Source: Candidatus Binatia bacterium (lineage in GTDB: Bacteria > Desulfobacterota > Binatia > Bin18). Taken from it: a DNA stretch of 64,000 bases. Both the position numbers and the translations under genes were made by a program. Positions 1-64,000 of the stretch are shown one piece after another (position 1 is the first letter of the stretch; each line of letters begins with the position of its first letter). The notes under the pieces are model-generated. The model ran no database searches. It worked only from the letters and a program-made list of their open reading frames with translations, and was not told the DNA's origin. The stretch spans positions 2,074,947 to 2,138,946 of the forward strand of contig OZ246888.1 of the NCBI GenBank assembly GCA_965231775.1. The letters are read 5' to 3'.

Positions 1-717
1 ACGCGCAAACGGCTTGCCATAGGCGCCGTCATAATAGAGCGTTTCAAAGGGCAAGCGGGGTCGTTGGCCGCCCCCATCCGGGGATTCCGCGGGATAGCCA
101 ACCAACTGACACCAGACCGGGACCCAGCCCTCAGGAGCCTTCAGGACAGCGTGGAGGTCTGGAGTTTTCTCGGCCGAGGCCGCCATGTGCAGGCAGGTGC
201 CCAGTCCCTCGTTGACGGCAGCCAGGACGGCGACCGCGCACGCTCCGACCGTCTCCTGCCGGGCAACCGCTTCTGCCGCCTCACGCGGGAGGCCGTGAAT
301 CAGCGAGTGAATGGCCGGCATGCCTTCGGGTGCGGTCTCGCCTTTGACAATGGCCGAATCAATCGTCTCATGCGTCCAGCCGTAGAAGGTCGGCAGCGCA
401 CCCAGGTCTACCAGGTCATGAACCCGAGTCCGAAAGGTGTCTGCGGTAGAACCCTCCACATCGGCAAACCAGTAGATCCAGACGGGCGCGTTGACGTGCG
501 CCCCCTGATAGTTGTCACACGCCAGCAGGGTTTCCCGGTCTTCTTTTGACAGCTTGTCGCGTTCAACAACAATAGCGCGCCAGGGCTGGAGGTTGCCCGG
601 ACAGGTGGTCAAACGGACCACTTCGAGAATCCGCTGTATCTTCTCCTTTTCGACCTGCTCCCAGGGCTTGAAAATTCGAATGCTGCGTCGTGAACCAACC
701 ACTTCGAGAAAATCCAT
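1..717 (-). CDS. Nitroreductase family protein, C-terminus beyond the window start. Start ATG at 715-717 preceded by AAGGAGGAG.
   Basis: Reverse-strand translation begins MDFLEVVGSRRSIRIFKPW...LQPWRAIVVERDKLSKED. The RRSIR-F and LQPWR-IVV motifs are typical of the nitroreductase fold. A strong RBS lies 6-8 nt upstream. Not in the ORF track because no stop falls inside the window. Confidence 0.8.
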   Translation of the reverse strand, partial: MDFLEVVGSRRSIRIFKPWEQVEKEKIQRILEVVRLTTCPGNLQPWRAIVVERDKLSKEDRETLLACDNYQGAHVNAPVWIYWFADVEGSTADTFRTRVHDLVDLGALPTFYGWTHETIDSAIVKGETAPEGMPAIHSLIHGLPREAAEAVARQETVGACAVAVLAAVNEGLGTCLHMAASAEKTPDLHAVLKAPEGWVPVWCQLVGYPAESPDGGGQRPRLPFETLYYDGAYGKPFAR

Positions 718-744
718 CGTCTCCTCCTTATTCCGTGGGCCAGC

Positions 745-1089
745 TTATGACAGTGGACTCGTTTGTAACAGGACGCCGTTATGGATCAAAAAGCTGCGGA
801 TATAATTCCCCATTTGCCGCTTTTCGCCCGCGCCCCCGCCGATGCGAGATTCAAACTCGGTGATCCGGTCCGCGTAAAAACGCCGACCCTTGGCCCGAAT
901 TTTTTTCCCGCCCTCAACCTCGCGCAAGCACTCAGCAATGATCTGATCCGGCTCTTTGTCTACCAGGGCGCAGAAATCTTGTAAGACCGCCACGCGCTGC
1001 AATCCCTCGTCGCGGGATACACCGGACTGGTCTTCCAGGCCCTTCAGCCAGGCCTGAACCGTTTTGGCGTTCTCTATATCTGTCGTCAT
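745..1089 (-). CDS. Hypothetical small protein (114 aa) lying between two nitroreductase genes in the same operon.
   Basis: ORF MTTDIENAKTVQAWLKGLEDQSGVSRDEGLQRV... has non-repetitive composition. It is tightly spaced with the flanking genes (1089 vs 1129; 745 vs 717). No recognisable family. Confidence 0.5.
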   Translation of the reverse strand: MTTDIENAKTVQAWLKGLEDQSGVSRDEGLQRVAVLQDFCALVDKEPDQIIAECLREVEGGKKIRAKGRRFYADRITEFESRIGGGAGEKRQMGNYIRSFLIHNGVLLQTSPLS

Positions 1090-1128
1090 CGTGTGCGTGT
1101 CCTTCTCTTCTGCTGGCTATTCTTCCGG

Positions 1129-1917
1129 CTATTCTTCCGGCAAGCCCAGCATCCGGCTCACTGCCCGGACTTCCTCTTTCCGCCACGAGAAGGGCGCCGG
1201 GTCCTGAATCATTTTTTCGGCTCGGAGCCGGGCCGCGCCTTCCTCGGTGCCCCGGAACGGCTGGCCATATTTCCCCTCATGGAACAGCTCGCCCAGCGGG
1301 GGACGGGGACGTTGGCCGCCGGCTTCCCAGCTCTCTGCCGGGTAGCCAACAAATTGGACCCACAGCGAGGTCCAGGAGTCCGGCACCCCAAGCACCTGGC
1401 GGGCGGGTTCTTCGGGATAGGTACACAGCATGGTCCCCAGCCCTTCATCGACCGCGGCAAGGAGTGCCTGCGAGATGGCCAGACCCGACTCACAGCCCGT
1501 CACCTTGGCGCATAATACCTCGTCGGAACTGAAGGCCTGGACGACTTGGGGGTAGGCGACTTCGTTGATGAAGGTGTGCGTCCAGCCATGACTGATATTG
1601 AGGACGCCTATATCGACCTGCTCCGCCGCTCGGGAGGGCATATCGCGGGCAAAGGCTTTGAGGTCGCCCCACCAGTAGATATGGATGGGCGCCATTTCGA
1701 TCATGCCTGCGTTCACCGGCAGCGTCAGCGACGCAAGGTCGGCCTTCGACAGGGCATCCCGCTCGACCACGATGGCCCGCGCAAAGTCGGCATTCCCGGC
1801 TCGGCTCGCCAAGCGCGCCGCCTCAAGAATCGTCTGCACTTTGTCCCGTTCCACCGGCCGCCACGGCAGGAAATACCGAATTGAGCGTCTGCGACCAACA
1901 ACCTCTTTGAATTCCAC
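1129..1917 (-). CDS. Nitroreductase family protein, paralog of the gene at 1..717.
   Basis: Contains VEFKEVVGRRRSIRYFLPWRPVERDKVQTILEAARLASRAGN. The likely start is GTG at 1915-1917 with GGAGG 8 nt upstream. The track ORF extends to 2085, probably an N-terminal over-extension. Confidence 0.85.
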   Translation of the reverse strand: MEFKEVVGRRRSIRYFLPWRPVERDKVQTILEAARLASRAGNADFARAIVVERDALSKADLASLTLPVNAGMIEMAPIHIYWWGDLKAFARDMPSRAAEQVDIGVLNISHGWTHTFINEVAYPQVVQAFSSDEVLCAKVTGCESGLAISQALLAAVDEGLGTMLCTYPEEPARQVLGVPDSWTSLWVQFVGYPAESWEAGGQRPRPPLGELFHEGKYGQPFRGTEEGAARLRAEKMIQDPAPFSWRKEEVRAVSRMLGLPEE

Positions 1918-2090
1918 TGATCTATCCTCCGTCAAGCTAGGCTGCGCTGTGAGCGGCGTGTGACCGGCAGGAGTGTATCGATTTTTCTGACCTGCCGGAA
2001 GGGTAGGCGGAGGGGCTCTTCCAGTCGATCTCCCCCCGACGCTATGGTAGGATGCCCGCCATCCGGACCAGACTGCAAGGAGCAAGTTCC

Positions 2091-2870
2091 ATGAAGATGA
2101 CCGTCCGTCCCACTGCCCTGATTGCGGCTGCCCTCTCGTTTTGTATCGTCAGTTGTGCCGCCCCAAAGACGCCGCCTCGGGTGGTGCGGGAAAAGCCCAA
2201 GCTGACGGCAAACTCCTGTGAAGAGGCGAATCGGCTGGTCTACAAAGCAATCCAGGCTATGGGCTATACTATTGCTGAATACTCACTGGCAAGACCAGGG
2301 CAGGCTGGCCGCATCTCTGCCACGAAGGAGAATGCGACCAATGGTATTGTCACTATCTCATGCACAGAGAGTAGTGCCAGCATTGATGCCCGGAATTCTG
2401 TACAGGTCCCGTCGCTGCTGGGCGCGGCCGAGCGTCCGCACCATTTCGTGAACAGCTTTCCCATGTCGTATCAGATGGTCCAACGGCGCGCAGCCTATGT
2501 GGCGGACAACCCCGAAACGGGGACTCTCCAACTCACGATTGTACCGCTCAATAATTTTGAAGCTCAAAACGCCCTTGGAACTGATACGCAGGCCAGTGGA
2601 ATTCTTCCCGTGCGAGTGACGATTCAGAACAATACGCCACGCCCCTACGCTATTGAGGCCAGCAAGATTTTTCTGGTACCTGACAGTGGCGGGCGGGTTG
2701 CCCCGGTATCCTCACCGGGTGGGGGGAGTTCTCTCCAGGATATGACGATCGAGCCCGGCCAGAGTGCGTCCGGCTTTCTCTACTATCCGGCCGGCAACTA
2801 TTCTTCCGCCCGCACTTCCGTAATTGACAAAGAGAATGACGAACGTGAGGGGTTTTCGGTCCAGTTTTGA
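2091..2870 (+). CDS. Putative lipoprotein.
   Basis: MKMTVRPTALIAAALSFCIVSCAAPK is a signal peptide with a lipobox (IVSC). AAGGAG sits 9 nt upstream of the ATG at 2091. Confidence 0.7.
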   Translation: MKMTVRPTALIAAALSFCIVSCAAPKTPPRVVREKPKLTANSCEEANRLVYKAIQAMGYTIAEYSLARPGQAGRISATKENATNGIVTISCTESSASIDARNSVQVPSLLGAAERPHHFVNSFPMSYQMVQRRAAYVADNPETGTLQLTIVPLNNFEAQNALGTDTQASGILPVRVTIQNNTPRPYAIEASKIFLVPDSGGRVAPVSSPGGGSSLQDMTIEPGQSASGFLYYPAGNYSSARTSVIDKENDEREGFSVQF

Positions 2871-2890
2871 GAAAAAGGTAAGGAGTAGGC

Positions 2891-3127
2891 ATGCCTCGAT
2901 TGACTATTACGCTATCCCATGAGCGGCATGTGGCGCTCAGAGAAGCGGCAGCCCAGCGGGGGAAGACTATCCGCGAACTCATAGAAGAAAGTCTGGATTT
3001 CTACGGTATCAAAACGAGGGCAAACGCAGCCACGCTTGTTGCCCGTGCTCGGAAGCATTCTTCCCTCAATGAGAAAGAAGCTATGGCCCTCGCTGTCAAG
3101 GAGACGAAGGCCGAGAGGCGGGGATGA
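2891..3127 (+). CDS. Ribbon-helix-helix (CopG/VapB-like) antitoxin.
   Basis: 78 aa: MPRLTITLSHERHVALREAAAQRGKTIRELIEE... is a typical RHH N-terminus. Its stop overlaps the start of the downstream PIN gene (ATGA at 3124). Confidence 0.75.
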   Translation: MPRLTITLSHERHVALREAAAQRGKTIRELIEESLDFYGIKTRANAATLVARARKHSSLNEKEAMALAVKETKAERRG

Positions 3128-3552
3128 AGCCACCCCTCGCCATTATCGACACAAACGTCATTGCAAGCGGCTTGATTACGAACACTCCTGAATCACCCAC
3201 ACGTCATATTTTGGACGGTATGTTGAGTGGCGATTTCCCCTTCCTGCTATCCATGGAGTTGATAGTCGAATACCGAGCGGTTCTCCTCCGGCCTCGATTA
3301 CGAGAGAAGCATGGTTTGGATGAGAGGGGGGTCAATGTCATCTTGGAACAGATTGTCATGAATGGCCTGCTCCGCGAACCTCCTGTATTCACTGGCACCG
3401 TCCCGGATAAAGGAGACCGTCATCTCTGGACGCTCCTTGTTGCTGAGACTTCAGCGGTGCTTGTAACCGGGGGTCAAGCGCTTATCCAGAATCCTCCTAT
3501 TAAATCCCAAGTGATTTCCCCACGTATTTTTGCTGCACTGCTGACGTCATAA
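3124..3552 (+). CDS. vapC: PIN-domain toxin (VapC family).
   Basis: LAIIDTNVIASGL... with conserved acidic residues typical of a PIN domain. Translationally coupled to the upstream RHH gene. Confidence 0.8.
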   Translation: MKPPLAIIDTNVIASGLITNTPESPTRHILDGMLSGDFPFLLSMELIVEYRAVLLRPRLREKHGLDERGVNVILEQIVMNGLLREPPVFTGTVPDKGDRHLWTLLVAETSAVLVTGGQALIQNPPIKSQVISPRIFAALLTS

Positions 3553-3621
3553 ATGTCATTCGACCAAAGATATGGAAGGCGACCCGGAGTTAACGAAGCG
3601 GAGTCCAAGGGTGGATTCTCT

Positions 3622-3861
3622 TCACAGATTATCTGGAACGCCAGGTACGGGAAGGTCTTCGTGGGCAGAAGCGGCGGCAAAAGCGATTGCCGCGCGAATG
3701 TCTTCTTCTGTGAGTGAGGGAAAATCGGCCAGGATTTCTGCGATGCTTGCTCCCTCAGCTAAGCTCGATAACACCGTCCGCAGCGTTACTCGTGTCTCTT
3801 TGATGACAGGCTCGCCGCCACAGACTCGTGGGTCCCGGATAATCCGACCCTGATAATTCAT
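3622..3861 (-). CDS. DUF433 domain protein (antitoxin-like), apparently orphan.
   Basis: RVCGGEPVIKETRVTL is the hallmark DUF433 motif. 79 aa. No DUF5615-like partner ORF is detectable downstream. Confidence 0.8.
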   Translation of the reverse strand: MNYQGRIIRDPRVCGGEPVIKETRVTLRTVLSSLAEGASIAEILADFPSLTEEDIRAAIAFAAASAHEDLPVPGVPDNL

Positions 3862-3957
3862 AGCGTTCTCTTATCCTTTTATGCTGTGTATTAGACGAAG
3901 ATGTCGCGGCTAAGCGGATTATAGTGTCATTTCGTTGCGACAATCAAAACCATATCA

Positions 3958-4812
3958 GTGACGGAAGTTAGGTGTGAGAAAGGCATTGTTATGACTTCTA
4001 TGCGAAACCTTCGTTGTTTTGTCTTGCTATTGAGCCTTTATCCCGCCGTTGCGTTTCTTATGCTTCTATTAGTTCCACCGCCTCAGGCAAACGCCTTTTG
4101 GGGCTCTCTCTTTAAAAGATCACCCAGTATAATTGAAAAACTGTCCAAAAGCTCAAAGGCATTACCTGATGATGAAATAATCAAGCTCTCCAAACTCTCC
4201 GATGAAGCTAATGGCACAGGTAAACTTGGAAAGGAGCTTGGGAAATTAAATTTACCCAATGATGTGCTTGAAGATACATTTATGCGTATCGCTATTCATC
4301 AAGGAAAAGTTACCAGAAAAGAAGCAGGAGGAATGTTTACCAGATTAGGAAATACGCCTGGATTTCGCTCTACTCTAAGAAAAATAATTGGAAATAATGC
4401 TGCGGTTACAAACGGGCACTTGAATGAGTTAAGAATTGCCGACTCGGCGTCCATGAACAGATTCAAAGTGCTAGAGATAGGGGAAAAGTTTAATGACGGA
4501 CGAAAGAAAGCGCCAACCGATATAGATGTAGTTCTCGAAAGAGGGGGCAAACGCTTCGCTATAGAAGCCAAGGACTATGCACCAACAAAACAAATCCCAC
4601 TGGTTCAATACAGGGCAGATTTGGACACCTTGGTTGAGTACAAAAAAGCACACTCGCAGCAGGTTATTCCCATATTTACCATGACAAATAAACCCGACGG
4701 GCGGCATCTAAAAATCTTAGAGAGTGAAGCTAACAAAAGAGGTGTTGAACTGATTTTTGGAAGGCCCCAAGTATTGGTAGAACAAATGAAGATTCTAGCA
4801 GAAATCCCGTGA
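3958..4812 (+). CDS. Secreted hypothetical protein with a possible PD-(D/E)xK-like motif, in a lower-GC cassette.
   Basis: N-terminal signal peptide (LLLSLYPAVAFLMLLLVPPPQANA-FW). The segment PTDIDVVLERGGKRFAIEAKDY resembles a D...ExK nuclease core. Local GC is clearly below the window average. The true start may be the internal Met at 3991. Confidence 0.6.
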   Translation: MTEVRCEKGIVMTSMRNLRCFVLLLSLYPAVAFLMLLLVPPPQANAFWGSLFKRSPSIIEKLSKSSKALPDDEIIKLSKLSDEANGTGKLGKELGKLNLPNDVLEDTFMRIAIHQGKVTRKEAGGMFTRLGNTPGFRSTLRKIIGNNAAVTNGHLNELRIADSASMNRFKVLEIGEKFNDGRKKAPTDIDVVLERGGKRFAIEAKDYAPTKQIPLVQYRADLDTLVEYKKAHSQQVIPIFTMTNKPDGRHLKILESEANKRGVELIFGRPQVLVEQMKILAEIP

Positions 4813-6272
4813 AACCTTACCTGTTATTACTGCTGTTAATTTGCCTGTATCCAGATTTGACTTATGCAGCCGGGGCTACTTTTGAGTCTTTTTACAAAGA
4901 ACCTTGGCCTACCACTTGGATTCTTGCCGGCGCAGCTCTAACTGCGGCTATAGCTACAGCTCTAATAATTTCTACAGGAGGTGCAGCAGCGGCAGCAACT
5001 CCTGCTGTGAAGGCTATTGGCACATGGATTGGCGGTAAAATGGGGCTGTCAGGTGGTGCGGCGCTTAAGGCGGGTCTTGCTTTGCTTGGTGGGGGTGCAA
5101 AAGCCAGTGGCGGTCTTGGCATGGCAGGTGGGACAACACTACTCTTTGCTTCACTAAATTTCGGAACTGATATGGGAATTGGTTATACGCTTGAAAGGGC
5201 GATGAGCGAGTACAGCTACAACAATCTTGCAGAACAAAGTAAGGGGCTACCGACCCTCCCGCTGCCGGTGAATGGCTCTGGACCTGATACTTATGAAGCT
5301 GCCATAGAAATATTAGATGATGTCAATAAAGAGTTGCCTCTGTCTGCTAACAGCAACCAACAGCTAATAGGGCAGGCTATAAGCAGAATAGAAAAAGCAA
5401 ACAAGGAGTCTCGGTCCTGGAATGAGGATGAAAAAATAAAGAACCGGTCCTTATTGTCGTTACTCTATTTTATTTCAAACGATTATGACAAGGCAAAAGA
5501 TCATGCTGACATAGCAATGAGGTACGCGAGAACTTCAGAGATCAAAAAACCCCTTCCGGCATTTATCTACGCAACCAGTTCCTTATATGAGAGAGAATTT
5601 GATTTTTCCCATATCACTAATGACTATTTCAGCTACTCAGTATTAGCAGAACCCGATAACCCGCTCATTCCACTCCTGTTTTCAATATATTTAGACAGGA
5701 TGTTGCTACGCTTTAATGACGACTTTTTGAATGAGACGGCGCTATATCAAATATTTACAATCATGGAATCACCCGCGCTTAAAGAATTGCGGGTGCAGAA
5801 CTACACAATCTTACTTTCAAGATATTTTGTGCGTCTGAAACTAGAGCAACAAAAGATAATGGCTCTGGCGAGCACCTCAAGCAGTACGATCAAAAATAGC
5901 CCGAAAACTTTGCAAGTCGTCAATGATTCACTTGATAGCTATGAGGCACTCCTAAGTGACGCAGGGGATGTCACGATAAGTATGTTAACTCTGGATTTAA
6001 ACGATAATGAGAGCATACAAAGGGCTGAAATTCGCAATTTATTGCGGGACTATAGGAGGGATGCAAAAAGACTTGCTTCCCTCGTCGATGATTTTAGAAC
6101 ACGAGTGGTGAAGACTAGATCATCAGCGACGGAGACTGGAACATCAGCGACGGAGACTGGAACATCAGCGACGGAGACTAGATCATCAACGAGGGAGGGG
6201 GTTGCCGTGGGTGTCGGGCTGGCTATCTTGGCGCTCCTTGGGGTGTTTGCCTGGAGAATCATAAGGCCGTGA
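4809..6272 (+). CDS. Hypothetical membrane/secreted protein with a Gly/Ala-rich segment, a C-terminal TM anchor and a SATETGT x3 repeat.
   Basis: Start overlaps the upstream stop (ATGA). Contains a signal-like N-terminus, a Gly/Ala-rich stretch, the repeat TRSSATETGTSATETGTSATETRSS, and a C-terminal hydrophobic helix (VAVGVGLAILALLGVFAW). Low GC. Confidence 0.6.
   Translation: MKPYLLLLLLICLYPDLTYAAGATFESFYKEPWPTTWILAGAALTAAIATALIISTGGAAAAATPAVKAIGTWIGGKMGLSGGAALKAGLALLGGGAKASGGLGMAGGTTLLFASLNFGTDMGIGYTLERAMSEYSYNNLAEQSKGLPTLPLPVNGSGPDTYEAAIEILDDVNKELPLSANSNQQLIGQAISRIEKANKESRSWNEDEKIKNRSLLSLLYFISNDYDKAKDHADIAMRYARTSEIKKPLPAFIYATSSLYEREFDFSHITNDYFSYSVLAEPDNPLIPLLFSIYLDRMLLRFNDDFLNETALYQIFTIMESPALKELRVQNYTILLSRYFVRLKLEQQKIMALASTSSSTIKNSPKTLQVVNDSLDSYEALLSDAGDVTISMLTLDLNDNESIQRAEIRNLLRDYRRDAKRLASLVDDFRTRVVKTRSSATETGTSATETGTSATETRSSTREGVAVGVGLAILALLGVFAWRIIRP
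6119..6186 (+). repeat. Tandem 21-nt repeat (about 3 copies, catcagcgacggagactggaa) inside the CDS 4809..6272.
   Basis: Copies at 6121-6141, 6142-6162 and a degenerate copy at 6163-6183. They encode SATETGT x3. Confidence 0.8.
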
Positions 6273-6336
6273 AATCATTGCAGGGGGTGCGCATGGGGTC
6301 ATCATCGCTATCCCACAGCACAACAATCCCTCGACC

Positions 6337-6942
6337 CTAATGCCCCATCTGCTCGCGCGCTTTATCAACATAGCGCTGAATCAGCAGGCGCATGGTTTCT
6401 GCGGGCTGGATGCCGATAAGAGGAAACTCGCCGAGCATAAAGGTCGGATAGCCGACCACGCCAAACGTGGCGGCTTCCTGTTCGGTTGCCTGGACCCGTT
6501 GGGTCAATTCGCCGGACCGAAGGGCCTGCTCCAATTCGGCCACGGGTAAACCTACCTGTTCGGCCACGCCGAGCAAAACAGACCGGTCGCCAATATCCTG
6601 CTCTTCCTCAAACGCGGCCACAAAAACCGCTTCGTGATAGGCGGCAAACAGGTTATGGTCTTTGGCGAATTCGGCCGCTTCCAAGGCGTAGGCCGAGTCC
6701 AGCCATTTGGCCGGGATACGTAGCGGGATGCCGGTTTCGCGCGAGATACGCACAATTTTGCCTTTGGCGTCATCTCCGATCACTTCGCCGTTTTTCCAGC
6801 CCTTATGCCGGCGGGCGATGTGGACGCCTTTCCACACCAGCTCGATTGCGAGCTGACCGTCGAGCTGTTCCATGACGCACTTGGCGATATAGCTGAGGGA
6901 AGAGGCATAGTCGTAGTAGACCGGGATTTTGACGTTCGCCAT
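6337..6942 (-). CDS. DsbA/FrnE-like thiol-disulfide oxidoreductase family protein.
   Basis: 201 aa: [20 protein letters not shown]... with a DsbA-like fold signature. Divergent from the UGSC selenoprotein gene. Confidence 0.8.
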
Positions 6943-7038
6943 GAGGATGCACTCTCTTCATTCCTGGTGGTCAAAACTGTACCCGGCGTTCCATTGCACG
7001 GGCAAGAGGGTTGGACTATATAGCGAAGGGCAAGGGAG

Positions 7039-7644
7039 GTGCGTATGGGACAGATTGAAGTCCTGAGTCCGGTTGGAGAAGCGCAAGTCGGTGATCTGCC
7101 GCTTGCCCGACGAGAGGGTAGCCTGCGCGGGAAAACAATCGGCTTTCTGAATAATCGCAAGGCCAACGCCGGCCTGCTGCTCGAACAGGTGGAAGCGCTG
7201 CTGCACGAACGGTGTGGAGATTTTAGGGTTATCCAGGGGGAGAAGAATGCTTCACTCGGTGTACCCCAAGAGGTGAGGGCACGCCTGTCAAGCTGTGACG
7301 TGATTGTCGAAGCCATAGGCGATTGAGGCTCGTGCACGTCGTGGGGTCTCCACGACACCATTGAATTTGAAAAGCAGGGCATTCCGACCGCCATCATTTG
7401 CAGCGACGAGTTTGCACCGCTCGGCCGGGCCGAGTCCCGCACCCTGGGCATGGGCGGTGTGCCCATTGCCGTGATTCCCCATCCCCTGGCCGGCAATACG
7501 CCGCAGGTGGTGCAGGCCAAGGCCGCGGCCGTAGTGGATGAAATTCTGGCCATTTTAACCCAGCCAGCGGAGCAGTTGGCCGACGCGTATCGCGGGCGGT
7601 TTCTCAAGCCCATGGAGAAAAAGATCGAGCGAGTGTCGGCGTAA
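7039..7644 (+). CDS. UGSC-motif selenoprotein with an in-frame TGA (Sec) at 7324-7326.
   Basis: Track ORFs 7039..7326 and 7450..7644 share a frame and are separated only by a TGA. Read-through gives ...CDVIVEAIGD-U-GSCTSWGLHDTIEFEKQGIPTAIICSDEF... A 7-bp hairpin follows 11 nt downstream. RBS GGGAGGTG precedes the ATG at 7039. A fused paralog with the same U-GSCT context is at 44217. Confidence 0.75.
7338..7356 (+). promoter_or_regulatory. Candidate bacterial SECIS hairpin (gtcgtgg-GGTCT-ccacgac).
   Basis: Perfect 7-bp stem with a GGUCU loop, starting 11 nt after the UGA at 7324-7326. Confidence 0.55.
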
Positions 7645-7697
7645 TCAGCCCCCTCACCCCAGCCCTCTCCCCTGAGGGGAGAGGGAGCAAAAGTGTC

Positions 7698-8780
7698 ATG
7701 GATTTCCAATCAGACAAAATCTCCCTGGACGATTCTCTTGAATCCGTCAACGACTGGTTTTACGACCAGGGCTGGACGGATGGGCTGCCCATTATTCCAC
7801 CCACACCCGAGCGGGTAGAAAAGATGCTGGCCTGGACGGACCGTAGCCCCCAAGACGTACTGGGACCGATACCGCCCAAATACGGCATTGCCACCCTGGA
7901 AAAATTAGCCGTGAACGCGGTCATGGCGGGCTGTGTGCCCGAATACTTCCCGGTCATTATTGCCGCAGTCGAGGCACTGCTCGAAGGGCCGTTCAATCTG
8001 TACGGGGTGCAGAGCACAACCCATCCCTGCGCGCCGCTGCTGATTCTGAACGGCCCGATTGCGGCGGAGATCAGTGTCAACTCGCGCTACAACGCCTTTG
8101 GCCAGGGCTGGCGGCCAAACGCCACAATCGGCCGCGCGATTCGCCTAGTTCTGCTGAATGTCGGTGGGGGAACGCCGGGCATGCTGGACCGCTCAACCCA
8201 GGGCCAGCCCGCAAAGTACAGCTATTGCATAGCCGAGAACGAGGAAGAAAATCCCTGGGGTCCGCTACACGTCGAACGCGGCTTTGCGGCCGAGACCAGC
8301 ACGGTCACGGTCTGCGGAGCGGAAGGGCCGCATAATATCAACGACCATATCAGCAGTGCCGCGCCTGGGATTCTGACGACCATAGCCAGCACCATGGCCG
8401 GTATGGGCTCGAATAATGCCTACGCGTTTGGTGAACCGATTCTCGCCCTCGGACCCGAGCATGCCGATATCCTGGCCCGAGACGGCATCTCAAAGGACGA
8501 CATTCGGGCCTATGTCTTCGAGCACGCCCGTGTGCCACGCGAACAGTGGGAGGCGGGCGGCATGATCGGTATGGGGTTTACCCCGGATGACGCCTTTCCC
8601 GACGCTGCCGCCATCCCGCTGATTCGCAAACCGGAACGGCTCATGATTCTCGTCGTCGGCGGTCCGGGTCGCCACTCGTGCTGGATGCCTACGTTCGGGG
8701 CCATGACCCGTTCCGTGACCCGTCAGCTTGCCCTCAAGGACGGCCGGCCGGCGACGTCCATTCAAGAGTTTCGTCGCTAG
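7698..8780 (+). CDS. Conserved protein partnered with UGSC selenoproteins (family not named). A paralog of this domain is fused to the UGSC domain at 44217..45920.
   Basis: 360 aa. The segment WFYDQGWTDGLPIIPPTPERV aligns with ERFSVEGWSDGLPVIPPTQDRV in the fused ORF. The gene lies immediately downstream of the UGSC gene. Confidence 0.7.
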   Translation: MDFQSDKISLDDSLESVNDWFYDQGWTDGLPIIPPTPERVEKMLAWTDRSPQDVLGPIPPKYGIATLEKLAVNAVMAGCVPEYFPVIIAAVEALLEGPFNLYGVQSTTHPCAPLLILNGPIAAEISVNSRYNAFGQGWRPNATIGRAIRLVLLNVGGGTPGMLDRSTQGQPAKYSYCIAENEEENPWGPLHVERGFAAETSTVTVCGAEGPHNINDHISSAAPGILTTIASTMAGMGSNNAYAFGEPILALGPEHADILARDGISKDDIRAYVFEHARVPREQWEAGGMIGMGFTPDDAFPDAAAIPLIRKPERLMILVVGGPGRHSCWMPTFGAMTRSVTRQLALKDGRPATSIQEFRR

Positions 8781-8830
8781 CGCTGCCGGGCCGGATGATC
8801 GACTGTGCCCAACCTGCTAGACTCCGGCCT

Positions 8831-9877
8831 ATGAAAGTCGGCTTAGTTGGATTTGCTCGTTCGGGAAAAACCACTATCTTTAACGCTCTGACTGGTATGA
8901 GCGCCGAGGTCGGTAGCTTTGAAACCAAACGCGACGCCGCGATTGCGGTGGTCAAAGTTCCTGACCCCCGGGTCGATGCCCTGGCCGAGATCGTTCAGCC
9001 GGACCGGAAAAAATACGCGGAAGTGACGTTTCTTGACTTTCCGCCCTCGGCCGAACGCAAGGCCGCGCTTGATACGCGCTCGTTGGCTCAGATGCGCGAG
9101 GTCGAAGCCCTGACGCAAGTGGTGCGCGCCTTTGACGATCCCATGGCGACTGCTCCGGCCGATCCTCTCCGCGCCTTACGTGACTTTCAGTCAGAATTGA
9201 TCCTGGCTGATATGGGGGTGATTGAGAAACGCTTGGAACGGCTACGCAAGGAAAAGGGCAAGGAGCGCGAACGCGAGTTGCTGGAGAAATGCCAGGACGT
9301 ACTCGAAGCCGAGCGGCCGCTGCGGGACGAAGCGTTTCTGCCCGAAGAGGAGATGCTGCTGTCGGGCTTTGCCTTTCTGAGTCAAAAACCCCTGCTCATC
9401 GTCTATAACCGAGCAGAAGAAGAACTGCACGCCGCAGTGCCGCAGGAAGTCGCGTCCTATATTGCGGAACAGGGGCTCACCGCCGTGCCCATCTGTGGCA
9501 AGGTGGAGATGGAAATCGCCGAACTGGAAGAAGACGAACGGGGTCTTTTCCTGGCCGACCTCGGCGTGGAGGGGTCGGCCCGGGATCGGTTCATTCAGTA
9601 TGCCTATCGGATGCTGAACCTCATGAGCTTTTTCACCGCAGGACCGATGGAAGCCCGCGCCTGGACCATAGAGCGCGGCCTGCCGGCGCTCAAAGCCGCC
9701 AGCAAGATTCATTCGGATATTGAACGCGGCTTTATTCGCGCCGAAGTTATTGCCTATGAGGCGTATATCGAACACGGCGGGGAATCCGGCTGTCGGGACG
9801 CGGGAAAAATGCGGCTCGAAGGTAAGGAATACGTCATGCAGGACGGTGATGTGGTCCATTTCCGCTTTAAGGTGTAA
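8831..9877 (+). CDS. ychF: Redox-regulated ATPase YchF (Obg-family GTPase/ATPase).
   Basis: MKVGLVGFARSGKTTIFNALTG is the P-loop start. The C-terminal TGS-like tail reads GKEYVMQDGDVVHFRF. The track ORF begins earlier at 8678, overlapping the upstream gene. Confidence 0.9.
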   Translation: MKVGLVGFARSGKTTIFNALTGMSAEVGSFETKRDAAIAVVKVPDPRVDALAEIVQPDRKKYAEVTFLDFPPSAERKAALDTRSLAQMREVEALTQVVRAFDDPMATAPADPLRALRDFQSELILADMGVIEKRLERLRKEKGKERERELLEKCQDVLEAERPLRDEAFLPEEEMLLSGFAFLSQKPLLIVYNRAEEELHAAVPQEVASYIAEQGLTAVPICGKVEMEIAELEEDERGLFLADLGVEGSARDRFIQYAYRMLNLMSFFTAGPMEARAWTIERGLPALKAASKIHSDIERGFIRAEVIAYEAYIEHGGESGCRDAGKMRLEGKEYVMQDGDVVHFRFKV

Positions 9878-9919
9878 GACGGGGCTGGGCCGAAATGGGG
9901 CAGGCGGGAACACCGCGTC

Positions 9920-10348
9920 TCAGTCGGTGGAGAAAATATGGCCCCACTGACCCTGCGCCAGGTTGGTGACAAAGGCGATATTGCCCTCAAGAAAGTCGTA
10001 GTCGAGGAGCTGCGTCGGTTCCACCCAGGCGAAGGTCTCAAAAACATTATTGGCCAGAGCGCCGTGGTAGGCGGGAACATGGAAAAAGGTCAGCGCCACG
10101 CTCCGACCGTTCGGATAGGCATGACTGGTCCGGTGGAGTTCTTCTCCCAGGGTGGCCTGAATGCCGAGTTCTTCTTCCAGTTCACGCAGCAGGCAGGCTG
10201 CCTCGTCTTCGCCGGTTTTCACTTTGCCGCCGGGGAATTCCCATTTCAGGGCGTGCAGGCCATCTCTGCGCCGCTGACAGATAAGCAGCCGGCTGGAGCG
10301 GGTCACGAGACCGGCCGAGACGCGAATCGGCCGAATGGCATTGGCCAT
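9920..10348 (-). CDS. NUDIX hydrolase (MutT-like).
   Basis: GKVKTGEDEAACLLRELEEELG matches the Nudix box Gx5Ex7REUxEExGU. Confidence 0.85.
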   Translation of the reverse strand: MANAIRPIRVSAGLVTRSSRLLICQRRRDGLHALKWEFPGGKVKTGEDEAACLLRELEEELGIQATLGEELHRTSHAYPNGRSVALTFFHVPAYHGALANNVFETFAWVEPTQLLDYDFLEGNIAFVTNLAQGQWGHIFSTD

Positions 10349-10352
10349 TATC

Positions 10353-11186
10353 TCAGTTTAACTGGGCGACCGAGCGCTGGATAAGGGCGCGGATGTTTGC
10401 TGCATCTTCGGCCTTGGGTGCCAGTTGCAGGTATCTCTTGAAGTCGCGGACAGCGCCCTGCATGCGGCCCAAGCGTTGCTGAACGGCTCCGCGGTCGCGG
10501 ACCTCCATGGCAAAATCCGGCGCCAGCAAAAGAATCCGATCAATAATGCTCAGGGCACGTTCAAAATCGCCCTTTTGCAGATAGACGCCTTTTAAGTTGC
10601 GAAGCATACGGATGAGGATTTCTTTTTTCGTGGCCGGGCTGAGCAACTGCGGGATTTGGGCCATAAAAGGATTATTGTCCCCATACATGCTCTTGAGTTT
10701 TGCGGCGAGCTGCTCTTCGCTCACCGCCGCTCCACCAGCAAAGGGGTCAAGAACCTGCTCTTCATCCGGGCCGACATACTTGACCAGGAAATGTCCCGGA
10801 AATCCAACCCCAGCCAGGGGCAGGCCCAGGCGCCGGCCCACCTCCATATACAGAACGGACAAGGTGATGGGGATACCGGTCTTCCGTTCCAAGACTTCAT
10901 TCAGAAAGCTGTTACGCGGGTCATAATACTCGCCGGCATTGCCCCTCAGACCCTCCTCGAAAAAGAGATGGGTGTTGAGGGCCTGAATCCGGTCCTGGGG
11001 GGTAGGGGCCTCGGGCAGCTTGGCGCGCACCGCATCGGCGAGCTGGTCGAGACGCTTCAAGTAATGGGCAACATCGAGGTCTGGCTGTTCTTCCTGTGCA
11101 ATCAGGAGGGCGGCTTCGGCCAGGTCCAGTTCTGTTTCCGGTCCTGAGACCAGGGCGGTGAAACGTTCACGTGCCGGTGTAATCAT
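10353..11186 (-). CDS. SirB1/UPF0162-like transglutaminase-like protein with a TPR-like C-terminus.
   Basis: 277 aa with conserved GFPGHFLV... and a C-terminal TPR-like segment. Forms an operon with the NUDIX gene (5-nt gap). Confidence 0.7.
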   Translation of the reverse strand: MITPARERFTALVSGPETELDLAEAALLIAQEEQPDLDVAHYLKRLDQLADAVRAKLPEAPTPQDRIQALNTHLFFEEGLRGNAGEYYDPRNSFLNEVLERKTGIPITLSVLYMEVGRRLGLPLAGVGFPGHFLVKYVGPDEEQVLDPFAGGAAVSEEQLAAKLKSMYGDNNPFMAQIPQLLSPATKKEILIRMLRNLKGVYLQKGDFERALSIIDRILLLAPDFAMEVRDRGAVQQRLGRMQGAVRDFKRYLQLAPKAEDAANIRALIQRSVAQLN

Positions 11187-11329
11187 ATAAGCCTCTCCTC
11201 TAACCTTATACTGCTAGGAAAAGGGCAGGGGTGCAAGGGCGAGTCAGGGAAGGCCGGCCCATCATGTTTTGACAACTGGAGCCGGGTCTTCTATGTCTCA
11301 TGAGGCTGTGTGAGAAAGGAAGACCGACT

Positions 11330-12610
11330 ATGGCACTCGCCCGCATCCCGCGCTATTCGGCCCAGGGCCTCAGCCTGATTTCGTTTAAGACGCTCCCGTC
11401 ACCCACAAACGTTGAGGTTATTCCGTTTACCGCGGAAGACCGGGGTGAATCAAAAGGCGTGCTATACACCCGCGGCGGAGAGAAAACGGTGGTGTGCCTG
11501 ATGCACCCGCGGGCCGACATGAGTCGTCACTATGCCATTCCCTATCTGCTTGACGGCGGCTATGCCGCGTTTGGCCAGGAAGGCCAGTGGCCCGGCAACG
11601 ATATTGCCTGTATCCACGAAATGCTGCTGCTGGATGTCGCCGCCAGCCTGCGTTATCTCAGAGAAGAGCGGGGTTTTGAGCGGATCGTGCTGATCGGCAA
11701 TAGCGGCGGCGGTTCCTTATACTCCTTTTATCTGGCCCAAGCCGTGACCGCCCCGCCGGACCGGCTGACAACAACTCCGGCTGGCGACCCGTACGATCTG
11801 AATCGATTTCAACTGCCCGGCGCAGACGGGATGGTCTTTCTGGCGGCCCACCTTGGGGAAGGGAAATTTCTGGAAGGCGCAATCGATCCCTCTGTGACGG
11901 ACGAGGACGACCCGCTCTCCTGTGACCCCGGTCTGGATATGTATCAGCCGGCCAATGGATTCTATGAGCCGCCACAGTCCAGCTCGTATAGCGCCGAGTT
12001 CATCGCCCGCTACCGGGCCGCCCAGATACAGCGAGTGCAGCGGATTGACGCCATCGCCCGTCGCCATGTAGACGAGCAACGCTATTTTCAAGAGCAGATT
12101 CGACAGCCGGACTTTGACGACCAGTCGCTTGAGCGGAGAACGTTTGTCAGCCGGCGGGCTCTCGTCGGGCGCTATATGGAGATTCACCGTACCGAGGCGA
12201 ATCTGGCCTATACGGACCCGTCGATTCATCCCTCAGCGCGTGACTATGGCTCGCTCTGGTCGCCGCGGCCGGACCTGTTTAACTATCTTGAGGCCGGCTT
12301 TGCCAAATACCAGACGCCGCGCGCCTGGCTGAGCACCTGGTCGGGCCAGTCGTCGCGAGCGGCGGTGCTCGACAATATGGCCCACCTCAGCCTGCCGACC
12401 CTGGTCGTGAATCATACCGGAGATCATGCCATTTACCCCCAGGAGTCGGAGGCCGTCTATCAACACTCGCCGGCTGACGACAAACACCTGGCGCATGTGG
12501 ACGCCGATCACTTCGGGTTTCCGCTCGCGTCACAGCCCGACCGCGGCGGACGCGACGCGACGATGCAAGTGATTGTGGACTGGCTGCGCGCGCGCTTCCC
12601 CGGACGCTAG
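11330..12610 (+). CDS. Alpha/beta hydrolase family protein.
   Basis: GNSGGG nucleophile elbow (GxSxG). GAAAGGAAG precedes the ATG at 11330. The track ORF starts at 11300. Confidence 0.75.
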   Translation: MALARIPRYSAQGLSLISFKTLPSPTNVEVIPFTAEDRGESKGVLYTRGGEKTVVCLMHPRADMSRHYAIPYLLDGGYAAFGQEGQWPGNDIACIHEMLLLDVAASLRYLREERGFERIVLIGNSGGGSLYSFYLAQAVTAPPDRLTTTPAGDPYDLNRFQLPGADGMVFLAAHLGEGKFLEGAIDPSVTDEDDPLSCDPGLDMYQPANGFYEPPQSSSYSAEFIARYRAAQIQRVQRIDAIARRHVDEQRYFQEQIRQPDFDDQSLERRTFVSRRALVGRYMEIHRTEANLAYTDPSIHPSARDYGSLWSPRPDLFNYLEAGFAKYQTPRAWLSTWSGQSSRAAVLDNMAHLSLPTLVVNHTGDHAIYPQESEAVYQHSPADDKHLAHVDADHFGFPLASQPDRGGRDATMQVIVDWLRARFPGR

Positions 12611-12652
12611 GGAGACAGCCGACTGCGAATTCAAACGGCGCACGGCGGTTTC

Positions 12653-12682
12653 ATCTTGACACCCTTTTATCTCCCGGCGTAC
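12653..12682 (+). promoter_or_regulatory. Candidate sigma70-like promoter (TTGACA - 18 nt - TACAGT) upstream of the SnoaL-like gene.
   Basis: TTGACA at 12653-12658 and TACAGT at 12677-12682, about 38 nt upstream of the RBS AGGAGGA. Sequence only. Confidence 0.3.
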
Positions 12683-12719
12683 AGTTCTTCCGGTGAAGAA
12701 TATTTCACAGGAGGAAATC

Positions 12720-13118
12720 ATGAGTGCAGCGCAGAATAAGGAAATCATCAGCAATATGTTTGCCGAGCTCTCGAAAGGGAATGCGGAGGCCTTTTTGAGT
12801 ACCCTGGCGGATGATGTCAATTTCAGCCTGATCGGCTCGACCAAATTCTCGGGCGTGTTCAAGGGCAAAGCGGAGTTCGTTGAAAAAGTCCTGGCTCCCC
12901 TCGGGGCGCAGCTCGAAAACGGGCTGACCATGCACGTGGACAATCTGATTGCCGAAGGAAACAATGTCGTCATGCAGGGCCGCGGCGAGTCCATGACTAA
13001 GTCCGGTAAGGCGTATAACAACACCTATGCCCAGGTCTTCCGACTCGAAAACGGGAAGGTGCAGCAGGTCACGGAATACCTGGATACCGAACTGGTGAAC
13101 GCGGTCTTTGGAAAATGA
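12720..13118 (+). CDS. SnoaL-like / NTF2-fold (ketosteroid isomerase-like) protein.
   Basis: MSAAQNKEIISNMFAELSKGNAEAFLSTLADDVNFSL is a typical SnoaL-like N-terminus. RBS AGGAGGA lies at 12709-12715. Confidence 0.75.
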   Translation: MSAAQNKEIISNMFAELSKGNAEAFLSTLADDVNFSLIGSTKFSGVFKGKAEFVEKVLAPLGAQLENGLTMHVDNLIAEGNNVVMQGRGESMTKSGKAYNNTYAQVFRLENGKVQQVTEYLDTELVNAVFGK

Positions 13119-13180
13119 CGTACGGATGAGGGAAGCCCGTAGGTCGGATTAGCGTGGCGTAATCCGACACTCCCGTTGCT

Positions 13181-13639
13181 ATGACTCCTGACCGTACAAC
13201 GCTGATCGGCCGCGTCCTGTCTCCGGTTCGCTACACTATTCGTGAGGACGATATACACGACTATCTGCCGGTTGCGGGTGAGGAGCAGGCTGCCTTTCTG
13301 ACTGACGCGGCGGCCCAAACGGCGGGATATGCACGCCGGGTTATCCCCCCCTCGTTTGCCCCCTTTGTTGCGGTGCAGGCACTACTGCGCGCTTTCGATT
13401 GGGAGAGAGATTTTCTGTTCAACTACCGGACCGGAACCGCCATGTTCGGCGAGCAGGAACTGGAATATCTGCGGCCCCTGTATGTTGGGGAAACGCTGAC
13501 CGTTCGGTCCGAAGTTGCGGATGTGTACGAGAAGAAAGGGAAAAACAGGTTTGACGTGATCCAGGTCCATTTTACCGCGACGGACGACTCCGAGGTGGTC
13601 GCCTTTCAGGGAGCGCAGTCGTACATCCTGTTCAAATAG
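13181..13639 (+). CDS. MaoC-like dehydratase N-terminal hotdog subunit.
   Basis: 152 aa FAS1-like dehydratase hotdog fold. Sits immediately upstream of the MaoC gene, consistent with a heterodimeric hydratase. Confidence 0.7.
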   Translation: MTPDRTTLIGRVLSPVRYTIREDDIHDYLPVAGEEQAAFLTDAAAQTAGYARRVIPPSFAPFVAVQALLRAFDWERDFLFNYRTGTAMFGEQELEYLRPLYVGETLTVRSEVADVYEKKGKNRFDVIQVHFTATDDSEVVAFQGAQSYILFK

Positions 13640-13642
13640 CCA

Positions 13643-14083
13643 ATGGACACCCGACCGAAAATCTTTTTTGACGAGGCGTATGAGGGGATGACGCTCCCCC
13701 AGGCGACCTATGGTCCGATGGACCGTCTGTCCTATATCCCCGTAGCCATTATTCTGCGCGACACCAACCCGCTGCATCTTGACCGGGTCTACGCACAGGA
13801 ACGAGGGCTGCCCGACGTTGTACAGCAAGGCCCCCTCAACGAAACTTTTCTGTACCGCTTTCTGACCGATTGGCTGCATCATCCCTGGGACCTGCGCAAA
13901 ACCAGGCTGCGTTTTGCCGCTAATGTTTTTCCGGGTGATCTCGTGACCTGTGGTGGAGTGGTGAAGCGGGCATATCATGCCAATGACGAGCCCCGGGTCG
14001 ATTGTGAGATCTGGCAGCAGAATCAAAAAGGGGAGAAGATTCTGACTGGTGAGGCGACCTTTACCTTGCCGAAACGTGGGTAG
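13643..14083 (+). CDS. MaoC family (R)-specific enoyl-CoA hydratase/dehydratase.
   Basis: ILRDTNPLHLDRVYAQERGLP... with a hotdog fold. 3-nt spacing from the upstream gene. Confidence 0.8.
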   Translation: MDTRPKIFFDEAYEGMTLPQATYGPMDRLSYIPVAIILRDTNPLHLDRVYAQERGLPDVVQQGPLNETFLYRFLTDWLHHPWDLRKTRLRFAANVFPGDLVTCGGVVKRAYHANDEPRVDCEIWQQNQKGEKILTGEATFTLPKRG

Positions 14084-14137
14084 GGGAGTCTGTTGGGTCC
14101 ATTGGGTCTGTTGGGTTGATTGGGTCGGGGGGCGTTT

Positions 14138-14734
14138 ATGCTGGCTGAAAAACGACGGCTTCGCACGCTGTTCCGTCAGCAGCGACGGGCTCTTTCAACT
14201 CAGGACGTCAGAAAAAACAGTCAGCGGATTGTCGCCCGCTTGTGTGTGCAGGCGATGTTTCACCAGGCTCGGCAGGTTCTGCTGTACAGTCCCGATGAAA
14301 ATGAGGTGGACACCGAAGGGCTGTGGCAGGCAGCCCGGCGGCGAGGAATAGACGTCTACTATCCGAGAGTGACGGCAGATAAACAGGAGGTTGAGTTTGT
14401 CAGGCGTCACGATAACGATCATTTGATCCCGGGGGTGTTTAATATCCTGGTGCCACCTGGAGAAGACCTGCTCACGAGTGTCGCAACGACTGATCTGGTG
14501 CTGATCCCAGGCGTTGGTTTTGATCGGGCCGGACACCGACTTGGACGGGGCCGAGGCTATTATGACCGGGCGTTGAGAGACTTACTGGCCGGCGCGCTAC
14601 GGGTTGGTCTGGCCTATGACTACCAAATCGTCTCGCACATCCCTATTGATGAGCATGACGAGCGCGTCGACTATGTTGTCACGGAAAAACGGCTGATCGA
14701 ATGTGCCGAAACCGGAGTGGAAAAAGAGGCGTAG
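14138..14734 (+). CDS. 5-formyltetrahydrofolate cyclo-ligase.
   Basis: RLGRGRGYYDR motif. The likely start is the ATG at 14138; the track starts at 14120. Confidence 0.8.
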   Translation: MLAEKRRLRTLFRQQRRALSTQDVRKNSQRIVARLCVQAMFHQARQVLLYSPDENEVDTEGLWQAARRRGIDVYYPRVTADKQEVEFVRRHDNDHLIPGVFNILVPPGEDLLTSVATTDLVLIPGVGFDRAGHRLGRGRGYYDRALRDLLAGALRVGLAYDYQIVSHIPIDEHDERVDYVVTEKRLIECAETGVEKEA

Positions 14735-14850
14735 GCCGCACAGTGAAAGGCGGCAAAAACACAACGCGAGGAGGGTCGACGAATAGGGCCTGGTTGGATT
14801 TGCCCTTCTCGTGTCATTTCGGTTATAGTGGCCTGCGCTAGAGAACGCCA

Positions 14851-16470
14851 ATGCCAAAATATGATGTTCTTATTGTCGGTGGCGGGGTTGCGGGACTCCG
14901 GGCCGCCTTGGCGGCCAAGCAGGCTGGCGTACAGGTTGCCCTGCTCAGCAAGACTCATCCGCTACGCAGCCATTCTGCGACCTCGTCAGACGGATTGAAT
15001 GCAGCCTTTGGAAAAGACGATTCGTGGCAGCAGCACGCCCAGGATACGGTACGGGCCGGAGCGGGCCTGTGCGATCAAGCGGCGGTTGAGGAGATGTGCC
15101 GCGCCGCCTCGGACGACATTATTCAACTCGACCATATCGGGGTGCCGTTCAACCGGAACGCTGAGGGCAAACTCGACCGGTGGGGCCTCGGTGGGCATAC
15201 CCTCCCGCGCACGGCATTTTCTGCCGATATGACCGGTCATGCAGCACTCAACACGCTCCATGAGCAATGTATGCGGGAGGACATTCCCAGCTATGAAGAG
15301 TGGCTCGTGACCTCCCTCGTGGTTGAGGACGGTATCTGTCACGGGGTGCTCGCCCTCGAACTCGGAACGGCCACCCTCGCAGCGTTCAGTGCGTCCGCTG
15401 TCGTGCTGGCCACGGGGGGTGCCGGGCGTGTCTATACCCCGAGCACGGCCTCGCAGTCGTGCTGCGGTGACGGCATGAGTCTGGCCTATCGGGCCGGGCT
15501 GAGCCTCAGGGATATGGAAATGGTGCAATACCACCCCCTAGGCTTTTGCGACCGGGCTGCCTTTGCCTCGGAAGGTGCTCTGGGCGAGGGCGCTGTACTG
15601 TGCAACCTGGACGGACAGCCCATCCTTCAGACCGACGACCTGCCGCTCCGGGACGCGCTGTGTCGCTCGCTCGCTTCCGCTGAGGATGGCGCGGCACTCG
15701 ATTGTCGCTCGATTGGCAAAGAGCGTATTGGCGCCCGATTCCTCTATTTGGAGCGAGCGGCCAATGATATGGCTGGTATCAGTCTGGACAGCGCGCCGCT
15801 GCCTGTCATGCCGCGCATGCATCGTGTCCTGGGTGGCATCCAGACCGATATCAGCGGAGCAACGGCTGTTTCCGGTCTGTTTGCCGCCGGAGAGTGTGCC
15901 TCATCTGGAGTGCACGGGGCCAACGCCCTGGCCGGGAATGCGCTGACCGCCAGCGTTGTCTTTGGTCGGCAGGCCGGCAGCGCCGCTGCCGCCCATGTGT
16001 CGAACACCGCTCCCCAGACGATTGCCGACTCTACCCTGCAGGACGCCCGGCGAACGCTGGAGGCGATTTTTTCCCGGCCTGCGTCTGAGGATACGGTTGT
16101 CACGATTCAGCGCGCACTGGCGAGCGCTATGGCTGAGCACGTTGGACTCGTACGGGACGAGGCCGGGCTGCGGGAGGCCGCCCGCTGTGTCGCCGACTTA
16201 CAGACTCGCTACACTCAGGTTGGGCTCCGACATCACGGCAAGATGTATAACCATGAATTGCTCACTTTTTATGAGTTGGGCGCGCTGCTCGACGTTGCCG
16301 CAGCCATTGTGACTGCGGCCCAGGAACGACAGGAAAGCCGTGGCGTCCACCACCGGAGTGACTTTCCGGCAACAAACGATACGGAGTGGCAGCATCACTC
16401 GCTGGTGAGGCATGGACCCGATGGCCCACACCTGACCACCAGTCCGGTCAATGCCGGGCAGTCGGCGTGA
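14851..16470 (+). CDS. sdhA: Succinate dehydrogenase/fumarate reductase flavoprotein subunit.
   Basis: YDVLIVGGGVAGLRAAL FAD-binding N-terminus and RSHSATSSDGLNA. 539 aa. Confidence 0.9.
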   Translation: MPKYDVLIVGGGVAGLRAALAAKQAGVQVALLSKTHPLRSHSATSSDGLNAAFGKDDSWQQHAQDTVRAGAGLCDQAAVEEMCRAASDDIIQLDHIGVPFNRNAEGKLDRWGLGGHTLPRTAFSADMTGHAALNTLHEQCMREDIPSYEEWLVTSLVVEDGICHGVLALELGTATLAAFSASAVVLATGGAGRVYTPSTASQSCCGDGMSLAYRAGLSLRDMEMVQYHPLGFCDRAAFASEGALGEGAVLCNLDGQPILQTDDLPLRDALCRSLASAEDGAALDCRSIGKERIGARFLYLERAANDMAGISLDSAPLPVMPRMHRVLGGIQTDISGATAVSGLFAAGECASSGVHGANALAGNALTASVVFGRQAGSAAAAHVSNTAPQTIADSTLQDARRTLEAIFSRPASEDTVVTIQRALASAMAEHVGLVRDEAGLREAARCVADLQTRYTQVGLRHHGKMYNHELLTFYELGALLDVAAAIVTAAQERQESRGVHHRSDFPATNDTEWQHHSLVRHGPDGPHLTTSPVNAGQSA

Positions 16471-16524
16471 CGGGAGTCTCTTACTGAAGGTAGAGAATCT
16501 GAAGGCAGAGAATGGAGGGGACCT

Positions 16525-17493
16525 ATGGAAACAACATTTAAGGTCTACCGTTTTGACCCTGAGAATGGCGGCAAACCGGATTTTGCGACCTACCAGGTAG
16601 ACCTGCCGGATTCGGCGACCGTGATGGATGGACTCAGGCATATTCGGGACGAGCAGGACCCCAGCCTGGCGTTTCGGGCCTCGTGTGAGCGGGGGTCGTG
16701 TGGGGACTGCGCGCTCCGTATAAACAAAAAGGGCCGGCTGGGTTGTACCCTGAAAATCGCCAAAACGGTCAAGAATGGCGTAGTGACCGTCGAACCTATC
16801 CGTCATATCCCGGTGCTGAAAGACCTGGTGTATGACCTTGAGGACTTCCTGTGGAAGAAAATCAAGGCGGTCCAACCCTGGATTACGCCCCGCGAGCCGC
16901 AGCCCGAGGGCGAATACGTGGTCGCCGAGGAGCAACTGGCCGAAGTCCGCAAGGCGATGAGCTGTGTTATGTGCGGCCTGTGTGACGAGGGCTGTGCGGT
17001 GATTAAAATTGACAAGGACTTTGTCGGTCCGGCCGCCCTCACCAAGGCGTATCGCGCCGTTTTCGACCCGCGCGACGGGCAGCACGACGAGCGCTTAACG
17101 CTGGTCAGCGAGCCTGGTGGTGTCTGGGACTGTACGCACTGTTTTGAGGCCAATGGGCATTGCCCCCTGGGCCTGGAACCGACCGACCGACTCTTCGAGG
17201 TCCGCGACGAGGCGATTCGACAGGGCATTCGCTCCGGCACCAGGAATCCCAAGGTGCAGCGGCATTACGACAGCTTCCTGAATTCGGTCAAGCGCAGCGG
17301 CTGGCTGGATGAAGGCCGGCTGGCGATCGAGAGTGAGGGCCTGACCAATATTGCCGGCTTGGCGAAACTCCTGCCCACGGTGCTCCGGGCCATTCCCAAG
17401 GGCAAGGCGCCGCTGCCGTATTTCCATCACAAGCGGCCGGGCGCCGAGGCGATTCGACGCATCATAGACAAAGCCCAGAGGAGCGAAGTATGA
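16525..17493 (+). CDS. sdhB: Succinate dehydrogenase/fumarate reductase iron-sulfur subunit.
   Basis: CERGSCGDCA (2Fe-2S) and CVMCGLCDEGC / CTHCFEANGHCP (4Fe-4S/3Fe-4S) cysteine motifs. Confidence 0.85.
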   Translation: METTFKVYRFDPENGGKPDFATYQVDLPDSATVMDGLRHIRDEQDPSLAFRASCERGSCGDCALRINKKGRLGCTLKIAKTVKNGVVTVEPIRHIPVLKDLVYDLEDFLWKKIKAVQPWITPREPQPEGEYVVAEEQLAEVRKAMSCVMCGLCDEGCAVIKIDKDFVGPAALTKAYRAVFDPRDGQHDERLTLVSEPGGVWDCTHCFEANGHCPLGLEPTDRLFEVRDEAIRQGIRSGTRNPKVQRHYDSFLNSVKRSGWLDEGRLAIESEGLTNIAGLAKLLPTVLRAIPKGKAPLPYFHHKRPGAEAIRRIIDKAQRSEV

Positions 17494-18377
17494 AGTACGC
17501 ATTTTATCCAGGCTGTGTGTCGCGTGGGGCCTGTCCTGAACTCTATCCCGCTTCGGTCAAGGTGGCGGAAACACTCGGAATCGAAATCGAGGAAGTGACC
17601 GATGTCGGCTGTACCGGTGCCGGGGTGTTGAGCCGTGATCTGTCCGACCCCATCAACGCACGCACCCTGGCCAAGGTGGAAGCCATGGGGCTTTCCTCCC
17701 TCATGACGATCTGCAGTACCTGTCAGGGGGTCTTTACCCAGGCCAACCACCGCTTCAAAAACGAGCCTGAGTATCGTCAGAAGATCAATACCGAATACCT
17801 GGCCGAGGAGGGGCTGGAATACAAGGGCACGGTCGAAGTCAAGCACCTCTTATGGGTGCTGATGGAAGACTATGGGATAGAAAACCTCAAGCCGTATATC
17901 AAGCGGAAACTGACCGGGCTCAAGGTCGCGCCGTTCTACGGCTGCTACATCCGTCGTCCGACCTCCATCATTGCGCCCAAAGGCTTGTCGGGGCGGAAAA
18001 CCTATTTAGAGGACCTGATCGAGGTTCTGGGCGCCGAGTCCGTGGATTCGAGCGGGAAGTCGAAATGCTGCGGCTTTCCGATTCTGACGGTCAACGAAGA
18101 AAATTCAATGCGGATGGTGAGCGATCATACCGGTGACGCCAAGACGAAGGGGGCCGACTGCATGGTGACGCCCTGTCCCCTGTGTCATCTGAATCTTGAC
18201 GCCAACCAGCCGACGGCTGAGAAACAGGCGGGGACCCAGATTGGGATGCCGATTATCCACCTGCCTCAGCTCCTAGGCCTGGCCTTTGGCTTCGATGAGA
18301 AGGAAATGGAACTCCAGCGGCATATCGTTTCGACCGAAGCCGTTTCGCGTCAACTGGAGGTCAGCATCCGATCGTAG
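17490..18377 (+). CDS. HdrB-like CCG-domain subunit of a type E succinate dehydrogenase/fumarate reductase (SdhC of SdhABC type E).
   Basis: Two CCG-type cysteine motifs (CSTCQG..., CCGFPIL, TPCPLCHLN). Start overlaps the sdhB stop (ATGA). Confidence 0.8.
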   Translation: MKYAFYPGCVSRGACPELYPASVKVAETLGIEIEEVTDVGCTGAGVLSRDLSDPINARTLAKVEAMGLSSLMTICSTCQGVFTQANHRFKNEPEYRQKINTEYLAEEGLEYKGTVEVKHLLWVLMEDYGIENLKPYIKRKLTGLKVAPFYGCYIRRPTSIIAPKGLSGRKTYLEDLIEVLGAESVDSSGKSKCCGFPILTVNEENSMRMVSDHTGDAKTKGADCMVTPCPLCHLNLDANQPTAEKQAGTQIGMPIIHLPQLLGLAFGFDEKEMELQRHIVSTEAVSRQLEVSIRS

Positions 18378-18480
18378 TGCGCGCCCGTCTGGCTTGGTCG
18401 TGAGGGGCCGGCAGTGCTGCCCTCTTTCACCGGGACTCTGGGGCGTCGATCACCCTTAGATTTTTTTACCAGTTGCGTTT

Positions 18481-19521
18481 ATGGCGACACAGCAGACGAG
18501 AAAGACGTTTCGCCAGCCCGACGAGATTTTTGCGCTCCTGACCAAAGAGCCACTCTACCCGCTCTACCTCTTTCATGGTGAGGAGGCATACTTCATTCAT
18601 CGCGCCATCGCCTTGGTGCGGGCGCGTCTGGGTGAAAACCCGGCAGTGCATACGTTTTATGCGGGAGAAGATCCTCTTGAGCAGCTACTTGAGGCTTGGG
18701 GTAGTGCCTCACTTTTTGCCGAACGTCAATTAATCGTACTCAAGGGCGCGGGCCAACTGTCTGCCGCCGATCGGGAAGATCTGGCGGCCGAGGCCGAATT
18801 CCGGGATGACAGTCAGCCCCTAGTGGTCTGCGTGCAGGGTAGGGCTAATCTCAGCCAGAAATTTTTTTCTATGTGTGCAAAGCGGGGGTTTGTTGGCGAA
18901 TTCCGCCCGCCTTTTATCAACCAGATCCCCGGCTGGGCGCAGCGTTTTGCCCGGGAACGGGGGGTCCGTCTCAGCGCAGAGGCGGCCTCGTATGTGGCCG
19001 ACCATATTGGAACCGATCTGCTCGCCCTGTCCACCGAGATTGACAAGCTGGTTGCTTTTGTTTTCCCGGCAACCGAAATAGACCAGGCTGTGGTCAGGCA
19101 ATGTACGGGGGATCTCCATCAGCACTCGGCCTTTGATCTGGCCGAAGCCCTGGGGCGACGTAACAGCAAACGGGCGGTTCGCCTGGTCCAGGAAGTATTG
19201 AGTGATGAGAGGCGAGCGCTGCCCGCCTTGCACGCGCTGGTCAGTCATTTCCGGCGTCTGTGGCGGGTCAAGGATTTGTCCGATGCTAATGCTCCGAGCA
19301 GTCAGATTGAACGGGCGGTCGGGTTGCGCGGCCAGCGGCTGCGCGCTGCCGTGGAGCAGAGTCGTGTCTTTTCAAATGCAGACCTGCGCCGTATCTTGCG
19401 ACATGCCTCACAATTAGACCTGGCCCTCAAATCGAGTCCGACTTCCCCACGTCTCTTGTTCGATGCCTTTGTGTTGGACGTCTGTGGGAGAGGCGCTGTT
19501 GAAGGTGGGCCCAGACTGTGA
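18481..19521 (+). CDS. holA: DNA polymerase III delta subunit.
   Basis: LYLFHGEEAYFIH... matches the HolA family N-terminus. 346 aa. Confidence 0.8.
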   Translation: MATQQTRKTFRQPDEIFALLTKEPLYPLYLFHGEEAYFIHRAIALVRARLGENPAVHTFYAGEDPLEQLLEAWGSASLFAERQLIVLKGAGQLSAADREDLAAEAEFRDDSQPLVVCVQGRANLSQKFFSMCAKRGFVGEFRPPFINQIPGWAQRFARERGVRLSAEAASYVADHIGTDLLALSTEIDKLVAFVFPATEIDQAVVRQCTGDLHQHSAFDLAEALGRRNSKRAVRLVQEVLSDERRALPALHALVSHFRRLWRVKDLSDANAPSSQIERAVGLRGQRLRAAVEQSRVFSNADLRRILRHASQLDLALKSSPTSPRLLFDAFVLDVCGRGAVEGGPRL

Positions 19522-19865
19522 CAGACAAAACGGATCACTCACACAATTCCGGTCAACTCGGCTTTGCGTTTTTTTCTACTGCCAGTGAGGCTGCAACTCC
19601 GCGTCAAGGAAACGGGAGCCGCGCTCAGGCATCGCTTGCCCCCCTGCTGCACCATTTCCAGACCACATTCCTTGAGACTCCTTTGGACGAGGTGGACCGG
19701 GAACTCGTGCCCTTACTTGATCTGTGTGAATCGGTACTGACGCGGGCCCTTGACGTTGCTCGGAAAAGAGGGGCTCAGGGCTGGTCCGAGGCTGAATACC
19801 GCAGCCTGCGCGGGATCGGTCAAGCGCAATGGTTGCTGATTGAGGCCCAGGCCAAGAAACGCTAA
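19518..19865 (+). CDS. Hypothetical protein.
   Basis: 115-aa ORF whose start overlaps the holA stop. No family recognised. Confidence 0.45.
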   Translation: MTDKTDHSHNSGQLGFAFFSTASEAATPRQGNGSRAQASLAPLLHHFQTTFLETPLDEVDRELVPLLDLCESVLTRALDVARKRGAQGWSEAEYRSLRGIGQAQWLLIEAQAKKR

Positions 19866-20398
19866 GGCTCCACCTGGAATTCCCGCCATAGGAAAGCTGA
19901 GTTCTCACAGTCATAACCTTCAAGAAGGTAGTAGTCCCCAGTTTGGCTTTGTTCAAACGCTTGAGATTCCTCCTGAAGCAAGTTAAATATCGCTTCTACT
20001 TCCGCTCCATTGGACGCCTGAAAAATCATTAAGCGAACACATGAGCGAGCCACGAGCAATTTCTCGAAATCGTCCAGGATGTCACCTCGATCACCCCATT
20101 CCGATTCGACGACAAGGCAAATACGATTCAATTGCCGTTGCGGCTCCCCATTCCATACCATCCAAACCAGATCGAAAAGCCATTCTCCAAAGTCAGGGCC
20201 GTCTGCGCATCCTTCTGTTGCCCTTCTTCTGTCGAGCGACGTGGCCACACGATAATCGAGATTGTGGCCTGCATGACAGAGCCCAGTCTTGATAGCTCTC
20301 GTCCACTCTGTATCGGATGCCCCTTGACCTCTCAGACAATCATTAACCTCGGTCAACACTTGATGGACTCTCTGGCTTATCTCATCTCTGTTACACAT
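19862..20398 (-). CDS. Hypothetical protein (178 aa).
   Basis: Non-repetitive ORF. AAGGA lies about 10 nt upstream of the ATG at 20396-20398. It is preceded by a structured leader carrying an intrinsic terminator. Confidence 0.55.
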   Translation of the reverse strand: MCNRDEISQRVHQVLTEVNDCLRGQGASDTEWTRAIKTGLCHAGHNLDYRVATSLDRRRATEGCADGPDFGEWLFDLVWMVWNGEPQRQLNRICLVVESEWGDRGDILDDFEKLLVARSCVRLMIFQASNGAEVEAIFNLLQEESQAFEQSQTGDYYLLEGYDCENSAFLWREFQVEP

Positions 20399-20421
20399 TT
20401 TTTACGATCCTTTTTATTACT

Positions 20422-20456
20422 GAATCCCAGAAAAAACCCCGACAGTGCTACGTCCG
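20422..20456 (-). terminator. Rho-independent terminator-like hairpin plus U-tract on the minus strand, about 25 nt upstream of the minus-strand gene start at 20398.
   Basis: Minus strand reads CCCCGCGGACGTAGCACTGTCGGGG followed by TTTTTT. Its position fits an attenuator or riboswitch expression platform, or the 3' end of an ncRNA. Confidence 0.5.
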
Positions 20457-20830
20457 CGGGGACGTCCCGTGGGTGATGAACACGGGCTGCCGGGGTTACG
20501 GTGGTGCCTGGTCCTCCCAAGCGACCACCCGATTTGGGATAGGTCGGCCTAAGAGGCCACCACCTCACTGATCACCGTCGTTGATAACTGCACTAGACCA
20601 CCTCCTTTCTCGGCGCACCCAGCGCGGGCCCAGAATCCGCTCTGCCAGGAACCGATCGCCGCTACCGGCCCGAGGCTCGGTCCGCTCTGTCCTACCGCAT
20701 TATAGGGACAGACACGAAACGGGCTGTGTCAGCCCGACCGAAAAACTGTTTTCAATCTACGCCCAAATGTCCCAAAGGTCCAGAGTCCACAGGGGTCTGT
20801 CCGGTCTGTCACTGCCCTTTTTCCGTTCTG
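20457..20830 (-). other. ORF-poor, highly structured region. It is a candidate 5' leader, riboswitch or ncRNA of unknown class.
   Basis: About 400 bp with no convincing protein ORF on either strand and multiple local hairpins. The minus strand carries a 14-codon mini-ORF with a strong SD (AAAGGAGGTG-5nt-GTG). The region ends in the terminator at 20422-20456. Confidence 0.25.
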
Positions 20831-20876
20831 ACGGCTCTTGCGGATATGCGCCGCGCTCTATACAGTCCTGTGGGAT

Positions 20877-21779
20877 ATGCCCAACTTTCACGCCTTAGCC
20901 GTTTTTGAAGCCTGTGGCTCTTCGACAGAAGAGATCCAAGAATCCGTTTCATCCCTCTTTGCGTCCTTCTCGCATCAACGTGTCCGTTACCATGAGCACG
21001 AACTGAGTGCCGGCCCCAGCGCTGAGTCAGCAGGGAAAAGCTTCTACTGCATGGTGTTTGTCGACTGCGATGTCGATGCATACACCGAAGAAAAGGCGCT
21101 GGACTTTGCGAATGATGCCTTTGAGTATATTTCGAAGGAGGCCTGCCAATATCTGGCCTTCGGACTCGTTCCCGGTCGTCAACGTGTGCAGCGCCGCCGG
21201 GAAGAATCGAGGGAGGCCGACGCAAACGAACGGGGCGGACGGCGGCGTGGAACGCCGGGCCGGGGTCGGAGGAGACGAGACGATCAGGAACGCGACAGAG
21301 GGGCGCGACAGGAAACGGATCAGACCCAGGTATCCCAAGGAGAAGTCCCGTCAACACCTGCTGCTGAGCCAGGCGAAACGCCTCCCGCCCCAGAGCGAGA
21401 GATACCGGCGGTAGAGCGAGAGATACCGGCGGTGGCAGTTGAGCCGGAAGAGGTTGAAGCGCCAACCGAGCTTGAGGTGGACGCTGAGGCCGGCGAGCCA
21501 CCCGCACCGCCGCCCCGCAGCTCTGCGGCAATGCTGGTGACCGTCACCGTCAAGCTCCGGGCTTCCGAGCTCAAAGACTCGCTGAATGGTGAGGCGCCGT
21601 CAGCGCAGCAAGACCTGATTCAGATGGCGATTGCCGAGGCGCGCAACCGACACCCGGAAGTACCCGCGGATGTTGCGCCCGAGTCAGAATCCACCCCGCT
21701 GCCCGGGGGCGACACGCTGCTGTCGCTGACCTGGAAATACCCGGCCCCGGTTCCTTCCTCGAAAGAATCTGCGTCGTAA
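20877..21779 (+). CDS. Hypothetical protein with an RG/E-rich disordered centre and a duplicated PEREIPAV segment.
   Basis: The track ORF starts at 20838; the Met at 20877 gives MPNFHALAVFEACGSS. The central region is low complexity. Confidence 0.5.
   Translation: MPNFHALAVFEACGSSTEEIQESVSSLFASFSHQRVRYHEHELSAGPSAESAGKSFYCMVFVDCDVDAYTEEKALDFANDAFEYISKEACQYLAFGLVPGRQRVQRRREESREADANERGGRRRGTPGRGRRRRDDQERDRGARQETDQTQVSQGEVPSTPAAEPGETPPAPEREIPAVEREIPAVAVEPEEVEAPTELEVDAEAGEPPAPPPRSSAAMLVTVTVKLRASELKDSLNGEAPSAQQDLIQMAIAEARNRHPEVPADVAPESESTPLPGGDTLLSLTWKYPAPVPSSKESAS
21392..21433 (+). repeat. Perfect tandem duplication of 2 x 21 nt (agagcgagagataccggcggt).
   Basis: Copies at 21392-21412 and 21413-21433. 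They encode EREIPAV-EREIPAV. Confidence 0.85.
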
Positions 21780-21918
21780 AGTATCCGGCCGTTTCTCACG
21801 CCTGTCAGACCTCTCGAACAGCACCGCTCCTCCTCTGAGTGCCTGAAAAAGACTCGCTTTTTCAGAGGACCCGTGTTACACAGCCGTCGTACCGGCACGG
21901 ATGAATCGGAGGTGCAGT

Positions 21919-23145
21919 ATGCAACAGACCACTGACCAGCAGTATATGCTTTCCGGCCTGACCGTCCTGGATTTTACCCAATACCTGGCCGGACCGACCG
22001 TGACCCGTCTCATGGCAGAGATGGGTGCCAATATCATTAAGGTCGAACAGGCGCCCATGGGTGATCCTTCGCGTTTGCTGCCGTTTATTCAGGATGAGCG
22101 TAGCGCGTACTTTGTCCAGCAGAATCGCGGTAAAAAAAGCCTCTGCCTCGATTTTGACAAGCCCGAATCCCTTGAAATTCTGCGTGCCTTGATTCCGACC
22201 GTGGATGTTGTGGTTGAGAATTTCGGGCCGGGTGTGATGGAAAAACGGAATCTTGACTATCCGTGGCTCAAGACCATCAATCCCCAGATTATTATGGTCT
22301 CGATTTCCGCCTTTGGACGAAAAGGTCCGCTGTCTCACAAGGTGGGCTACGATTTTATTGCGCAAGCCTTCTCCGGCATCATGCATATGACCGGCAGTCC
22401 GGACGGGCCGCCGCAGTTTGTCGGGCTCGGTATTGCCGATGTCAGCAGTGGCGTCCACGCCTTTGCGGCCCTGGGCTATGCCTTATACCACCGGGAACGG
22501 ACCTGCGTCGGCCAGTATATCGACCTGTCCATGATAGACGCCATGTTCCATATGCACGAGGTTAATGTGCAGGGCCATACCCTGAGCAAGGGCGAGTTCG
22601 TGCCGCTCCGAATGGGGTCTCACCATCCCCTGGTGTGCCCGTGTGGGGTGTTCAAAGGGCCCCAGGGCTGGATAGTGGTCCTCGTCCTGGACCGCCAGTG
22701 GGCCAATATGTGCAAGGCCATGGGCCGACCGGAACTGATTGAAGACGCCCGCTTTGCAACCAATGCCGTGCGCGGGGAGAATCAGGCCGAACTCATTCCG
22801 ATTATCGAGGAGTGGATGCAGGCGCAGCCGAGCGATGAAGCCATCCTCCAAGTCTTTGAGGAACATCGGGTTCCTTCCGCGCCCGTCATGTCCATCACCG
22901 ATATTCTGGCCCACCCGTATTTCAAGGCGCGCGAGATGGTCCGCACGGTGCCCGACCCCATCCTCGGAGAAGTCACCATCCCAGGTTTCCCGCTGAAGTA
23001 CTCCGAGTTTCCTCAGCTCCCGGACATTCAAGCTCCGCTTTTAGGCCAGCACAGTGCCGAGGTGCTGCGAGTGCAACTCGACTATAGCGACGCAACCATA
23101 GCTGCACTCCAGGAGAAAGGGGTGCTGTACGCGGAGGACCGGTAG
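21919..23145 (+). CDS. CoA transferase family III (CaiB/BaiF-like).
   Basis: LSGLTVLDFTQYLAGPTVTRLMAEMGANIIKVE is the typical family III N-terminus. GGAGGTG lies 5 nt upstream of the ATG at 21919. Confidence 0.85.
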   Translation: MQQTTDQQYMLSGLTVLDFTQYLAGPTVTRLMAEMGANIIKVEQAPMGDPSRLLPFIQDERSAYFVQQNRGKKSLCLDFDKPESLEILRALIPTVDVVVENFGPGVMEKRNLDYPWLKTINPQIIMVSISAFGRKGPLSHKVGYDFIAQAFSGIMHMTGSPDGPPQFVGLGIADVSSGVHAFAALGYALYHRERTCVGQYIDLSMIDAMFHMHEVNVQGHTLSKGEFVPLRMGSHHPLVCPCGVFKGPQGWIVVLVLDRQWANMCKAMGRPELIEDARFATNAVRGENQAELIPIIEEWMQAQPSDEAILQVFEEHRVPSAPVMSITDILAHPYFKAREMVRTVPDPILGEVTIPGFPLKYSEFPQLPDIQAPLLGQHSAEVLRVQLDYSDATIAALQEKGVLYAEDR

Positions 23146-23207
23146 CATGTCCCGGCCGGATAGAGCAGTCTCCGGTTGTCAGTCAAGACACAAGACAGGG
23201 AGAAGGT

Positions 23208-24116
23208 ATGACAGCGATGATTCCCGTTGAACAGGTGGAAATCTTTGGCTCCGGTGTGCTCAGAGCCGAGGGTGTGGTTATTGATAAAGAGGGCAATGCC
23301 TGGGGCGGCGGGCGGAATGGTATTGTCTATAAAGTCAGTCCGGACGGTGTCGTCCACGAGGTCGCCCAGTTGCCGGACCGGGCCATCCCCAACGGCGTCA
23401 CGCTGGACCGCGAGGGCAACTTCGTCTACTGCGATCTCAGACATAAAGCGGTCATGCGGCTTGCGCCCGACGGGAAAGTCTCTCTTGTCGCCGACCACGC
23501 CGGAGACTTCCCGATTTCGATTCCGAACTTCGCCAGCTATGATGCCGAGGGCAATCTCTACGTCTCGAACTCCAGCTCCCGGCCGGGCCGCGAGGTGTTT
23601 CAGGAATTTGAGAATCCCCAGCCCAACGGAGCGGTTGTGCGCATCCGTCCCGACGGCCGGGGCGAGGTCGTCGCCAGCGGAATTTATTTTGCCAATGGGA
23701 CGGCTATCGATCCCAACGAAGACGCGGTCTACGTCCTGGAGAGTTCGCGTAACGACTGCGTCCGTATTCAGATCAACAAAGACGGCACATTCGGTCCGCC
23801 CGAAATCTATGCTAAGGACTTTCCGGCCCTGCCGGACGGAATGGCTTTTGATGTGGACCGCAACCTGTATATCACCCTGCCCGGCGTACCCGAGAACGGT
23901 AAGTTGGAGCCCCGAAACAGGGTCATCAAGGTCGATCCGAACGGCAATTGGGAGACCTTTGTCCACGACCCGGACGGCACCACGCTGGCCTTCCCAACCA
24001 ACTGCGCGTTTGGCGGCCCCGATATGCAGGACCTCTTTATCGCCAATCTGGAAGGGGATCATATGAATAAGGTCCGCACCTCGGTCCCGGGACACCCCTT
24101 GTATCATCAGCGCTAA
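23208..24116 (+). CDS. SMP-30/gluconolactonase/LRE-family beta-propeller protein.
   Basis: 302 aa with repeated GN..V.D/A..G..Y motifs typical of this propeller family. Confidence 0.8.
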   Translation: MTAMIPVEQVEIFGSGVLRAEGVVIDKEGNAWGGGRNGIVYKVSPDGVVHEVAQLPDRAIPNGVTLDREGNFVYCDLRHKAVMRLAPDGKVSLVADHAGDFPISIPNFASYDAEGNLYVSNSSSRPGREVFQEFENPQPNGAVVRIRPDGRGEVVASGIYFANGTAIDPNEDAVYVLESSRNDCVRIQINKDGTFGPPEIYAKDFPALPDGMAFDVDRNLYITLPGVPENGKLEPRNRVIKVDPNGNWETFVHDPDGTTLAFPTNCAFGGPDMQDLFIANLEGDHMNKVRTSVPGHPLYHQR

Positions 24117-24136
24117 CCATACGGAGCCTTCTTGTC

Positions 24137-25306
24137 ATGCAAAAGAGCGACCAACGGATTCTCACCACCCACGTCGGCAGCCTGCCGCGCAATCCTGAGC
24201 TGACCGATCTGCTGATTGACCAAGAGCAGGGCCAGGCCATAGATGCCGCGGCCCTGGAGCGCCAATTCGAAATAGCCGTCCAACATGTGATTGACGAGCA
24301 GCTCAAAGCCGGGGTGGATATCATCAATGACGGCGAACAGCCGCGCATCGGTTTTCAGACCTATGTGCCGCAGCGCATGCGCGGCTTTGGCGGGGAGAGC
24401 CAGCGACCCACGCCGCAAGACATGGCCGAATTCCCGGACTTCATGGCTATGATGCAGCGGCGCAATATGATGCGGGCCAAGGTCTTCAACGCCCCGCAGG
24501 CCATTGCCGAGGTCGCCTACGATGACCTGTCCGGCGTGCAACACGAGTGTGGGTTGTTTCTGCGCTGTACGGAGCAGACGCCCGGCGCGTTCACCGAACG
24601 CTTCATGACCGCGGCTTCGCCCGGCATCATTGCCACCACCATGCTGAACGCCCATTACGATTCGCACGAGGCGTATGTGCTGGCGGTGGCCGAGCAGATG
24701 AAGAAAGAGTACGAATACATTCATGCCCAGGGCCTGCTGCTGCAACTCGACGCCCCCGACTTGGCTATGGAGCGGACCTTCCTCTTTCAGGAGCAGACCC
24801 TCGCCGAGTTTCAAAGGACCATCGAGGTCCATATCGAGGCCGTCAACCGCGCCACCGAGAATATCCCGGCCGAGCGTATCCGGTTGCATATCTGCTGGGG
24901 GAATTATGACGGTCCCCACAACCACGATGTGCCGCTGGCCGATATTCTGCCCGTTCTCTACCAGGCCCAGGTTGGAGCCCTGTCCATTGAGCTGGCGAAT
25001 CCCCGCCACCAACACGAATATAAAGCCTTCCGGCAGCATCCCTTACCCGACTCGATGCTGCTCATCCCCGGTGTGATCGATTCCACAAGCAACTATATCG
25101 AACACCCGGAAATCGTTGCCGACCGCCTGTGTCAGGTGGTCGACGCGGTCGGCGACCGGAGTCGGATCATTGCCGGTTCGGACTGCGGCTTTGGCACGTT
25201 TGCCGGCTGGGAGATGGTGTCTGAGAGCGTGGTGTGGGCCAAGCTGCGGGCGTGTGCCGAAGGTGCGCGTATGGCGTCGCAGCGCTTGTGGGGAGGGGCA
25301 GGGTGA
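24137..25306 (+). CDS. Cobalamin-independent methionine synthase II (MetE C-terminal domain-like) family protein.
   Basis: ILTTHVGSLPRNPEL is the family signature N-terminus. 389 aa. Confidence 0.8.
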   Translation: MQKSDQRILTTHVGSLPRNPELTDLLIDQEQGQAIDAAALERQFEIAVQHVIDEQLKAGVDIINDGEQPRIGFQTYVPQRMRGFGGESQRPTPQDMAEFPDFMAMMQRRNMMRAKVFNAPQAIAEVAYDDLSGVQHECGLFLRCTEQTPGAFTERFMTAASPGIIATTMLNAHYDSHEAYVLAVAEQMKKEYEYIHAQGLLLQLDAPDLAMERTFLFQEQTLAEFQRTIEVHIEAVNRATENIPAERIRLHICWGNYDGPHNHDVPLADILPVLYQAQVGALSIELANPRHQHEYKAFRQHPLPDSMLLIPGVIDSTSNYIEHPEIVADRLCQVVDAVGDRSRIIAGSDCGFGTFAGWEMVSESVVWAKLRACAEGARMASQRLWGGAG

Positions 25307-25357
25307 GCGATCCGTGCTGAACGCGCGGGAACTCACCCCAGGCGGTCCGGTGTCGTG

Positions 25358-25890
25358 TCAGGCTCCGGTTATATTTGCCGTCCAGCCTTTGTCTCTATCG
25401 ACCGTTGTGGCTGAGATATTCTTTGAGGCGTAAAAGCCGACCAGCCCCAGGGCATCTTTTATCTGCAGCCGCCCGATCGGTCCCGAGGTATAGGTCACAT
25501 TCAGGATAGTGCGTGCGGGATCGATGATAAACGCCGCCGGTTGGATGATATTGCGTTTCTCCTCGTACCAGCAGGTCAGGGTCGCGGCCGTGGCCGGGCC
25601 GTCCGCGCCGTAAATGACGGGAAACGTCAGCCCCGACTTATCGACCGTCTGCTGGGCTTTGTCGAGCGGGTCGGTTGAGATGGCGTATACCGAAATCCCG
25701 GTCGCCTGGGCCTGCTCAAGATTGGCCTGATAATCAGCCAACTGCTGATCGCAGAATGGTCACCAGTGAGCCCGGTAGGTCAGGACGATAGCGTACGGGG
25801 TCGAGATGTCGGCCGGCAGATTGACCGTCCCTCCTCCGACGCTCGGACCGCTGAGGGCGGGAAAAGGATCTCCGGGGTGGAGGCGTTCCA
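25358..25890 (-). CDS. Thioredoxin-fold (redoxin/peroxiredoxin-like) selenoprotein with an in-frame TGA at 25760-25762 and a W-U-P-F-C motif.
   Basis: Track ORFs 25760..25948 and 25358..25741 on the minus strand are joined in frame by a TGA. Read-through gives MERLHPGDPFPALSGPSVGGGTVNLPADISTPYAIVLTYRAHW-U-PFCDQQLADYQ...GISVYAISTDPLDKAQQ...FIIDPARTI. The WUPFC motif parallels the thioredoxin/TlpA WCxxC motif. AAAGGAG precedes the ATG near 25890. Confidence 0.7.
25733..25749 (-). promoter_or_regulatory. Candidate SECIS hairpin (minus strand atcagc-AGTTG-gctgat).
   Basis: 6-bp perfect stem with a GU-containing loop, starting 11 nt 3' of the UGA on the minus strand. Confidence 0.45.
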
Positions 25891-26127
25891 TAGCTGTACT
25901 CCTTTCTGGGATACGCGCCGTCAGGGCGGATAAGGCGCGGTGGGCCACCTATAGCCATGACCCGGCGGCACGTCAAGGCAAGAGCGCGCCGCGCCGGTCT
26001 TCTGTAACCGACCGGTTCTGTGCTGCCGGCTGAATGACCCGGCCATACGGGCGGCCGTCCCGTTTCCGCCCGACCCGGAGAAGGGTAGGGCTTCAGCCGC
26101 TCGGACAGCCTGTGGTATATTGCAGGC

Positions 26128-26715
26128 ATGGCCAAATCTCCTCGACCCTCTGCATCTCAGCAGGCCGCCAAGAAAACCCTGGCCCAGACCCTGCTGGGTG
26201 CCATTGGTGCCGGGCTGCGAAAAATACCGACCACCTTTGTCCTGGTGCTGATCGGACTTTTCATTTATTTTCGTTCGCCAGACGAGGCGCAGCCACCAGA
26301 GCAACCACCCGAAGACGCGATAAACCAGGAAGAGCCGCAGCCACCGGCTGACCTGCCTGCCAATATCAGCCCGGCCTTTTGGACCTGTGTCTACCGCACC
26401 GACACGCAGCTCTCCGAAAGCCGCTGGGCGGATGTGTACCACGGCATGGAAGCCAGCGACGCCGGGCGCTCGGTATCCGTTTCCATCTCTCCAGAATGGA
26501 CTAATCTGACACCCGACCAACGCTCCACCGTGGTCGAACTGGTGGCGACGACTTGGCAAAAGAACAGCCAGGACTTGGCGCTGTTTGAGCCGGGAGCCGG
26601 GCTGGAAACCGTGACGCTCAAAAGCGCGGGCGACGACACGATTGTGGCAGTCTGGACGCCTGACGATGGGGTCCAACTCGTCGAAGGGGAATCCGAATCG
26701 CCAAGCCACGGATAG
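26128..26715 (+). CDS. Hypothetical membrane-anchored protein.
   Basis: One predicted TM helix (IPTTFVLVLIGLFIYF) and sensible composition. The overlapping minus-strand ORF 25921..26709 is R/W-rich, typical of antisense reads. Confidence 0.5.
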   Translation: MAKSPRPSASQQAAKKTLAQTLLGAIGAGLRKIPTTFVLVLIGLFIYFRSPDEAQPPEQPPEDAINQEEPQPPADLPANISPAFWTCVYRTDTQLSESRWADVYHGMEASDAGRSVSVSISPEWTNLTPDQRSTVVELVATTWQKNSQDLALFEPGAGLETVTLKSAGDDTIVAVWTPDDGVQLVEGESESPSHG

Positions 26716-26760
26716 CCCAACCTCACGGGGAATAACGGAGATACGAGGCGAAAGGAAGGC

Positions 26761-27807
26761 ATGAAGTCAGCCGCGTTTTTTACCATAGACTGGCGGGACG
26801 GTGCGGTGGTGATGATAGACCAACGCGCCTTGCCCACCCGGGAAGTCTACCGCAGCTACACGGATTACCGCAGCGTTGCGCGCGCCATTACTGACATGGT
26901 GATTCGCGGCGCCCCCGCGATTGGGGTTGCCGCTGCCATGGGGATAGCGCTTGGCGTGCGACAGCTCAAGCGGAGTGCTGAGCCCGACGTGTTTACGCGC
27001 ATCTGCCAGGTCTTTGCCGCCACCCGACCGACCGCGGTCAACCTCTTTTGGGCCATTGACCGCATGCGACGCCGGTATGAGAAAGTGCGGGCCAAAGGCC
27101 GTGATGCCCTCATTGAAGCCCTGGAGCAGGAGGCCCTGAAAATCTATCGAGAAGACATAGCCGCCAATCGGCGCATAGGCCGCTATGGCGCAAAACTGAT
27201 TCCTCAGGGGGCGACCGTTTTGACGCACTGTAATGCCGGGGCGCTGGCAACGGCCGGGTATGGGACCGCCCTGGGCGTGATCCGGGCCGCCTGGGAGCAG
27301 GGCAAGAATATCTCCGTCTTCGTGCCGGAAACCCGGCCGTATTTACAGGGCGCACGTTTAACCGCCTGGGAACTCGTCCGCGAGGGGATTCCCGCCACCC
27401 TGATTACCGACAATATGATCGGTCATTTCATGCAAAAGGGCGCGATTGATTGCGTCGTGGTGGGCACCGACCGCACCGCGGCCAATGGGGATGTGGCCAA
27501 TAAGATCGGCACGTATACCTCTGCCGTGCTGGCCGGACGACACAAGCTGCCGTTCTATGTGGCCGCCCCAACCACCTCGATTGACCTGGACTGTCCCTCC
27601 GGCAAGAAGATTCCGATTGAAGAGCGGTCCGCCCAGGAAGTCACCCATGTGCTGCGCCAACAGATTGCCCCCAGCGAGATCGCGGTTGCTCATCCGGCCT
27701 TTGATGTCACCCCCCATCGCCTGGTCAGCGCCATCATCACCGAAAAGGGGGTCGCCCGCAGTCCCTATTCGCAGTCGTTGCCGAAGTTTGTCAAAAGAAA
27801 ACGGTGA
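26761..27807 (+). CDS. mtnA: S-methyl-5-thioribose-1-phosphate isomerase (eIF-2B-like family).
   Basis: 348 aa with family-typical segments [19 protein letters not shown] and [16 protein letters not shown]. Confidence 0.85.
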
Positions 27808-27974
27808 GCTGGAGAAAATTACGATTCTGTGTAGCCGTCTGTCATTCCTGCGGAAGCAGGAATCCAGGCCCCCCGCCGCCCGCTGGATGCCCGATCACGT
27901 CCGGCATGACGGAAACCCCCTGAACGGCTACAGTCTATCGTGAAACGCTCTAGCTGTGAGTCGGCTAAACGCCC

Positions 27975-29057
27975 TTATCCTGCCGCGTTTTGGATAATCC
28001 TCTCGACCAGGACGTGGTGTTCCGGTGCTCCGATTGTCGGCAACGGGAGAGAGGTCCGATCTGCAATGCGTTGCTTCAGCCACTCAACACGCCGCTGCGC
28101 TTCGATCACCCGCTCCTTAGTCAAAACGCCCTGTTGGAGCGCTCGCCGGCACGCATCCCGAGCGCTGAGCGCGCGCTCCAGGCTCTGGCAGACCAATAAG
28201 AGGTCGGCTCCGGCGCCGAGCGCCTGAACTGCGGCGGCTGCCACCGAGGAATGCCGAACAATAGCGCCCATCTCCAGGTCGTCCGAGACAATGACGCCCT
28301 GGAATCCTAACCGCTTCCGCAGCAGGTCGTTCATGATGATGGAGGAGAGCGAGGCGGGCTGCTGCGGGTCAAGGGCTGGATACACAACGTGGGCGGTCAT
28401 CAGGAGCTCGATCTCCTGGGCTATAGCGGCTTGAAACGGGATGAGGTCAAGCTCCTCCAGGGTCTGCCTGTTGCGCTCGTCGTAGGGCAGGTCGTCGTGC
28501 GAGTCGATGACGGTCGCCCCGTGCCCAGGAAAGTGTTTGCCGCACGGGAGCACGCCCGCAGCGCGCAGTCCGGCGGCAAGGGCACAGCCGAACTCCGCCA
28601 CACGCTGTGGATCGGAGCCAAACGCACGGTCGCCAATCACGGTGTTGTCAGGGTTGCTATACACGTCCAGTACGGGCGCAAAGTCAATATCTATGCCCAC
28701 GCTGCGCAGCTCCTGTCCAAGGGCGAGGCCGACCTCATGGGAGAGCTGCGGAGAGCCGGTCTGGCCTATCTGAAGAGCGGGCGGGAAATGGGTGAATGGC
28801 GGTGAGAGACGGTGGACCCGCCCGCCTTCATGGTCAAGAGCAATCAGGGGCGGATGCTCGGGAGTCAAGGTATGTATATCCGCACACAGGGCTTGGAGCG
28901 TGTCCGGGTCCGTATAATTCCGCCGAAAGAGGATGATGCCGCCGGGCTGCAAGTCGGCAAGCATCCGACGTGTCTCGGCATCAAGGCTTGGATGGGGAAT
29001 ACCAACCATCAGACATTGACCAATGGCGTCTTGAAAAGACTGGTTGCTCATAACCAT
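27975..29057 (-). CDS. nagZ: Beta-N-acetylhexosaminidase (GH3).
   Basis: GH3 signature including KHFPGHG and the catalytic region. 360 aa. Confidence 0.85.
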   Translation of the reverse strand: MVMSNQSFQDAIGQCLMVGIPHPSLDAETRRMLADLQPGGIILFRRNYTDPDTLQALCADIHTLTPEHPPLIALDHEGGRVHRLSPPFTHFPPALQIGQTGSPQLSHEVGLALGQELRSVGIDIDFAPVLDVYSNPDNTVIGDRAFGSDPQRVAEFGCALAAGLRAAGVLPCGKHFPGHGATVIDSHDDLPYDERNRQTLEELDLIPFQAAIAQEIELLMTAHVVYPALDPQQPASLSSIIMNDLLRKRLGFQGVIVSDDLEMGAIVRHSSVAAAAVQALGAGADLLLVCQSLERALSARDACRRALQQGVLTKERVIEAQRRVEWLKQRIADRTSLPLPTIGAPEHHVLVERIIQNAAG

Positions 29058-29421
29058 ACACTAGCAAGAAGGCTGGTATGAGAAAAGAAAAGTCGAGGAT
29101 GCCTGGACAATCCTCGGATAAGTATGCTATCAGCACGCCCATGCTATCGCCTTGCCCCGGACGGAAGGCTGGGGAAAGAGCCGCCGGGCGACAAATCCGT
29201 CGACCCAAATAGGCTCTGGGGGGCAAAAAGATAGTTGTGGTAGACCGCTTGGATCCAATTGTTGTACGGACCGAGACGGACGGCAGAAAAGCCATATGAC
29301 AGGGAAGGGCGACAGCGGGCGGCTTTGGCAGCAGCCCGCATGATCCTCAACCCATCTTCCCTGTCCCGACGCCCTCCGGCTGTGGTTCGTGGAGAAGATG
29401 CAGACTGTAAGGAGGGACGCC

Positions 29422-30240
29422 ATGCAAACCGCAAAGATTTCGGTTCCTGAGCTGCAACGGCTGAAAGCGTCGGGGCAAAAGATCACCGCCCTGACCGCCT
29501 ACGACTACCCGTTCGCCCGTATCCTGGACGAGTGTGGTATCGACTTTCTCCTGGTTGGCGATTCTTTGGGCACGACGGTGCAGGGGGCGGACACGACTCT
29601 GCCGGTCACGATGGACGATATGGTCTACCATATCAGGCTGGTCAATCGAGCCCGCCCGCGCGCCCTGGTTGTGGGGGACATGCCGTTTTTGTCCTACCAG
29701 GCCAGCATTTGTGACGCTATTGCCAATGCCGGACGCTTACTCAAGGAAGGCGGGGCCGAGGCCGTCAAACTGGAAGGTGGGGTCAATATCGCCCGGGTCA
29801 TCAAGGCCATCGTCAATGTGGATATTCCCGTGATGGGCCATATTGGTCTGACGCCGCAGTCGGTGCATCGCATGGGCGGCTATAAGGTCCAGGGCAAGAA
29901 ATCGGGCCGCCAACCCGGCGCTCGGGAACGGCTCATCGAAGACGCCGAAGCCGTTACGAATGCCGGCGCTTTTGCCGTGGTCTTGGAAGGGGTCCCGATG
30001 GACCTGGCTGCCGAGATAACGGATATGCTGCCCATTCCCACCATTGGTATTGGTGCCGGCCCGCACTGTGATGGCCAGATTCTGGTGATGCATGACCTGC
30101 TGGGCATGTCCGGTGATTTCACGCCCAAATTCGTCAAACGCTACGCCAACCTGGAGCGTGTCGTTGCCGACGCGGTGAGCGCCTATATCATCGAGGTGCG
30201 GGAGCAGGCCTTCCCTCAGGATGAGCACTCGTTCCATTAG
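29422..30240 (+). CDS. panB: 3-methyl-2-oxobutanoate hydroxymethyltransferase.
   Basis: [30 protein letters not shown] and a C-terminal EEHSFH. The start is chosen at MQTAK (29422), preceded by AAGGAGGG. The track starts at 29389. Confidence 0.9.
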
Positions 30241-30271
30241 AGCGTGCCACTTACTACCCGGAAACAGAGTC

Positions 30272-31114
30272 GTGCATATTATTCAGACCGTTCGAGAGAT
30301 GCAGCGTTGGTCGGAAGACCAACGCCTGGAGCGTAAGACCGTGGCCTTTGTCCCCACCATGGGATTTCTGCACGAGGGCCATCTTAGCCTGGTGCGCGAG
30401 GCGAAGAATCGAGGCGATGCCGTTGTGGTTTCCATTTTCGTCAATCCTATGCAATTCAATCAGTCGTCCGATTTCGATAAATACCCGCGCGACGAGGGCC
30501 AGGACGAACGTGCCCTGAAAAAACTAGGCACCGATGTATTGTTCATGCCCCCGCCGGCTGAAATCTACCCCGATGGCTACCAGACCGCGGTTGAGGTCGA
30601 GCAGGTCAGCCTACCCCTATGCGGCGCCTTTCGTCCCGGCCATTTTAGGGGGGTGACCACGGTGGTGGCCAAGCTGTTCAATATGGTCAAGCCGCATTGC
30701 GCCCTGTTTGGCGAGAAGGATTTCCAGCAGTGTGTTGTCATCAAGCGTATGGTCCGAGACCTGAACTTTGACATCGATATCGTTGCTCTGCCGACGGTGC
30801 GCGAAGACGACGGCCTGGCCATGAGTTCACGCAATGCCCGGCTGAGTGCGGCTGAGCGAGAGACGAGCCTGTGCGTGTCGCGGGCGCTCGCGGCCGCCCA
30901 GGAGTTGGTCTCCGGCGGGCAAACCTCCGCGGCCGTTATTCTTCAGACCGTGCAGCAGATATTAACCCAAAACGCCGCGGTGCGGGTCGAGTACGCCTCC
31001 CTGTGCCAGCCTGACACGCTTGAAGAAGTGGAGCAGCTATCAGGCCCCACCTTGTTGGCTATCTCCGTCTGGGTCGGCGAGGTCCGGCTGATTGATAACT
31101 GCGTGTTACATTAG
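30272..31114 (+). CDS. panC: Pantoate--beta-alanine ligase. The start is uncertain (GTG at 30272, or upstream at 30221 overlapping panB).
   Basis: VAFVPTMGFLHEGHLSLV is the HIGH-like motif, and MSSRN is also present. Confidence 0.85.
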   Translation: MHIIQTVREMQRWSEDQRLERKTVAFVPTMGFLHEGHLSLVREAKNRGDAVVVSIFVNPMQFNQSSDFDKYPRDEGQDERALKKLGTDVLFMPPPAEIYPDGYQTAVEVEQVSLPLCGAFRPGHFRGVTTVVAKLFNMVKPHCALFGEKDFQQCVVIKRMVRDLNFDIDIVALPTVREDDGLAMSSRNARLSAAERETSLCVSRALAAAQELVSGGQTSAAVILQTVQQILTQNAAVRVEYASLCQPDTLEEVEQLSGPTLLAISVWVGEVRLIDNCVLH

Positions 31115-31129
31115 TCACAGCGTGCACGT

Positions 31130-31600
31130 ATGGCCAAAGAGAAATCAGCCGAGAGAGCGATCTGCGTCAATCGTAAAGCGCGGCACGACTATATCATTAG
31201 CGAAACCCTCGAAGCCGGGATTGTGCTGAACGGCGGAGAAGTCAAATCGCTCCGGGACGGTCGGGCCAACCTCAAAGACAGCTATGGCCGGATCGACAGG
31301 GGCGAGGCGTTTTTATTGAACGTGCATATCAGCGACTACAAACCGGCCCATTATTTCAACGGTGACCCCAACCGCAAGCGTAAGCTCCTGCTGCACAAAA
31401 AAGAAATCATGCGGCTAATGGGTAAAACAAAGGAGCAGGGACTGACCCTGGTTCCGCTGCGGCTGTACTTTAAGCAAGGCCGGGTCAAGGTTGAGTTGGC
31501 TTTGGCTAAGGGCAAACGGACGTATGACAAGCGGGCTGCCATTCGCGAACGCGAGATGAAGCGCGATGTTGAGCGTGCCATGCATAGACGAACGGGCTAA
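31130..31600 (+). CDS. smpB: SsrA-binding protein.
   Basis: RKARHDYIISETLEAGIVLNGGEVKSLRDGRANLKDSY is strongly conserved SmpB sequence. Confidence 0.9.
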   Translation: MAKEKSAERAICVNRKARHDYIISETLEAGIVLNGGEVKSLRDGRANLKDSYGRIDRGEAFLLNVHISDYKPAHYFNGDPNRKRKLLLHKKEIMRLMGKTKEQGLTLVPLRLYFKQGRVKVELALAKGKRTYDKRAAIREREMKRDVERAMHRRTG

Positions 31601-31654
31601 GGGGGTATACTCTCCCCACTCTTCCCTTCTGCGGGGACGAAATAATTCTGCTAA

Positions 31655-32006
31655 GGGGGCGATCTGGTTTCGACGTGGGCTAGAAAGCCAGGGCTGCATG
31701 CCGGGGTTCTGTCCCGCCCGTAAAACGGACAGGCTGCAATTTAACTGCAGACGATTTTGATTACGCTCTTGCTGCCTAGAGCAGCTTGCGTCTTACTGAC
31801 CCGCGCCCGTAGGGTTGGCTAAGGCGACACAAATCGGGATAGGGCTCGCATCGTGCCGAAGGGTGCGCGCCCGAAACTTTACTTTGGCTGGTCTGAGGGC
31901 ATCCTGCTCGTAGGAGGCCCGAGGATGAGATCAAACTACGAGCTACGCATTGTAGATGCCTTGAGTGGACTACTCTCGGACGCGGGTTCGATTCCCGCCG
32001 CCTCCA
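31655..32006 (+). ncRNA. ssrA: Transfer-messenger RNA (tmRNA). Tag reading frame about 31747-31779, giving tag peptide ADDFDYALAA.
   Basis: 5' GGGGGCGATCTGGTTTCGACGTGGG matches the tmRNA 5' acceptor/TLD, with an internal GGCTGCATGCCGGGG. The tag ORF gca gac gat ttt gat tac gct ctt gct gcc tag ends in the typical YALAA. The 3' end is TCGGACGCGGGTTCGATTCCCGCCGCCTCCA (T-arm plus acceptor); CCA is not encoded. Lies immediately downstream of smpB. A possible -10 (ATAATT) is at 31642-31647. Confidence 0.85.
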
Positions 32007-32041
32007 TTTTCTTTCTCCCTAAGAACCCGCAGGGGGTTCGT

Positions 32042-33058
32042 ATGCTTGACTCAATCAAATTTCAGAATTTCAAGATATTACGAAAGGCAACACTTCCGCT
32101 TGCGCCTTTTACCTTAATCGTCGGACCTAACGGGAGTGGGAAGAGTACGGCCTTACAAGCCCTCCAGGCGGTAAACCACACTAGTCACGTAAAATTTCAA
32201 GAGTATGTTACCGCTGGTCTGGAAACCATAGACAATACGGTCGTAAAGATTACACTCCAATGGAGCGAGCTATATGAAAAAGTGGTAACTACCGCGCCTT
32301 GGGCCCGTACCGGCAGCTATCTTCTCCATCATGCTCGACCATCTACAGGTCAAGAGCTACCTCCAGCTTCTGGACATCTGTTAAATTCCCTACTGTCTGG
32401 AATCCGAGTTTATGCGTTAGATGCTTCGGCCATAATTCAGCCCGTCCATCTTGAACCTGCTGTTGAACTTTCCCCAAACGGCCATCGCCTTGCAGGTGTG
32501 ATGGATCGTCTCAGAGATAAAGAGCCCGAGCGATTTGAGGCGTTGAATGATGAGATCGGACGGTGGCTGCCGGAATTCGATCGTATCCTTTTTGAAACGC
32601 CCAAAACCGGACACCGAGCTTTCTTATTACGCACCCGGAAAGGCCATCATAAGATACCAGCTAGAGACCTGTCCCAGGGAACAGTGTTGGCCCTGGCTAT
32701 TCTCACCCTGGTGTACCTTCCTGATCCGCCTCCCCTAATCGGGATAGAGGAACCGGAACGAGGAGTTCATCCTCGCCTTTTACGGAACATCCAGACGGCG
32801 CTCTATCGGTTAAGCTACCCAGAGCAGTTCGGCGAAGAGCGTCAGCCAGTTCAGGTGATTGCAACGACGCATTCTCCGTATTTTCTGGACCTCTATAAAG
32901 ATCATCCTGAAGAAATTGTCATTGCTCAAAAGACTGACGATGGAGCTACATTCGAGCGGTTGTCTGACCAGCCTGACATTATGGAAGTGCTGGACGATGC
33001 TCCCTTGGGCGAGGTCTGGTATAGCGGCATTCTTGGTGGCGTGCCGGCCGAGCAATGA
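32042..33058 (+). CDS. ABC-type/AAA (AAA_21-like) ATPase, lower GC, the first gene of an island at the tmRNA 3' end.
   Basis: Walker A GPNGSGKST, a signature-like LSQGT, Walker B LIGIEEPE and H-loop ATTHSP. AGGGGGT lies 6 nt before the ATG at 32042. The track ORF starts at 31853 inside the tmRNA, which is an artifact. Confidence 0.75.
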   Translation: MLDSIKFQNFKILRKATLPLAPFTLIVGPNGSGKSTALQALQAVNHTSHVKFQEYVTAGLETIDNTVVKITLQWSELYEKVVTTAPWARTGSYLLHHARPSTGQELPPASGHLLNSLLSGIRVYALDASAIIQPVHLEPAVELSPNGHRLAGVMDRLRDKEPERFEALNDEIGRWLPEFDRILFETPKTGHRAFLLRTRKGHHKIPARDLSQGTVLALAILTLVYLPDPPPLIGIEEPERGVHPRLLRNIQTALYRLSYPEQFGEERQPVQVIATTHSPYFLDLYKDHPEEIVIAQKTDDGATFERLSDQPDIMEVLDDAPLGEVWYSGILGGVPAEQ

Positions 33059-33687
33059 AGGTAGCGGTCCTCAGCGAATCGCCAGCGGACGAAGCGGCAA
33101 TTCGTATTCTCATTGACGGCATTATCGGCAGGCAAACTCAACCGGTTGATATGCCTCTAATCCGAACACGCGGCGTCTCCGGCGTCTTCACAATTCTTCC
33201 AACTGTACTCAAGCATTTGCACTACCGAACAGATGCAGATGCTCTCGTTATAGTGGTGGATTCCGACCAGACACCGGTGCATAAGACAGAGCATGAGCAA
33301 GCTGGCGGTGTCGATGAGAGGTGCAGACTTTGCAAAATACGTCGGACCATTGATTCTGTTCTTGCCCGACTTCGACCTGCTCAGGGACGCCCTCAGATTA
33401 AGGTTGCAGTCGGTATAGCCGTTCCAGCGGTAGAAGCCTGGTATCGATGTGGTCTCGACCCGCACGTCACTGAAGCCGCTTGGATAGTAAGTCTGCCGTC
33501 AGGTCCTTTCCCCTATACCATGAGAAGCCTGAAAGAAGATGTGTACGAAACGTCGCGTCCTTCGCTGGACCTGGAAACCCGTCATGCAACAGAAGAAGCG
33601 CGACGGCTCACTCAGGATTTGCCGCTTCTCGAACAATGCTTTCCTACTGGATTCGGTGCCCTGGCTCGTGACGTAAGGAATTGGTAG
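33055..33687 (+). CDS. Small Toprim-like protein (E...DxD) coupled to the ATPase. Candidate OLD/PARIS-like nuclease partner.
   Basis: Start overlaps the ATPase stop (ATGA). N-terminal MKVAVLSESPADE and ALVIVVDSDQ fit a Toprim Glu plus DxD. 210 aa. Confidence 0.5.
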   Translation: MKVAVLSESPADEAAIRILIDGIIGRQTQPVDMPLIRTRGVSGVFTILPTVLKHLHYRTDADALVIVVDSDQTPVHKTEHEQAGGVDERCRLCKIRRTIDSVLARLRPAQGRPQIKVAVGIAVPAVEAWYRCGLDPHVTEAAWIVSLPSGPFPYTMRSLKEDVYETSRPSLDLETRHATEEARRLTQDLPLLEQCFPTGFGALARDVRNW

Positions 33688-33741
33688 CGGCTGAGAGGCT
33701 GCCGTCGCCCGGACAGGGCGCAGTCTGTCACACCGAGCGCC

Positions 33742-36700
33742 TCACCCCGCACCAGCCTGCTCATACGCAAGCCCGAACACCGTATCGGTCAGCCAGCGCT
33801 TGAAGCTCTGGTTGTCCATGAACTGCTTGAACAGCTCGGTGTCGTCCTTCATCACCGAGGTCATCACCCGGAGCAGCGCCTTGTCGTGTTCGATACGGGC
33901 GTTCTCCCGGTCCGAGTTCTGCTGAGCGTTCTTGAAGGCCGTGTCCTCGGCCACCCTGGCAGGAATGGTCTGGGTAATGAGCTGCCGCACACGGTCGGCA
34001 TCGTCCCAGTCGATATCGCCGAAGAGATCGTTGAAGGCCCGCAGGATATTCGACAGCCGGTCCAACTCCGGCTCGGGCAGGTGGCCGCCGCCTATGGTCG
34101 GCACAGGTTCGATCTCGGCATCCTCGTCGGGTAGCATGATTTTCTGTATGGCCTGCTTCTCGGCCCGATAGCTGTCCATGTCGATGGCGTCGAGAATGCC
34201 CTTGGACAGGTCCTCCTCTTGGGGGGAGGGTAGCTTGGAGACCAGGAAATTCAGGAATATCGAGCGTTTCTCCCAGTCCGCGTTGGTATAGGGCAGGACC
34301 GACGACAGGAAGCCGTAGGTCCGCACAAAGCCCTTGGCCTTGCCCTTGAAGTCCACCTGGCCGTCTTCGTCCAAATCGCCCAGATAGACTGCCACGCAGG
34401 CATCGAGGATGGGGTCGAGCTGGTCACGTTCGGCTCCGCTAAGATAACGTGACACAAAGGCGTCGATCTGCTCGGAAGAATAGACCTGAGCGCCGTCAAG
34501 ATCAGCCTGCAAATCGTGCAGCTTGTTGGGGTCGGTCTCATCGGCCAGAATCGTCGCCCGATAGAAGCCGGCAAAGGACTCACAGATAATTGCGGTCTTG
34601 TTCAGAAAATCCAGCACGAAGACATCGTGCTTCTTGGGATGCGCCCGGTTGAGGCGCGACAGGGTCTGCACCGCCTTAACGCCCGCGAGCGTCTTGTCCA
34701 CATACATCGTGTGCAGCAGGGGCTCGTCATAGCCGGTCTGGAACTTGTCCGCACAGATCAGGAAACGGTAGGGGTCCTCTTGTATCTTCTCGGCGATCTT
34801 GCCGGACGGAAAACCGTTGAGCGACGCCTCGCTGACCTTGACTCCGCCGAACTCGGGCTCACCGGAGAACGCCACTATGGCCTGGTAACGGCTCTTGCGT
34901 TCTTTCAGGTAGTCGCGGATGGCGTGAAAGTACTGGATAGCGCGCTCAATACCGTTGGTGACGACCATGGCCCGTGCCTGGCCGCCGATCTTGTTCTGGG
35001 CCAGCACCTGCTCGTGAAAATGATCGACCATGATCTCGGCCTTGAGACGAATGGCATGGTCATGGCCCTCGACAAAGCGCCGCAGCTTCTTCTGGGCTTT
35101 CTTCGTATCGAACTGCGGGTCGTCTTCTACCGTCTTGGCCAGCTTGTAATAGCTGCTCACCGGCGTGTAGTGGGCCAGCACGTCCAGGATAAAGCCCTCC
35201 TGGATGGCCTGCTTCATGGTGTAGGTGTGAAAGGCGTGATGCTTGACCGTGCCGTCGGCCTGCGGGTCCGGGTTGCCGAAGATTTCCAGGGTCTTGTTCT
35301 TGGGCGTGGCCGTAAAGGCGAAGTAGCTGGCGTTGGGGAGCAGCTTGCGCGACTCCATCAAACGGTTGATCTGGTCCTCATAGGTCTCCTCTTCGCCCTC
35401 CTCACCGGCCCGGGACAGCGCCTGCGCCATGGCCGCGCTGGTGCGGCCGCCCTGGCTGGAGTGGGCCTCGTCGATGATAATGGCGAAGCGCCGCCCGCGC
35501 TGCTCGTCGCCGATCTCGTCGAGGATGAAGGGAAACTTCTGCACGGTCGAGATGATGATCTTCTTGCCGGACTCGATGAAGCGGCGCAGGTCGCCCGAAC
35601 GCTCGGCATGCCCGAGTGTCGCGCCGACCTGGGCGTACTGTTTGATGGTATCGCGAATCTGCTTGTCGAGAATCCGCCGGTCGGTGACCACGATGATCGA
35701 GTCGAAGACCGGGCTATCGTCTTTTGCCAGCCCGATCAGTTGATGCGCCAGCCAGGCAATGGAGTTGCTCTTGCCGCTGCCCGCCGAGTGCTGGATTAAA
35801 TAGCGCCGGCCCACGCCACGCGTCCCGGCGTCGGCTAGCAGCCGGCGCACCACGTCGAGCTGGTGGTAGCGCGGCCAGACCTGGGTCTTTTTCTTCCTGC
35901 CCGTCTTCTCGTCCCTGGACTCTACCACTTGGGCATAATTCTCCAGAATGTTGGTCAGGCTCTGGCGGGTCAGCACCTCACGCCACAGGTAGTCGGTCTT
36001 GAGCCCGTTCGGGTTGGGTGGGTTGCCCGCGCCGTCGTTCCAGCCCCGGTTGAAGGGTAGAAACCACGAGGACTTGCCCTGGGGGTGGGTGCAGAAGCGC
36101 GCTGCGCTCTCGTCCACGGCGAAGTGGGCCACGCAGCGCCCGAGTGCAAACAGCTTCTCGCGCGGGTTGCGGTCTTTTTTGTACTGCCAGACCGCGTCGT
36201 CCACGGTCTGCTTGGTCAGGCTGTTCTTGAGTTCAAAGGTAAAGACCGGCAGGCCGTTGATGAACAGCCCGATATCCAGCGCCCGCTGGGTTTCGTCGCG
36301 GCTGTAGCGTAGCTGGCGGGTAACGGTGAAGCGGTTCTGCTCGAAGCGTTCCTTCGCCTTCTGGTTGCCGGCTGAAGGCGTGCCGTAGAACAGGGCCAGG
36401 TGGTGCGACCCGTGGTCGAGGCCGTGGCGCAGCACGTCGATGCTGCCGCGCTTGGCAATCTCGCCCTGGAGCCGGGCCAGGAATTTACGCCGTGTGGGGC
36501 CGTCCTCGGACAGCCCCAGCGATGCCGCGGCCTTGGGTTGGGTGGCACGCAGGAAGGCCGAGAGCTGGACCAGATCGACGCAGTATTCCCGGTCGTAGTC
36601 GTGGAAGTTGCCGCCGCTCCAGCCCACACCGCCGTAGCCGGCGGGTGGTTCGGCCACTGTGCCCGTGGCGGGCGGCTCGCAGGGATGGCCGGCCAGCGCG

Positions 36701-36747
36701 GTGCAGATGAGGCGTTCGAGACCGCGTTCGGAGGTGTCGGTGGGCAT
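33742..36747 (-). CDS. hsdR: Type I restriction enzyme R subunit.
   Basis: 1001 aa with SF2 helicase motifs (QHSAGSGKSNSIAW, IIIDEAHSSQG) and N-terminal nuclease-domain similarity. Confidence 0.9.
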   Translation of the reverse strand: MPTDTSERGLERLICTALAGHPCEPPATGTVAEPPAGYGGVGWSGGNFHDYDREYCVDLVQLSAFLRATQPKAAASLGLSEDGPTRRKFLARLQGEIAKRGSIDVLRHGLDHGSHHLALFYGTPSAGNQKAKERFEQNRFTVTRQLRYSRDETQRALDIGLFINGLPVFTFELKNSLTKQTVDDAVWQYKKDRNPREKLFALGRCVAHFAVDESAARFCTHPQGKSSWFLPFNRGWNDGAGNPPNPNGLKTDYLWREVLTRQSLTNILENYAQVVESRDEKTGRKKKTQVWPRYHQLDVVRRLLADAGTRGVGRRYLIQHSAGSGKSNSIAWLAHQLIGLAKDDSPVFDSIIVVTDRRILDKQIRDTIKQYAQVGATLGHAERSGDLRRFIESGKKIIISTVQKFPFILDEIGDEQRGRRFAIIIDEAHSSQGGRTSAAMAQALSRAGEEGEEETYEDQINRLMESRKLLPNASYFAFTATPKNKTLEIFGNPDPQADGTVKHHAFHTYTMKQAIQEGFILDVLAHYTPVSSYYKLAKTVEDDPQFDTKKAQKKLRRFVEGHDHAIRLKAEIMVDHFHEQVLAQNKIGGQARAMVVTNGIERAIQYFHAIRDYLKERKSRYQAIVAFSGEPEFGGVKVSEASLNGFPSGKIAEKIQEDPYRFLICADKFQTGYDEPLLHTMYVDKTLAGVKAVQTLSRLNRAHPKKHDVFVLDFLNKTAIICESFAGFYRATILADETDPNKLHDLQADLDGAQVYSSEQIDAFVSRYLSGAERDQLDPILDACVAVYLGDLDEDGQVDFKGKAKGFVRTYGFLSSVLPYTNADWEKRSIFLNFLVSKLPSPQEEDLSKGILDAIDMDSYRAEKQAIQKIMLPDEDAEIEPVPTIGGGHLPEPELDRLSNILRAFNDLFGDIDWDDADRVRQLITQTIPARVAEDTAFKNAQQNSDRENARIEHDKALLRVMTSVMKDDTELFKQFMDNQSFKRWLTDTVFGLAYEQAGAG

Positions 36748-36799
36748 GTCTGTTATTCTGATGTGACTATAAAGGAGGAGAGTATTTCACTCTTACGTG

Positions 36800-37321
36800 T
36801 CATCTCGGTGGGCTCCAATGCAACTGGACGCCAAGCCGGCGTAGCATTTCAAAAGGACTGATACATTCCACATCAAAGGCGCGGCAAACGTTGGGTAGTG
36901 GGACTCGTCTGCGCACGTTCGGGTCGAATTGCTCCAGGGTGACCACGACACACCCTGTCTGCTTGGCATAGGCCGCAAGCCAGCCGTCGGCGACGTCTTG
37001 AAATTCTGTCTTAGCGGTGTCCTGGAACTGGGGCTGAGCCATCACCCATATCAACATTTGCTGGTACTCCGACGTAATAGCCGCTGTCGAAGTATCTACA
37101 AACGCGTTGGCACCGAATCGCTGTTCTGCCCAGTCCCAAAGGTCATCTCCTCCGCGTTTCAGTTCCTCCTGAACTCTGTCGATACTGTAGAGCCTTCCTT
37201 CCCGGTTGTAGTAGATAAGCACATGCCAATAGCCTGGACAGAAATCGAAGTCATAGAATCGCCGCTTCGCTTGAATAAAGACGTTGGCATCCAGCACATA
37301 TCTCTCATCTGCCTCGCTCAT
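36800..37321 (-). CDS. DUF4411 (PIN-like) family protein.
   Basis: N-terminal YVLDANVFIQAKRRFYDFDFCPGYW. 173 aa. Lies directly downstream of an ImmA/IrrE gene. Confidence 0.7.
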   Translation of the reverse strand: MSEADERYVLDANVFIQAKRRFYDFDFCPGYWHVLIYYNREGRLYSIDRVQEELKRGGDDLWDWAEQRFGANAFVDTSTAAITSEYQQMLIWVMAQPQFQDTAKTEFQDVADGWLAAYAKQTGCVVVTLEQFDPNVRRRVPLPNVCRAFDVECISPFEMLRRLGVQLHWSPPR

Positions 37322-37326
37322 TACGG

Positions 37327-38469
37327 CTACAATCCGAGTGTCTGCGCAAATTGGTCGAAACTCCGGCCATGCAGACCCGTGAGGCGATACGCGTCACGGT
37401 ACAGTAGCCGGCCCTCCCGCGCTGCACGAATGACCGCGCTACCGAAGCGACGGCCGACACGTCCCCGTTGCGCGTTGTAGAAATTCCCCCCACTCGATTG
37501 CTGCGCAGATCTTCGCCGTTCGTCAGCCTTGTATCGATCCAGGAATCCGTAGAAATCGTCTCCCGCCATCAACTCTCGATCCAACACTCGCCGGGCCGCT
37601 ACGAGGGGGCTGACCTTGAAGCGCCTCGCCAGCGCTTGAAACGGTTCGGCCGACTCGGCCACGCTCGGCCAGCAGCCATCAAGCTCGTCTCCCGGAATCA
37701 GTACTTCCGCCGCAACCTCGTTACAAAATCTTTCAACATCATCGTCGTAGGGCTGGAGGTTCACCAAGTTGAACACACCGCCTGTCCCCAACCACAGGTG
37801 GGCCAGTTCGTGCGCCAGGGTAAACATCTGAGCAGACGTGAAGTCCGCTCCGTTGATGAAGATTAAAGGCGCGTAATCGTCGCAGAGCACAAATCCCCGA
37901 AATTCCTCCGGGTCCAGTTTCTGTCGCGTATTGTTCTCCACGACGCCGTTGACGACGACCAAAACACCTATCTCTTCCACCGCCTGCCGAAGCCCAACGA
38001 GCGCGGCGGACCATGTAGGGTGCGTGCTCGCCCAGCCATCATCGACACCGAGTGTCCTTCGGATATTGTTGGCCGCGTCCACGCGACTCGAAGCCAACGT
38101 GACAGTCCCGACGAAGGCAAGAGGTTCTTCGCCTACCTCGATAAGATATTCGCGCATCCACTCTTGCCGCCGCTGCATTTGCCGCACAGTGGTTATCAGT
38201 GCCGCGCTCGGCCGCGCCGGCTGCTGGCCTTTGAGGGTGCGAAAATCAGCAACCGGTAATTTCTCATCCGGCGGCTCCTCTAAAAGCAAGGCTCCGAAGG
38301 GTGTGAGCGTCGCCTTTGCAAACCGCTCCAATTGCTTAAACGTCGGCTGCGCCTCACCGCCTTCCCACTGTGGCAGCTTCGGGAAGCGCTTCGCCAAGTC
38401 AGACATGTCCTTTCCCGAGCGCTCGCGCGCCCAGCGAACCACTGCGGGGTTCACCGCGACCTTGTTCAT
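37327..38469 (-). CDS. HTH (XRE-like) + ImmA/IrrE family metallopeptidase (DUF955).
   Basis: HELAHLWLG is the HExxH zinc peptidase motif, and the N-terminus is HTH-like. The start is chosen at MNKVAVNP; the track begins at 38511. Confidence 0.75.
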   Translation of the reverse strand: MNKVAVNPAVVRWARERSGKDMSDLAKRFPKLPQWEGGEAQPTFKQLERFAKATLTPFGALLLEEPPDEKLPVADFRTLKGQQPARPSAALITTVRQMQRRQEWMREYLIEVGEEPLAFVGTVTLASSRVDAANNIRRTLGVDDGWASTHPTWSAALVGLRQAVEEIGVLVVVNGVVENNTRQKLDPEEFRGFVLCDDYAPLIFINGADFTSAQMFTLAHELAHLWLGTGGVFNLVNLQPYDDDVERFCNEVAAEVLIPGDELDGCWPSVAESAEPFQALARRFKVSPLVAARRVLDRELMAGDDFYGFLDRYKADERRRSAQQSSGGNFYNAQRGRVGRRFGSAVIRAAREGRLLYRDAYRLTGLHGRSFDQFAQTLGL

Positions 38470-38517
38470 ATTGATAACACAGCACCCTGACCGGCTACGG
38501 TCAATCTTCAAAGTCGT

Positions 38518-39903
38518 CTATCGCTCAGCATATGCCGCGTCAATCAGAGCTTTAGCCTTATCAAACTGCTTTGGTTCGGCTTCCCCATCCGGCAACCGTA
38601 CAGCTGCCTCGCGCACGTCGAGCTTGCCGGTGACGACATCGGCGATCAGGCGGGTGCGGTATTCGTGGAGGATAGCTTGCTCTTTGCGGCAATTACCTAT
38701 CGCTATGGCGATCTTGCTCTGTTCCTCATCCAGGACCGCAGCGATTCGGTCCTGTTCGGACACTGGTGGAACCGCGATCAAGAGGGCCTTGATGTCCGCG
38801 ACGTTAATTCGATTGAACGTTGAACCGACAAGGAGCAATGCAAGTTGATCTGACATGACCTTGCTGTGCAGGAAGTAGTTTAGCCATCGCTGGTTCTCGG
38901 AAGAGGACCTGATGAGACATACATCTTGTCCCATCGCGAAACGATCCTCTGTCGTGACAAGGGCAGCGGCCCCAACGCTTACGTTGCGGCAATAGATCAG
39001 GTCTCCAGGCCGAGGCTCCCTTCCTCCTTCGATCAGCTTCTCATACCATTCGGGAGTGGTACGGTTTGATGCTTTGAAGTTTAGCTCGAAGGACTGTGCT
39101 TCCCGTACGCTGGCCAAGGGAATACCACCATCGACGAAAGGCACTGTAAGGTGCTTGCAGTCGATAACCTGCCATTTCCTCCGGAGTGCAACCACCTCCC
39201 AATGCTCCGGCACCTCCCCCAGCCACTCCACGCCGGAGGGCTTGTAGACCGGGTAGGGCTGGCCGGTGCGGATGTCGATCTGGCCGGTGACGGCTTGGTG
39301 GATGAGGGCCTGCTTCTGCTCTTCCAGCAGCGCAATCAGCTTCTCCTTGGCGTGGATGTAGCACCGGATGCGCCGGTCGGCGTGGTCGAGGAAGCGGGCG
39401 ATGGCGGTTTGTTCGGAGAGGGGCGGGACACCCAGCTCTATATTCCTAACCTGCTTTGATGAGAGATGTTTGACGGTCGTAGAGTGTGCAAGGTCCCCAA
39501 TGATCTTTAATGGTAGTTCAACAGCGCGGACAATAAACCCTGCGCGGGAGGAATTTTTCGCTCGGAGACAACACATCCTCTGATTTAGCAAGGCGGCCGG
39601 TCCCCGCCATCGCGCAACGTTGAACAATCCGTCCATCCCCACGATGATATCACCCGTTTCAATCAGAGCCTCTTCAACGATGGCACCACCGTAATTCACC
39701 TCTGTCTTGATAGCGTGCAAATCGCGAATCCGAATAAGCGGTGTTCCTTCTCCCTTCACAAAGTACTGCGAGTCAAAGGGATAGCCGTTGACTACTGTGG
39801 CAATGCTGGACAAACGAGACACCTCCCAATGTGCCGGCACCTCTCCCAGCCACGGCACACCGGAATCCTTGTAGGCAGGGTAGGGTTTCAGTTCGGCGGC
39901 CAT
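38518..39903 (-). CDS. hsdS: Type I restriction-modification specificity subunit (two target-recognition domains).
   Basis: Duplicated architecture with a repeated WLGEVPxHWEV...L and the central and C-terminal conserved helices of HsdS. 461 aa. Confidence 0.85.
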   Translation of the reverse strand: MAAELKPYPAYKDSGVPWLGEVPAHWEVSRLSSIATVVNGYPFDSQYFVKGEGTPLIRIRDLHAIKTEVNYGGAIVEEALIETGDIIVGMDGLFNVARWRGPAALLNQRMCCLRAKNSSRAGFIVRAVELPLKIIGDLAHSTTVKHLSSKQVRNIELGVPPLSEQTAIARFLDHADRRIRCYIHAKEKLIALLEEQKQALIHQAVTGQIDIRTGQPYPVYKPSGVEWLGEVPEHWEVVALRRKWQVIDCKHLTVPFVDGGIPLASVREAQSFELNFKASNRTTPEWYEKLIEGGREPRPGDLIYCRNVSVGAAALVTTEDRFAMGQDVCLIRSSSENQRWLNYFLHSKVMSDQLALLLVGSTFNRINVADIKALLIAVPPVSEQDRIAAVLDEEQSKIAIAIGNCRKEQAILHEYRTRLIADVVTGKLDVREAAVRLPDGEAEPKQFDKAKALIDAAYAER

Positions 39904-39906
39904 TTG

Positions 39907-39960
39907 TCAGTCAAAAAGCGTTTTCGCGACCTCGTTGCCCGAGAGGTCACGGAGCAGCTT
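39907..39960 (-). pseudogene. Possible truncated hicA-like toxin remnant (17 codons, MKLLRDLSGNEVAKTLFD*) overlapping the hsdS start.
   Basis: Short ORF immediately 3' of the hicB-like gene. Its N-terminus resembles the HicA/YcfA start, but it ends in a stop just where hsdS begins. Confidence 0.2.
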
Positions 39961-40172
39961 CATACCGCGATGGCCTCTTCCTTGATGAGATGGAGCCTGA
40001 TGGCTCTTGGTGCGGTGTCTTCGTCGAAATGGCAGAGGACCGCGTCCTTCACCATGTCTTTCAGGTCGTCCCAATCATCGCCCTGGGTGAAAATACTGTA
40101 CCCAAGCGCTCGGGCGTCGTACCCGCCTTCAACTGCCTCCGTGACCTCGAAAATGATCTCGGTCGGTCTCAT
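39960..40172 (-). CDS. hicB: HicB-like (UPF0150) antitoxin.
   Basis: MRPTEIIFEVTEAVEGGYDARALGYSIFTQGDDWDDLKDMVKDAV fits the UPF0150/HicB N-terminal domain. The track ORF starts at 40193. Confidence 0.55.
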   Translation of the reverse strand: MRPTEIIFEVTEAVEGGYDARALGYSIFTQGDDWDDLKDMVKDAVLCHFDEDTAPRAIRLHLIKEEAIAV

Positions 40173-40235
40173 CGAATAATCCTCCGTGTGCATCTCTGCA
40201 CGCGTCGCCCCTCCGATTGGCGTCGGCGCGCATGT

Positions 40236-42221
40236 TCATGACTTGCTGTTACCCCCGATGATCTCGTCCAACAACCCCTCCGTCTCTTGCTCCAGTGACA
40301 GAATATCCGCCCGGATGTCCGCTAGCGTCCGCAGGGGCTGCGGCTTGTAGAAGTAGCGGGTGAAGCTGATCTCGTAGCCGACCTTCACGTTGTCGGGCTG
40401 ATACCAGGCGTCAGAGGCGTAGGGCAGGACCTCGCGCTGTAGGAAGGCTTCGATCCCGCCCGCCTCTTGCAATGGAATCTGCTCGGTGTCGCGCAGGTCG
40501 GTGTCGGGCTCGTACTCCACCACGGCGGGTTTGCCGTTGATGGTGGTGGCGAACAGGCCACGTAACGAGTCAGCTTCCGTGCCTTTCTTGTGAAATTTCT
40601 TGATGACGGGTGGCGCGTCCTCGCTGCGCTCGCCGTTTTCTTTGAGCTTCTTGATCTCGGCAGCCTTGTAGGCGCGATTGGGGTCAGTGCCTTGGATACG
40701 CAGCGGTCGCTCGACCGTGACCTTCCAATAGCCGAAGGCGGCGTTGTCGAATATTTTGCTCTGCTGGCTCTCCTTGAAGTCAAGAAAGGTGTCGCAGATA
40801 CGAGCGATGTCTTCCTCTGACAGCTCACAGTTCTTCTTGCCCAGGTTCTTGCGCAAAGGCCGGTACCAGGTAGTAGCGTCGATCAACTGCACCTTGCCCC
40901 GGCGATGCGCGGGCTTGCGGTTGGTCAGCACCCAGACGTAGGTGGCGATGCCGGTGTTGTAGAACATATTGAGGGGCAGAGCGACGATGGCCTCCAGCCA
41001 GTCGTTCTCGATAATCCAGCGGCGGATATTGCTCTCGCCCTGCCCGGCGTCGCCGGTGAACAGCGAGCTACCGTTGTGCACCTCGGCGATGCGGCTGCCG
41101 AGCGGGGTGTCCTGCTTCATCTTGGAGAGCTTGTTGGCGAGAAAAAGCATCTGACCGTCGCTCGAACGGGTGACCAGCGAATACTCGGGGTCGCCGGCAT
41201 GTTCGATCACGAAGCGCGGGTCGCGCATGTCCTGCTTGCCGCCCATGCGCTCCAGGTCGGTCTTCCAGCTCTTGCCGTAGGGCGGGTTGGACAGCATGAA
41301 ATCGAACTCGCGGGCCGGGAAGGCATCGTTGGCCAGGGTGGAGTGTTCCGGGCCGCCCACGATGTTGTCGGCGGCTTCTCCCTCACCCTTGAGCAAGAGG
41401 TCGGCGGTGCAGATGGCGTAGGTCTCGGCGTTGATCTCCTGGCCGTAGAGATGGGTGGATACGTCCTTGTCGTACTCGGCGGCGAGTTGCCGCAGGGTGT
41501 CTTCGGCCACGGTCAGCATGCCGCCGGTGCCGTAAGCGCCGTCATAGAGCAGATAGGTGCCGGATTTGATTGCGTCGGCAATGGGTAGGAAAACGAGCCT
41601 GGCCATGAGGGTTACGGCGTCGCGCGGGGTCCAGTGTTCGCCGGCCTCCTCGTTGTTCTCCTCGTTGAAGCGGCGCACCAGCTCCTCGAAGATCGAACCC
41701 ATGCCGTGGTTGTCGAGGCCGGGGTGTTTGACCGAGCCGTCGGTGTTGAGGACCGGGGCTGGGCTCAGGTTGATATCGGGCGAGGTGAGCTTCTCGATCA
41801 GCGTGCCCAGGGCGTCGGCTTTGGACAGGCGCGTAATCTGGTTGCGAAACTCGAAGTTGTCGAGGATGTCCTGCACGTTGGGCGAGAACCCATTGAGGTA
41901 GTCTTCAAAGTCTGCCGTCAACTGCTGGCGATTGGCGCGGGCTCTGAGGTCGCGCAGGGTGAACTTGGAGGTGTTGTAGAACGCCTGGCCCGCGGCCTGG
42001 CGCAGGGCCGGGTCCTGTTCGACCACGCCCGCCGTATCGAGGCTGGCCCGCATGTCCAGGACGGCCTGCTTGCTGTCTTCCAGGACCGCATCCAGCCGGC
42101 GCAGTACGGTCATGGGCAGGATCACGTCGCGATACTTGCCACGCACGTACAGGTCGCGCAGCACGTCGTCGGCAATGCCCCAGATGTAGTTGGCAATCCA
42201 GTTCAGGTCGGTGGTGCTCAT
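40236..42221 (-). CDS. hsdM: Type I restriction-modification DNA methyltransferase (N6-adenine).
   Basis: FMLSNPPYGKSWK is the NPPY catalytic motif, and the N-terminal HsdM domain begins MSTTDLNWIANYIWGIADDVLR. The start is chosen at 42221; the track extends to 42431. Confidence 0.9.
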   Translation of the reverse strand: MSTTDLNWIANYIWGIADDVLRDLYVRGKYRDVILPMTVLRRLDAVLEDSKQAVLDMRASLDTAGVVEQDPALRQAAGQAFYNTSKFTLRDLRARANRQQLTADFEDYLNGFSPNVQDILDNFEFRNQITRLSKADALGTLIEKLTSPDINLSPAPVLNTDGSVKHPGLDNHGMGSIFEELVRRFNEENNEEAGEHWTPRDAVTLMARLVFLPIADAIKSGTYLLYDGAYGTGGMLTVAEDTLRQLAAEYDKDVSTHLYGQEINAETYAICTADLLLKGEGEAADNIVGGPEHSTLANDAFPAREFDFMLSNPPYGKSWKTDLERMGGKQDMRDPRFVIEHAGDPEYSLVTRSSDGQMLFLANKLSKMKQDTPLGSRIAEVHNGSSLFTGDAGQGESNIRRWIIENDWLEAIVALPLNMFYNTGIATYVWVLTNRKPAHRRGKVQLIDATTWYRPLRKNLGKKNCELSEEDIARICDTFLDFKESQQSKIFDNAAFGYWKVTVERPLRIQGTDPNRAYKAAEIKKLKENGERSEDAPPVIKKFHKKGTEADSLRGLFATTINGKPAVVEYEPDTDLRDTEQIPLQEAGGIEAFLQREVLPYASDAWYQPDNVKVGYEISFTRYFYKPQPLRTLADIRADILSLEQETEGLLDEIIGGNSKS

Positions 42222-42374
42222 CTTTTTGCGTATCCCTGAGGGGCCTGTAGCGGATATCACACGGAACGCAGGACACAACACTCCGGGCGTGTACCGAAGG
42301 GCAGAGGCGAGGCAGGGGCCTACGGAACAGAGGAGAGCCTTACGGATCGCGGGGCAGGCGTCAATCCCTGCTCT

Positions 42375-42540
42375 TATGTGGGTGTCGGCGAACCCACTCA
42401 TGCCGATGCCATCCTCGACCGGTTGGTGCACAACGCCTATCGCATCGAGCTGAGGGGCGAATCGATGCGAAAAATCAACGCCGGGAGAGGTAGACGACTC
42501 AAGGCCAAGGTTTTACTGTACGAAGGCTATGAGGGAGAAT
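42375..42540 (+). mobile_element. IS21-family istB C-terminal remnant (pseudogene fragment).
   Basis: Frame translation ...[43 protein letters not shown]...* matches the conserved IstB C-terminus (AILDRL..H....I.L.GeSyR). No N-terminal ATPase part or istA is present. Confidence 0.55.
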
Positions 42541-42544
42541 CATA

Positions 42545-44083
42545 ATGAGTTCCGATAAAACCGGCGGCTCCGTAGGCGCGCCGACAGACAGCGAACTGCG
42601 CGCGGCCGCGCAGGCTTTATTTCTCGATCTGGATCGGGGCGACGTGGATTTCTTCGCAACCGCGATGGGCAAGTTCGTCGACGACTACAATGCCATCGAC
42701 GCCATGGACGCGCCGACCCTGCCGACGAAATATCCGCGCGGTGAGGGTTATCGCCCGACCGGCGATGAGAACCGTTACGGTGCCTGGCAGTGGAAGTGTT
42801 CGATCAAGGGCGCGGCGTCCGGCAAGCTCGTCGGCAAACGCGTCGCCATCAAGGACAACATCAGCGTTGCGGGCATGCCTATGCTGAACGGCTCGGCGCT
42901 GTATGAAGGCTTTATCGCCGACGAAGATGCGACCGTCGTGACCCGCGTGCTCGATGCCGGCGGCGAAGTGGTCGGCAAGGCCGTGTGCGAAAACTTCTGC
43001 TATTCCGGCGGCAGCCATACGTCGGCTTCGGGTCCGGTGAGGAACCCGCGCGACCCCGACTTCATGACCGGCGGCTCGTCGAGCGGCTGTGCCGCATTGA
43101 TTCTGACGGGTGAATGCGACATGGCGATCGGCAGCGACCAGGGCGGCTCCGTACGCATGCCGAGCTCGTGGTCTGGCTGCGTCGGGATCAAGCCGACTCA
43201 CGGCCTCGTGCCCTATACCGGCGCCGGACCCATCGAGCACACTATCGATCACCTCGGGCCGATGGCTGCCTCGAGCGTCGATTGCGCCCTGTTACTCGAG
43301 GTAATCGCGGGCTACGACGATGGCCTCGACCCGCGCCAGGTGGCGGCATTGCCGGCAAAACCCTATAGCGAACTCGTCGGCCGGGGGATTGAGGGGCTGC
43401 GGATCGGTATCGTTCGCGAAGGCTTCGGCGCGCCGGGCTCGGAAGCGGACGTGGATGAATCCGTGCTGGCCGCGGCCCGGCGGCTGCAGGAAGCCGGTGC
43501 CGTGGTCGCAGAAATCTCCATCCCCATGCACACCGAGGCATTGAAGATCATGTTCGCAGGTTCTGTCGACGGGACGCTGTCAACGTGGAGCGATCAGGGT
43601 CCGGCGGGCGGAAACGCAGATGGCCACCACCCACTCGGAGCGATCCGCTTCTTTCAGGAGGCGCGCAAAACCCGGGCGGCGGAACTGCCGGACATGGCCA
43701 AGACCGTGCTGTTGTTCGCGCAGGTCATGCGCGCACGGTACGGCAACTATTATTCCGCCAAGGCCCAAAACCTCGTCCGCACGCTCCGTGCCGCCTACGA
43801 TCTCGCGTTTGATAAATGCGACCTGCTGGTGATGCCGACGACCGTGATGAAAGCACACCGGATCCCACCACCGGACGCATCCCGTGAAGTCGTCATGGGG
43901 CTCACGCTCGACATGATCGGCAACACCGCGCCCTTCGATGCGACGAGCCATCCGTCGATGAGCGTGCCGACTGGTCTGTCGAACGGCCTGCCCGTCGGCA
44001 TGATGATCACAGGACGCTACGGTGAGGACGATGTCGTGCTGCGCGCCGGGCATGCGTTCGAGACGTTGCGTGGACCGTTTTGA
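42545..44083 (+). CDS. Amidase-signature family amidase.
   Basis: GGSSSGCAALI (GGSS[SG]G) and KDNISVAGMP. RBS GAGGGAG precedes the start. 512 aa. Confidence 0.85.
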   Translation: MSSDKTGGSVGAPTDSELRAAAQALFLDLDRGDVDFFATAMGKFVDDYNAIDAMDAPTLPTKYPRGEGYRPTGDENRYGAWQWKCSIKGAASGKLVGKRVAIKDNISVAGMPMLNGSALYEGFIADEDATVVTRVLDAGGEVVGKAVCENFCYSGGSHTSASGPVRNPRDPDFMTGGSSSGCAALILTGECDMAIGSDQGGSVRMPSSWSGCVGIKPTHGLVPYTGAGPIEHTIDHLGPMAASSVDCALLLEVIAGYDDGLDPRQVAALPAKPYSELVGRGIEGLRIGIVREGFGAPGSEADVDESVLAAARRLQEAGAVVAEISIPMHTEALKIMFAGSVDGTLSTWSDQGPAGGNADGHHPLGAIRFFQEARKTRAAELPDMAKTVLLFAQVMRARYGNYYSAKAQNLVRTLRAAYDLAFDKCDLLVMPTTVMKAHRIPPPDASREVVMGLTLDMIGNTAPFDATSHPSMSVPTGLSNGLPVGMMITGRYGEDDVVLRAGHAFETLRGPF

Positions 44084-44216
44084 GCGCTCGCGGAACGCTG
44101 CCGACGGATCAGCCTTGCCGCATCGGCGCCGGGCGGCCACCAGGAAGAGACCCGTTAATGACGGGTTTGCAGAACTCCGACATTCATAGTCGCAAGCCTA
44201 ATCATGGGAGAGTGCG

Positions 44217-45920
44217 ATGAGTTCACATAGCGAAATTCACTACGAGGTCGTCTGGCCGAAATCGCCGCTAGCGGTACAGACACGGCATCCCGCCGAGCGG
44301 CTCGATACGCTCGAGGGCAAACGAGTCGGGTTCCTGTGGGATTTCCTGTTTCGCGGTCACGAGCTTTTTCCGGTCATAGAAAAAGAGCTGCAGAACCGTT
44401 TCACCGGGATCGAAATCGTCGGGTACGACGAATTCGGCAACACGCACGGGGGCGATGAAGCCGCGGTGATTGCGGCCCTTCCTAACCGGTTGCGTGACCG
44501 CCGTATCGACGCCGTCGTCTCCGGGGTGGGATGTTGAGGGAGTTGTACGCCCGCCGTGATGCGGGCGTCGGTTGTCGCGGAAGCCGCCGGGGTGCCGTCG
44601 GTGTCGCTGGTCTGTGAAGGTTTCGAACGCCAGGCGTCGGCCACCGGTCGCGGCGCGGGATTCGACGGACTTCCCCTCGGCGTGCTGCGCGGGCACGTGG
44701 ACGCTCAGAGCCACGACGAGATGATCGGCTACCTGCGTGACTCGACACTTGACCAGATCATAGCCGGTCTCACCAGCGCACCGGTCGTCAGTGAGGGCGC
44801 TGCCGCCGAGCCCGCGCCACTGGATGTCGTTGCCACGGGAACGATTGACGATATCAACGAACGTTTCAGCGTTGAGGGGTGGAGCGACGGCCTGCCGGTC
44901 ATTCCGCCGACCCAGGACCGGGTCGCGGCGTTTCTCGCCGCGCTGAACGATAACCCCTGGAGAGTAATCGGCACCGCCCGGCCCTCGGGCCGCGATATCT
45001 CGGTCTGGTCGGTTGCCGTCAATGCCGTCATGACCGGTTGTCAGCCTCGGCACCTGCCCGTGCTCTTGGCGCTCGCCGAAATCATTGCCGATCCCGGTTA
45101 CGGCGTCGAGCACTCGGGCAACACCACCGGGGCCGACGCCCTCGTCATCGTGAATGGGCCGTCGATGGCCGAACTCGGCTTCAACGCCCGGCAGGGGGTA
45201 CTTCGGGAGGGCGCCCACGCGAATACCAGCGTCGCCCGATGGCTCCGGCTGTACCTGCGCAATGTCTGTGGATTCACCGCCGATGAACACGACAAGGCCA
45301 CGTTCGGTAACAGCACCCGGGTGGTATTGGCCGAAGATGAGCAGACGCTGACCGACATCGGCTGGCAACCACTGAGTGCGGAGTTCGGGTTCGGGCGGGG
45401 CGACGACGTGGTCACCATGGCCCGCATGAACAGTGGCCTCATCCTTGGCAGCGTCTTCGGATCGACAGGCGATGCGATTGTGCCGTATCTGGCCGACGGC
45501 CTCGTTCGAGTCAGTGGCTGGGACCTCGCGCACATCTACGGGTTCGGACAGGGCCATTATCGACCGCTGCTGATCCTTTCCCCGATACTGGCGCGCACAT
45601 TCGCCCGATCCGGCTGGAGTAAGGATGACGTCAAGCAGGCGCTGTTCATGAAGGCACGGCTGCCGGCGGCCAGGTTCGAGCAGCTCATCGGCGAGTGGAG
45701 CAACATCGATGCGGGGCGCCGACCCCTGTTCGAACTGGCGACCGAAGGTCTGGTCCCGCCGGTCTTCGGCGAGTCCAACGATCCGCAACGCCTCGTGCCG
45801 ATCGTGACCGAGGCCTCGAAGTTTCTGATCGCCGTTGCAGGCGACCCGAACCGGAACAATGCCTACGTAATGAGTAACGATGGCCCGCACGGTGACTGGA
45901 CGGCCAAGGCCGTACCATGA
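44217..45920 (+). CDS. Fused UGSC-motif selenoprotein domain plus partner domain, with an in-frame TGA (Sec) at 44535-44537.
   Basis: Track ORFs 44217..44537 and 44556..45920 share a frame and are separated by a TGA. Read-through gives ...AVVSGVGC-U-GSCTPAVMRASVVAEAAG...ERFSVEGWSDGLPVIPPTQDRV... An 8-bp hairpin follows 9 nt downstream. The stop overlaps the transporter start. Confidence 0.7.
44547..44568 (+). promoter_or_regulatory. Candidate SECIS hairpin (acgcccgc-CGTGAT-gcgggcgt).
   Basis: Perfect 8-bp stem with a GU-containing loop, 9 nt after the UGA. Confidence 0.5.
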
Positions 45921-47686
45921 ACCCCTACGCCTTCGGCATCATCACGAGCATCGTGATCTACCTGTTGATCGGAAATTACGCCGGCCGGCGGGTAAAAGAT
46001 GTCGATGATTATTTCGTTGCGGGGCGTGACAGCTCGACCTTGCTGATAGCCGGCACCCTGGTCGCGAGCTACCTGAGCACCGCCGCGTTCCTGGGTGAAA
46101 CCGGGTTTACGTATCAAGGGCACGGCGCGATCCTCATGATCCTGGTCGGGGTCAATATCGTCGGCTACGTACTGGGCGCGGCGTTCTTCGGCCGCTATGT
46201 CAGACGCAGCCAGGCGATAACAGTTGCCGAGTTCTTCGGCAAGCGTTTTAACAGTCGGCGCGTTCAGGCCGCCGCGGGCGTGACGGTTATCGGGGGTGTC
46301 ACCGCCTATTTGCTGGCGGTGACCCAGGGGGCATCACTTGCGATATCGGAAGTGATGCATATTCCCTATGACGTGACTTTGCTGATCGTCTGGATCGGTT
46401 ACACCTCGTTCACCATATATTCCGGCTCGAAAGGCGTGGTGTTGACGGATACCGTCATGTACCTGCTGTTCACCTTCGTCGGTGTCCTCTCTCTCTACTA
46501 CATCCTTGGTGAGACCGGGGGATGGTTCGCCACCATCGAGTCCTTGGCGGTATACGAAGCCAAGCCGGACATCATCTCTTGGCACGGTGTCGTCGGATCC
46601 GATTCGCGCTGGCAAACCTCGTTCGATTCAGTTGGCTGGGGTCTCGTGCTCGGGATCGCGTGGGCATTCACGATTGCGGTGAGCCCGTGGCAATCGAGCC
46701 GCTACCTCATGGCGAAAAACGAGCACACCGTGATTCGATCGGCCTGCTTCGCGAGCGCGTCGGTCGTGGTGCTGTATTGGGCGTTGGTGGTGTCCGCCGC
46801 CGCCGTCAATCTCCTCAACCCGGATATCGAGCCCAACGAAAGGGCAATGATCTGGGCGGCTTTCAGCGCCATGCCGACCTATGCGGGCGTGTTGTTCATG
46901 ACCGGCGTGGTGGCTGCCGCCCTGTCCTCGGCGTCGACATTTCTCTCCTTGATTGGATTCAGCGCGACGAACGATCTGGTCGAGATTCGTGAGGGCGATG
47001 AACGTCGCAAGCTCCGGTTGAGCCGCTACACCATGCTGGCGACCGGGATCGTCATCTTGATCGTGGCGTATTTCCAACCGCCCGCGATCATGATGATCAG
47101 CTATTTTGCGGCGACGCTGTTTTCATCGTCGTGGGGACCGGTGGCCTTCATGAGCGTGTGGAGTAAACGCATCACGGCAGACGGGGCTTTTTGGGGGATC
47201 GTCGTCGGCTTCGTTGGGAACCTGATACCGAAGATCCTCTCGGTATTCGAGGTGATATACTTGCCGGTTTATCTCGATCCATTCGTGATTGGCATCGTAT
47301 TGAGCCTCATCACGATAATTCTTGTATCGCGAAATAGCCGGGTCACCGAGGAGGAATATCTTTATCGTATGCAGGTCCATCAAACGCCGCCCACCGAATA
47401 TGATCCCTCACTGACTGCCAAAACCTTGTGGTTCGCGAAAGGTTTAATGGTCTGCGGCGCGGCCCTGACGATACTCATGATCGTGTTTTACGTGTTGCCG
47501 TACGAGCATGCGGTCGGGCACAAGGCCGGACTACCTGTGTCTGGCCCGGTGGTTCTTGTCATGAGCGGCGAGCTGATTCTCTCGATAGGGTACGGCGGTA
47601 TCCTCTTCCTGTGCGGTGCGTTCGCCTACTGGTGGACTAAGCGCTCCTACGGCGAACGTCACGAGGGGCCGGATCAACATTCGTAG
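45917..47686 (+). CDS. Sodium:solute symporter family transporter.
   Basis: 589 aa, multi-TM, with the SSF-typical N-terminus (DYFVAGR...). ATGA overlap with the upstream gene. Confidence 0.85.
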   Translation: MNPYAFGIITSIVIYLLIGNYAGRRVKDVDDYFVAGRDSSTLLIAGTLVASYLSTAAFLGETGFTYQGHGAILMILVGVNIVGYVLGAAFFGRYVRRSQAITVAEFFGKRFNSRRVQAAAGVTVIGGVTAYLLAVTQGASLAISEVMHIPYDVTLLIVWIGYTSFTIYSGSKGVVLTDTVMYLLFTFVGVLSLYYILGETGGWFATIESLAVYEAKPDIISWHGVVGSDSRWQTSFDSVGWGLVLGIAWAFTIAVSPWQSSRYLMAKNEHTVIRSACFASASVVVLYWALVVSAAAVNLLNPDIEPNERAMIWAAFSAMPTYAGVLFMTGVVAAALSSASTFLSLIGFSATNDLVEIREGDERRKLRLSRYTMLATGIVILIVAYFQPPAIMMISYFAATLFSSSWGPVAFMSVWSKRITADGAFWGIVVGFVGNLIPKILSVFEVIYLPVYLDPFVIGIVLSLITIILVSRNSRVTEEEYLYRMQVHQTPPTEYDPSLTAKTLWFAKGLMVCGAALTILMIVFYVLPYEHAVGHKAGLPVSGPVVLVMSGELILSIGYGGILFLCGAFAYWWTKRSYGERHEGPDQHS

Positions 47687-47716
47687 CCCGCGAGAAACCC
47701 CGGCCAGATACACGCT

Positions 47717-47983
47717 ATGAAAAAGCTGACCGCCTCCGAGGCGAGGAAAAATTGGTTTCGAGTGCTTGATGAAGTCGCTGCCGGGGAAGTCGTTGTCCTG
47801 GAGCGGAAGGGGCAGAGGCCCGTTTTACGCAGGGAAGACAAAAAAGTCATAAAATCGAAGCAACAATTTCCTGACTATACACGTCTCCTGCGTGTTCCTG
47901 ATGCCGATCAAGCTGACCGGTGGAGTTGGGACTGGCAAGGGGAAAGCCAAGACCTCATGTCGATCTCTCGGAAAAAACAGTGA
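47717..47983 (+). CDS. Phd/YefM-like antitoxin-fold protein with a C-terminal extension.
   Basis: MKKLTASEARKNWFRVLDEVAAGEVVVLERKGQRPVL has the Phd/YefM N-terminal pattern. Confidence 0.5.
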   Translation: MKKLTASEARKNWFRVLDEVAAGEVVVLERKGQRPVLRREDKKVIKSKQQFPDYTRLLRVPDADQADRWSWDWQGESQDLMSISRKKQ

Positions 47984-48044
47984 CTATTCTGCTGGATATT
48001 CATTCGATGACTTCATGTTGTCATTCCAATGATGGTATGCCATC

Positions 48045-48311
48045 ATGCCAAATATGATTCGGACTCAGGTACAGCTTAAAGAACAGCAGTTGCGCCGATT
48101 GCGGGCACTTGCTGCGGAGCGAGGATTATCGATTTCCGAGTTGGTGCGTAACGGAGTGGATCATATCCTCAGTCACGCCGAGCGAGGGGAGCACGGAGAC
48201 CGGGCGCAGCGTGCAATCGCCGCCGCGGGACGCTTCCATTCCGGACGCGCCGACGTGGCCCGTCGCCATGACGCCTATCTTGCCGCCGCTTATGAAACAC
48301 CCGAGGGGTGA
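48045..48311 (+). CDS. Ribbon-helix-helix antitoxin.
   Basis: MIRTQVQLKEQQLRRLRALAAERGLSISELVRNGV is an RHH. Overlaps the downstream PIN gene start. Confidence 0.65.
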   Translation: MPNMIRTQVQLKEQQLRRLRALAAERGLSISELVRNGVDHILSHAERGEHGDRAQRAIAAAGRFHSGRADVARRHDAYLAAAYETPEG

Positions 48312-48708
48312 AGAAGTATTTATCGACACGTCCGCTTTCTATGCTGTGCTGGACGCGGCCGATGAGGTGCATGCTCGGGCACGTGTGGGGTGGATGGGAC
48401 TGATCCGCGACGGCAACCCATTGGTGACCTCGAACTACGTATGTGTGGAGACCTGCGCTCTTGTTCAAGCGAGGCTCGGTATGGATGCCGTGCGTATTTT
48501 GTTCGACGATATGCTGCCGATGGTGACCGTGGTCATGCTCGATGAGACACTCCACACGAACGCTATCGCAACCTTGCTCGGAGCCAATAGGCGGAACCTG
48601 AGCTTAGTGGACTGCACGAGCTTTGCGATGATGCGCCACCGCGGCACGAGCACGGTATTTGCCTTTGACCAGCACTTTGCCGAACAAGGTTTCCAACTCG
48701 TGTCGTAG
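48289..48708 (+). CDS. vapC: PIN-domain toxin (VapC family).
   Basis: VFIDTSAFYAVLDAADEVH...SNYVCVETCAL...SLVDCTSFAMM has the PIN acidic residues. The start is at MKHPRGEE (48289), inside track ORF 48109..48708. Confidence 0.75.
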   Translation, partial: LMKHPRGEEVFIDTSAFYAVLDAADEVHARARVGWMGLIRDGNPLVTSNYVCVETCALVQARLGMDAVRILFDDMLPMVTVVMLDETLHTNAIATLLGANRRNLSLVDCTSFAMMRHRGTSTVFAFDQHFAEQGFQLVS

Positions 48709-48730
48709 GCTCTGTGATCCCAGCCTAAAC

Positions 48731-48762
48731 AAAAAAGGGCGCACCGCGGTGCGCCCTTTTTT
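48731..48762. terminator. Bidirectional rho-independent terminator between convergent genes.
   Basis: AAAAAA-GGGCGCACCGCGGTGCGCCC-TTTTTT: a perfect GC-rich palindromic stem flanked by A6 and T6. Confidence 0.75.
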
Positions 48763-48786
48763 GTTCCGATGAATGCAGAATGTCTG

Positions 48787-50028
48787 CTACTCCAACACCT
48801 CGGCAATCACTAACTCGGTGATCTTCTCCTCGTTATAGCCCAGAATATTCTCCAACACGTTCTGATTCTCACGTCCCAGCGTCGGGGCAGAGCGGTTAAT
48901 CTCCGCCGGGGTGCGGGAGAATTTGAAACGGCTGCCTTCGACGGTAGTCTTGCCGAAGTCGGGATGCTCCAGGTCTACAAAGTGCTCACGGTGCTGAAGC
49001 TGCTTGTCCTCGTACAATTCGTTTATGGTTTCGACTGCGCTGGCCGGAACGTTTTTGGCCTGGAGCTTTTCTTCGGCTTCATATGGGTTGAACTGGTTGC
49101 TCCAGGCGTTGATGGCTTTATCGATCTCGTCCTGATTGGCCAGCCGGCCTTTGACGGTGGCAAGACGCTCGTCACTGCCGAGGTCCGGGCGGTTCATGGT
49201 CTCGCACAGCGAGCGCCACTGGTCGTCGGTTTCCACGCCGATCGCTACCCAGCGATCCTCTCCTGCGGACGGATACACCCCGTGCGGGGCGAAGTTCATA
49301 TCCCGGTTGCCCATACGGGTCTGGGTCCGTCCGTTGACGGTTTGATCTAAAAGAAACGGCGCCAGAAAATGGAGGGCGGCTTCGGCCTGCGCCAGGTCAA
49401 TATGCTGGCCTTTGCCAGTCTGGTGCTTGTGTTCCAATGCCGCTAGCACGGCCGCGGCGTTATACCAGGGTGCAATATAGTCGGTGTAGGCACCGAATGG
49501 TCCAGCCGGCTCGCGGTCGGGCCAGCCGGTGGGATCGAAAAATCCTGAGACGGCGGCCGCCAGATTCCCAAACCCGGCGAAGTGAGAATGCGGCCCGGTC
49601 TGGCCCATCAGACAGGTGCTGAGCATGATGATGTCAGGCTTGATTTTTGTGAGCGACTCGTAGTCAAAGCCCCACTCCCGCATGGCTTTGGGAGAAAAGG
49701 ACTCGGTCACCACGTCGGCCCAGCGCACCAGGTCCAAAATGATGTCGCGCGACTCCGGTTTGGACAGATTCAGGGTCATCGGCAGTTTGCCCGTGTTCAT
49801 ATTATTGTACAAACCGGAGTTGTTCGGGCCGGGTTGCTTGTTTTGAAAAGGCCCGACCATGCGCACCGCGTCAAAACGGGTGGTGGATTCAACCCGCACG
49901 ACGGTCGCCCCGTAGTCGGCCAAAATACGCGTCGAGCCAGGGCCGGCCATGGCCCACATGAAATCGAGTACTTTGACCCCAGCCAGGGCTTGATTACTTT
50001 TACTGCCAGTCTGTTGTCCCTCTGCCAT
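48787..50028 (-). CDS. CoA transferase family III (CaiB/BaiF-like).
   Basis: LAGVKVLDFMWAMAGPGSTRILADYGATVVRVE N-terminus. 413 aa. Confidence 0.85.
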   Translation of the reverse strand: MAEGQQTGSKSNQALAGVKVLDFMWAMAGPGSTRILADYGATVVRVESTTRFDAVRMVGPFQNKQPGPNNSGLYNNMNTGKLPMTLNLSKPESRDIILDLVRWADVVTESFSPKAMREWGFDYESLTKIKPDIIMLSTCLMGQTGPHSHFAGFGNLAAAVSGFFDPTGWPDREPAGPFGAYTDYIAPWYNAAAVLAALEHKHQTGKGQHIDLAQAEAALHFLAPFLLDQTVNGRTQTRMGNRDMNFAPHGVYPSAGEDRWVAIGVETDDQWRSLCETMNRPDLGSDERLATVKGRLANQDEIDKAINAWSNQFNPYEAEEKLQAKNVPASAVETINELYEDKQLQHREHFVDLEHPDFGKTTVEGSRFKFSRTPAEINRSAPTLGRENQNVLENILGYNEEKITELVIAEVLE

Positions 50029-50054
50029 GGTTACTCCTCCTGAGTGAGTCTCGG

Positions 50055-51296
50055 TCAGATTATCCCTTTGTTTTGCAACTCTGCTAAGGCTTGGGCGTCA
50101 AGGCCGAGTTCGCCATAGACCTCGACATTGTGCTCACCAATCCTCGGCGGACGCCGCTTATAGTCAATCGGCTGCTCGCTGAACTTGGCAAACGGACCGG
50201 GATAAGCAAAGGCTTTGCCCATCTCCTCATGGTCAACCGCAGTCCAGTATTGACGCGACTCCAACTGCTCGCTTTCGACGACCTCGTCAATCGTGGTGAC
50301 CGGGGCGACAAGCAGGCCACGGTCCAGGGCGTTCCGGAACAGCTCTTCTTTGGTTTTGGTCTTGGTGAAATCTTCAACGATCAGTTTGAGGCGTTCATAG
50401 TCTTCAAGCGTTTTCGGGTCGCCACCAAACAGGCCGCCGCCCATATTAACCCAGTCCATCTGTTGGACTTCTTTGTCACAAAACCCCTCTTCATAGATCC
50501 AGTCCATCAGACGCTTGGTGAAATGGGCAAACGCCGAGCCAAACAGATAGGCAATCGAAACATGCCCGTCTTTCGCCGGCCAGAGCAGGCGGATTTCCAA
50601 CGGCCCCATTTTTGCTCCACCGGCCATCCGGCGGGTTTCCGCATCGTTGAGCGGAGCCGAGAGTATGGTTGACTGGGTTGCCTGGGCCGCCGCCTGCTGG
50701 GCGGAAATATCAATATGCTGACCGTGGTTTGAGCGGTGGGATTCGTACAGGGCAATCAGCGCGGCCGGCGCCGCCGCGGCGCTGGCGTGCAGATAGCCCT
50801 GGGGCAGGCTCAGGCGGACCGGCGGGCGGTCTTCGTCGCCGGTAATGACGAGCGGCCCGCTGCTGGCCAGAATAATCAGATCGCTGTCCGCATAGCTGGC
50901 TTTCGGGCCGTCTTGTCCAAAGGGGGTAATCGAGACATAAATCAGCCCCGGATTGTCCGCCGCTAACTCGTCATAGCTCAAGCCGTATTGGGCCAGGCTG
51001 CCGGGATTGTCCGATTCGATCAGAAATTTTGCGTCTCGTGCCAGACGCCGAAGAAGGCCCTGTCCTTCGGATTGCGTGATATCGAGCGTGACCCCCCGTT
51101 TATTGCGGTTATAGGCCCACCAGTAGAGCGAGTTCTCCGCATCTTCTTGATCCTGATAGAAGGGCCCCAGCTTGCGAGCCGAGGAGCCGCCGGGGGGCTC
51201 GATTTTAATCACGTCAGCGCCAAGATCGGCCAGGATTTGGCCACACAGCAGTCCGCGTTCTGTTGTCAGATCAAGAACTCGATAAGGGTTGAGCAT
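50055..51296 (-). CDS. CoA transferase family III (CaiB/BaiF-like), tandem paralog.
   Basis: YRVLDLTTERGLLCGQILADLGADVIKIE N-terminus. 413 aa. Confidence 0.85.
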   Translation of the reverse strand: MLNPYRVLDLTTERGLLCGQILADLGADVIKIEPPGGSSARKLGPFYQDQEDAENSLYWWAYNRNKRGVTLDITQSEGQGLLRRLARDAKFLIESDNPGSLAQYGLSYDELAADNPGLIYVSITPFGQDGPKASYADSDLIILASSGPLVITGDEDRPPVRLSLPQGYLHASAAAAPAALIALYESHRSNHGQHIDISAQQAAAQATQSTILSAPLNDAETRRMAGGAKMGPLEIRLLWPAKDGHVSIAYLFGSAFAHFTKRLMDWIYEEGFCDKEVQQMDWVNMGGGLFGGDPKTLEDYERLKLIVEDFTKTKTKEELFRNALDRGLLVAPVTTIDEVVESEQLESRQYWTAVDHEEMGKAFAYPGPFAKFSEQPIDYKRRPPRIGEHNVEVYGELGLDAQALAELQNKGII

Positions 51297-51478
51297 TCGG
51301 CGACTCCTACACTAGCGATGACGGTGATTTTTCAGCATCGGTATGAGCTTTCCCCCATAGCTCCCTTGGCGAGAACAGGCAAGCCCCGATTTGATGCCCG
51401 CCGGATACTTCGTGTGGGCTCTGCTCAGGCGATATGGTATTGACGGCCTAGCGCCTGCGCGCGAACGTGGAGTACCTC

Positions 51479-51622
51479 ATGATCTGTCCGCGCTGCCGAA
51501 CAAAAATGAAAGTAGAGGCGCACCGGCCTCATAAACGCGAAAAATGGCGCTGCCCTCAGTGTGGCAAAATCCGTATGAAACCCGCGTCCTACCGTCGGCA
51601 TAAACGGCGGGAGCGAGTTGAG
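51479..51622 (+). CDS. Candidate small zinc-ribbon protein (47 aa).
   Basis: MICPRCRTKMKVEAHRPHKREKWRCPQCGKIRMKPASYRRHKRRERVE* with two CxxC pairs. Below the ORF-track length cutoff. No strong RBS was seen. Confidence 0.35.
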
Positions 51623-51661
51623 TAGAGAAGCAACTGAGGTATGGAGCCGGGATGCTAATCC

Positions 51662-52122
51662 TCAGGGGGCAGGAAGCTCCTCGACCGGCTCCTTACGGCT
51701 GTCAACATAGGCCTTCATGAGTCCTGGCAGGTCAATAGGCGACTCTGTCTCTCTGAGCTCGCCGCCGGGCGGGATAATTGTATCCGACCCGCCAAGCGAG
51801 ATCAGGACATAGGGGCCGCCGAGCAAACCCTTGGTGTGAACGGACGCGATCGCGTCTTCCTGAAGCTCAATATCACTGTCTATGGTCAGGCGGACTCTCG
51901 CCCGCGTGCCCGTGAGCTGGACGCTATCAACCCGGCCGACGCGGACACCGGCGATCTCGACAGGGGTGCCCGGCCCCAGGCCGGTGGCACTTTCAAAGTC
52001 GGCATAGATGGTATACCCCCAGGCGTTATACAGCACGGTTTCTCCGAGTGAAGAGAACAGATAGAAGGCGCTTGCGGTTCCAAGAATCAGGAAACCCACG
52101 ACGCTGAGGACGATCCGTTGCA
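51662..52122 (-). CDS. mlaD: MlaD/MCE-family protein.
   Basis: An N-terminal TM helix followed by GLGPGTPVEIAGVRVGRVDSVQL, the MCE-domain signature. The start is at MQRIVL; the track starts at 52180. Confidence 0.7.
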
Positions 52123-52208
52123 TGGCCTGGCAGCCTAGCAGACCACCCCTTATCTCCCAAGACCCTCCACCCATTCTCATGGCAGGTCACACGGCTCTAC
52201 AAGAGGAT

Positions 52209-53114
52209 ATGAAAAACGCGGGCGAGGAGAGCGCTTTGCGACTTTTTTGTCTTTTTGTTCTCTGTAGCCTTTTATTCGGCCATCTCCAAAAGGCCTGGGC
52301 CGATAATACCGCTTTGGTCGCCCAGGGACAGTATGTCTTTGCCTTAGCCGGCGGGTGTGGCTGCCATACGGCGGACAAGGGGCCCACCAACGCAGGCGGG
52401 CGGCCGATTGAAACCCCTTATGGACGGTTTTACGGGACGAATATTACGCCCGACCCGGTCCACGGTATTGGGACCTGGACGGACCGGGAAATCATCGACG
52501 CCATCCGGCTGGGGGTGAAACCCGATGGGACGGTCATGAGTCCGGTCATGCCATACCCGGCCCTGAGCGGCATGACGGATGAAGATGTCACGGCGTTGGT
52601 GGCTTTCCTGCGCAGCCGTGAGTCCGTCGCGCAGGAAAATCTTCCCCACGAGGTCTCTATTCCGTTTTCCGGGCTTGCCATGCGTGTCTGGCGCTGGCTG
52701 TTCTTTGAACCGGTTGAAACTCAGGCAACAGCCTGGGCGGAGCCCATTGCCCGAGGCCGCTACATCAGCGAACATCTCGCCCATTGCCAAGAGTGCCATA
52801 CGCCGCGCACGGTGTTTGGCACTCTCGACCGGACGCGTGATCTCGCCGGGAATCCGGCCGGCATTGACGGTGAGGTCGCGCCCAATATTACCCCGGATGA
52901 CGAGACGGGTATCGGACAGTGGAGTGAGGGAGATATCGTTTCCCTGCTACGTACCGGCTTTCTCCCGAATTTTGATAATGTCCAGGGGCTGATGGCGGTA
53001 GTGATTGATGGGGTGCCCGGAGGCGGGTACAAAGACATGACGGATGAAGACGCCCATGCTGTTGCCGCATATCTGAAATCGGTTGTTCCAAGGAGGCAGG
53101 CAGAATCGGAATAG
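52209..53114 (+). CDS. Diheme c-type cytochrome.
   Basis: Signal peptide and two CxxCH motifs (GGCGCH, CQECH). AAGAGGA precedes the ATG at 52209. The track starts at 52122. Confidence 0.75.
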   Translation: MKNAGEESALRLFCLFVLCSLLFGHLQKAWADNTALVAQGQYVFALAGGCGCHTADKGPTNAGGRPIETPYGRFYGTNITPDPVHGIGTWTDREIIDAIRLGVKPDGTVMSPVMPYPALSGMTDEDVTALVAFLRSRESVAQENLPHEVSIPFSGLAMRVWRWLFFEPVETQATAWAEPIARGRYISEHLAHCQECHTPRTVFGTLDRTRDLAGNPAGIDGEVAPNITPDDETGIGQWSEGDIVSLLRTGFLPNFDNVQGLMAVVIDGVPGGGYKDMTDEDAHAVAAYLKSVVPRRQAESE

Positions 53115-53145
53115 CGTGGAGCTTTCGTAAAGAGGAGGTAGTGCA

Positions 53146-53643
53146 ATGAAAGGGATGGTTATCCGTGTGGTTCGTGGGGTTTTGATCAGCGTTAGTGTGA
53201 TGGCAGGGGGGCTGCATACTATGGGTGGGCTGAGTTTTGGGCATGAAAACCACCCCACCCAGATGCCGGACCCGCAGCAGACGGTGGCGTTTCGCACCTA
53301 TCTGATGGAGAATATCGGAGCCAATGCCAAGGAGATGAAAGGCAAGATTGATGCCGGTAAGCTCTCAGAGGCAAAAATGAATGCGGCCGCCATAGCCCTT
53401 CATTCCACCCGCATCGCGGCACTCTTTCCTGAGGGCAGCACGTCGGACGCCTCTCGGGCGAAAGAGGAAATTTGGCAAACCTGGGACGCTTTTCTTGCCT
53501 CAGCCACAGAGTTGAGTACGGAAGCGAACGCGCTGACTATGGCTGCGGGAGAAGATAATGCCGCCTCAGTCAAAGAACATATGCAAAAGATGTTCGGGAC
53601 GTGCAAAGGCTGTCACGACCAGTTTCGCAAGCCGGAAGAATAA
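53146..53643 (+). CDS. Cytochrome c'-like (class II cytochrome c) protein.
   Basis: Signal peptide, a four-helix-bundle-like length (165 aa), and a single C-terminal CKGCH heme motif. Confidence 0.7.
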   Translation: MKGMVIRVVRGVLISVSVMAGGLHTMGGLSFGHENHPTQMPDPQQTVAFRTYLMENIGANAKEMKGKIDAGKLSEAKMNAAAIALHSTRIAALFPEGSTSDASRAKEEIWQTWDAFLASATELSTEANALTMAAGEDNAASVKEHMQKMFGTCKGCHDQFRKPEE

Positions 53644-53726
53644 GCCCGTGGGGGAGTTATATTGCTCCTTGGCAAAAAACGTGAGATAAAAAAATTCAGT
53701 AATTCTCTTGGCAAAAGGAGTCTCTC

Positions 53727-55016
53727 GTGTCCGGTGCTGTTGGGTTCCAAGCGCTGACAAGCCGTAATGCCGTGCTGAGCAGCGCAGAAAATTTCATCCT
53801 GTACCTGCTCATGGAGACCAAGCCGCAGGGTGGGGGCGTGCGCCTGCCGCTCAATCTTGGCATTGTCCTTGACCGTAGCGGTTCCATGTATGACGAACAG
53901 CGGCTTGATCACGTCATCGAGGCCATCAAATATCTGATCGATAATCTTGGTCCGGATGACAAGGCGGCGGTGATCGCGTTTGCCGATCGGGCAGAAGTTG
54001 CGGCAACGGCAGACCGGGTCGCGACTGATGCCGCCGGGGTGAAACGGGCCATTGACGATCTCGATCTCCTGGAGATTGGGGGCGGGACACAAATGGCGCT
54101 GGGCATGGAAGCGGCGCTTACCGAGGTGGAGAAGCATTATTCGCCGAACCGCCTGAACCGGCTGCTGCTCCTGACCGACGGCCAGACGTATGAGGAGCGC
54201 AAATGTCTGGAACTCGCCCGTCAACACCGGGAGCGCATTTCGTGCAGTACGCTTGGGGTGGGGATTGAGTTCAATGAAAAATTACTGATGGAAATGGCCG
54301 AGGAGAGTGGCGCCAATTATCACTTTATCGATACCCCGACCTCCATTCCGAATATTTTTTCCAGTGAACTTCAGGGACTGCGGAACGTCGTCCTGACCAA
54401 CGCGCGTATTGAGATGCAACTCAGCGCCGGGGTGCAGGTGAAAGAAGCCTTTCGCGCCAGTCCTCAGATTTACCCCATAAAAGAGATTACGCCCGACGCT
54501 AACCGGACGCTTTCCCTGTCGTTGGGAGATATTGAAGCCGGAACGCCAAGCTCAGCATTAGCCGTACTCGTCTTGCCGCCCCGCCGACCCGGCCGGGTGC
54601 GGCTGGCGCGAGCCGAGCTATATTACGATACGCCCGAGGCTAAGAACCAGCACGAAAGCGTGGACGTGGTGGTGAATTATACGCTTGAGCGCTCGGAGCT
54701 TGGCCAGGCAAACGGCTATGTGATGAATCTGGTCGATCAAGTCAGTGTCGCCAAGATTCAGATGCAGGCTGAGGCAGCTATGGCTGCCGGCAACACGGAT
54801 AAGGCCACGCGATTATTGGGTAATGCCATAGCCGGCACGCAACGCCTGGGGAATACGAAAGCAACCCAAGCGCTGGAGGGGCTCCAGAGTGAGTTGAAGA
54901 AGACCCAGAGTCTTGCGACCGGGGCTGCCAAGACCCAGTTGCTGAGCGCTCAGGCAACCCTCCGAAAAACGCAGCAGCTTGATCCTGAAAGCGTCAAGGA
55001 TGCGCTCCGGGATTAA
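53727..55016 (+). CDS. VWA domain protein (TerY-like).
   Basis: LDRSGSM MIDAS motif, LLTDGQ, and a coiled C-terminal half. Confidence 0.8.
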   Translation: MSGAVGFQALTSRNAVLSSAENFILYLLMETKPQGGGVRLPLNLGIVLDRSGSMYDEQRLDHVIEAIKYLIDNLGPDDKAAVIAFADRAEVAATADRVATDAAGVKRAIDDLDLLEIGGGTQMALGMEAALTEVEKHYSPNRLNRLLLLTDGQTYEERKCLELARQHRERISCSTLGVGIEFNEKLLMEMAEESGANYHFIDTPTSIPNIFSSELQGLRNVVLTNARIEMQLSAGVQVKEAFRASPQIYPIKEITPDANRTLSLSLGDIEAGTPSSALAVLVLPPRRPGRVRLARAELYYDTPEAKNQHESVDVVVNYTLERSELGQANGYVMNLVDQVSVAKIQMQAEAAMAAGNTDKATRLLGNAIAGTQRLGNTKATQALEGLQSELKKTQSLATGAAKTQLLSAQATLRKTQQLDPESVKDALRD

Positions 55017-55054
55017 GCTCCACCACAGATGCAGCCCATGAAGGAGATGAGAGC

Positions 55055-55708
55055 ATGATTCGCTGTGCGGAATGCAATGAAGAAAATGTGGATGGCCTGG
55101 AGTACTGTGATAGCTGCGGAGCGAAACTCGAAGTGATAGCGACGGAAGCCGCGGCCGCCGATGCTCCCGACAGCCCAGCCGCAGAGGAGGCTCCCGCCGA
55201 AATTGAGGCAAGTACGGAGACCGCGGCAGAAGAAGCCACGTCTGAGCCTGCTGAGACTGAGACCGCTGAAGCTAAAGGCGAGGAGAGTGCGGAGGTGGCT
55301 GGGGATGAGCCCACGGAGACGGCGGTAGAAGAAGCCGTGCCTGAAGCCGCTGCTCTCAGCGAGGAACAGGCGGCGGTCGGTAGCGCTGCGCTCACCATCA
55401 CCCGTGGTGGCACGGTGGGAAAAGTCTTTGAGCTCCAAGCCGGAGACAATCTGGTTGGTCGGTGGGACCCGGATTCCGGTTCTTTTCCTGAAGTCGATAT
55501 GGAAAACGATGATCCGGAAGCGCGCATCTCCCGCAAACACGCGCTGATAAAGTTCGGGACCGAGTTGACGATTGAAGATATCGGGAGTCTGAACGGGACG
55601 TTTGTCAACCGGGGACAACGTCTTGAGCCAGGCTCGCCCGCCCCCCTCAAGGATGGAGACGAGATCATCATAGGCAAAACCTTCTTTAAGGTGTCGCGCG
55701 TGCAATGA
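55055..55708 (+). CDS. Zinc-ribbon + acidic linker + FHA domain protein.
   Basis: N-terminal CAECN...CDSCG. The C-terminal FHA reads GRWDPD...ISRKHALIKF...SLNGTFVN. Confidence 0.8.
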   Translation: MIRCAECNEENVDGLEYCDSCGAKLEVIATEAAAADAPDSPAAEEAPAEIEASTETAAEEATSEPAETETAEAKGEESAEVAGDEPTETAVEEAVPEAAALSEEQAAVGSAALTITRGGTVGKVFELQAGDNLVGRWDPDSGSFPEVDMENDDPEARISRKHALIKFGTELTIEDIGSLNGTFVNRGQRLEPGSPAPLKDGDEIIIGKTFFKVSRVQ

Positions 55709-55767
55709 GGCTGCGCTGGCCGTTCTGGAAGTGGCGAAACTGAGCACCCTGAGTGGACTGGTGATGC

Positions 55768-57474
55768 ATGGCTTCTGCACCGCTGATGACCGAACAGAGA
55801 GACCTTGAGGAGAGCTGTGTTTGTGTCGAGTGCGGACAGGCCAATATCGTCGGCGAAACTTTTTGTACCGCCTGTGGCGTAGCGCTTGAAGAAGCAGGTG
55901 AGAGGGAGTCGGTCCCCCCTCTCGAACCGCTGCCAATCGGCACCGTTCTGGCTGATAGCTATCGTCTGACCACCCTCCTCTCGACTGGACAGGAAAATCG
56001 TTACCGGGCGGTTTGTCAGACTGACGAAGACCGGCCCTACCTCGTAGCGGAACGGTCAAACGACCAGACCGATACCCATCCGAGTGGCGCGTTTCGGTTG
56101 TCCGAACAGCTTGCCGAGATTCATCATCCGGCCCTGATTCTCCCCCAAGAACGTTTTGAACGTGGCGGCCGGGTCTATCTCATGACGCCGAGTCAGTCCG
56201 GTCTCCCGCTGAGTCAGCGCATTGGCCGGACATCGGAGCGGGAGGCGGCCGGCTGGGGAGTCCAGTTATGCCAGGCCGTGGATGTTTTGCACCGGCATGG
56301 ACTCTTATGTGTCGAACTGCCTCCGGAAAATATCCTGCTCGACAAGACGGGCCGGTTGCACCTCACCCAATTCGATGCGATCCGTCTCAGAGACACGGTT
56401 GAGGAGCATCCCGTGTTGACAGACGGCTATGCTGCGCCCGAGGCATACAAGGCCCAGGTATTAAATGAAGCCGCCGATGTGTTTGCACTCGGCGCCTGCC
56501 TGTATGCCGTGCTGGTGGGGCGGCGCTTGCCCGTTGAGGGCTGGGCGGTTCAGCCTGAGCCACCCGTCTTCTATCCTGAGAAAGTTCTGACTCCTGAGTG
56601 TGAGCGCATTTTAAGCAGAGCGTTGGCCCTTGAGCCTACGGAGCGCTATGCGGACTTGGAAGCGCTGAAACATGATCTGCTTGCGCTGAGCCAATCCATG
56701 CATATCCGTTCGGCCTGGCGGACCGATGTCGGACAGGTGCGCGACCATAACGAGGATGCCGTTCTGGTCAAAGAGGTCGGGCAGGGCAGTATAGCCGGCG
56801 ATGATTTTCGGGGGCTGTATATTGTGTCAGACGGGATGGGTGGGGCCGAAGCCGGTGAGGTCGCGAGCCAGATTGCCATCCAGACAGTAGCGCGCCAAGT
56901 CGAAGCAGCCTGGGCCGAGAGTGAGGCGGAAGAGGAAGTGGACGCTGCCGCCTGGGAGAGCTGTTTGCGTGAGGCGGTTGCGGCGGCCAATGCCCGGATA
57001 GTCCAATACGGAAAAGATCACCCCGAGTCGGCCGGCCTAGGGGCCACGATCGTGGCCGCGTTGATCCAGGCGGGACAACTGGCGCTGGCCTGGGTCGGGG
57101 ACAGTCGGGTCTATCTGCTGGAAAACGGAGTGTTGCACCAGCTCTCGCACGATCATTCCCTGGTCGCCCGGCTGGTCGAAATCGGCCAACTGACGGAAGA
57201 AGAGGCATTGACTCACGAGCACCGCAACGTCCTGATTCGGTCCTTGGGCAGCAAGGAAAACGTAAAGGTTGATACGCTCTCGCGACTGCTGAAGCGCGGC
57301 GTCCGCCTCCTCCTGTGCAGCGATGGGCTGACCAGCCATGTGCTTGATCCGGCGATCGCCGATATTATGAGTCGCCACCGGACTCCGCACGAGGCCGCCT
57401 TGGAACTGACTGTCGCGGCCAATACCGCGGGCGGCAGCGATAATACCTCGGTGGTTGTTGTCTTCCACGAGTAG
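55768..57474 (+). CDS. Zinc-ribbon + kinase-like (predicted pseudokinase) + PP2C Ser/Thr phosphatase fusion.
   Basis: CVECGQ...CTACG ribbon. The kinase-like domain has the HRDLKPEN catalytic loop replaced by LLCVELPPEN and the DFG motif replaced by TQFD. The C-terminal PP2C motifs are VSDGMGG, GATIVAA and CSDGL. Confidence 0.8.
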   Translation: MASAPLMTEQRDLEESCVCVECGQANIVGETFCTACGVALEEAGERESVPPLEPLPIGTVLADSYRLTTLLSTGQENRYRAVCQTDEDRPYLVAERSNDQTDTHPSGAFRLSEQLAEIHHPALILPQERFERGGRVYLMTPSQSGLPLSQRIGRTSEREAAGWGVQLCQAVDVLHRHGLLCVELPPENILLDKTGRLHLTQFDAIRLRDTVEEHPVLTDGYAAPEAYKAQVLNEAADVFALGACLYAVLVGRRLPVEGWAVQPEPPVFYPEKVLTPECERILSRALALEPTERYADLEALKHDLLALSQSMHIRSAWRTDVGQVRDHNEDAVLVKEVGQGSIAGDDFRGLYIVSDGMGGAEAGEVASQIAIQTVARQVEAAWAESEAEEEVDAAAWESCLREAVAAANARIVQYGKDHPESAGLGATIVAALIQAGQLALAWVGDSRVYLLENGVLHQLSHDHSLVARLVEIGQLTEEEALTHEHRNVLIRSLGSKENVKVDTLSRLLKRGVRLLLCSDGLTSHVLDPAIADIMSRHRTPHEAALELTVAANTAGGSDNTSVVVVFHE

Positions 57475-57487
57475 CGAGGCATTGTCG

Positions 57488-59863
57488 ATGTCACGGAATG
57501 AAAGCGGTCAGCTCGAACCCGGAACGGTCCTGGCTGGCCGGTATCAGATTGAGCGTTTTCTGGCGGGCGGCGGGATGGGCGTCGTCTATGTTGCCCAGGA
57601 TCAGCGGCTGGCTGAGCGACAGGTCGCCATCAAAGAAATTTTTGACCGGTTTACGAATCCCGAAGAACGCGCCCAGGCCATCGAGTATTTTCATCGCGAG
57701 GCCGACACGCTGGCCCAACTCACCCATCCGGCCATTCCCGCCATTTTTGATCGTTTCGGTGAGGGCAATTGCCATTATCTGGTGATGGATTTTGTCGAAG
57801 GGGTCAATCTGGAACAGGAAATCGCCGGCCTGGGCGGTCGGCTCCCCGAGAGCCGGGTCATCGAGATTGGCCGGGAACTGTGCGACGTGTTGACCTATCT
57901 GCATGGCTTTTCTCCGCCCATCATCTATCGGGACATGAAACCGGGCAATGTGATCCTCCGGCCGGACGGGCGCATCACGCTGATTGACTTCGGCATTGCC
58001 AGAATTTTCTCTCCCCAGGGTAAAGCCACCCTGATTGGCACGCCTGGATTTGCCCCGCCCGAGCAATACTCGGGACAGGTCGATGAACGGTCCGATCTTT
58101 ATGGCCTGGCGGCAACCCTGCACTATATCCTGACCGGTCGTGACCCGGAGAAGCACCCGCCGTTCTCGTGTCCGCCGGTGCTTTCGGAGAAGCCTGACGC
58201 GGCGCCTTTCCTGGCCCAGGCGGTTGACCAAGCCCTGGCGTATAAAGCGGAAGAGCGGCCTCAGAGCGCGGAAGCGTTCAAGGATATGTTTCTGTACGGG
58301 CGTGGACTGGGTGCGGCTCCCCAGCCCGGCTCGTCCCAAGCCGCGACCCAAATCCTGGAGCCTTTGGCGGCGCCGCTTGAGGAGTCCCTCACGGCCGAGC
58401 CGCCGCACAAGAAACGGCGCTGGGGGCGGATGCTGGCCAGCCTTGTTTTTTTGCTGCTGCTGACTGGCGGGGCATATGGACTGTTCACCTCTCCCGAGCT
58501 GCTGCAGGGCAATCCGGTCGCGCGTGTGGGAGAAAAGATTCCGTGGCAGCAGATTGAAACCTGGCTGCCGGAATCTCGGCGGGCCGGGTTTCGGGCGTTT
58601 GTTGCGGAGTTACCCTGGGAGCGGGAGAAACGCCTGCGCGCCCTGCGGGCTGAGCCGCTCGAATTGGTTTCTCTCAACCTGCTGAATACCTCGCGCGACG
58701 GCACGCCACTGTCGGAGGTCAAGGACAGCTATACGCTGGGTGAGGTGCAATATCTGACCTGGGAAGTGGTGCTGAAAAACAAGCTGTTTGAGGTCGAGGG
58801 CGGGCAGCATCGGCTGGAAGGCCGCTTTTTCGACCCTGAGGGCGGCCTGGCCGGGAAAAGCGAAGCCGGCCGGTTTGTCCGGCCCGAAGAGGAACAGCTT
58901 GAGCTGCGGGGCGTGACCCTGCTTGAGGGGCTCAAGGAGCGGGCGACGGGTGATTATCAGCTTGAGCTCTACCTGGGAGATGCCAAGCTGGCCAGTCAGA
59001 CGGTCCGGATAGAGGCCGACCCGGTCCAGGTCGCAAAAGCCGAGGTGGTAGAAGAAAAGGAAGGCGGTGTCGCTGGTAGGGCCGATGTCCCGGCAGTTAT
59101 TGGACCGACACCGGAGGAAGAGCGCGCCCGGCGTGTGACAGAGGAAAAACGGCTGACCCTCATCCAGGAACGGAGCAAGGAACCGCTTTCTCTGGTCTCC
59201 GTCCGCTTTTTCAATACGGCAAAAAATGGTGACCCTTTATCCAAGCCGGCGACCTCGTTTGGTGCATCACAACTCCGCTACCTGGCCTGGGAGGCAGATT
59301 TTCAGAACCAACTCCACGAGCTGTTGCCCTCTCACCACCGGGTCACCGCAACCTATTTTGCCCCGAATGGTCAGATTCTTGGGACGGTCGAAGACGGAAA
59401 AGAAGTTTCGGATAAAACAGAGAAGGTGACGTTTACCGCCAGAATCGGCAATGCCAGTGGGGGCGCCTTTCTCCCAGGCGACTATCGGGTTGACTTTTAT
59501 GTCAACGGCTACCCGCTCTCGTCCAGAAAATTCAGCGTCAGGGATGATCGGGACTTGGCCTATATCCTCACCTCGCACCAGGGGAGTATCCTCGGGCTCG
59601 GTCCTGAGCGTGAGGTTCCCTTTGAGGTGCATTTTCAACCGCATAGTAATGGGATGTTGCGCGGTAGTCTGGTGATTCACGCGCGCGGATTCGGTCCAGC
59701 CTCCCTAGAAGGAAGCCTACAGGATAATCACATTGCCTTTCAAAGTCAGATTGGCAATCGCGTTTATCATTTCCAGGGCTGGCGTGAAGAGAATCGGCTC
59801 AGCGGAACCTATCGTGTCGGGTCGTCCGAGGATGTGAGCGGAAATTGGTCACTGCAACTCTAG
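57488..59863 (+). CDS. Hanks-type Ser/Thr protein kinase with a TM segment and a large extracytoplasmic beta-rich domain.
   Basis: GGGMGVVYVA...VAIKE (VAIK), IYRDMKPGNVIL, DFGIA and GTPGFAPPE, followed by a TM helix (MLASLVFLLLLTGGAYGLF). The track starts at 57455. Confidence 0.8.
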   Translation: MSRNESGQLEPGTVLAGRYQIERFLAGGGMGVVYVAQDQRLAERQVAIKEIFDRFTNPEERAQAIEYFHREADTLAQLTHPAIPAIFDRFGEGNCHYLVMDFVEGVNLEQEIAGLGGRLPESRVIEIGRELCDVLTYLHGFSPPIIYRDMKPGNVILRPDGRITLIDFGIARIFSPQGKATLIGTPGFAPPEQYSGQVDERSDLYGLAATLHYILTGRDPEKHPPFSCPPVLSEKPDAAPFLAQAVDQALAYKAEERPQSAEAFKDMFLYGRGLGAAPQPGSSQAATQILEPLAAPLEESLTAEPPHKKRRWGRMLASLVFLLLLTGGAYGLFTSPELLQGNPVARVGEKIPWQQIETWLPESRRAGFRAFVAELPWEREKRLRALRAEPLELVSLNLLNTSRDGTPLSEVKDSYTLGEVQYLTWEVVLKNKLFEVEGGQHRLEGRFFDPEGGLAGKSEAGRFVRPEEEQLELRGVTLLEGLKERATGDYQLELYLGDAKLASQTVRIEADPVQVAKAEVVEEKEGGVAGRADVPAVIGPTPEEERARRVTEEKRLTLIQERSKEPLSLVSVRFFNTAKNGDPLSKPATSFGASQLRYLAWEADFQNQLHELLPSHHRVTATYFAPNGQILGTVEDGKEVSDKTEKVTFTARIGNASGGAFLPGDYRVDFYVNGYPLSSRKFSVRDDRDLAYILTSHQGSILGLGPEREVPFEVHFQPHSNGMLRGSLVIHARGFGPASLEGSLQDNHIAFQSQIGNRVYHFQGWREENRLSGTYRVGSSEDVSGNWSLQL

Positions 59864-59928
59864 GCCGGGCTATGATGGCGGCTGTTGGTATAAACATAGG
59901 GCATTGAGCAGACTTTAAGCGGAGCAGT

Positions 59929-60786
59929 ATGGAACTTTCACGCGAACGACTTGTCCTGTATAGCGGGGCCGGGCTTCTGGGCGGTCTTGCCGGCTGGGCC
60001 GCAGCCGACCCTCTGGCCGCAGTGGGGAATGTCTATCTCCGAGCTATGGGCCTGGGAGGAGTGACTGGTATTTGTGTTGGTGCGTTTATAGGGGCCATTG
60101 AAGGGCTCAGTGCCGGGCATAAGAACAAGACTTGGCAGGGCGTGAAGCTGGGCGGACTTGCCGGTCTGGTGGGCGGGACGATTGGCCTCCTTATGGGAGA
60201 GTTGGTGTACGGTCAGGTAGGTGGTCTTGGTGGGCGCGTTATCGGCTGGGGAATGTTTGGGCTTGCCGTCGGGCTCGGAGCCGGCGGGGTCGGCCAATCG
60301 TTAGTCCGTTTACGCAACGGCGCGATTGGCGGTTGCATCGGCGGGGCCATCGGGGGCGCGCTCTTTCAGTTGGCCACCTCCCTCTTTTCGCAGACGGCTG
60401 GCCGTGGGGTTGCCCTGGCCATCTTGGGAGCGATGATTGGTCTCTGGATCGGTCTGGTCAGTGAGATATTGAAGCGCGGCTGGTTTATGGTGATTCGCTC
60501 GCAAAGCCGCAATGCCCGCGAGGGCCGTGAATATCATCTGACCAAGCCTAAAACTACAATCGGTCGAGCCGAAGAAAGTGATGTCGGCCTGTTTGGCGAC
60601 CGCTCCATTGCCAACTTGCACGCGGTGATCGAAAAACACAAAAACACCTTCGTGCTTGCCAAAAACGAAGGACAGGTCAGCGTCAACCGGACTCCGGTCA
60701 CTCAGCCCGTCCAACTGAAAAATGGCGACCGGGTGGAGGTCGGCGGAACCTTACTCCTCTTTCGAGAGCGTGCCGGGAAAGAATAG
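59929..60786 (+). CDS. Glycine-zipper membrane protein with a C-terminal FHA domain.
   Basis: Multiple GxxxG-rich hydrophobic segments. The C-terminal FHA reads TTIGRAEESDV...NLHAVI...VNRTPV. Confidence 0.75.
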   Translation: MELSRERLVLYSGAGLLGGLAGWAAADPLAAVGNVYLRAMGLGGVTGICVGAFIGAIEGLSAGHKNKTWQGVKLGGLAGLVGGTIGLLMGELVYGQVGGLGGRVIGWGMFGLAVGLGAGGVGQSLVRLRNGAIGGCIGGAIGGALFQLATSLFSQTAGRGVALAILGAMIGLWIGLVSEILKRGWFMVIRSQSRNAREGREYHLTKPKTTIGRAEESDVGLFGDRSIANLHAVIEKHKNTFVLAKNEGQVSVNRTPVTQPVQLKNGDRVEVGGTLLLFRERAGKE

Positions 60787-60808
60787 GCAGGCCGGAGAGT
60801 GAGGTCAG

Positions 60809-62374
60809 GTGGAGAGTAGTATGAGATTGAAAGCCCGTTCCTCTCGGCAGAGCGTGACCCAAGCTGTGCGTGCGTTCCTCTATTGCCTGGCCTTCTGCTC
60901 GTTTCTGGCATCTCATGTCGTTGCGGCAGATTCAGTAGTTGTCTCTGTCACCAACCCCCAACTGGAGAATTTTACCAATGGCGGCGCGGTTGGCCTGTAT
61001 TTTAGTGCGACCGATTTACGCGGGCAGCCGATCGGACAACTCACGCCGGAGCATGTGACTGTGCAGGAGGACGGGCAGGACACCCAGATCATTGATTTCC
61101 GAGGCGAAGAACAGGGCCGGCCGGTTGATATCGTGGTGGTCTTCGATGTCACGGAAAGCATGGGGCCGTTCATTGACGGTATGAAAGAAGCGGCCATTGA
61201 TTTTGCCGACCGTCTGGCCAAGGCCAATCGGGATTATCGTTTGGGCTTGGTTACTTTTGAGGATTACGTGATTCGGGACGAGCGGGAATTCACCCGGAGC
61301 GCCCGCGAGTTCAAAAGCTGGATTGGTGCCCTGCGCCCGGCAGGCGGGGGGGATATTCCGGAGAACTCGCTCGATGCCATGTTGCTGGCCAGCCGCTTTC
61401 CGTTTCGGCCCGATGCCCAAGCTGTTCTCATCCTGATTACCGATGCTCCCAATCATACGCGCGGGGACGGCTCGGAAAAAACGAATCCCTACGGTCGAGA
61501 GGTCACCCAACTGTCGGGCGCGGAAGTATTGGCGGAAATCAAAAAGGCAAATCTGAACGTCTATGCGATCTCTCCCCCGCCCTTTATGGCTCCCGACTTG
61601 CAGCGGATCGCAAAGGAGAGCGCCGGGCGACATTACAATATTGTCAGTGAGGGAGAACGTTTTCCTGAGCTGATCGGCGAGATCGGCCGCTCGCTGGCGT
61701 CGCAATACTTCCTGACCTATACCAGTCCCCGCCCGGTCGAGGACGGGGCGGAACGGGCAGTCGTGCTGACCCTTCAGCATCCGAACGGAGAAGGGGAGGC
61801 GCGCGTATCCTATCAGGTGCGTGGGATTGGCGGTGCGCGAGTCGTCTCAAGCAGCTCAGGGTCGGGCACCACCCACCCGCAAACCCTTATTGCCTATGGG
61901 GTGTGGAATATGCTGGTTCCGCTCTTAGCCGCCGGAGGGCTGCTGCTGCTGGCGCGCGTCCGGCTTAACGAAATCCCAGCCGAAGTGCTGAGTCTGGTGA
62001 CGACGGCAACCCGTAAACCCGCTTCCACAGGCCCAAACTCAGCCCCAAACCCTGTTGTGCCGAAGAATTCTGCGCCGTACGCCCGACTTGTGCGCCAAAG
62101 CCCGTTTGAAGACGCGCCGCGCGAAATTGCTTTTTCCCGCGATGAAATGACGATTGGTCGTGGAGAGGAATGTGAGGCGATTATTCTCCACTCCTCCATA
62201 TCGCGCGAACATGCACGCATAAAAAAAGTCAAGCAGGGCTATGTGCTGCTCGATTTGCAGAGCCGAAACGGCATCCACATCAATGGTAAAAAGGTTGCCG
62301 AAAATCTTCTCAGAGATGGCATGCAGGTCCGTATCGGCGACGTGGAGTTTATCTTCTGCGCCGCCAATACGTGA
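60809..62374 (+). CDS. Secreted VWA domain + TM + C-terminal FHA protein.
   Basis: Signal peptide, the VWA segment VVVFDVTESM...LITDAPNH, a TM helix (MLVPLLAAGGLLLLA), and an FHA (MTIGRGEECEAIILHSSISREHARI). Confidence 0.8.
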   Translation: MESSMRLKARSSRQSVTQAVRAFLYCLAFCSFLASHVVAADSVVVSVTNPQLENFTNGGAVGLYFSATDLRGQPIGQLTPEHVTVQEDGQDTQIIDFRGEEQGRPVDIVVVFDVTESMGPFIDGMKEAAIDFADRLAKANRDYRLGLVTFEDYVIRDEREFTRSAREFKSWIGALRPAGGGDIPENSLDAMLLASRFPFRPDAQAVLILITDAPNHTRGDGSEKTNPYGREVTQLSGAEVLAEIKKANLNVYAISPPPFMAPDLQRIAKESAGRHYNIVSEGERFPELIGEIGRSLASQYFLTYTSPRPVEDGAERAVVLTLQHPNGEGEARVSYQVRGIGGARVVSSSSGSGTTHPQTLIAYGVWNMLVPLLAAGGLLLLARVRLNEIPAEVLSLVTTATRKPASTGPNSAPNPVVPKNSAPYARLVRQSPFEDAPREIAFSRDEMTIGRGEECEAIILHSSISREHARIKKVKQGYVLLDLQSRNGIHINGKKVAENLLRDGMQVRIGDVEFIFCAANT

Positions 62375-62409
62375 AATCGAAACGAGCGGAAGACTTCGAC
62401 GCCTGCATC

Positions 62410-63993
62410 CTAGCGGTACAACTCCTCGCGCTTGAGGGTGTGATCCGGCAGACGAATACGCGGGTAGAGTGAGGGCAGGCCGTCGCGGCCGAGCAGGAGA
62501 AAGTCAACCGGCACGAGCGGCATGGGGACTTCCAAGCCGACGTAGCTGCTGAACTGATCTCTGCCAAATGCCAGTCGGGTACCGAGGATGTCTCTGGGCA
62601 GCGTCCCCCGGACATCGAACCCTTCTCCCAGGCTCCCGGTGAGATAGGGAAGAATACGCCAGCCGTCTGCGTCGTTTTTTTCAAACTGACTCTTGAGGGT
62701 GATATCTGCCGGCTCCGCCCCTTGAACCAGTTTGGCAATTTCCCGGTCCCCACGATAACGGGCGTCTTCATAGCCCTTTTCGCGGAACTTGCGCCAAAAC
62801 TGCTGCCACGACGCGGTTGGTACCCCGTACACTTTGGGGCGAGGGCCGGTGTCGCTCTCCAACAGCAGAGTAATATCGCCATGTGGGGAGAGGATGATGC
62901 CGTCGTCCGTGAGCTCAACATTTCGCCAGTTGCCATCGTACAGTTCTCTTTTGAGTCCCAGCCCATGGGCGCCAAACAGGTCCGGGTTGTCGCGCAGGAA
63001 CATTTTGCTGAGCTGCAAGCCCTGGTTTTCAGGCCGACTGACCTGCTCGAACTCTTTGGCCGCTTCTTTTACCGCCTCAGTCTTGGGATAGTTCTCTAGC
63101 AGGCGACGCAGGTAGGCCTGCTTGTCCGTTTGATGCGGACTGGCTTTGGCCTGTTCGAGTAGGGCTGCTGCCGCGTTTTCCTGGAGCTTGGGAATCTCTT
63201 CTTCCATGCCGGCCAGGGCGTAATACTCAATGGCCTTCTCGGTCCGGCCTTCCTTGGCATAGGCTTTGGCCAGGATGGGGTAGATCTCCGGGGAGCGTTC
63301 CTCCAGCGGGGTCTGCTGCACGTATTTTTCGCCCTCGGTAATAATGCCTTGTTGGGAGACGGCTCGTCCGGTCATGACCTGCCAGAGTTTCCCCAAGGTT
63401 TGGATCATGGTCAGCCCACCAAAGGTGGCCGCGCCGACCAACCCCTCGGTGCCGAGTTGGAGGCCCGCCACAACAATATTGTCTTTGACAAAACCACCCC
63501 CTGGCAGCATATAGGTCAAGGTTTCTTTGCTGTGCTCCCACTCTGCCTGTTTCACGCCGGCCAGCGGGTCCTGGGGGGCCTCCGAGTCGTACTGGGTGAG
63601 GGCGTCATAGTGTTGCAGGCGGGACTCGACCTGCTGGACCCCGGCCTTGGCCTTTTCAGCGTTTTCGTCAACCAGCAGGGCGAGTTGATAATGGAAATTG
63701 GCCTGCCAATAGTCTTCTTCAGCGAATGCCTGCTTCGCCCGGGCTAACTCCGCCTTGACAAGGGCTTCCTTTCGTTTCGTATCCAGGGCTTCCATCCTGG
63801 CCCGGACTTCCGGAGCACGCGGGTCATGCGGGGCTTGTTCGAGGAAACGTTGATACAGGGCCAGGGCTTTTCGTTCTCGGGGACCTGGCCCTGAGTGCTG
63901 GCCAACCGAAGAGACGACGCCTTGCGCGGCGTATGGGCTAGGACTGGCAGGGGCACCAAGGAACAGCCGGGCCACGTCAAAGGTCGAGAGCAC
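62410..63993 (-). CDS. Hypothetical protein with TPR-like helical repeats. The start may lie beyond the window end.
   Basis: 527-aa ORF that is helical-repeat-rich in its N-terminal half and reaches within 7 nt of the window end. Confidence 0.55.
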   Translation of the reverse strand: MLSTFDVARLFLGAPASPSPYAAQGVVSSVGQHSGPGPRERKALALYQRFLEQAPHDPRAPEVRARMEALDTKRKEALVKAELARAKQAFAEEDYWQANFHYQLALLVDENAEKAKAGVQQVESRLQHYDALTQYDSEAPQDPLAGVKQAEWEHSKETLTYMLPGGGFVKDNIVVAGLQLGTEGLVGAATFGGLTMIQTLGKLWQVMTGRAVSQQGIITEGEKYVQQTPLEERSPEIYPILAKAYAKEGRTEKAIEYYALAGMEEEIPKLQENAAAALLEQAKASPHQTDKQAYLRRLLENYPKTEAVKEAAKEFEQVSRPENQGLQLSKMFLRDNPDLFGAHGLGLKRELYDGNWRNVELTDDGIILSPHGDITLLLESDTGPRPKVYGVPTASWQQFWRKFREKGYEDARYRGDREIAKLVQGAEPADITLKSQFEKNDADGWRILPYLTGSLGEGFDVRGTLPRDILGTRLAFGRDQFSSYVGLEVPMPLVPVDFLLLGRDGLPSLYPRIRLPDHTLKREELYR

Positions 63994-64000
63994 CCAATTG

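Follow-up and report, generated by a model that had tools for sequence, protein, structure and literature searches.

A UGSC-family selenoprotein gene of Candidatus Binatia and its pairing with a conserved, enzyme-like partner protein

The region from position 7045 to 7644 of the window (the whole 64-kb stretch of Candidatus Binatia DNA analyzed here) is one UGSC-family selenoprotein gene, termed gene 1, and its division into two open reading frames (ORFs) is an artifact of annotation style. The UGA codon at 7324 is almost certainly read as selenocysteine (Sec), and we hold with high confidence that gene 1 is a genuine selenoprotein gene, representing a further member, from Candidatus Binatia, of a family known since 2007-2008. 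A further UGSC-type selenoprotein gene in the same window, gene 2, is divergent and possesses a conserved hairpin as well. In gene 2, as the original prediction had overlooked, the UGSC domain is fused to a homolog of the ORF located 3′ of gene 1. Taken jointly, these observations are best explained by a selenoprotein gene whose product serves as the redox subunit of a two-part enzyme together with this partner protein, an explanation which we regard as likely. The coordinates of the relevant features are collected in Table 1.

Table 1. Positions of the two selenoprotein genes, their recoding elements and selected neighboring features within the window
Feature	Position	Strand	Remark
Divergent DsbA-like neighbor (SSLS in place of CPWC)	6337..6942	-	PF01323 at 2e-25
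Shine-Dalgarno-like GGGAGG, 5 nt 5′ of ATG 7045	7034..7039	+	Overlaps GTG 7039
Gene 1, UGSC-family selenoprotein, 199 aa including Sec94	7045..7644	+	Stop codon TAA at 7642-7644
UGA of gene 1 (Sec94), motif D-U-G-S-C-T-S-W	7324..7326	+	TGA/Cys alternation in homologs
SECIS-type hairpin of gene 1, stem GUCGUGG/CCACGAC, loop GGUCU	7338..7356	+	11 nt past UGA
Partner gene, 360 aa, uncharacterized, enzyme-like	7698..8780	+	Directly 3′ of gene 1
Amidase gene, operon context	42545..44083	+	NF005565 at 3e-197; 133-nt gap to gene 2
Gene 2, 567-aa fusion selenoprotein	44217..45920	+	UGSC domain ~44217-44810; partner domain ~44841-45869
UGA of gene 2 (Sec107), motif G-C-U-G-S-C-T-P-A	44535..44537	+	TGA conserved in fusion loci
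SECIS-type hairpin of gene 2, stem ACGCCCGC/GCGGGCGU, loop CGUGAU	44547..44568	+	9 nt past UGA
Sodium/solute symporter gene, operon context	45917..47686	+	TIGR00813 sss at 2.3e-34

Recoding of UGA in gene 1 and gene 2

As originally predicted, the ORFs at 7039 to 7326 and 7450 to 7644 lie in the same frame and are parted only by the TGA at 7324 to 7326, the plus-strand frame from 7039 to 7644 being otherwise open. The continuous read-through product which had been envisaged was thereby upheld, yet its length is 199 rather than 201 residues, since translation probably starts at ATG 7045 and not at GTG 7039; this assignment is based on the position of the GGGAGG element at 7034 to 7039 and on the amino termini of orthologs, which begin with MGQIE or MGFIE. 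The read-through product carries the expected D-U-G-S-C (UxxC) motif in the context EAIGD-U-GSCTSW, the surroundings of Sec94 reading VEAIGD-U-GSCTSWGLHDTIEFEK at greater length. With U read as C, it scored 140.6 bits against NF041046, “UGSC family (seleno)protein” (curated cut-off, 125), and 165.7 bits against Pfam PF24696 (cut-off, 25), such that the family named in the original prediction does exist and includes gene 1. In motif position and in the alternation of Sec and Cys among homologs, gene 1 displays no essential difference from the family as described by these two models.

The second ORF of the annotation track begins at 7450 because the first ATG is encountered there, the frame being open, with high conservation, from 7327 on. 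The 41 codons from 7327 to 7449 are devoid of any start codon, and ICSDEFAPLGRAE, the block where conservation within the family is highest, sits between the TGA and the next start codon downstream. Purifying selection acts strongly on the codons 3′ of the TGA, with dN/dS values of 0.05 to 0.21, equal to or below the value before the TGA. By tblastn, 38 Binatia loci were matched over residues 1 to 199, a span that includes the TGA. The locus is also present in the complete Binatia genome OX638322.1, with a 96% identical protein.

Homologs do not end at the position equivalent to 7326; rather, their alignments continue past the TGA and bear either Cys or the codon TGA at the Sec position. The full-length homologs P0001 to P0005 possess Cys (DCGSCTSW), and further database entries represent gene calls that stop exactly at ...AIGD or start just past it, the underlying DNA containing TGA at the same codon. 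Among related loci, the codon is TGA in 67, which span many phyla, and TGC or TGT in 18, the motif D-(U/C)-G-S-C-T-S-W being invariant in alignment A2. A Sec-form UGSC protein has been reported from Hyphomonas neptunium (PMC1976440). The Cys form is carried by Natrinema, Natronorubrum, and Sphingobium wenxiniae, all of which, like H. neptunium, are in culture.

The perfect 7-bp stem and GGUCU loop that had been predicted 11 nt past the UGA are present in gene 1 (7338 to 7344 paired with 7350 to 7356, loop at 7345 to 7349), and in shape and location this hairpin conforms to a bacterial SECIS, to which SelB binds on the mRNA in order to deliver Sec-tRNA. Its loop G-U and its 11-nt distance from the UGA agree with the SelB/SECIS determinants of Escherichia coli fdhF and Moorella, and the GGUCU loop is identical to the fdhF apical sequence. 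Both UGSC hairpins resemble the E. coli fdhF-type SECIS in their distance from the UGA (11 nt for gene 1 and 9 nt for gene 2), and, as in bacterial SECIS elements, G-U occupies loop positions 2 and 3 in every Sec-form sequence examined. Unlike in the fdhF type, however, the UGSC stems are short (7 to 8 bp) and without a bulged U. Because the gene 1 hairpin is embedded in the codons for T-S-W-x-x-H-D, its sequence is peculiar to the UGSC gene family.

Conservation of the hairpin in orthologous loci is specific to the Sec forms, in which it is kept at synonymous sites, whereas it drifts in the Cys forms. Paired stem cells amount to 98.8% in the Sec forms as opposed to 82.1% in the Cys forms; the loop pattern NGUNU holds for each of the 35 distinct Sec-form sequences aligned (35/35), while the loop GU is retained in 2/12 Cys forms. 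At the level of individual hairpin codons, the Sec forms have TCG at codon 5 (31/32), NGT at codon 7 (32/32), NTC at codon 8 (32/32), and GAC at codon 10 (32/32), with codons 1 to 3 free to vary in the same sequences, whereas TCG and NGT are found in only 5/12 and 2/12 Cys forms, respectively. The stem coincides in part with the conserved S-W...H-D codons, and some of its pairing is consequently dictated by the amino acids encoded; within the gene 1 alignment, the stem is conserved, with a single change from G-C to G-U and no compensatory pairs. The folding energies of both hairpins are unremarkable when set against shuffled sequence (z = -0.4 to -0.8), neither being unusually stable, and thermodynamics alone consequently lends the SECIS assignment no support. 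No Rfam family matched the hairpin of gene 1 or that of gene 2.

The predicted second gene at 44217, with its U-GSCT motif and hairpin, was likewise borne out, GC-U-GSCT being encoded at 44535 to 44537 and followed, 9 nt past the UGA, by an 8-bp stem (44547 to 44554 paired with 44561 to 44568). Its TGA is kept in four more distinct fusion loci (five including that of the window), and the hairpin core GCCCGC/GCGGGC with the loop CGUG(A/U)U is kept in loci L086, L087, L089, and L093. Gene 2 shares 25% identity with gene 1 and 30% identity with the partner ORF. Its UGSC domain is divergent from the remainder of the family, with the motif C-U-G-S-C and a score of 48.9 bits on NF041046, under the cut-off of 125, and P0135, which is 96% identical to the post-UGA part of gene 2, carries PF24696. 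All of the best 120 database homologs of gene 2 (P0135 to P0254) consist of the post-UGA part only. Gene 2 represents a candidate counterpart of the “UGSC/Unknown_1” fusion type noted in 2008 (Zhang & Gladyshev). Downstream, the ATG of the symporter gene at 45917 overlaps the gene 2 stop codon (45918 to 45920). A stop-G-S-C motif at 29347 on the minus strand was considered as a third UGSC gene and rejected as a chance match.

The significance of these in-frame TGA codons is a function of their combination with the hairpins. A TGA that joins two ORFs is unremarkable alone, this GC-rich window containing 70 ORF pairs joined in this way if each ORF is required to span 60 codons or more. Just 3/2033 TGA trinucleotides, counted over both strands of the window, are followed at a distance of 8 to 14 nt by a perfect hairpin with 7 bp or more, and only 2/2033, namely, exactly those at 7324 and 44535, by one that also has G-U at loop positions 2 and 3. 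This combination is far beyond chance, in keeping with the earlier view that a chance stop codon is very unlikely. An alternative reading takes the TGA for a true stop, for a lesion in a pseudogene, or for a mistake of sequencing or assembly, which would leave two small genes (7039 to 7326 and 7450 to 7644) or a dead gene. It may draw on those 70 chance pairs and on the window itself, in which none of selA, selB, selD, and tRNA-Sec was found (16 scanned ORFs without a family hit; no signature motifs; no tRNA genes, only a tmRNA). Against it stand the recurrence of TGA at the same codon in 67 loci and of Cys in 18 others, purifying selection that persists past the TGA, the placement of ICSDEFAPLGRAE ahead of the first downstream start, the restriction of hairpin conservation to Sec forms, and the features shared with gene 2 in the same window, such that this reading is effectively refuted and its residual probability negligible. 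Genome-wide reassignment of UGA to sense was also rejected, as TGA ends other genes of the window (e.g., 14851 to 16470) and homologs carry Cys.

The partner protein, its fusions, and gene neighborhoods

The partner protein is characterized by the motifs GWTDGLPIIPPT and NAVMAGC, in addition to invariant TT, R..R, D, E, and W residues, and, judged from sequence, its invariant residues appear enzyme-like. Its ORF is located directly downstream of the UGSC gene in nearly every sampled locus, in bacteria as well as archaea and including the archaeal Cys forms. The partner family comprises 7706 clusters at 50% identity, and sequence and profile searches of Pfam, NCBIfam, and the PDB returned neither a family nor a match; similarly, the partner domain (approximately 350 aa) has no solved structural relative.

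The two proteins are also encoded as fusions, in both orders. UGSC-then-partner fusions are represented by gene 2 and P0262, and reverse-order fusions, in which the partner is followed by a UGSC part cut at the UGA, by P0257, P0261, P0329, and P0352. P0310 combines the partner with a thioredoxin reductase (TrxR; TIGR01292, 3.6e-99, profile positions 2 to 300 of 300) in one fusion protein, the TrxR domain of which also matches AhpF models, and in loci L094 and L095 a Sec-form UGSC gene abuts this partner-TrxR gene upstream. P0399 is a UGSC-partner fusion with a tail resembling the catalytic subunit of ferredoxin:thioredoxin reductase (FTR; 7pwe_A, 2.7e-12). The TrxR and FTR fusions, each found in a single representative among the best 150 partner matches, suggest a redox relay. 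A simple exchange between Cys and Sec is not universal, because the “conserved” Cys of the partner is Gly in P0329 and because P0260 contains a UGSC-like domain without either redox residue.

Beyond the partner, a census of 88 flanking ORFs revealed no conserved third neighbor gene, and the substrate is for this reason not inferable from context. The commonest neighbor family is DSBA, yet it accounts for only 6/88 ORFs, and TrxR is not common. The DsbA-like arrangement seen next to gene 1 recurs in L001/L002; this neighbor is a clade-specific accessory outside the conserved core. The contexts of UGSC genes are otherwise variable, featuring amidase, hydantoinase, CoA-transferase, acyl-CoA enzymes, a solute symporter, and AsnC regulators, with Amidohydro_2, CN_hydrolase, RidA, and aminotransferase genes also occurring nearby. 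No component of the glycine or proline reductase systems (PrdA, GrdE, GrdA, GrdC, GrdD, or PrdH-like) was found in the UGSC neighborhoods examined.

Predicted fold and relationship to selenoprotein B

The “UGSC-containing protein” was catalogued by Zhang & Gladyshev in 2007/2008, and the literature describes it as having a likely Trx-like fold and an unknown function, a functional status unchanged in a 2026 review. Structural assessment was performed on AlphaFold2 (AF2) models of the Cys-form homolog P0001 and of the exact post-UGA part of gene 2. In the P0001 model (pLDDT 86.6, derived from a shallow alignment of 18 rows), a strand at residues 86 to 92 leads into a helix at residues 95 to 110, at whose start lies C94-G-S-C97, the strand-CxxC-helix unit lying inside a parallel alpha/beta sandwich. 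The model thus has the C/U-x-x-C at a helix N terminus after a beta-strand but not the thioredoxin fold, and the UGSC domain is predicted to be flavodoxin-like rather than thioredoxin-like. A search of the UGSC profile against PDB sequences yielded no match.

At the sequence level, the UGSC proteins share approximately 90 residues, centered on the U-x-x-C Sec, with GrdB, GrdF, GrdH, and PrdB (TIGR01917, TIGR01918, and TIGR04483). The GrdB model TIGR01917 was matched over the Sec region by 7/8 UGSC proteins, with a best E value of 4.5e-07. Scores on the GrdB/PrdB models ranged from 16.4 to 29.1 bits as against cut-offs of 602 (TIGR01917) and 65 (TIGR01918), and UGSC therefore lies outside the selenoprotein B family, its relationship to that family being distant and confined to the Sec region. 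Further parallels to the GrdB and PrdB systems are the proposed operation of a Sec-bearing subunit with a second, larger subunit and a link to thioredoxin reductase, which for UGSC is provided by the P0310 fusion. The systems differ in that the UGSC partner bears no relationship to PrdA or GrdE, which are pyruvoyl proproteins, and in that UGSC hosts are mostly nonfermenting bacteria and haloarchaea. The possibility that the partner is a PrdA/GrdE-like pyruvoyl proprotein which self-cleaves at its conserved G-C was considered and finds no support, there being no similarity of any kind.

Proposed role of the UGSC-partner pair

It is proposed that UGSC is a small flavodoxin-like domain whose U-x-x-C redox pair would be positioned at a helix N terminus, and which would have a distant kinship with the part of “selenoprotein B” (GrdB/PrdB in the glycine, sarcosine, betaine, and proline reductases) that carries Sec. 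UGSC would constitute the selenol/thiol redox subunit, and the partner of approximately 350 aa the catalytic or substrate-binding part, of a two-part enzyme. Electrons would probably be passed from a disulfide reductase of the TrxR or FTR type to the U-x-x-C pair and onward to the partner, which would in turn reduce a small substrate; the variable catabolic contexts point to an organic acid, an amide, or an amino-acid-like compound. An analogy may be drawn with AhpF/AhpC and TrxR/Trx-dependent reductases, in which a pyridine-nucleotide disulfide reductase serves a small C/U-x-x-C carrier and, through it, a terminal enzyme, with occasional fusions, although the UGSC carrier would differ in not adopting the thioredoxin fold and its partner in belonging to no described family. 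That UGSC acts as a redox subunit of the partner enzyme is a reading we favor somewhat over its negation. More tentatively, and with slightly less than even confidence, we suggest that UGSC and its partner are the halves of a widespread, uncharacterized two-component selenol/thiol-dependent reductase, the Sec subunit of which shares ancestry with selenoprotein B and which is supplied by donors of the TrxR or FTR type.

The relationship to selenoprotein B also lends itself to a different reading, in which UGSC performs Stickland-type catalysis instead of electron shuttling. As the equivalent of PrdB or GrdB, UGSC would present a selenolate that attacks an atom of the partner-bound substrate, a C-N or C-X bond being cleaved reductively and the Cys of U-x-x-C resolving the resulting selenoether or selenenylsulfide. 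In proline reductase, D-proline is bound to the PrdA pyruvoyl group, where its alpha-carbon comes under attack by the Sec of PrdB; the PrdB U151C variant is inactive (PMC11229817). The matches of UGSC proteins to the GrdB, GrdF, GrdH, and PrdB models fall exactly on the Sec region, and the UGSC proteins are similar in size to PrdB and, like PrdB, paired with a larger second subunit, in contexts rich in C-N hydrolases and amino-acid-related genes. The glycine reductase system also obtains its electrons from TrxR. This similarity, however, extends over only ~90 residues and falls far under the model cut-offs, the partner bears no sequence or structural likeness to PrdA, GrdE, or any solved protein, no PrdA, GrdE, GrdA, or PrdH-like gene accompanies UGSC in any neighborhood examined, and many hosts are aerobes or haloarchaea rather than Stickland fermenters; we consider catalysis of this type unlikely. 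Less probable by a wide margin is a role for UGSC as a free-standing general thiol-disulfide oxidoreductase or antioxidant of the thioredoxin type, which would deprive the adjacency of the partner of mechanistic meaning. Such a role would be consistent with the modeled location of U-x-x-C at a helix N terminus in P0001, and both Zhang & Gladyshev (2008) and the 2026 review place UGSC among redox proteins of Trx-like fold, an assignment from which the flavodoxin-like fold of the model departs.

The selenoprotein call is in itself routine, the UGSC family having been catalogued since 2007-2008 and being covered by a curated NCBIfam model, and the case illustrates that ORF-based annotation splits or shortens UGSC genes. 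No paper on selenocysteine in Binatia was found in the literature searched, and selenocysteine use is documented here in Candidatus Binatia. What is added to the description of the family, by computational means throughout, is the near-universal pairing or fusion with the partner, the flavodoxin-like Sec region akin to that of GrdB/PrdB, and the fusions to TrxR and FTR. The pairing and two-way fusion with a very large family for which no Pfam or NCBIfam model exists give rise to a concrete hypothesis, namely, that of a redox relay feeding a new enzyme. If this is true, one of the most abundant selenoprotein families of aquatic environments, unexplained since 2007, would gain an enzymatic partner and a testable role.

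Gene 1, a SECIS-dependent UGSC-family selenoprotein gene

The UGSC-family gene 1 is read from a single plus-strand frame, open from GTG 7039 or ATG 7045 to the TAA at 7642 to 7644 and broken, as originally predicted, only by the TGA at 7324 to 7326, across which read-through gives ...VIVEAIGD-U-GSCTSWGLHDTIEFEKQGIPTAIICSDEFAPLGRAE.... The predicted length of 201 aa is corrected to 199 aa, with ATG 7045 rather than GTG 7039 as the probable start, because GGGAGG is present at 7034 to 7039 and the orthologs start at a Met matching ATG 7045.

In-frame TGA codons between ORFs are common in the window (70 pairs, both flanks being 60 codons or longer), and such an arrangement could mean that translation really stops there, that the gene is a pseudogene, or that two genes are present. 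For gene 1, these readings are ruled out by the dN/dS of the codons following the TGA, which is 0.05 to 0.21 against eight Binatia orthologs and thus equal to or lower than that of the N-terminal part (0.10 to 0.16 in the five pairs where it was computable), together with the absence of a start codon before 7450. The second piece in the ORF track begins at 7450 solely as the first ATG, while the 41 preceding codons are open and constitute the most conserved stretch in the UGSC family. Gene 1 is a SECIS-dependent selenoprotein gene. No tRNA-Sec, selA, selB, or selD gene was present in the 64-kb window, and the literature search found no paper connecting Binatia with selenocysteine.

The "UGSC family (seleno)protein" family named in the original prediction does exist: gene 1, its U translated as C, exceeds the cut-offs of both NCBIfam NF041046 (140.6 bits; cut-off, 125) and Pfam PF24696 (165.7 bits; cut-off, 25). 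Matches among 5.8 billion proteins comprised five full-length sequences aligning across the TGA with D-C-G-S-C-T-S-W, two N-terminal fragments terminating exactly at ...AIGD, and seven C-terminal fragments starting just past the TGA position; full-length Cys matches together with fragments split at the UGA are what is typically seen for a Sec/Cys family with mis-called Sec forms. Contig DNA at this codon reads TGA in three related loci (L001 to L003) and TGC in a fourth (L004). Wider sampling, by a scan of one genome per species, added 80 loci, the nearest being from Candidatus Binatia metagenome-assembled genomes (96% protein identity), which places the window in that class; across all loci the codon is TGA in 67 and TGC or TGT in 18, counts which do not represent a fair Sec:Cys ratio, as a Cys was built into one of the two patterns used for the scan. 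Sec forms were found in Binatia, Gammaproteobacteria, Acidimicrobiales, Nitrospinota, and Methylomirabilota, and Cys forms in some Binatia, sphingomonads, Dehalococcoidia, haloarchaea, and Archaeoglobi.

The UGSC-containing protein was introduced in 2007 as "a selenoprotein of unknown function" (PMC1976440), was described as likely thioredoxin (Trx)-like and sometimes fused to a conserved domain, "Unknown_1" (PMC2398784), and is still placed among the uncharacterised, Trx-like-fold selenoproteins in a 2026 review (PMC13188914). Since UGSC was already catalogued, gene 1 adds a member to a known selenoprotein family rather than defining a new one.

Hairpins downstream of the UGA codons

Both hairpins of the original prediction were recovered: a perfect 7-bp stem in gene 1 (7338 to 7344 with 7350 to 7356; loop GGUCU), starting 11 nt past the UGA, and an 8-bp hairpin (44547 to 44568; loop CGUGAU) 9 nt downstream of the TGA at 44535 to 44537, in the context GVGC-U-GSCTPA, of a second UGSC gene (gene 2), a real locus spanning 44217 to 45920. 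Chance is indeed an unlikely explanation, as only 3 of the 2033 TGA trinucleotides on both strands of the window are followed, 8 to 14 nt on, by a perfectly paired hairpin of 7 bp or more, and G-U at loop positions 2 and 3 is found at just two of these, exactly 7324 and 44535. The stability of neither hairpin exceeds that of shuffled controls, and Rfam holds no model matching either. In the Escherichia coli fdhF and Moorella SECIS elements the apical-loop G-U is the SelB contact, and the minimal fdhF element requires 11-nt spacing; GGUCU, the loop of gene 1, is the fdhF apical sequence.

Because the stem arms are codons for T-S-W and H-D, protein conservation confounds the pairing itself, which stands at 98.8% of stem cells in Sec forms versus 82.1% in Cys forms, with no compensatory double changes seen. 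The decisive signal for the predicted SECIS is instead synonymous-site conservation. TCG occupies codon 5 in 31 of 32 distinct Sec forms, codons 7, 8, and 10 are NGT, NTC, and GAC in all 32, and codon 9 is CAC or CAT, either of which pairs with G, while codons 1 to 3, immediately 5' of the stem, vary freely. The 12 distinct Cys forms drift at these sites (TCG in 5/12 and NGT in 2/12, also AGC-CTG, TAC, and GAT), so that the hairpin is kept specifically in orthologous Sec-form loci. The loop is NGUNU in 35/35 distinct Sec-form sequences aligned from the UGA to +45. Gene-2-type loci retain another hairpin, GCCCGC / CGUG(A/U)U / GCGGGC, in which G-U likewise occupies loop positions 2 and 3, and a Sec form adjoining a partner-thioredoxin reductase (TrxR) fusion carries GUCGUGG-AGUUG-CCACGAC.

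A possible third UGSC gene on the minus strand at 29347 to 29349, where an in-frame TGA precedes G-S-C ("GKMG*GSCGLL") within a region overlapping a plus-strand ORF, was dismissed as a chance match, since tblastn with both UGSC genes detected no similarity there.

The partner family and its fusions

A homolog of the partner protein encoded downstream of gene 1 directly follows UGSC in nearly every sampled locus, archaeal ones included. When the 88 closest flanking ORFs were tallied across diverse loci, no other conserved neighbour emerged, the commonest family being DSBA-like (6/88) and the remainder scattered catabolic enzymes. The C-terminal ~350 aa of gene 2 is homologous to this partner (30% identity; E = 4e-40), and gene 2 is thus a UGSC-partner fusion. 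In this fusion subfamily (window 44532 to 44546; loci L086 to L093), a Cys directly precedes the Sec, producing three adjacent redox-active residues (G-C-U-G-S-C), whereas the stand-alone subfamily has D-U-G-S-C.

The partner matches no Pfam family, NCBIfam family, or PDB sequence, and all listed source names are "hypothetical protein" or "uncharacterized." In a profile search of 1.84 billion representatives, 7706 clusters matched at E ≤ 1e-3, and 2297 still did so at E ≤ 1e-30. Family-wide invariant residues (D28, T36, R39, N73, T107, T108, N118, N141, R146, R149, D164, T167, E180, W187, E193, R278, and R325), together with Cys79 of the motif NAVMAGC, which is present in at least 90% of members, resemble an active site.

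Among the best 150 of the 7706 representatives, 74 are stand-alone partners, 40 join a post-UGA UGSC fragment to the partner, 19 carry full-length UGSC, 6 are tandem partner-partner proteins, 7 bear a C-terminal extension, and 4 have other architectures. Four of the seven extensions (P0257, P0261, P0329, and P0352) are UGSC N-halves ending ...GD, which identifies these proteins as reverse-order fusions cut at a Sec UGA. P0310 is extended by an entire thioredoxin reductase (TIGR01292; E = 3.6e-99; profile positions 2 to 300 of 300; 331.4 bits, cut-off 343.45), and its two contigs both have a split UGSC gene of the Sec form directly adjoining its upstream end. In P0399, of the "other" class, the C-half of UGSC is combined with the partner and with a tail that is a homolog of the ferredoxin:thioredoxin reductase (FTR) catalytic subunit (7pwe_A; E = 2.7e-12). 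TrxR and FTR fusions are rare; three further representatives possess a small domain, marked by the motif A-C-x-[ED]-C, whose similarity to NifU is only suggestive (E = 0.47).

Two fusions depart from the common residues: the partner domain of P0329 has Gly at the otherwise conserved Cys79, and P0260, in which UGSC precedes the partner, has a UGSC-like domain that lacks either redox residue (EIGGSL versus D[U/C]GSC). A simple Cys-Sec exchange model fits neither protein.

Genomic context and proposed function

Coordinates of features neighbouring the two UGSC genes
Feature	Position	Strand	Context	Detail
DsbA-like protein	6337-6942	-	divergent from gene 1	PF01323, 2e-25
Partner ORF	7698-8780	+	downstream of gene 1	360 aa
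394-aa ORF	within 37327-42431	-	type I restriction-modification module	no family
HsdS-like specificity subunit	38518-39903	-	type I restriction-modification module	
HsdM-like methyltransferase	40236-42431	-	type I restriction-modification module	
Amidase, PRK07235-type	42545-44083		first in apparent gene 2 operon	3e-197
Sodium/solute symporter	ends 47686		3' of gene 2, translationally coupled	its ATG overlaps the gene 2 stop codon

Gene 1 and the partner are separated by a 53-nt spacer (7645 to 7697), which harbors a perfect 10-bp palindrome at 7663 to 7685, CCCTCTCCCC-TGA-GGGGAGAGGG (dG about -22 kcal/mol; no T-run after it), a palindrome that is conserved in the closest Binatia loci and has the appearance of a REP/MITE-like intergenic element or of a hairpin serving mRNA processing or stability. 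Among Binatia this spacer ranges from 0 to 441 nt, the longer versions being extremely structured (dG -117 and -223). The DsbA-like neighbour, also present in L001 and L002, has S-S-L-S at the C-P-W-C position of DsbA/FrnE proteins; it is, therefore, probably no disulfide oxidoreductase and may be closer to HCCA isomerase or kappa-class GST. A 487-aa plus-strand ORF at 4809 to 6272 falls in the window's sole low-GC stretch (0.50 versus 0.57 to 0.62). Hydrophobic at its N-terminus, its product contains Gly/Ala-rich segments and, at the C-terminus, an ATETGTS repeat with a hydrophobic tail after it; the ORF belongs to no NCBIfam family and may have been horizontally acquired. ARAGORN returned a single match in the window, a plus-strand tmRNA gene (31655 to 32006; tag peptide ADDFDYALAA), and no tRNA genes.

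The amidase, gene 2, and the symporter appear to form an operon (42545 to 47686), directly upstream of which lies the restriction-modification module and just past which two CaiB-type CoA-transferases are encoded on the opposite strand (48787 to 51296). In four of five distinct fusion-type contexts (L085, L086, L087, and L093), a divergent AsnC/Lrp-family regulator adjoins the fusion gene 5' (about 6125 to 6600 of those loci, minus strand), and in L089 a RidA gene overlaps its 3' end; these neighbours are a hint that the effector or substrate is related to amino acids or imines.

Seven of eight UGSC proteins matched GrdB (TIGR01917) over its Sec-containing region, the best match (P0004 residues 77 to 170 versus profile positions 331 to 420) reaching E = 4.5e-07, with weaker matches to TIGR01918, GrdF, GrdH, and PrdB. 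Because all scores on these models are far below the family cut-offs, UGSC is not a member of the GrdB-type families; it is probably distantly related to the Sec module found in the "protein B" subunits of Stickland reductases. In D-proline reductase, the PrdB selenocysteine attacks proline held on the PrdA pyruvoyl group (PMC11229817).

On computational grounds, we infer that UGSC and the partner would together make up one enzyme, with UGSC as its U-x-x-C redox subunit and with reducing equivalents supplied by TrxR-type or FTR-type disulfide reductases. The Sec may either just shuttle electrons or attack the substrate directly, the latter as in PrdB. Gene contexts, namely, the amidase and symporter flanking gene 2 and the hydantoinases, aminotransferase, acyl-CoA enzymes, luciferase-like monooxygenases, RidA, and divergent AsnC regulators neighbouring other UGSC loci, suggest small organic acids, amides, or amino-acid-like compounds as substrates. 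The orphan partner family, together with this redox-relay hypothesis, represents a lead worth following.

Follow-up and report, generated by a model that had tools for sequence, protein, structure and literature searches.

The window, by which we mean the whole stretch of 64,000 nucleotides analysed here, contains a region at 20400-20850 with no credible long open reading frame (ORF). Only short or antisense ORFs occur between the minus-strand gene at 19862..20398 and the plus-strand gene at about 20877..21779, which bears out the lack of coding potential described there earlier. On the minus strand, this region carries a putative promoter, a 14-codon reading frame behind a very long Shine-Dalgarno (SD) sequence and an intrinsic terminator, which together outline a small RNA gene. 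Its features, all on the minus strand, are as follows.

20754..20782, minus: putative promoter, -35 TGGACC at 20782..20777, 17-nt spacer, -10 TAGATT at 20759..20754
~20747..20428, minus: small RNA gene of ~320 nt, boundaries approximate and predicted
20611..20741, minus: clade-specific 5' domain, closing helix of 20741..20736 with 20682..20677
~20735..20721 (loop ACA, part of a conserved ACACAG), 20712..20686 and 20668..20652, minus: hairpins of the 5' domain
20661..20657 with 20615..20611, minus: pseudoknot PK0, loop CGGCG with CGCCG, immediately 5' of the SD
20610..20596, minus: SD1, 15-nt AGAAAGGAGGUGGUC, including AAAGGAGGTG at 20607..20598
20593..20549, minus: micro-ORF, GTG to TAG, 14 codons, MQLSTTVISEVVAS and stop
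20571..20576 with 20477..20472, minus: candidate pseudoknot PK1, ORF-internal GGUGAU with the hairpin loop AUCACC in the terminator domain
20558..20568, minus: SD2, GUGAGGUGGUG, second SD-like element, within the ORF
20546..20558, minus: stop-codon hairpin, GGCCUCUUAGGCC
20507..20521, minus: hairpin CUUGG-GAGGA-CCAGG
20500..20506, minus: anti-SD-like CACCACC, adjoining the terminator domain on its 5' side
SD2 3' half with 20506..20500, minus: long-range helix, GGUGGUG with CACCACC
20431..20496, minus: intrinsic terminator, three-way junction, 10-bp closing stem of 20496..20487 with 20445..20436
20486..20465 and 20465..20450, minus: terminator hairpins A and B, inside the closing stem
20436..20431, minus: U6 tract of the terminator
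19862..20398, minus: downstream gene, 178 aa, context only, outside the RNA

In alignment, the promoter motif coincides with a conserved TGGACa / TAGGAT in relatives, transcription would probably start near A20747, and among 40 aligned relatives conservation begins at the promoter and stops at the U-tract. Judged by sequence, and with the 179-nt transcript of the Mycobacterium smegmatis member as comparison, the conserved promoter-like motif and the terminator would be compatible with a stand-alone transcript. An intrinsic terminator had been recognised on this strand in the preliminary description and is indeed present, but it is a three-way junction instead of a simple hairpin, and its U-tract lies 32 nt before the ATG at 20398, not about 25 nt. 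Compensatory changes were found in 4 of the 10 pairs of its closing stem and in 4 of the 5 pairs of hairpin A, and the minimum free energy structure of the ~320-nt RNA (-145.8 kcal/mol, z -2.1) shows the same fold. Because of the three-way junction, the terminator was missed by a simple promoter/terminator scan, which also missed the real promoter and flagged a terminator at 20736..20720 that is a conserved 5' hairpin of the RNA and no termination signal. A TATAAT at 20704..20699 was likewise rejected as promoter; it aligns with a conserved hairpin loop, the stem of which covaries.

Ms_IGR-5 (RF02471), an actinobacterial sRNA first found in M. smegmatis, where it lies between MSMEG_5794 and MSMEG_5795, and classed as an sRNA gene in Rfam, was the only plausible Rfam match of the region (20429..20615, minus strand, model positions 1-184, E 0.0019), with a score of 24.1 bits against a gathering cut-off of 45 bits. 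The sole Rfam match in the window at gathering thresholds is a genuine tmRNA elsewhere, at 31655..32009. At the corresponding position, RF02471 was also the top match in one Terriglobia locus, one Bryobacterales locus and six relatives from the clade (18-28 bits in all, 20-28 bits in the six). Outside Actinobacteria it exceeds its threshold with 55.9 bits in Zixibacteria and 52.3 bits in Blastocatellia, members which bridge the gap between the window and Ms_IGR-5. The two share the same order of elements, namely a 5' AAGGAGGUGGUC, a short ORF, GUGAGGUGG, the stop codon, variable hairpin(s), a C-rich pre-terminator element and the terminator; the Rfam model aligns over its full length, and the window RNA, like Ms_IGR-5, is probably a stand-alone gene. 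On the other hand, besides the score below the cut-off, the window has a host that is no actinobacterium, an additional 5' domain of ~140 nt that includes a pseudoknot next to the SD, CACCACC in place of CAGYCACC before the terminator, and pseudoknot partners GGUGAU/AUCACC in place of GGAC/GUCC. Both the long-range helix and the ORF are missing from the Rfam consensus structure of RF02471. The actinobacterial member has been reported as a discrete transcript of 179 nt (PMC10454040 supplement) and as NAD-capped at +1A, "validated but yet uncharacterized" (bioRxiv 10.1101/2021.12.14.472595). Our literature searches for Ms_IGR-5/RF02471 and for the sRNA names of the M. tuberculosis Rv0812/Rv0813c locus returned no functional study.

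Two pattern scans identified the same layout, comprising a long SD, an ORF of 11-20 codons with a second SD-like GUGAGGUGG, a stop exactly 5 codons past GAG, then a structured central part and the terminator, in at least 224 loci (at least 120 from genomes and 104 from metagenomes); both patterns fixed SD1 and GUGAGGUGG, so that the invariance of these two elements is by construction and the list of taxa is biased. The genome loci include at least 77 from Actinomycetota, at least 36 from Acidobacteriota, at least 2 from Rokubacteria, and at least one each from Planctomycetota, Zixibacteria, a Heliobacteriaceae metagenome-assembled genome (MAG) and one further MAG, and relatives are present in at least five bacterial phyla. 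The 104 metagenome loci belong to the clade of the window, whose closest named relatives among the matches listed are two Rokubacteria MAGs and a "Desulfurellaceae bacterium" MAG; viral contigs contained no copy of the element. In the window, the motif pair SD1...GUGAGGUGG is present once against 0 expected in 100 shuffles, and the element is far beyond chance because it recurs as a whole in at least 224 fetched loci elsewhere. The full-length sub-threshold RF02471 match and the relatives in other phyla are the opposite of the missing Rfam hit and missing conservation that the preliminary description had named as evidence against its reading.

Among 40 relatives in the window's clade, 95.0% of the cells of the predicted helices are paired versus 89.0% in shuffles (0 of 500 reached 95.0%), 32 of the 67 pairs show compensatory change, and slid controls are just 31-51% paired. 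In Actinobacteria, 94.0% are paired with compensatory change in 17 of 27 pairs. Within the 5' domain, helices 1, 3, 4 and 5 show compensatory changes. The two strands of PK0 co-vary between three states, with 76 loci having CGCCGA/UCGGCG, 4 having GGUCGA/UCGACC and 1 having GGCCGA/UCGGCC. Actinobacteria and Acidobacteria lack this domain, and there the -10 box immediately precedes ACAC-GGA-AAGGAGG. The stop-codon hairpin is formed by GGCC/GGCC or GACC/GGUC depending on the relative, with pair 242/252 as AU in 30 and GC in 9, and the hairpin at 20507..20521, which carries a third SD-like element, GGAGGA, in its loop, is 100% paired in the 40 relatives with one-sided changes only.

Two predicted long-range interactions would tie the ORF to the 3' domain. 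For the first, a generic 8-mer complementarity test was uninformative because G-rich queries tolerant of G-U pair with too many sites, and it was replaced by position-specific tables and column counts. GGUGGUG:CACCACC is invariant within the window's clade, and its covariation support comes from Actinobacteria: the equivalent helix, GGUGGCUGN with NCAGYCACC (in M. smegmatis, GGUGGCUG with CAGYCACC), is 95.7% paired with compensatory change in 5 of 10 pairs, and independent compensatory variants include CUAC/GUAG, CUCG/CGAG, CUUC/GAAG, GUCAU/GUGAC and GCCAU/GUGGU. A local hairpin past the stop codon was considered in its place in Actinobacteria and is weaker (81.8% vs 95.7% paired). RNAalifold favours another register (CGGUG:CACCG) and a local GAGGU:ACCUC hairpin over GGUGGUG:CACCACC. 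Taken together, covariation supports the helices, including, in Actinobacteria, the pairing of the 3' half of the ORF with the pre-terminator element. For the second interaction, the putative PK1, pairing reaches 99.5% in the core, the adjoining pair is UA in 13, GC in 9 and other in 14, and in Actinobacteria the counterpart UGGAC:GUCCA is replaced by GGAU:AUCC in 2 of 3 variants, so that covariation appears to lend it moderate support.

The best explanation, to which we assign a probability of about 0.6, is that the region encodes an independent structured sRNA of ~320 nt, a divergent homologue of Ms_IGR-5, in which a translated micro-ORF behind an exceptionally long SD acts as a translation-gated switch. 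The mini-ORF with a near-perfect SD flagged beforehand is present on the minus strand behind AAAGGAGGUG, its GTG separated from GGAGG by 7 nt, and it is kept across phyla. Along 15 contiguous positions, SD1 could pair (once as G-U) with the 3' tail usual for bacterial 16S rRNA, GAUCACCUCCUUUCU, the 16S gene of the host lying outside the window, and the SD1 motif is upper-case in the Rfam RF02471 consensus. An in-frame start 4-14 nt past GGAGG was found in 201 of 203 unique loci, giving ORFs of 11-20 codons, and a stop exactly 5 codons past GAG in 202 of 203; the other two frames gave 4/225 and 0/225 (0-2%). Length changes of the ORF comprise whole codons, one relative (L189) has a 1-nt deletion inside the SD-start spacer that leaves the frame intact, and an open 12-codon frame ending in UAG is also present in the Rfam seed consensus, a source independent of the search pattern used here. 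These patterns suggest that the micro-ORF is probably translated in the source organism. Alternatively, the RNA might be a purely non-coding sRNA whose ORF is at no time read by ribosomes and whose SD-like and start-like elements matter for RNA structure or for the binding of proteins; in favour of this, conservation is higher for nucleotides than for amino acids, base pairing is predicted over most of the ORF and Rfam classes the family as an sRNA gene. However, although the ORF varies in length, 99% of loci retain its start, frame and stop, indels respect codons, and ribosome footprints have been recorded on the mycobacterial homologues in M. abscessus and M. smegmatis (PMC4974804); we therefore regard a non-coding RNA as unlikely.

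The genomic context bears on a second alternative, in which the RNA is a cis-acting leader, either a riboswitch or a ribosome-mediated attenuator, that controls the 178-aa gene via the terminator. From the U-tract to the ATG there are just 32 nt with no canonical promoter found between them, the RNA and the 178-aa gene keep their order in relatives even though the identity of the protein is down to 54-79% there, a short and putatively translated ORF (20593..20549) followed by an intrinsic terminator (20496..20431) is the classical layout of an attenuator, and the predicted docking of the clade-specific 5' domain beside the SD resembles a riboswitch with a translational platform. On the other hand, Rfam gave no riboswitch or leader family match at gathering thresholds or at E values up to 10, and from genome to genome the genes that follow the RNA are unrelated or convergent. 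The ORF lacks a run of codons for a single amino acid, its pairing element abuts the terminator stem without overlap, and a reading of the sequence by eye revealed no complement elsewhere in the RNA that could compete for the 5' half of that stem. The conserved same-strand gene directly downstream that an attenuator should have is found within close relatives only (L225-L229 and L195), where the RNA is nearly identical and thus conserved far better than the protein; elsewhere, in Actinobacteria, Acidobacteria and the bulk of the clade, an unrelated and often convergent gene comes next. An exact look-up of the 178-aa protein returned no record, the three flanking proteins including this one had no Pfam, NCBIfam or PDB sequence match, and 30 homologues of the 178-aa protein were found. 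Neighbouring genes differ between phyla: in Actinobacteria they are, as we presume by eye from sequence, folate-binding YgfZ-like, class IV aminotransferase/PabC-like, FABP-like, DUF1416 and rhodanese genes, and other clades have different ones. The recurring neighbours represent vertical synteny within each phylum, with no shared partner; guilt by association was rejected as a guide, many apparent gene clusters being spurious ORFs rich in Arg/Ala/Gly/Pro. Since the actinobacterial member is in addition a discrete sRNA, a cis-acting leader is quite improbable, and of the readings offered in the preliminary description (riboswitch, attenuator platform or sRNA 3' end, together with the mini-ORF) the first two did not hold up, with no riboswitch family match, no antiterminator seen by eye and a variable, often opposite-strand downstream gene; the sRNA gained support from its own conserved promoter and terminator, the covarying structure and the Rfam match, as did the mini-ORF. 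In the window's lineage, where this gene comes after the RNA in every close relative, the 178-aa gene may be expressed by terminator read-through.

The peptide sequence is not conserved. The variable part of the ORF has no third-position excess (entropy by codon position 0.74/1.13/0.52, 1.16/0.90/0.82 and 1.28/0.91/0.97 in three sets), the ratios of synonymous to nonsynonymous changes come to 167:1751, 54:405 and 2030:3763, and neither measure revealed purifying selection on the peptide such as a dual-function sRNA or small-protein gene should show. Accordingly, a small-protein gene whose 14-aa product (..SEVVAS) is functional and whose remainder is untranslated region is very unlikely: its conserved ORF has a C-terminal (R/C/S/G)-E-V-(A/V)-x-x motif common to several phyla, but the shared E-V coincides with the invariant RNA motif GAGGUGG, a strand of the covarying helix, the other residues evolve freely, and the 45-nt ORF is embedded in over 250 nt of covarying structure.

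For the structured sRNA with a translated micro-ORF, we propose the following mechanism. In the closed fold, the 3' half of the ORF (GGUGGUG) would be bound to CACCACC just upstream of the terminator and its middle (GGUGAU) would be paired to the loop AUCACC in the terminator domain, and in the window's clade the 5' domain would dock via PK0 right beside the SD. Loading of a ribosome on the SD and reading of the ORF would have to melt these long-range pairings, so that translation and the closed fold would be mutually exclusive. Because the translating ribosome must melt them, the RNA would toggle between a closed and a ribosome-opened form, and the selected event would be the passage of the ribosome, not the peptide. 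As to the output, we can only guess that C-rich anti-SD-like elements are unmasked and act on other mRNAs, or that turnover of the RNA depends on translation. More speculatively, and as a picture we consider doubtful as a whole, this might be a housekeeping-grade RNA that works by translation across phyla: the 15-nt SD would capture the 30S subunit, ribosome passage through a micro-ORF with a meaningless peptide would open the pseudoknotted fold, and the RNA would report free translation capacity or release its anti-SD-like elements, with the upstream sensor of the window's clade docking beside the SD for riboswitch-like control of the micro-ORF. If true, it would constitute a new functional class, a "ribosome-gated sRNA".

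Ms_IGR-5 has stood in Rfam for years as "Actinobacteria sRNA". Our results indicate that its architecture extends well beyond Actinobacteria, to members that lack annotation because their scores fall below the Rfam cut-off. They also reveal that the family has at its core a frame preceded by an extreme ribosome-binding site, with a peptide free to vary, that this frame is tied to the terminator domain by covarying long-range helices, and that one large clade carries a 5' domain predicted to dock beside the SD. An RNA this conserved likely has a basic ribosome-linked role, and the hypothesis is directly testable by mutants because the homologue is expressed and genetically tractable in mycobacteria and Streptomyces.

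Among known systems, SgrS/SgrT, RNAIII/delta-haemolysin and SR1/SR1P are likewise stand-alone structured sRNAs with a short ORF, translated in those cases, but their peptides are conserved and active, in contrast to the window's peptide, which shows no purifying selection. The trpL, pheL and pyrL attenuators resemble the window RNA in having a short ORF, the reading of which by ribosomes would rearrange pairing further downstream, an intrinsic terminator behind it and a peptide of no importance; they differ in that the window RNA has no conserved regulated gene downstream, no diagnostic codon run and no antiterminator identified by eye, and its actinobacterial homologue, unlike a leader-peptide attenuator, is a stable discrete RNA. 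With 6C RNA and other Gram-positive sRNAs with C-rich loops, it shares conserved C-rich anti-SD-like elements (AUCACC, CACCACC and ACCUCC-like), which could pair with G-rich ribosome-binding sites, an activity in trans being conjecture; in the window, however, these elements are paired with SD-like sequences of the same RNA, and Rfam indicates no relationship. Finally, while the window RNA differs from tmRNA in having its own SD and start codon, and no tRNA-like domain or conserved tag, both are structured RNAs conserved at housekeeping level, with pseudoknots, one of them a candidate here, around a short ORF that is read, putatively in the window RNA, by the ribosome.

Among the Rfam families searched at permissive thresholds, RF02471 ("Actinobacteria sRNA Ms_IGR-5", first found in Mycobacterium smegmatis) is the one standout in 20300..20950. 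The match lies at 20429..20615 on the minus strand and spans the whole model (positions 1-184 of 184) with a score of 24.1 bits against a cut-off of 45 (E 0.0019), its alignment taking in the Shine-Dalgarno (SD) sequence, the GUGAGGUGG motif, the UAG stop and the terminator. Matches to the model in Mycobacterium, Nocardioides and Micromonospora exceed the threshold, and so do two outside Actinobacteria, in MAGs of Zixibacteria (55.9 bits) and Blastocatellia (52.3 bits). It is also the best match, full-length and sub-threshold, in six loci of the window's clade (loci of the window's RNA type, with an extra 5' domain), in one from Terriglobia and in one from Bryobacterales. These scores place the window RNA, as a divergent member, in a family that extends far beyond what its name implies. 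We assign a probability of about 0.9 to the reading that the region holds a structured small RNA gene, distantly related to Ms_IGR-5, rather than a riboswitch acting on the gene downstream. In the literature found, which covers the subject partially so that an earlier description is possible, Ms_IGR-5 is described solely as an expressed, validated and uncharacterised sRNA, with no account of its ORF, a long-range helix or non-actinobacterial members. At gathering thresholds, the single Rfam match in the whole window is a canonical tmRNA (RF00023, 176 bits, 31655..32009 on the plus strand), with the tag peptide ADDFDYALAA* (ARAGORN).

A scan for AAGGAGGTGGTC-N15-45-GTGAGGTGG over a collection with one genome per species, where we estimate about 8 chance matches, gave at least 120 loci, with taxa taken from record titles: at least 77 in Actinomycetota, at least 36 in Acidobacteriota, at least 2 in Rokubacteria and at least 1 each in Planctomycetota, Zixibacteria, Heliobacteriaceae and one further MAG. 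One Rhodobacteraceae locus among the matches listed has no ORF and is probably a chance match. Together with 104 metagenome loci recovered by a stricter pattern for the window's RNA type, these loci establish that the region is conserved in relatives, the invariance of the two motifs themselves being by construction since the patterns fix both. The motif pair occurs once within the window and in no viral contig in a pattern scan of such contigs. About half of the window's clade (L121, L124, L128-L132 and other metagenome loci) is of a long type, in which roughly 100 additional nt are inserted after the stop-codon hairpin and before the CACCAYC element; the insert holds a conserved GGUCAAC and has no Rfam match.

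The RNA region is flanked by two divergent genes, one on the minus strand (19862..20398, 178 aa) and one on the plus strand (about 20877..21779), and the single-sequence fold of the RNA has an MFE of -145.8 kcal/mol (z = -2.1). Conservation in the window's clade extends upstream from the SD by about 155 nt, starting at a promoter-like motif, TGGACa-17/18-TAGGAT. The elements in the window are as follows.

20782..20777, minus strand: TGGACC, promoter-like, aligned to clade motif TGGACa
20759..20754, minus strand: TAGATT, promoter-like, aligned to clade motif TAGGAT
20610..20596, minus strand: AGAAAGGAGGUGGUC, long SD (SD1), with AAAGGAGGTG at 20607..20598
20593 to 20549, minus strand: micro-ORF of 14 codons from GTG, MQLSTTVISEVVAS*, 7 nt between GGAGG and GTG
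20566..20563, minus strand: GAGG, second SD-like element (SD2), inside the micro-ORF
20521..20507, minus strand: hairpin with a third SD-like element, GGAGGA, in its loop
20436..20431, minus strand: U6 of the terminator

Judged from the sequence, transcription would start at an A near 20747, and the RNA would then run to about 20428, roughly 320 nt. The near-perfect SD and the 14-codon mini-ORF of the preliminary description are both present. Its terminator stands as a G+C-rich structure followed by U6, but this is a three-way junction rather than a hairpin, which is why a simple scanner missed it, and the U-tract ends 32 nt, rather than about 25 nt, upstream of the 178-aa gene's ATG. Two other candidate signals were rejected, the scanner's "terminator" at 20736..20720 being the conserved 5' hairpin of the RNA and TATAAT at 20704..20699 the loop of a conserved RNA hairpin. 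Actinobacteria and Acidobacteria are without the 5' domain, their -10 box standing just before ACAC-GGA-AAGGAGG; the actinobacterial position agrees with the +1A (bioRxiv 10.1101/2021.12.14.472595) and the 179-nt transcript (PMC10454040 supplement) of M. smegmatis IGR-5.

In Actinobacteria the RNA belongs to a syntenic block of YgfZ-like and PabC-like genes, the RNA, then a convergent FABP-like gene, DUF1416 and rhodanese (proteins identified by eye), which we take to be the Rv0811c-Rv0815c region of M. tuberculosis. Neighbours differ in other phyla, where the downstream gene is often convergent, and this variable context argues for a stand-alone gene. Read-through of the terminator into the 178-aa gene is possible in the window's lineage, whose close relatives (L195, L225-L229) keep the order SGL, CoA-transferase, hypothetical protein, RNA, 178-aa gene, 115-aa gene, holA and CCG-domain protein; among them the RNA is nearly identical, whereas the 178-aa protein is 54-79% identical, and some 5'-hairpin differences, read from the sequences, preserve pairing. 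The riboswitch or attenuator platform proposed in the preliminary description, beside an sRNA 3' end, is disfavoured by the permissive Rfam search, which found no riboswitch or leader family in 20300..20950.

The 178-aa protein has only 30 homologues and no Pfam, NCBIfam or PDB match; a stretch (...VVESEW...DDFEKL...) resembles, by eye, a PD-(D/E)XK nuclease motif. The G+C content of its gene is 46-52%, below that of the surroundings (about 58-60%). ATCGTA(A/C)AAT is kept between the RNA terminator and this gene in the window (20399..20430, minus strand) and L225-L228, 27-47 nt ahead of the ATG in L225 and L227 and adjoining it in the window, and could be the gene's own -10 box. The divergent 300-aa protein (20877..21779, plus strand), conserved in order in L195 and L225-L229, has no Pfam or NCBIfam family match and contains a long Arg/Glu/Asp-rich low-complexity stretch and a direct repeat, EREIPAV x2, at about 21390..21435.

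An in-frame ATG, GTG or TTG 4-14 nt after GGAGG, with a stop, is found in 201 of 203 unique loci, and the stop lies exactly five codons past the GAG of GUGAGGUGG in 202 of the 203; the other two frames qualify in 4/225 and 0/225 loci. The micro-ORF ranges from 11 to 20 codons and changes length in whole codons (match lengths 48/51/54 in the window's clade, 57/60/63/66 in Terriglobia), and one 1-nt deletion sits in the SD-start spacer with the frame kept. The RF02471 seed consensus, independent of the search pattern, also contains an open frame of 12 codons with UAG as its stop. Peptide conservation is limited to (R/C/S/G)-E-V-(A/V)-x-x, which coincides with the invariant RNA motif; since the variable codons have no third-position excess and nonsynonymous differences prevail (167:1751, 54:405, 2030:3763), the peptide is free to vary, which points to selection for a readable frame and not for the peptide. 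In G+C-rich genomes UGA is usually the most frequent stop codon; the 203 loci use UAG 180, UAA 12 and UGA 11 times. The preference for UAG goes together with its pairing in a hairpin, often in a palindromic context (GCUAGC, CCUAGG); either a link to release factor 1 or a structural constraint may lie behind it. Ribosome footprints have been reported on mycobacterial homologues (PMC4974804), and we consider it probable that the micro-ORF is translated. In Terriglobia (e.g. L008, L029, L096, L114) the micro-ORF is longer, 17-20 codons, and Ser/Cys-rich (MTSSDCSGRS..RPGEVAET), a richness that corresponds to repeated GUAGU-like motifs in the RNA. A selenocysteine tRNA (RF01852, 78.5 bits; 416..506 of L024, minus strand) lies near the Terriglobia copy of the RNA in that locus.

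RNAalifold on an alignment of 40 short-type members of the window's clade predicted 69 pairs, 30 with compensatory change. A hand model of the same alignment, comprising 5'-domain helices, the stop-codon hairpin, GGUGGUG:CACCACC, the pseudoknot GGUGAU:AUCACC and the three-way-junction terminator, has 95.0% of cells paired versus 89.0% when shuffled (0/500 shuffles reach 95.0%) and 31-51% in slid controls, with compensatory change in 32/67 pairs versus 17.7 expected. In a further pseudoknot, the loop of a 5'-domain hairpin pairs with the six bases immediately 5' of the SD. The two strands co-vary among three forms, found in 76 loci (CGCCGA/UCGGCG), 4 loci (GGUCGA/UCGACC) and 1 locus (GGCCGA/UCGGCC). 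Across 65 aligned Actinobacteria, the 3' half of the ORF (GGUGGCUGN) forms a long-range helix with the pre-terminator NCAGYCACC, 95.7% paired and with compensatory change in 5/10 pairs; single-lineage variants have matched partners (CUAC/GUAG, CUCG/CGAG, CUUC/GAAG, GUCAU/GUGAC, GCCAU/GUGGU), and pairing is lower, 81.8%, in a local hairpin that would compete with this helix. The actinobacterial ORF middle, UGGAC, also complements a conserved loop, GUCCA, within the terminator domain, and 2 of the 3 GGAU variants have AUCC there, although both are Nocardioides and may represent one evolutionary event. The counterpart in the window's clade, GGUGAU/AUCACC, is partially supported, its flanking pair being UA in 13, GC in 9 and other in 14. 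GGUGGUG:CACCACC is invariant throughout this clade and receives alternative registers from RNAalifold; by analogy, it may form a helix.

SD1 has 15 contiguous potential pairs (one G-U) with the usual bacterial 16S 3' tail, GAUCACCUCCUUUCU, the window being without this organism's 16S. SD2 is 8 nt upstream of the P-site codon of a ribosome whose A site contains the stop codon. C-rich anti-SD-like elements (AUCACC, CACCACC, and CCUC at the stop hairpin) pair with the SD-like ones inside the RNA, and the Terriglobia 3' domain has GACCACCUC, which is complementary to the SD over 9 nt and likewise pairs within the RNA. We tentatively propose, at somewhat less than even odds, that passage of a ribosome would melt the ORF:3'-domain pairings and thereby gate a conformational switch. 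As guesses at the output, turnover of the RNA might depend on translation, or the anti-SD-like elements might be released to act on other mRNAs, on the model of the 6C-type sRNAs, whose C-rich loops act on other mRNAs.

Follow-up and report, generated by a model that had tools for sequence, protein, structure and literature searches.

The question raised by this locus is whether two short minus-strand open reading frames, separated by a TGA codon, are the pieces of a split gene or the two parts of one gene in which the UGA is read as selenocysteine (Sec). The locus lies within a stretch of 64,000 nucleotides from a Candidatus Binatia bacterium, which we analysed as a whole and refer to as the window. 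Both frames, 25760..25948 and 25358..25741, appear in the ORF list exactly as a preliminary description of this DNA had given them, and the translation agrees that the TGA at 25760-25762 joins them in one frame. Between them lie TGA 25762-25760 and six sense codons (PFCDQQ), followed by TTG 25741. The read-through translation from 25891 to 25358 comprises 177 codons and a stop, and contains ...LTYRAHW*PFCDQQLADYQ...; the Sec-spanning stretch of the predicted product is AHW-U-PFCDQQLADYQANLEQAQATGISVYAISTDPLDK. Its length of about 177 aa and its W-U-P-F-C, AISTDP and FIIDPAR segments can all be seen in the translation as they had been described. The gene end previously placed at 25890 is one base short, as the ATG occupies 25891-25889 and the start at 25891 is in frame. 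The features of the locus are as follows.

25358..25891, minus strand: coding sequence of the predicted Prx-like selenoprotein (AhpC/TSA fold), with ATG at 25891, 177 codons including Sec44 and the terminal TGA at 25360-25358 (from the translation)
25760..25762, minus strand: in-frame UGA, codon 44, predicted to be read as Sec, first position of U-P-F-C (from TGA conservation and Cys in relatives)
25751..25753, minus strand: Cys47 codon TGC, predicted partner of Sec44 in UxxC (invariant in the family alignment; pairs with the peroxidatic Cys of AhpC)
25732..25750, minus strand: SECIS-like hairpin GAUCAGC-AGUUG-GCUGAUU (from comparative data)
25899..25905, minus strand: ribosome-binding site AAAGGAG, 7 nt 5' of the ATG (from the sequence and the orthologue upstream alignment)
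25948..25976, minus strand: sigma-70-like promoter candidate, TTGACG (25976-25971), 17-nt spacer, TATAGG (25953-25948) (from the orthologue upstream alignment)
25361..25420, minus strand: C-terminal 20-aa tail NISATTVDRDKGWTANITGA beyond the Prx-fold core, with a conserved GWTAN motif (specific to the Binatia clade)

The HMM search of the read-through product for Redoxin and AhpC-TSA, which had been proposed as a check, matched both Pfam families. AhpC-TSA scored 75.6 bits (cut-off 26), with residues 6-129 covering positions 1-121 of the 124 in the profile. The downstream ORF alone reaches 40.5 bits, the 43-aa ORF alone gives no match, and the downstream piece by itself is without strands beta1-beta3 and the active site. 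A real stop at codon 44, which would leave no Sec and make the locus either a gene that is split or decaying or a pair of independent small ORFs (one of 43 aa, one of 127 aa from TTG 25741), is the arrangement that public records annotate: the syntenic locus L030 carries a 43-aa and a 127-aa gene, and database homologues are truncated. Against this reading, the peroxiredoxin-fold domain spans the TGA.

Further evidence on this point comes from orthologues. Twenty-nine orthologous genome loci, from Candidatus Binatia-type metagenome-assembled genomes, match residues 1-176/177 across the TGA. All 30 Binatia-clade sequences have TGA at codon 44 (a recount gave 28 of 28), as does L032, a 45%-identical relative, making 31 of 31. 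The terminal stop varies among the orthologues (TGA in 13, TAA in 11 and TAG in 4), whereas codon 44 is never TAA or TAG; a codon that is always TGA while the terminal stop changes freely argues against a real stop. The N-terminal 42 codons have a dN/dS of about 0.08-0.27, similar to that of the C-terminal part, and their variable columns by codon position number 25, 14 and 41 of 43. Conservation of the N-terminal 43 aa in homologues, on which the preliminary description had made its reading depend, is thus borne out as purifying selection. Such selection acts on both halves and on the six codons that separate the TGA from the TTG, Cys47 included, across lineages with saturated dS, which is again difficult to reconcile with a decaying gene or two unrelated ORFs.

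Homologues had also been expected to carry Cys at the position of the U, and full-length relatives do so, with the motif YRGxWCxxC. These Cys-form relatives are contiguous, their typical motif being YRGxW-C-xx-C. In P0021 the motif is WCPSC, with the Cys aligned to U. Of the full-length relatives, 23 extend to the active site; 19 of these have WCxxC there and 20 have CxxC. The exceptions are P0044 and P0061, with WCxxS, and P0043 and P0077, with WWxxC. In metagenomes, a pattern search recovered at least 562 loci with the Cys form; the pattern YR[GA][HYN]WC[PR][FYS]C retrieves Cys forms only and served as a negative control.

The two database relatives with Trp at this position (P0043, SWWPSC; P0077, HWWFYC) bear on the alternative that the UGA is decoded not as Sec but as Trp, Cys or Gly, by a near-cognate or suppressor tRNA or under an alternative code. 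Errors of gene calling may account for these W-forms. In this genome TGA serves as a normal stop codon, ending 12 of the 30 well-supported genes in the window, the selenoprotein gene included, so there is no genome-wide reassignment. Codon 44 corresponds to the redox-active Cys of the homologous CxxC, forming a classic Sec/Cys pair, and a SECIS-like hairpin follows at the canonical spacing. We regard decoding as a standard amino acid as very improbable.

The hairpin, AUCAGC/GCUGAU, has 6 bp, or 7 bp with a closing G-U pair, and a 5-nt loop AGUUG (AGUUG/A across orthologues). The 7-bp stem begins at +10 after the UGA (10-28 nt) and the 6-bp core at +11, so that the 6-bp hairpin earlier reported to start 11 nt after the UGA was recovered, at 25750..25732 with the loop AGUUG. 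The G at loop position 2 is invariant, and the miscalled TTG start of the downstream ORF sits in the loop. Of the 7 pairs, 6-7 form in register in every one of the 31 TGA forms, whereas each of the 81 Cys forms has only 1-5. The stem of L032 carries a compensatory change from U-A to G-C. The minimum of synonymous-site entropy for the whole gene falls at codons 48-53, coinciding with the hairpin. The suggested search for a SECIS element downstream of the UGA therefore ended in a SECIS-like hairpin that TGA forms have and Cys forms do not (31/31 versus 0/81), and this specificity, together with the contiguity of the Cys forms, is a further argument against a real stop.

The hairpin was evaluated at -8.4 kcal/mol, and the single-sequence folding energy of its region is no better than that of shuffled sequences (z of -0.84 and -1.14), so its significance rests on the comparative data. 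Rfam gave no match at the gathering threshold, nor when 25650-25800 was searched with E values of up to 10 allowed. Minimum free energy (MFE) folds also show a 4-bp CUGC/GCAG hairpin and another, UUGGCU.../...AGGCCAA. The UUGGCUGAUUAUCAGGCCAA hairpin of the MFE fold was rejected, as it is not conserved among orthologues. As a SECIS candidate, CUGC-GAUCA-GCAG (from the MFE fold of a 35-nt piece) was rejected as well: it forms in 51 of 81 Cys forms too, because it is made of Cys and Gln-Gln codons, and its loop begins just 9 nt after the UGA and is without GU.

The Escherichia coli fdhF SECIS element has a minimal 17-nt upper stem-loop located 11 nt after the UGA. The hairpin described here resembles fdhF-type elements in its 6-bp stem and 5-nt loop, with a 17-nt core from +11, in having G and U in the apical loop and in lying inside the coding sequence; it differs in being without a bulged U in the stem and in its loop sequence. 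It also fits the spacing and the small apical loop with a G that have been described for bacterial SECIS elements (PMC1088965). By analogy with fdhF, the hairpin would work as a SECIS element that recruits SelB.

The one further observation in favour of a real stop is that the 64-kb window contains no Sec machinery. None of selA, selB, selD and tRNA-Sec was found there: ARAGORN detected only a tmRNA in the window, and Pfam and NCBIfam scans, which covered about 40 ORFs of the window, returned no SelA, SelB or SelD, nor did the syntenic locus L030 with its annotation. Taking all these data together, we consider a real stop extremely improbable, and we are highly confident that the gene truly encodes a selenoprotein and belongs to the Prx-like UxxC family. 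From the sequence data we infer that Sec is actually inserted at codon 44.

Other potential Sec codons in the window were also assessed. Two of its genes belong to UGSC, a known selenoprotein family; both have TGA where that family has its Sec codon, with a hairpin further downstream, and they speak for the selenoprotein reading of the present gene. The TGA at 6958, upstream of the DsbA-like ORF 6337..6942, was rejected as a Sec codon; the ATG of that ORF opens the DSBA domain at profile position 2, and a weak Rcas_1661 match there reflects the thioredoxin fold only. The TGA at 29347 ('MG-U-GSC') was likewise rejected, its translation being not protein-like and overlapping the GH3 and PanB genes. 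A codon-bias scan of the window returned nothing at a strict threshold and recovered the selenoprotein gene and a site at 44535 at a relaxed one.

As to which protein family the gene belongs to, BLASTP aligned the product with the Global Ocean Sampling (GOS) sequence 'Prx-like 1' JCVI_READ_1161201, at 41% identity over 123 aa (E 3e-29) and with U aligned. The Prx-like family corresponds to pfam00578 with a UxxC motif (Zhang, Fomenko & Gladyshev 2005, PMC1088965; Zhang & Gladyshev 2008, PMC2398784; reviewed in PMC9312934 and PMC13188914). In the literature it is kept apart from Sec-Prx (TxxU), its UxxC motif being termed thioredoxin-like; the reviews (PMC9312934, PMC13188914) list the family as 'predicted', with selenium experimentally shown in no member. 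The window protein shares with Prx-like 1 the YR(G/A)xW-U-P-(F/Y)-C context and the pfam00578 domain, the downstream motifs W[WY]EE+R..IQP and YSxGPIGR, the mixture of Sec and Cys members, and a SECIS element right behind the UGA. Unlike the described Prx-like 1 proteins, the Binatia clade has only the Sec form in the 29 of 29 orthologous loci found and carries the 20-aa GWTAN tail, and its host lineage, Candidatus Binatia, is unmentioned in the selenoproteome literature searched. The tail is present and conserved in L001-L028 and missing from L032 and the Cys relatives. Judged by sequence, the protein is a member of the known Prx-like 1 (pfam00578, UxxC) family and not a canonical peroxiredoxin; neither a new recoding mechanism nor a new protein class is revealed.

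Structural comparisons place the protein among the peroxiredoxins by fold. The 127-aa ORF and P0021, a Cys homologue with 43% identity, stood in for the read-through sequence in protein searching and modelling. The AlphaFold2 model of P0021 has a pLDDT of 97, and in it C44 opens helix 45-56. A Foldseek search with this model returned Prx, BCP or AhpC structures for all of the top 50 matches, with a TM-score of about 0.85 to BCP, Prx6 and AhpC. Sequence matches in the PDB include AhpC chains at 1e-5 and 3ia1, a 'thio-disulfide isomerase/thioredoxin', at 2e-5 over residues 5-152. In the alignment to AhpC structures, Cys47 falls at the AhpC peroxidatic Cys, while Arg40 stands in place of the Pro of the canonical site, Sec44 in place of the Thr and Pro118 in place of the catalytic Arg (R119/120 in AhpC). 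Arg40 is invariant in the family, most members of which have Q-P or Q-A at the catalytic-Arg site, and the second conserved Prx Arg (GIGR) is retained as R141. The preliminary description of a redoxin/peroxiredoxin-fold protein thus holds for the fold; as a canonical peroxiredoxin, the protein fails on its active-site residues.

None of the curated NCBIfam models reaches its cut-off for the read-through product. The scores are 29.7 bits against a cut-off of 272 for AhpC, 27.5 against 140 for BCP, 13.7 against 270 for PrxU (NF040737), 19.2 against 120 for SelL_rel_redox (NF040769), 20.1 against 170 for ResA and 24.1 against 210 for StoA. Compared with the canonical peroxiredoxins (AhpC/Prx1, BCP/PrxQ, Prx6, Sec-Prx TxxU and PrxU), the window protein has the same fold, Cys47 and the GPIGR Arg, but its Sec lies three residues ahead of the peroxidatic position, and Pro, Thr and Arg are replaced. 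It resembles the CxxC thiol-disulfide oxidoreductases of the TlpA/ResA/CcmG type (Redoxin/AhpC-TSA superfamily) in having W-C/U-x-x-C at the N-terminus of the active-site helix and in giving weak matches to ResA, StoA and 3ia1. Unlike these exported or membrane-anchored proteins, it scores far below the cut-offs, and its fold starts at residue 6 (profile position 1), so that neither a signal peptide nor an anchor would fit in front of it.

Because the protein does not have the Pro, Thr and Arg that mark a canonical Prx site, thiol:disulfide chemistry is the likeliest. Homology and residue positions lead us to favour, with some reserve, a Sec44-Cys47 thiol:disulfide oxidoreductase. The competing possibility is a true peroxidase acting on H2O2 or organic hydroperoxides, with Sec44 or Cys47 as the peroxidatic residue and the other as the resolving one, as in atypical 2-Cys Prx. 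Such a function would agree with the best sequence and structure matches, all of which are peroxiredoxins (AhpC-TSA in Pfam, AhpC chains in the PDB and the Foldseek top 50), with Cys47 lying exactly at the peroxidatic Cys and with R141 as the second Prx Arg. Sec is also a good peroxidatic residue in GPx and Sec-Prx, which favours the peroxidase. However, of the four residues that make up the canonical Prx active site, three are replaced, the curated AhpC, BCP and PrxU models score far under their cut-offs, and the literature separates the UxxC family from the TxxU Sec-Prx. We find a peroxidase possible and rather doubtful, and keep the thiol:disulfide oxidoreductase as the preferred function.

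We propose that the gene is monocistronic and that its product is a selenoprotein of 177 residues, located in the cytoplasm and folded like a peroxiredoxin. Transcription would start from its own conserved TTGACG-17-TATAGG candidate. The majority of the 18 orthologue upstream regions in the alignment have the arrangement TTGAC-N17/18-TATA(G/A)(G/A), with flanks that diverge in the distant ones; in L021, L023 and L027 the TTGAC box is kept and there is no clear TATA box at matching spacing. A simple consensus promoter scan did not call the candidate because the last base of its -10 hexamer is G. The upstream alignment suggests that this element drives transcription of the selenoprotein gene. 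Translation would begin at ATG 25891 after the AAAGGAG site, which was located at 25905-25899, ahead of the upstream ATG as earlier noted, and whose (A)AGGAG core is present in 18 of 18 aligned orthologue upstream regions. The ribosome would pass the UGA at codon 44 without terminating, with the 17-19-nt hairpin, as a bacterial SECIS element, recruiting SelB-GTP-Sec-tRNA(Sec) for the insertion of Sec. In the folded protein, Sec44 would lie at the N-terminal end of the first active-site helix, where a thioredoxin-type CxxC has its nucleophilic Cys, with Cys47 one turn later at the AhpC peroxidatic Cys position. The resulting selenenylsulfide/selenol-thiol couple may reduce a disulfide, sulfenate or peroxide, and its oxidized form would be regenerated by a thioredoxin-type reductant.

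All public records examined show the gene in split or truncated form. Among the 172 related protein clusters from two protein searches, 85 start no more than 12 residues past the Sec codon, 73 of them at the TTG in the hairpin loop. The suggestion that a TTG start accounts for the truncated appearance of the gene is thereby confirmed, with 73 of 172 database relatives beginning exactly at that Leu. No curated NCBIfam model reaching its cut-off, the protein is truncated in public annotation; an exact look-up of the 127-aa window ORF found no identical protein on record. Databases thus systematically lack the active site of a redox protein that is widespread, and a family HMM combined with a TGA/SECIS signature would mend the annotation.

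The active site of the Binatia clade has Sec where Prx enzymes have their 'Thr', Cys at the peroxidatic position and, instead of the Prx Pro, an Arg that does not vary. Because the Binatia clade has only the Sec form in its 29 loci, is inherited vertically at a fixed genomic position and carries the GWTAN tail, it might be a functionally distinct selenoenzyme, more than another Prx-like UxxC redoxin; we think this unlikely. Our literature searches on Binatota or Binatia with selenocysteine or selenoproteins found nothing relevant, and a selenoprotein-rich status of Candidatus Binatia was not found in the literature searched. Together with the two UGSC-type genes, the gene described here indicates that uncultured, mostly soil- or sediment-derived Binatia use selenocysteine, a finding relevant to their redox physiology and to the trace elements they need. 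If the 64 kb truly hold three selenoprotein genes, Candidatus Binatia would be a previously undescribed selenoprotein-rich lineage.

The gene under study is listed as two minus-strand ORFs in the same frame, separated solely by a TGA (25762-25760) and six sense codons. Translation from the ATG at 25891 to the terminal TGA at 25360-25358 gives 177 codons and the product MERLHPGDPFPALSG...LTYRAHW-*-PFCDQQLADYQ...AISTDP...FIIDPAR...GWTANITGA. The preliminary description had proposed two ORFs joined across an in-frame TGA, the motifs AISTDP and FIIDPAR, a ribosome-binding site and a hairpin starting 11 nt past the UGA. All are present; the one correction concerns the stated end, 25890, which misses the ATG by one base.

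25760..25948, minus strand: upstream ORF, 62 aa, nominal GTG start
25358..25741, minus strand: downstream ORF, 127 aa, TTG start
25905-25899, minus strand: ribosome-binding site AAAGGAG, 7 nt upstream of the ATG
25976-25971 and 25953-25948, minus strand: promoter candidate, TTGACG and TATAGG
25750..25732, minus strand: hairpin of 7 bp with a closing G-U, 6-bp core AUCAGC-AGUUG-GCUGAU, 11 nt after the UGA
24137..25306: MetE-like gene, convergent with the gene under study
26128..26715: fast-evolving 195-aa hypothetical, divergent from the gene under study, followed by MtnA

With U written as C for profile searches, the read-through product matched Redoxin (36.5 bits) and, with 75.6 bits, Pfam AhpC-TSA, whose 124 profile positions are covered from 1 to 121 by residues 6-129, as had been predicted for this check. 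The downstream ORF alone scored 40.5 bits against AhpC-TSA, entering the profile at position 45, and the 43-aa piece alone had no match in the Pfam search. This is one gene across the TGA, not two. TGA has not been reassigned in the genetic code, and it is the stop codon of 12 out of 30 genes in the window that have domain support, the present gene being one of the 12.

Scanning GTDB with one genome for each species yielded 29 orthologous loci, almost all from MAGs that bear the label Candidatus Binatia or Binatota; their DNA aligns to residues 1-176/177 through the stop at identities from 96% down to 66%. In every one, codon 44 is a stop, and the protein sequence before and after it is conserved; with the window included, the codon is TGA in 30/30 sequences. 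An independent recount, leaving out the window and one frameshifted locus, gave TGA in 28/28, with terminal stops that differ (TGA 13, TAA 11, TAG 4). Lack of conservation in the N-terminal part had been named as a potential refutation; instead, its 42 codons have a dN/dS of ~0.08-0.27, comparable to the C-terminal part, among orthologues with dS from 0.09 to >1. Its variable alignment columns per codon position (25, 14 and 41 of 43) are a coding signature in the read-through frame. Given this constraint, it is very unlikely that the two listed ORFs represent a split gene or pseudogene. The frameshifted locus, L029 (CBDESS010000002.1, match 6001-6527), which is a pseudogene or else reflects an indel in the assembly, keeps the TGA and hairpin and loses the frame after ~codon 95. 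Gene calling likewise divides a syntenic relative, L030, into a 43-aa ORF and a 127-aa 'AhpC-TSA' ORF, and a more distant one (P0023/L032, 45% identity, active site ...YRAYW-TGA-PYCRQQLAAF) into 48-aa and 108-aa ORFs.

(A)AGGAG ahead of the ATG is common to 18 orthologue upstream regions. Most of these also carry TTGAC-N17/18-TATA(G/A)(G/A), including several distant orthologues with diverged surroundings. The consensus promoter scanner did not call the candidate in the window because its last -10 base is G. Between its convergent and divergent neighbours, the selenoprotein gene forms a single-gene unit. That the neighbourhood is retained at 22-26 of 29 loci points to vertical inheritance; it offers no clue to function.

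The hairpin sequence GATCAGC-AGTTR-GCTGA is unchanged in the 30 Binatia sequences, synonymous positions included. In a six-codon sliding window, synonymous-codon entropy reaches its gene-wide minimum at codons 48-53 (0.19 bits versus a gene mean of 0.76), and each of the six windows with the least entropy touches codons 44-55. Counting in-register pairs (stem +10..+16 with +22..+28, loop +17..+21), 6 or 7 of 7 form in 31/31 TGA forms, compared with 1-5 (mode 3) in 81 Cys forms; the Cys form L031 lacks the hairpin. The distant TGA form L032 has a compensatory change at the fifth pair, U-A to G-C. The loop is AGUUG in 24 sequences and AGUUA in 7, with an invariant G at position 2. Its distance from the UGA and its small apical loop containing G agree with the bacterial SECIS as described in PMC1088965. 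In E. coli the minimal SECIS is a stem-loop of 17 nt lying 11 nt past the UGA, and the window hairpin agrees with it too. Folding energies of single sequences do not reach significance (z -0.84 and -1.14) and no Rfam family matches the hairpin, so the case for a SECIS is comparative. Two other hairpins from MFE folds were rejected: UUGGCU...AGGCCAA, which is not conserved, and CUGC/GCAG, which Cys forms make equally and which lies too near the UGA.

Cys had been expected at the U position of homologues, and it is found there. P0021 (158 aa, 43% identity), the sole full-length match of the first database search, has W-C-P-S-C, and YRxxW-C-x-x-C occurs in 19/23 longer relatives reaching the active site; P0036 has A-C-x-x-C, two others W-C-x-x-S and two more W-W-x-x-C. 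Invariant across Sec and Cys forms are Y39, R40, W43, U/C44, C47, L51, S72, D74, P91 and Y134, and the metagenome scan found at least 562 Cys-form loci. Two full-length relatives, P0043 (SWWPSC) and P0077 (HWWFYC), have records that show Trp in place of Sec, which may be a TGA read by a code 4 or 25 gene caller or a genuine variant. Searching representatives exhaustively, with the 127-aa ORF as query, returned 307 relatives at E up to 1e-3. Among 172 relatives pooled from two protein searches, 25 cover the N-terminus and 85 start 0-12 residues past the Sec position, 73 of them exactly at Leu51. The codon of this invariant leucine is the TTG in the hairpin loop, which gene finders use as a start codon; hence the truncated look of the downstream half, as had been surmised.

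The window contains none of selA, selB, selC or selD. It does hold two more genes that belong to a recognised selenoprotein family, which lends indirect support to Sec use.

7045..7644, plus strand: UGSC-family gene, TGA 7324-7326, read-through 199 aa
44217..45920, plus strand: UGSC-domain fusion, third candidate, TGA 44535-44537, motif VGC-U-GSC

The first exceeds the NF041046 cut-off of 125 bits with a score of 140.6; its TGA falls at the U of ...AIGD-U-GSC, and a perfect 7-bp hairpin (7338..7356, GUCGUGG-GGUCU-CCACGAC) starts 11 nt past it. In the second, an N-terminal UGSC-like domain (45.8 bits to NF041046, profile 2-143; the downstream part matches Pfam UGSC) is joined to a domain of ~380 aa with no Pfam match, and a GC-rich 8-bp hairpin (44543..44571, loop CGUGAU) comes after the UGA. 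It is flanked by amidase and SSF transporter genes. A UGSC/unknown-domain fusion is mentioned in the GOS paper (PMC2398784). Both hairpins (7-8 bp) have GU in the loop. Read-through of the UGA without Sec is very unlikely given the Cys homologues and the hairpin specific to TGA forms.

Divergent from the first UGSC gene is a DsbA-like gene (6337..6942, minus strand; Pfam DSBA 90 bits) with A-S-S-L-S-Y at the CxxC position and no cysteines; the TGA a short way upstream, at 6958, does not belong to this gene. Elsewhere, in 31130..42431, an apparent defence island comes after SmpB (31130..31600) and a tmRNA (31655..32009, tag ADDFDYALAA). It contains a type I R-M system (HsdR, DUF4411, Peptidase_M78/IrrE-like, HsdS, HsdM) and an AAA_21/AAA_15 ATPase ORF (31853..33058), whose nominal start overlaps the tmRNA 3' end. 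The corresponding site in L030 is occupied instead by integrase fragments, a reverse transcriptase and BrxL. A signalling cluster, including a VWA-like protein, spans 53727..62374.

55768..57474: kinase-like/PP2C phosphatase fusion
57455..59863: PknB-type Ser/Thr kinase
59929..60786: FHA protein
60809..62374: VWA-FHA protein

The AF2 model of P0021 (pLDDT 97) places C44 directly before helix 45-56, and Foldseek against the PDB returned only peroxiredoxins, BCPs and AhpC (TM ~0.85, ~20% identity). The fold starts at residue 6, so a leader peptide is absent and the product is presumably cytoplasmic. The main rival is that the product is a true peroxidase, as the fold and a second canonical Prx Arg (GPIGR141) would allow. 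Its active site differs from AhpC structures: in the HMMER alignment, Cys47 falls at the peroxidatic Cys, and Arg40, Sec44 and Pro118 replace the active-site Pro, conserved Thr and catalytic Arg, leaving three of four canonical catalytic residues missing. All curated-family scores are far under cut-off (AhpC 29.7 bits, cut-off 272; BCP 27.5, 140; PrxU 13.7, 270; SelL-related 19.2, 120; ResA 20.1, 170). We consider peroxidase activity possible but rather unlikely. In the mechanism we favour, SelB-dependent Sec insertion at codon 44 would be steered by the hairpin at 25750-25732; Sec44, at the N-terminal end of the active-site helix, would be the nucleophile and may form a selenenylsulfide with Cys47, to be recycled by a thioredoxin-like reductant.

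A 'Prx-like protein' selenoprotein family was described in the Sargasso Sea study (PMC1088965). In the GOS study (PMC2398784) the entry 'Prx-like 1, pfam00578, UxxC' comprises 225 selenoproteins and 2,740 Cys homologues, and the supplementary sequences contain reads with ...YRGHW-U-PYC...WWEERRDHIQPSEFVI...YSNSPIGR. By BLASTP, the window protein matches one such read over 123 residues at 41% identity (E 3e-29), and the U positions coincide. The gene thus belongs to a family already known from computational definition, whose hosts include, for example, Geobacter, Syntrophus and Desulfotalea. A literature search for Binatia or Binatota with selenoproteins found no linking paper. What this gene adds is its host lineage and a C-terminal GWTAN tail of 20 aa (25361..25420, minus strand; …NISATTVD(R/K)DKGWTAN(I/V)TGA), conserved only within the Binatia clade (L001-L028) and not found in L032, GOS reads or Cys homologues. 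The finding is real and its original interpretation correct. With this gene a known selenoprotein family gains a well-supported new member, valuable chiefly for correcting annotation.
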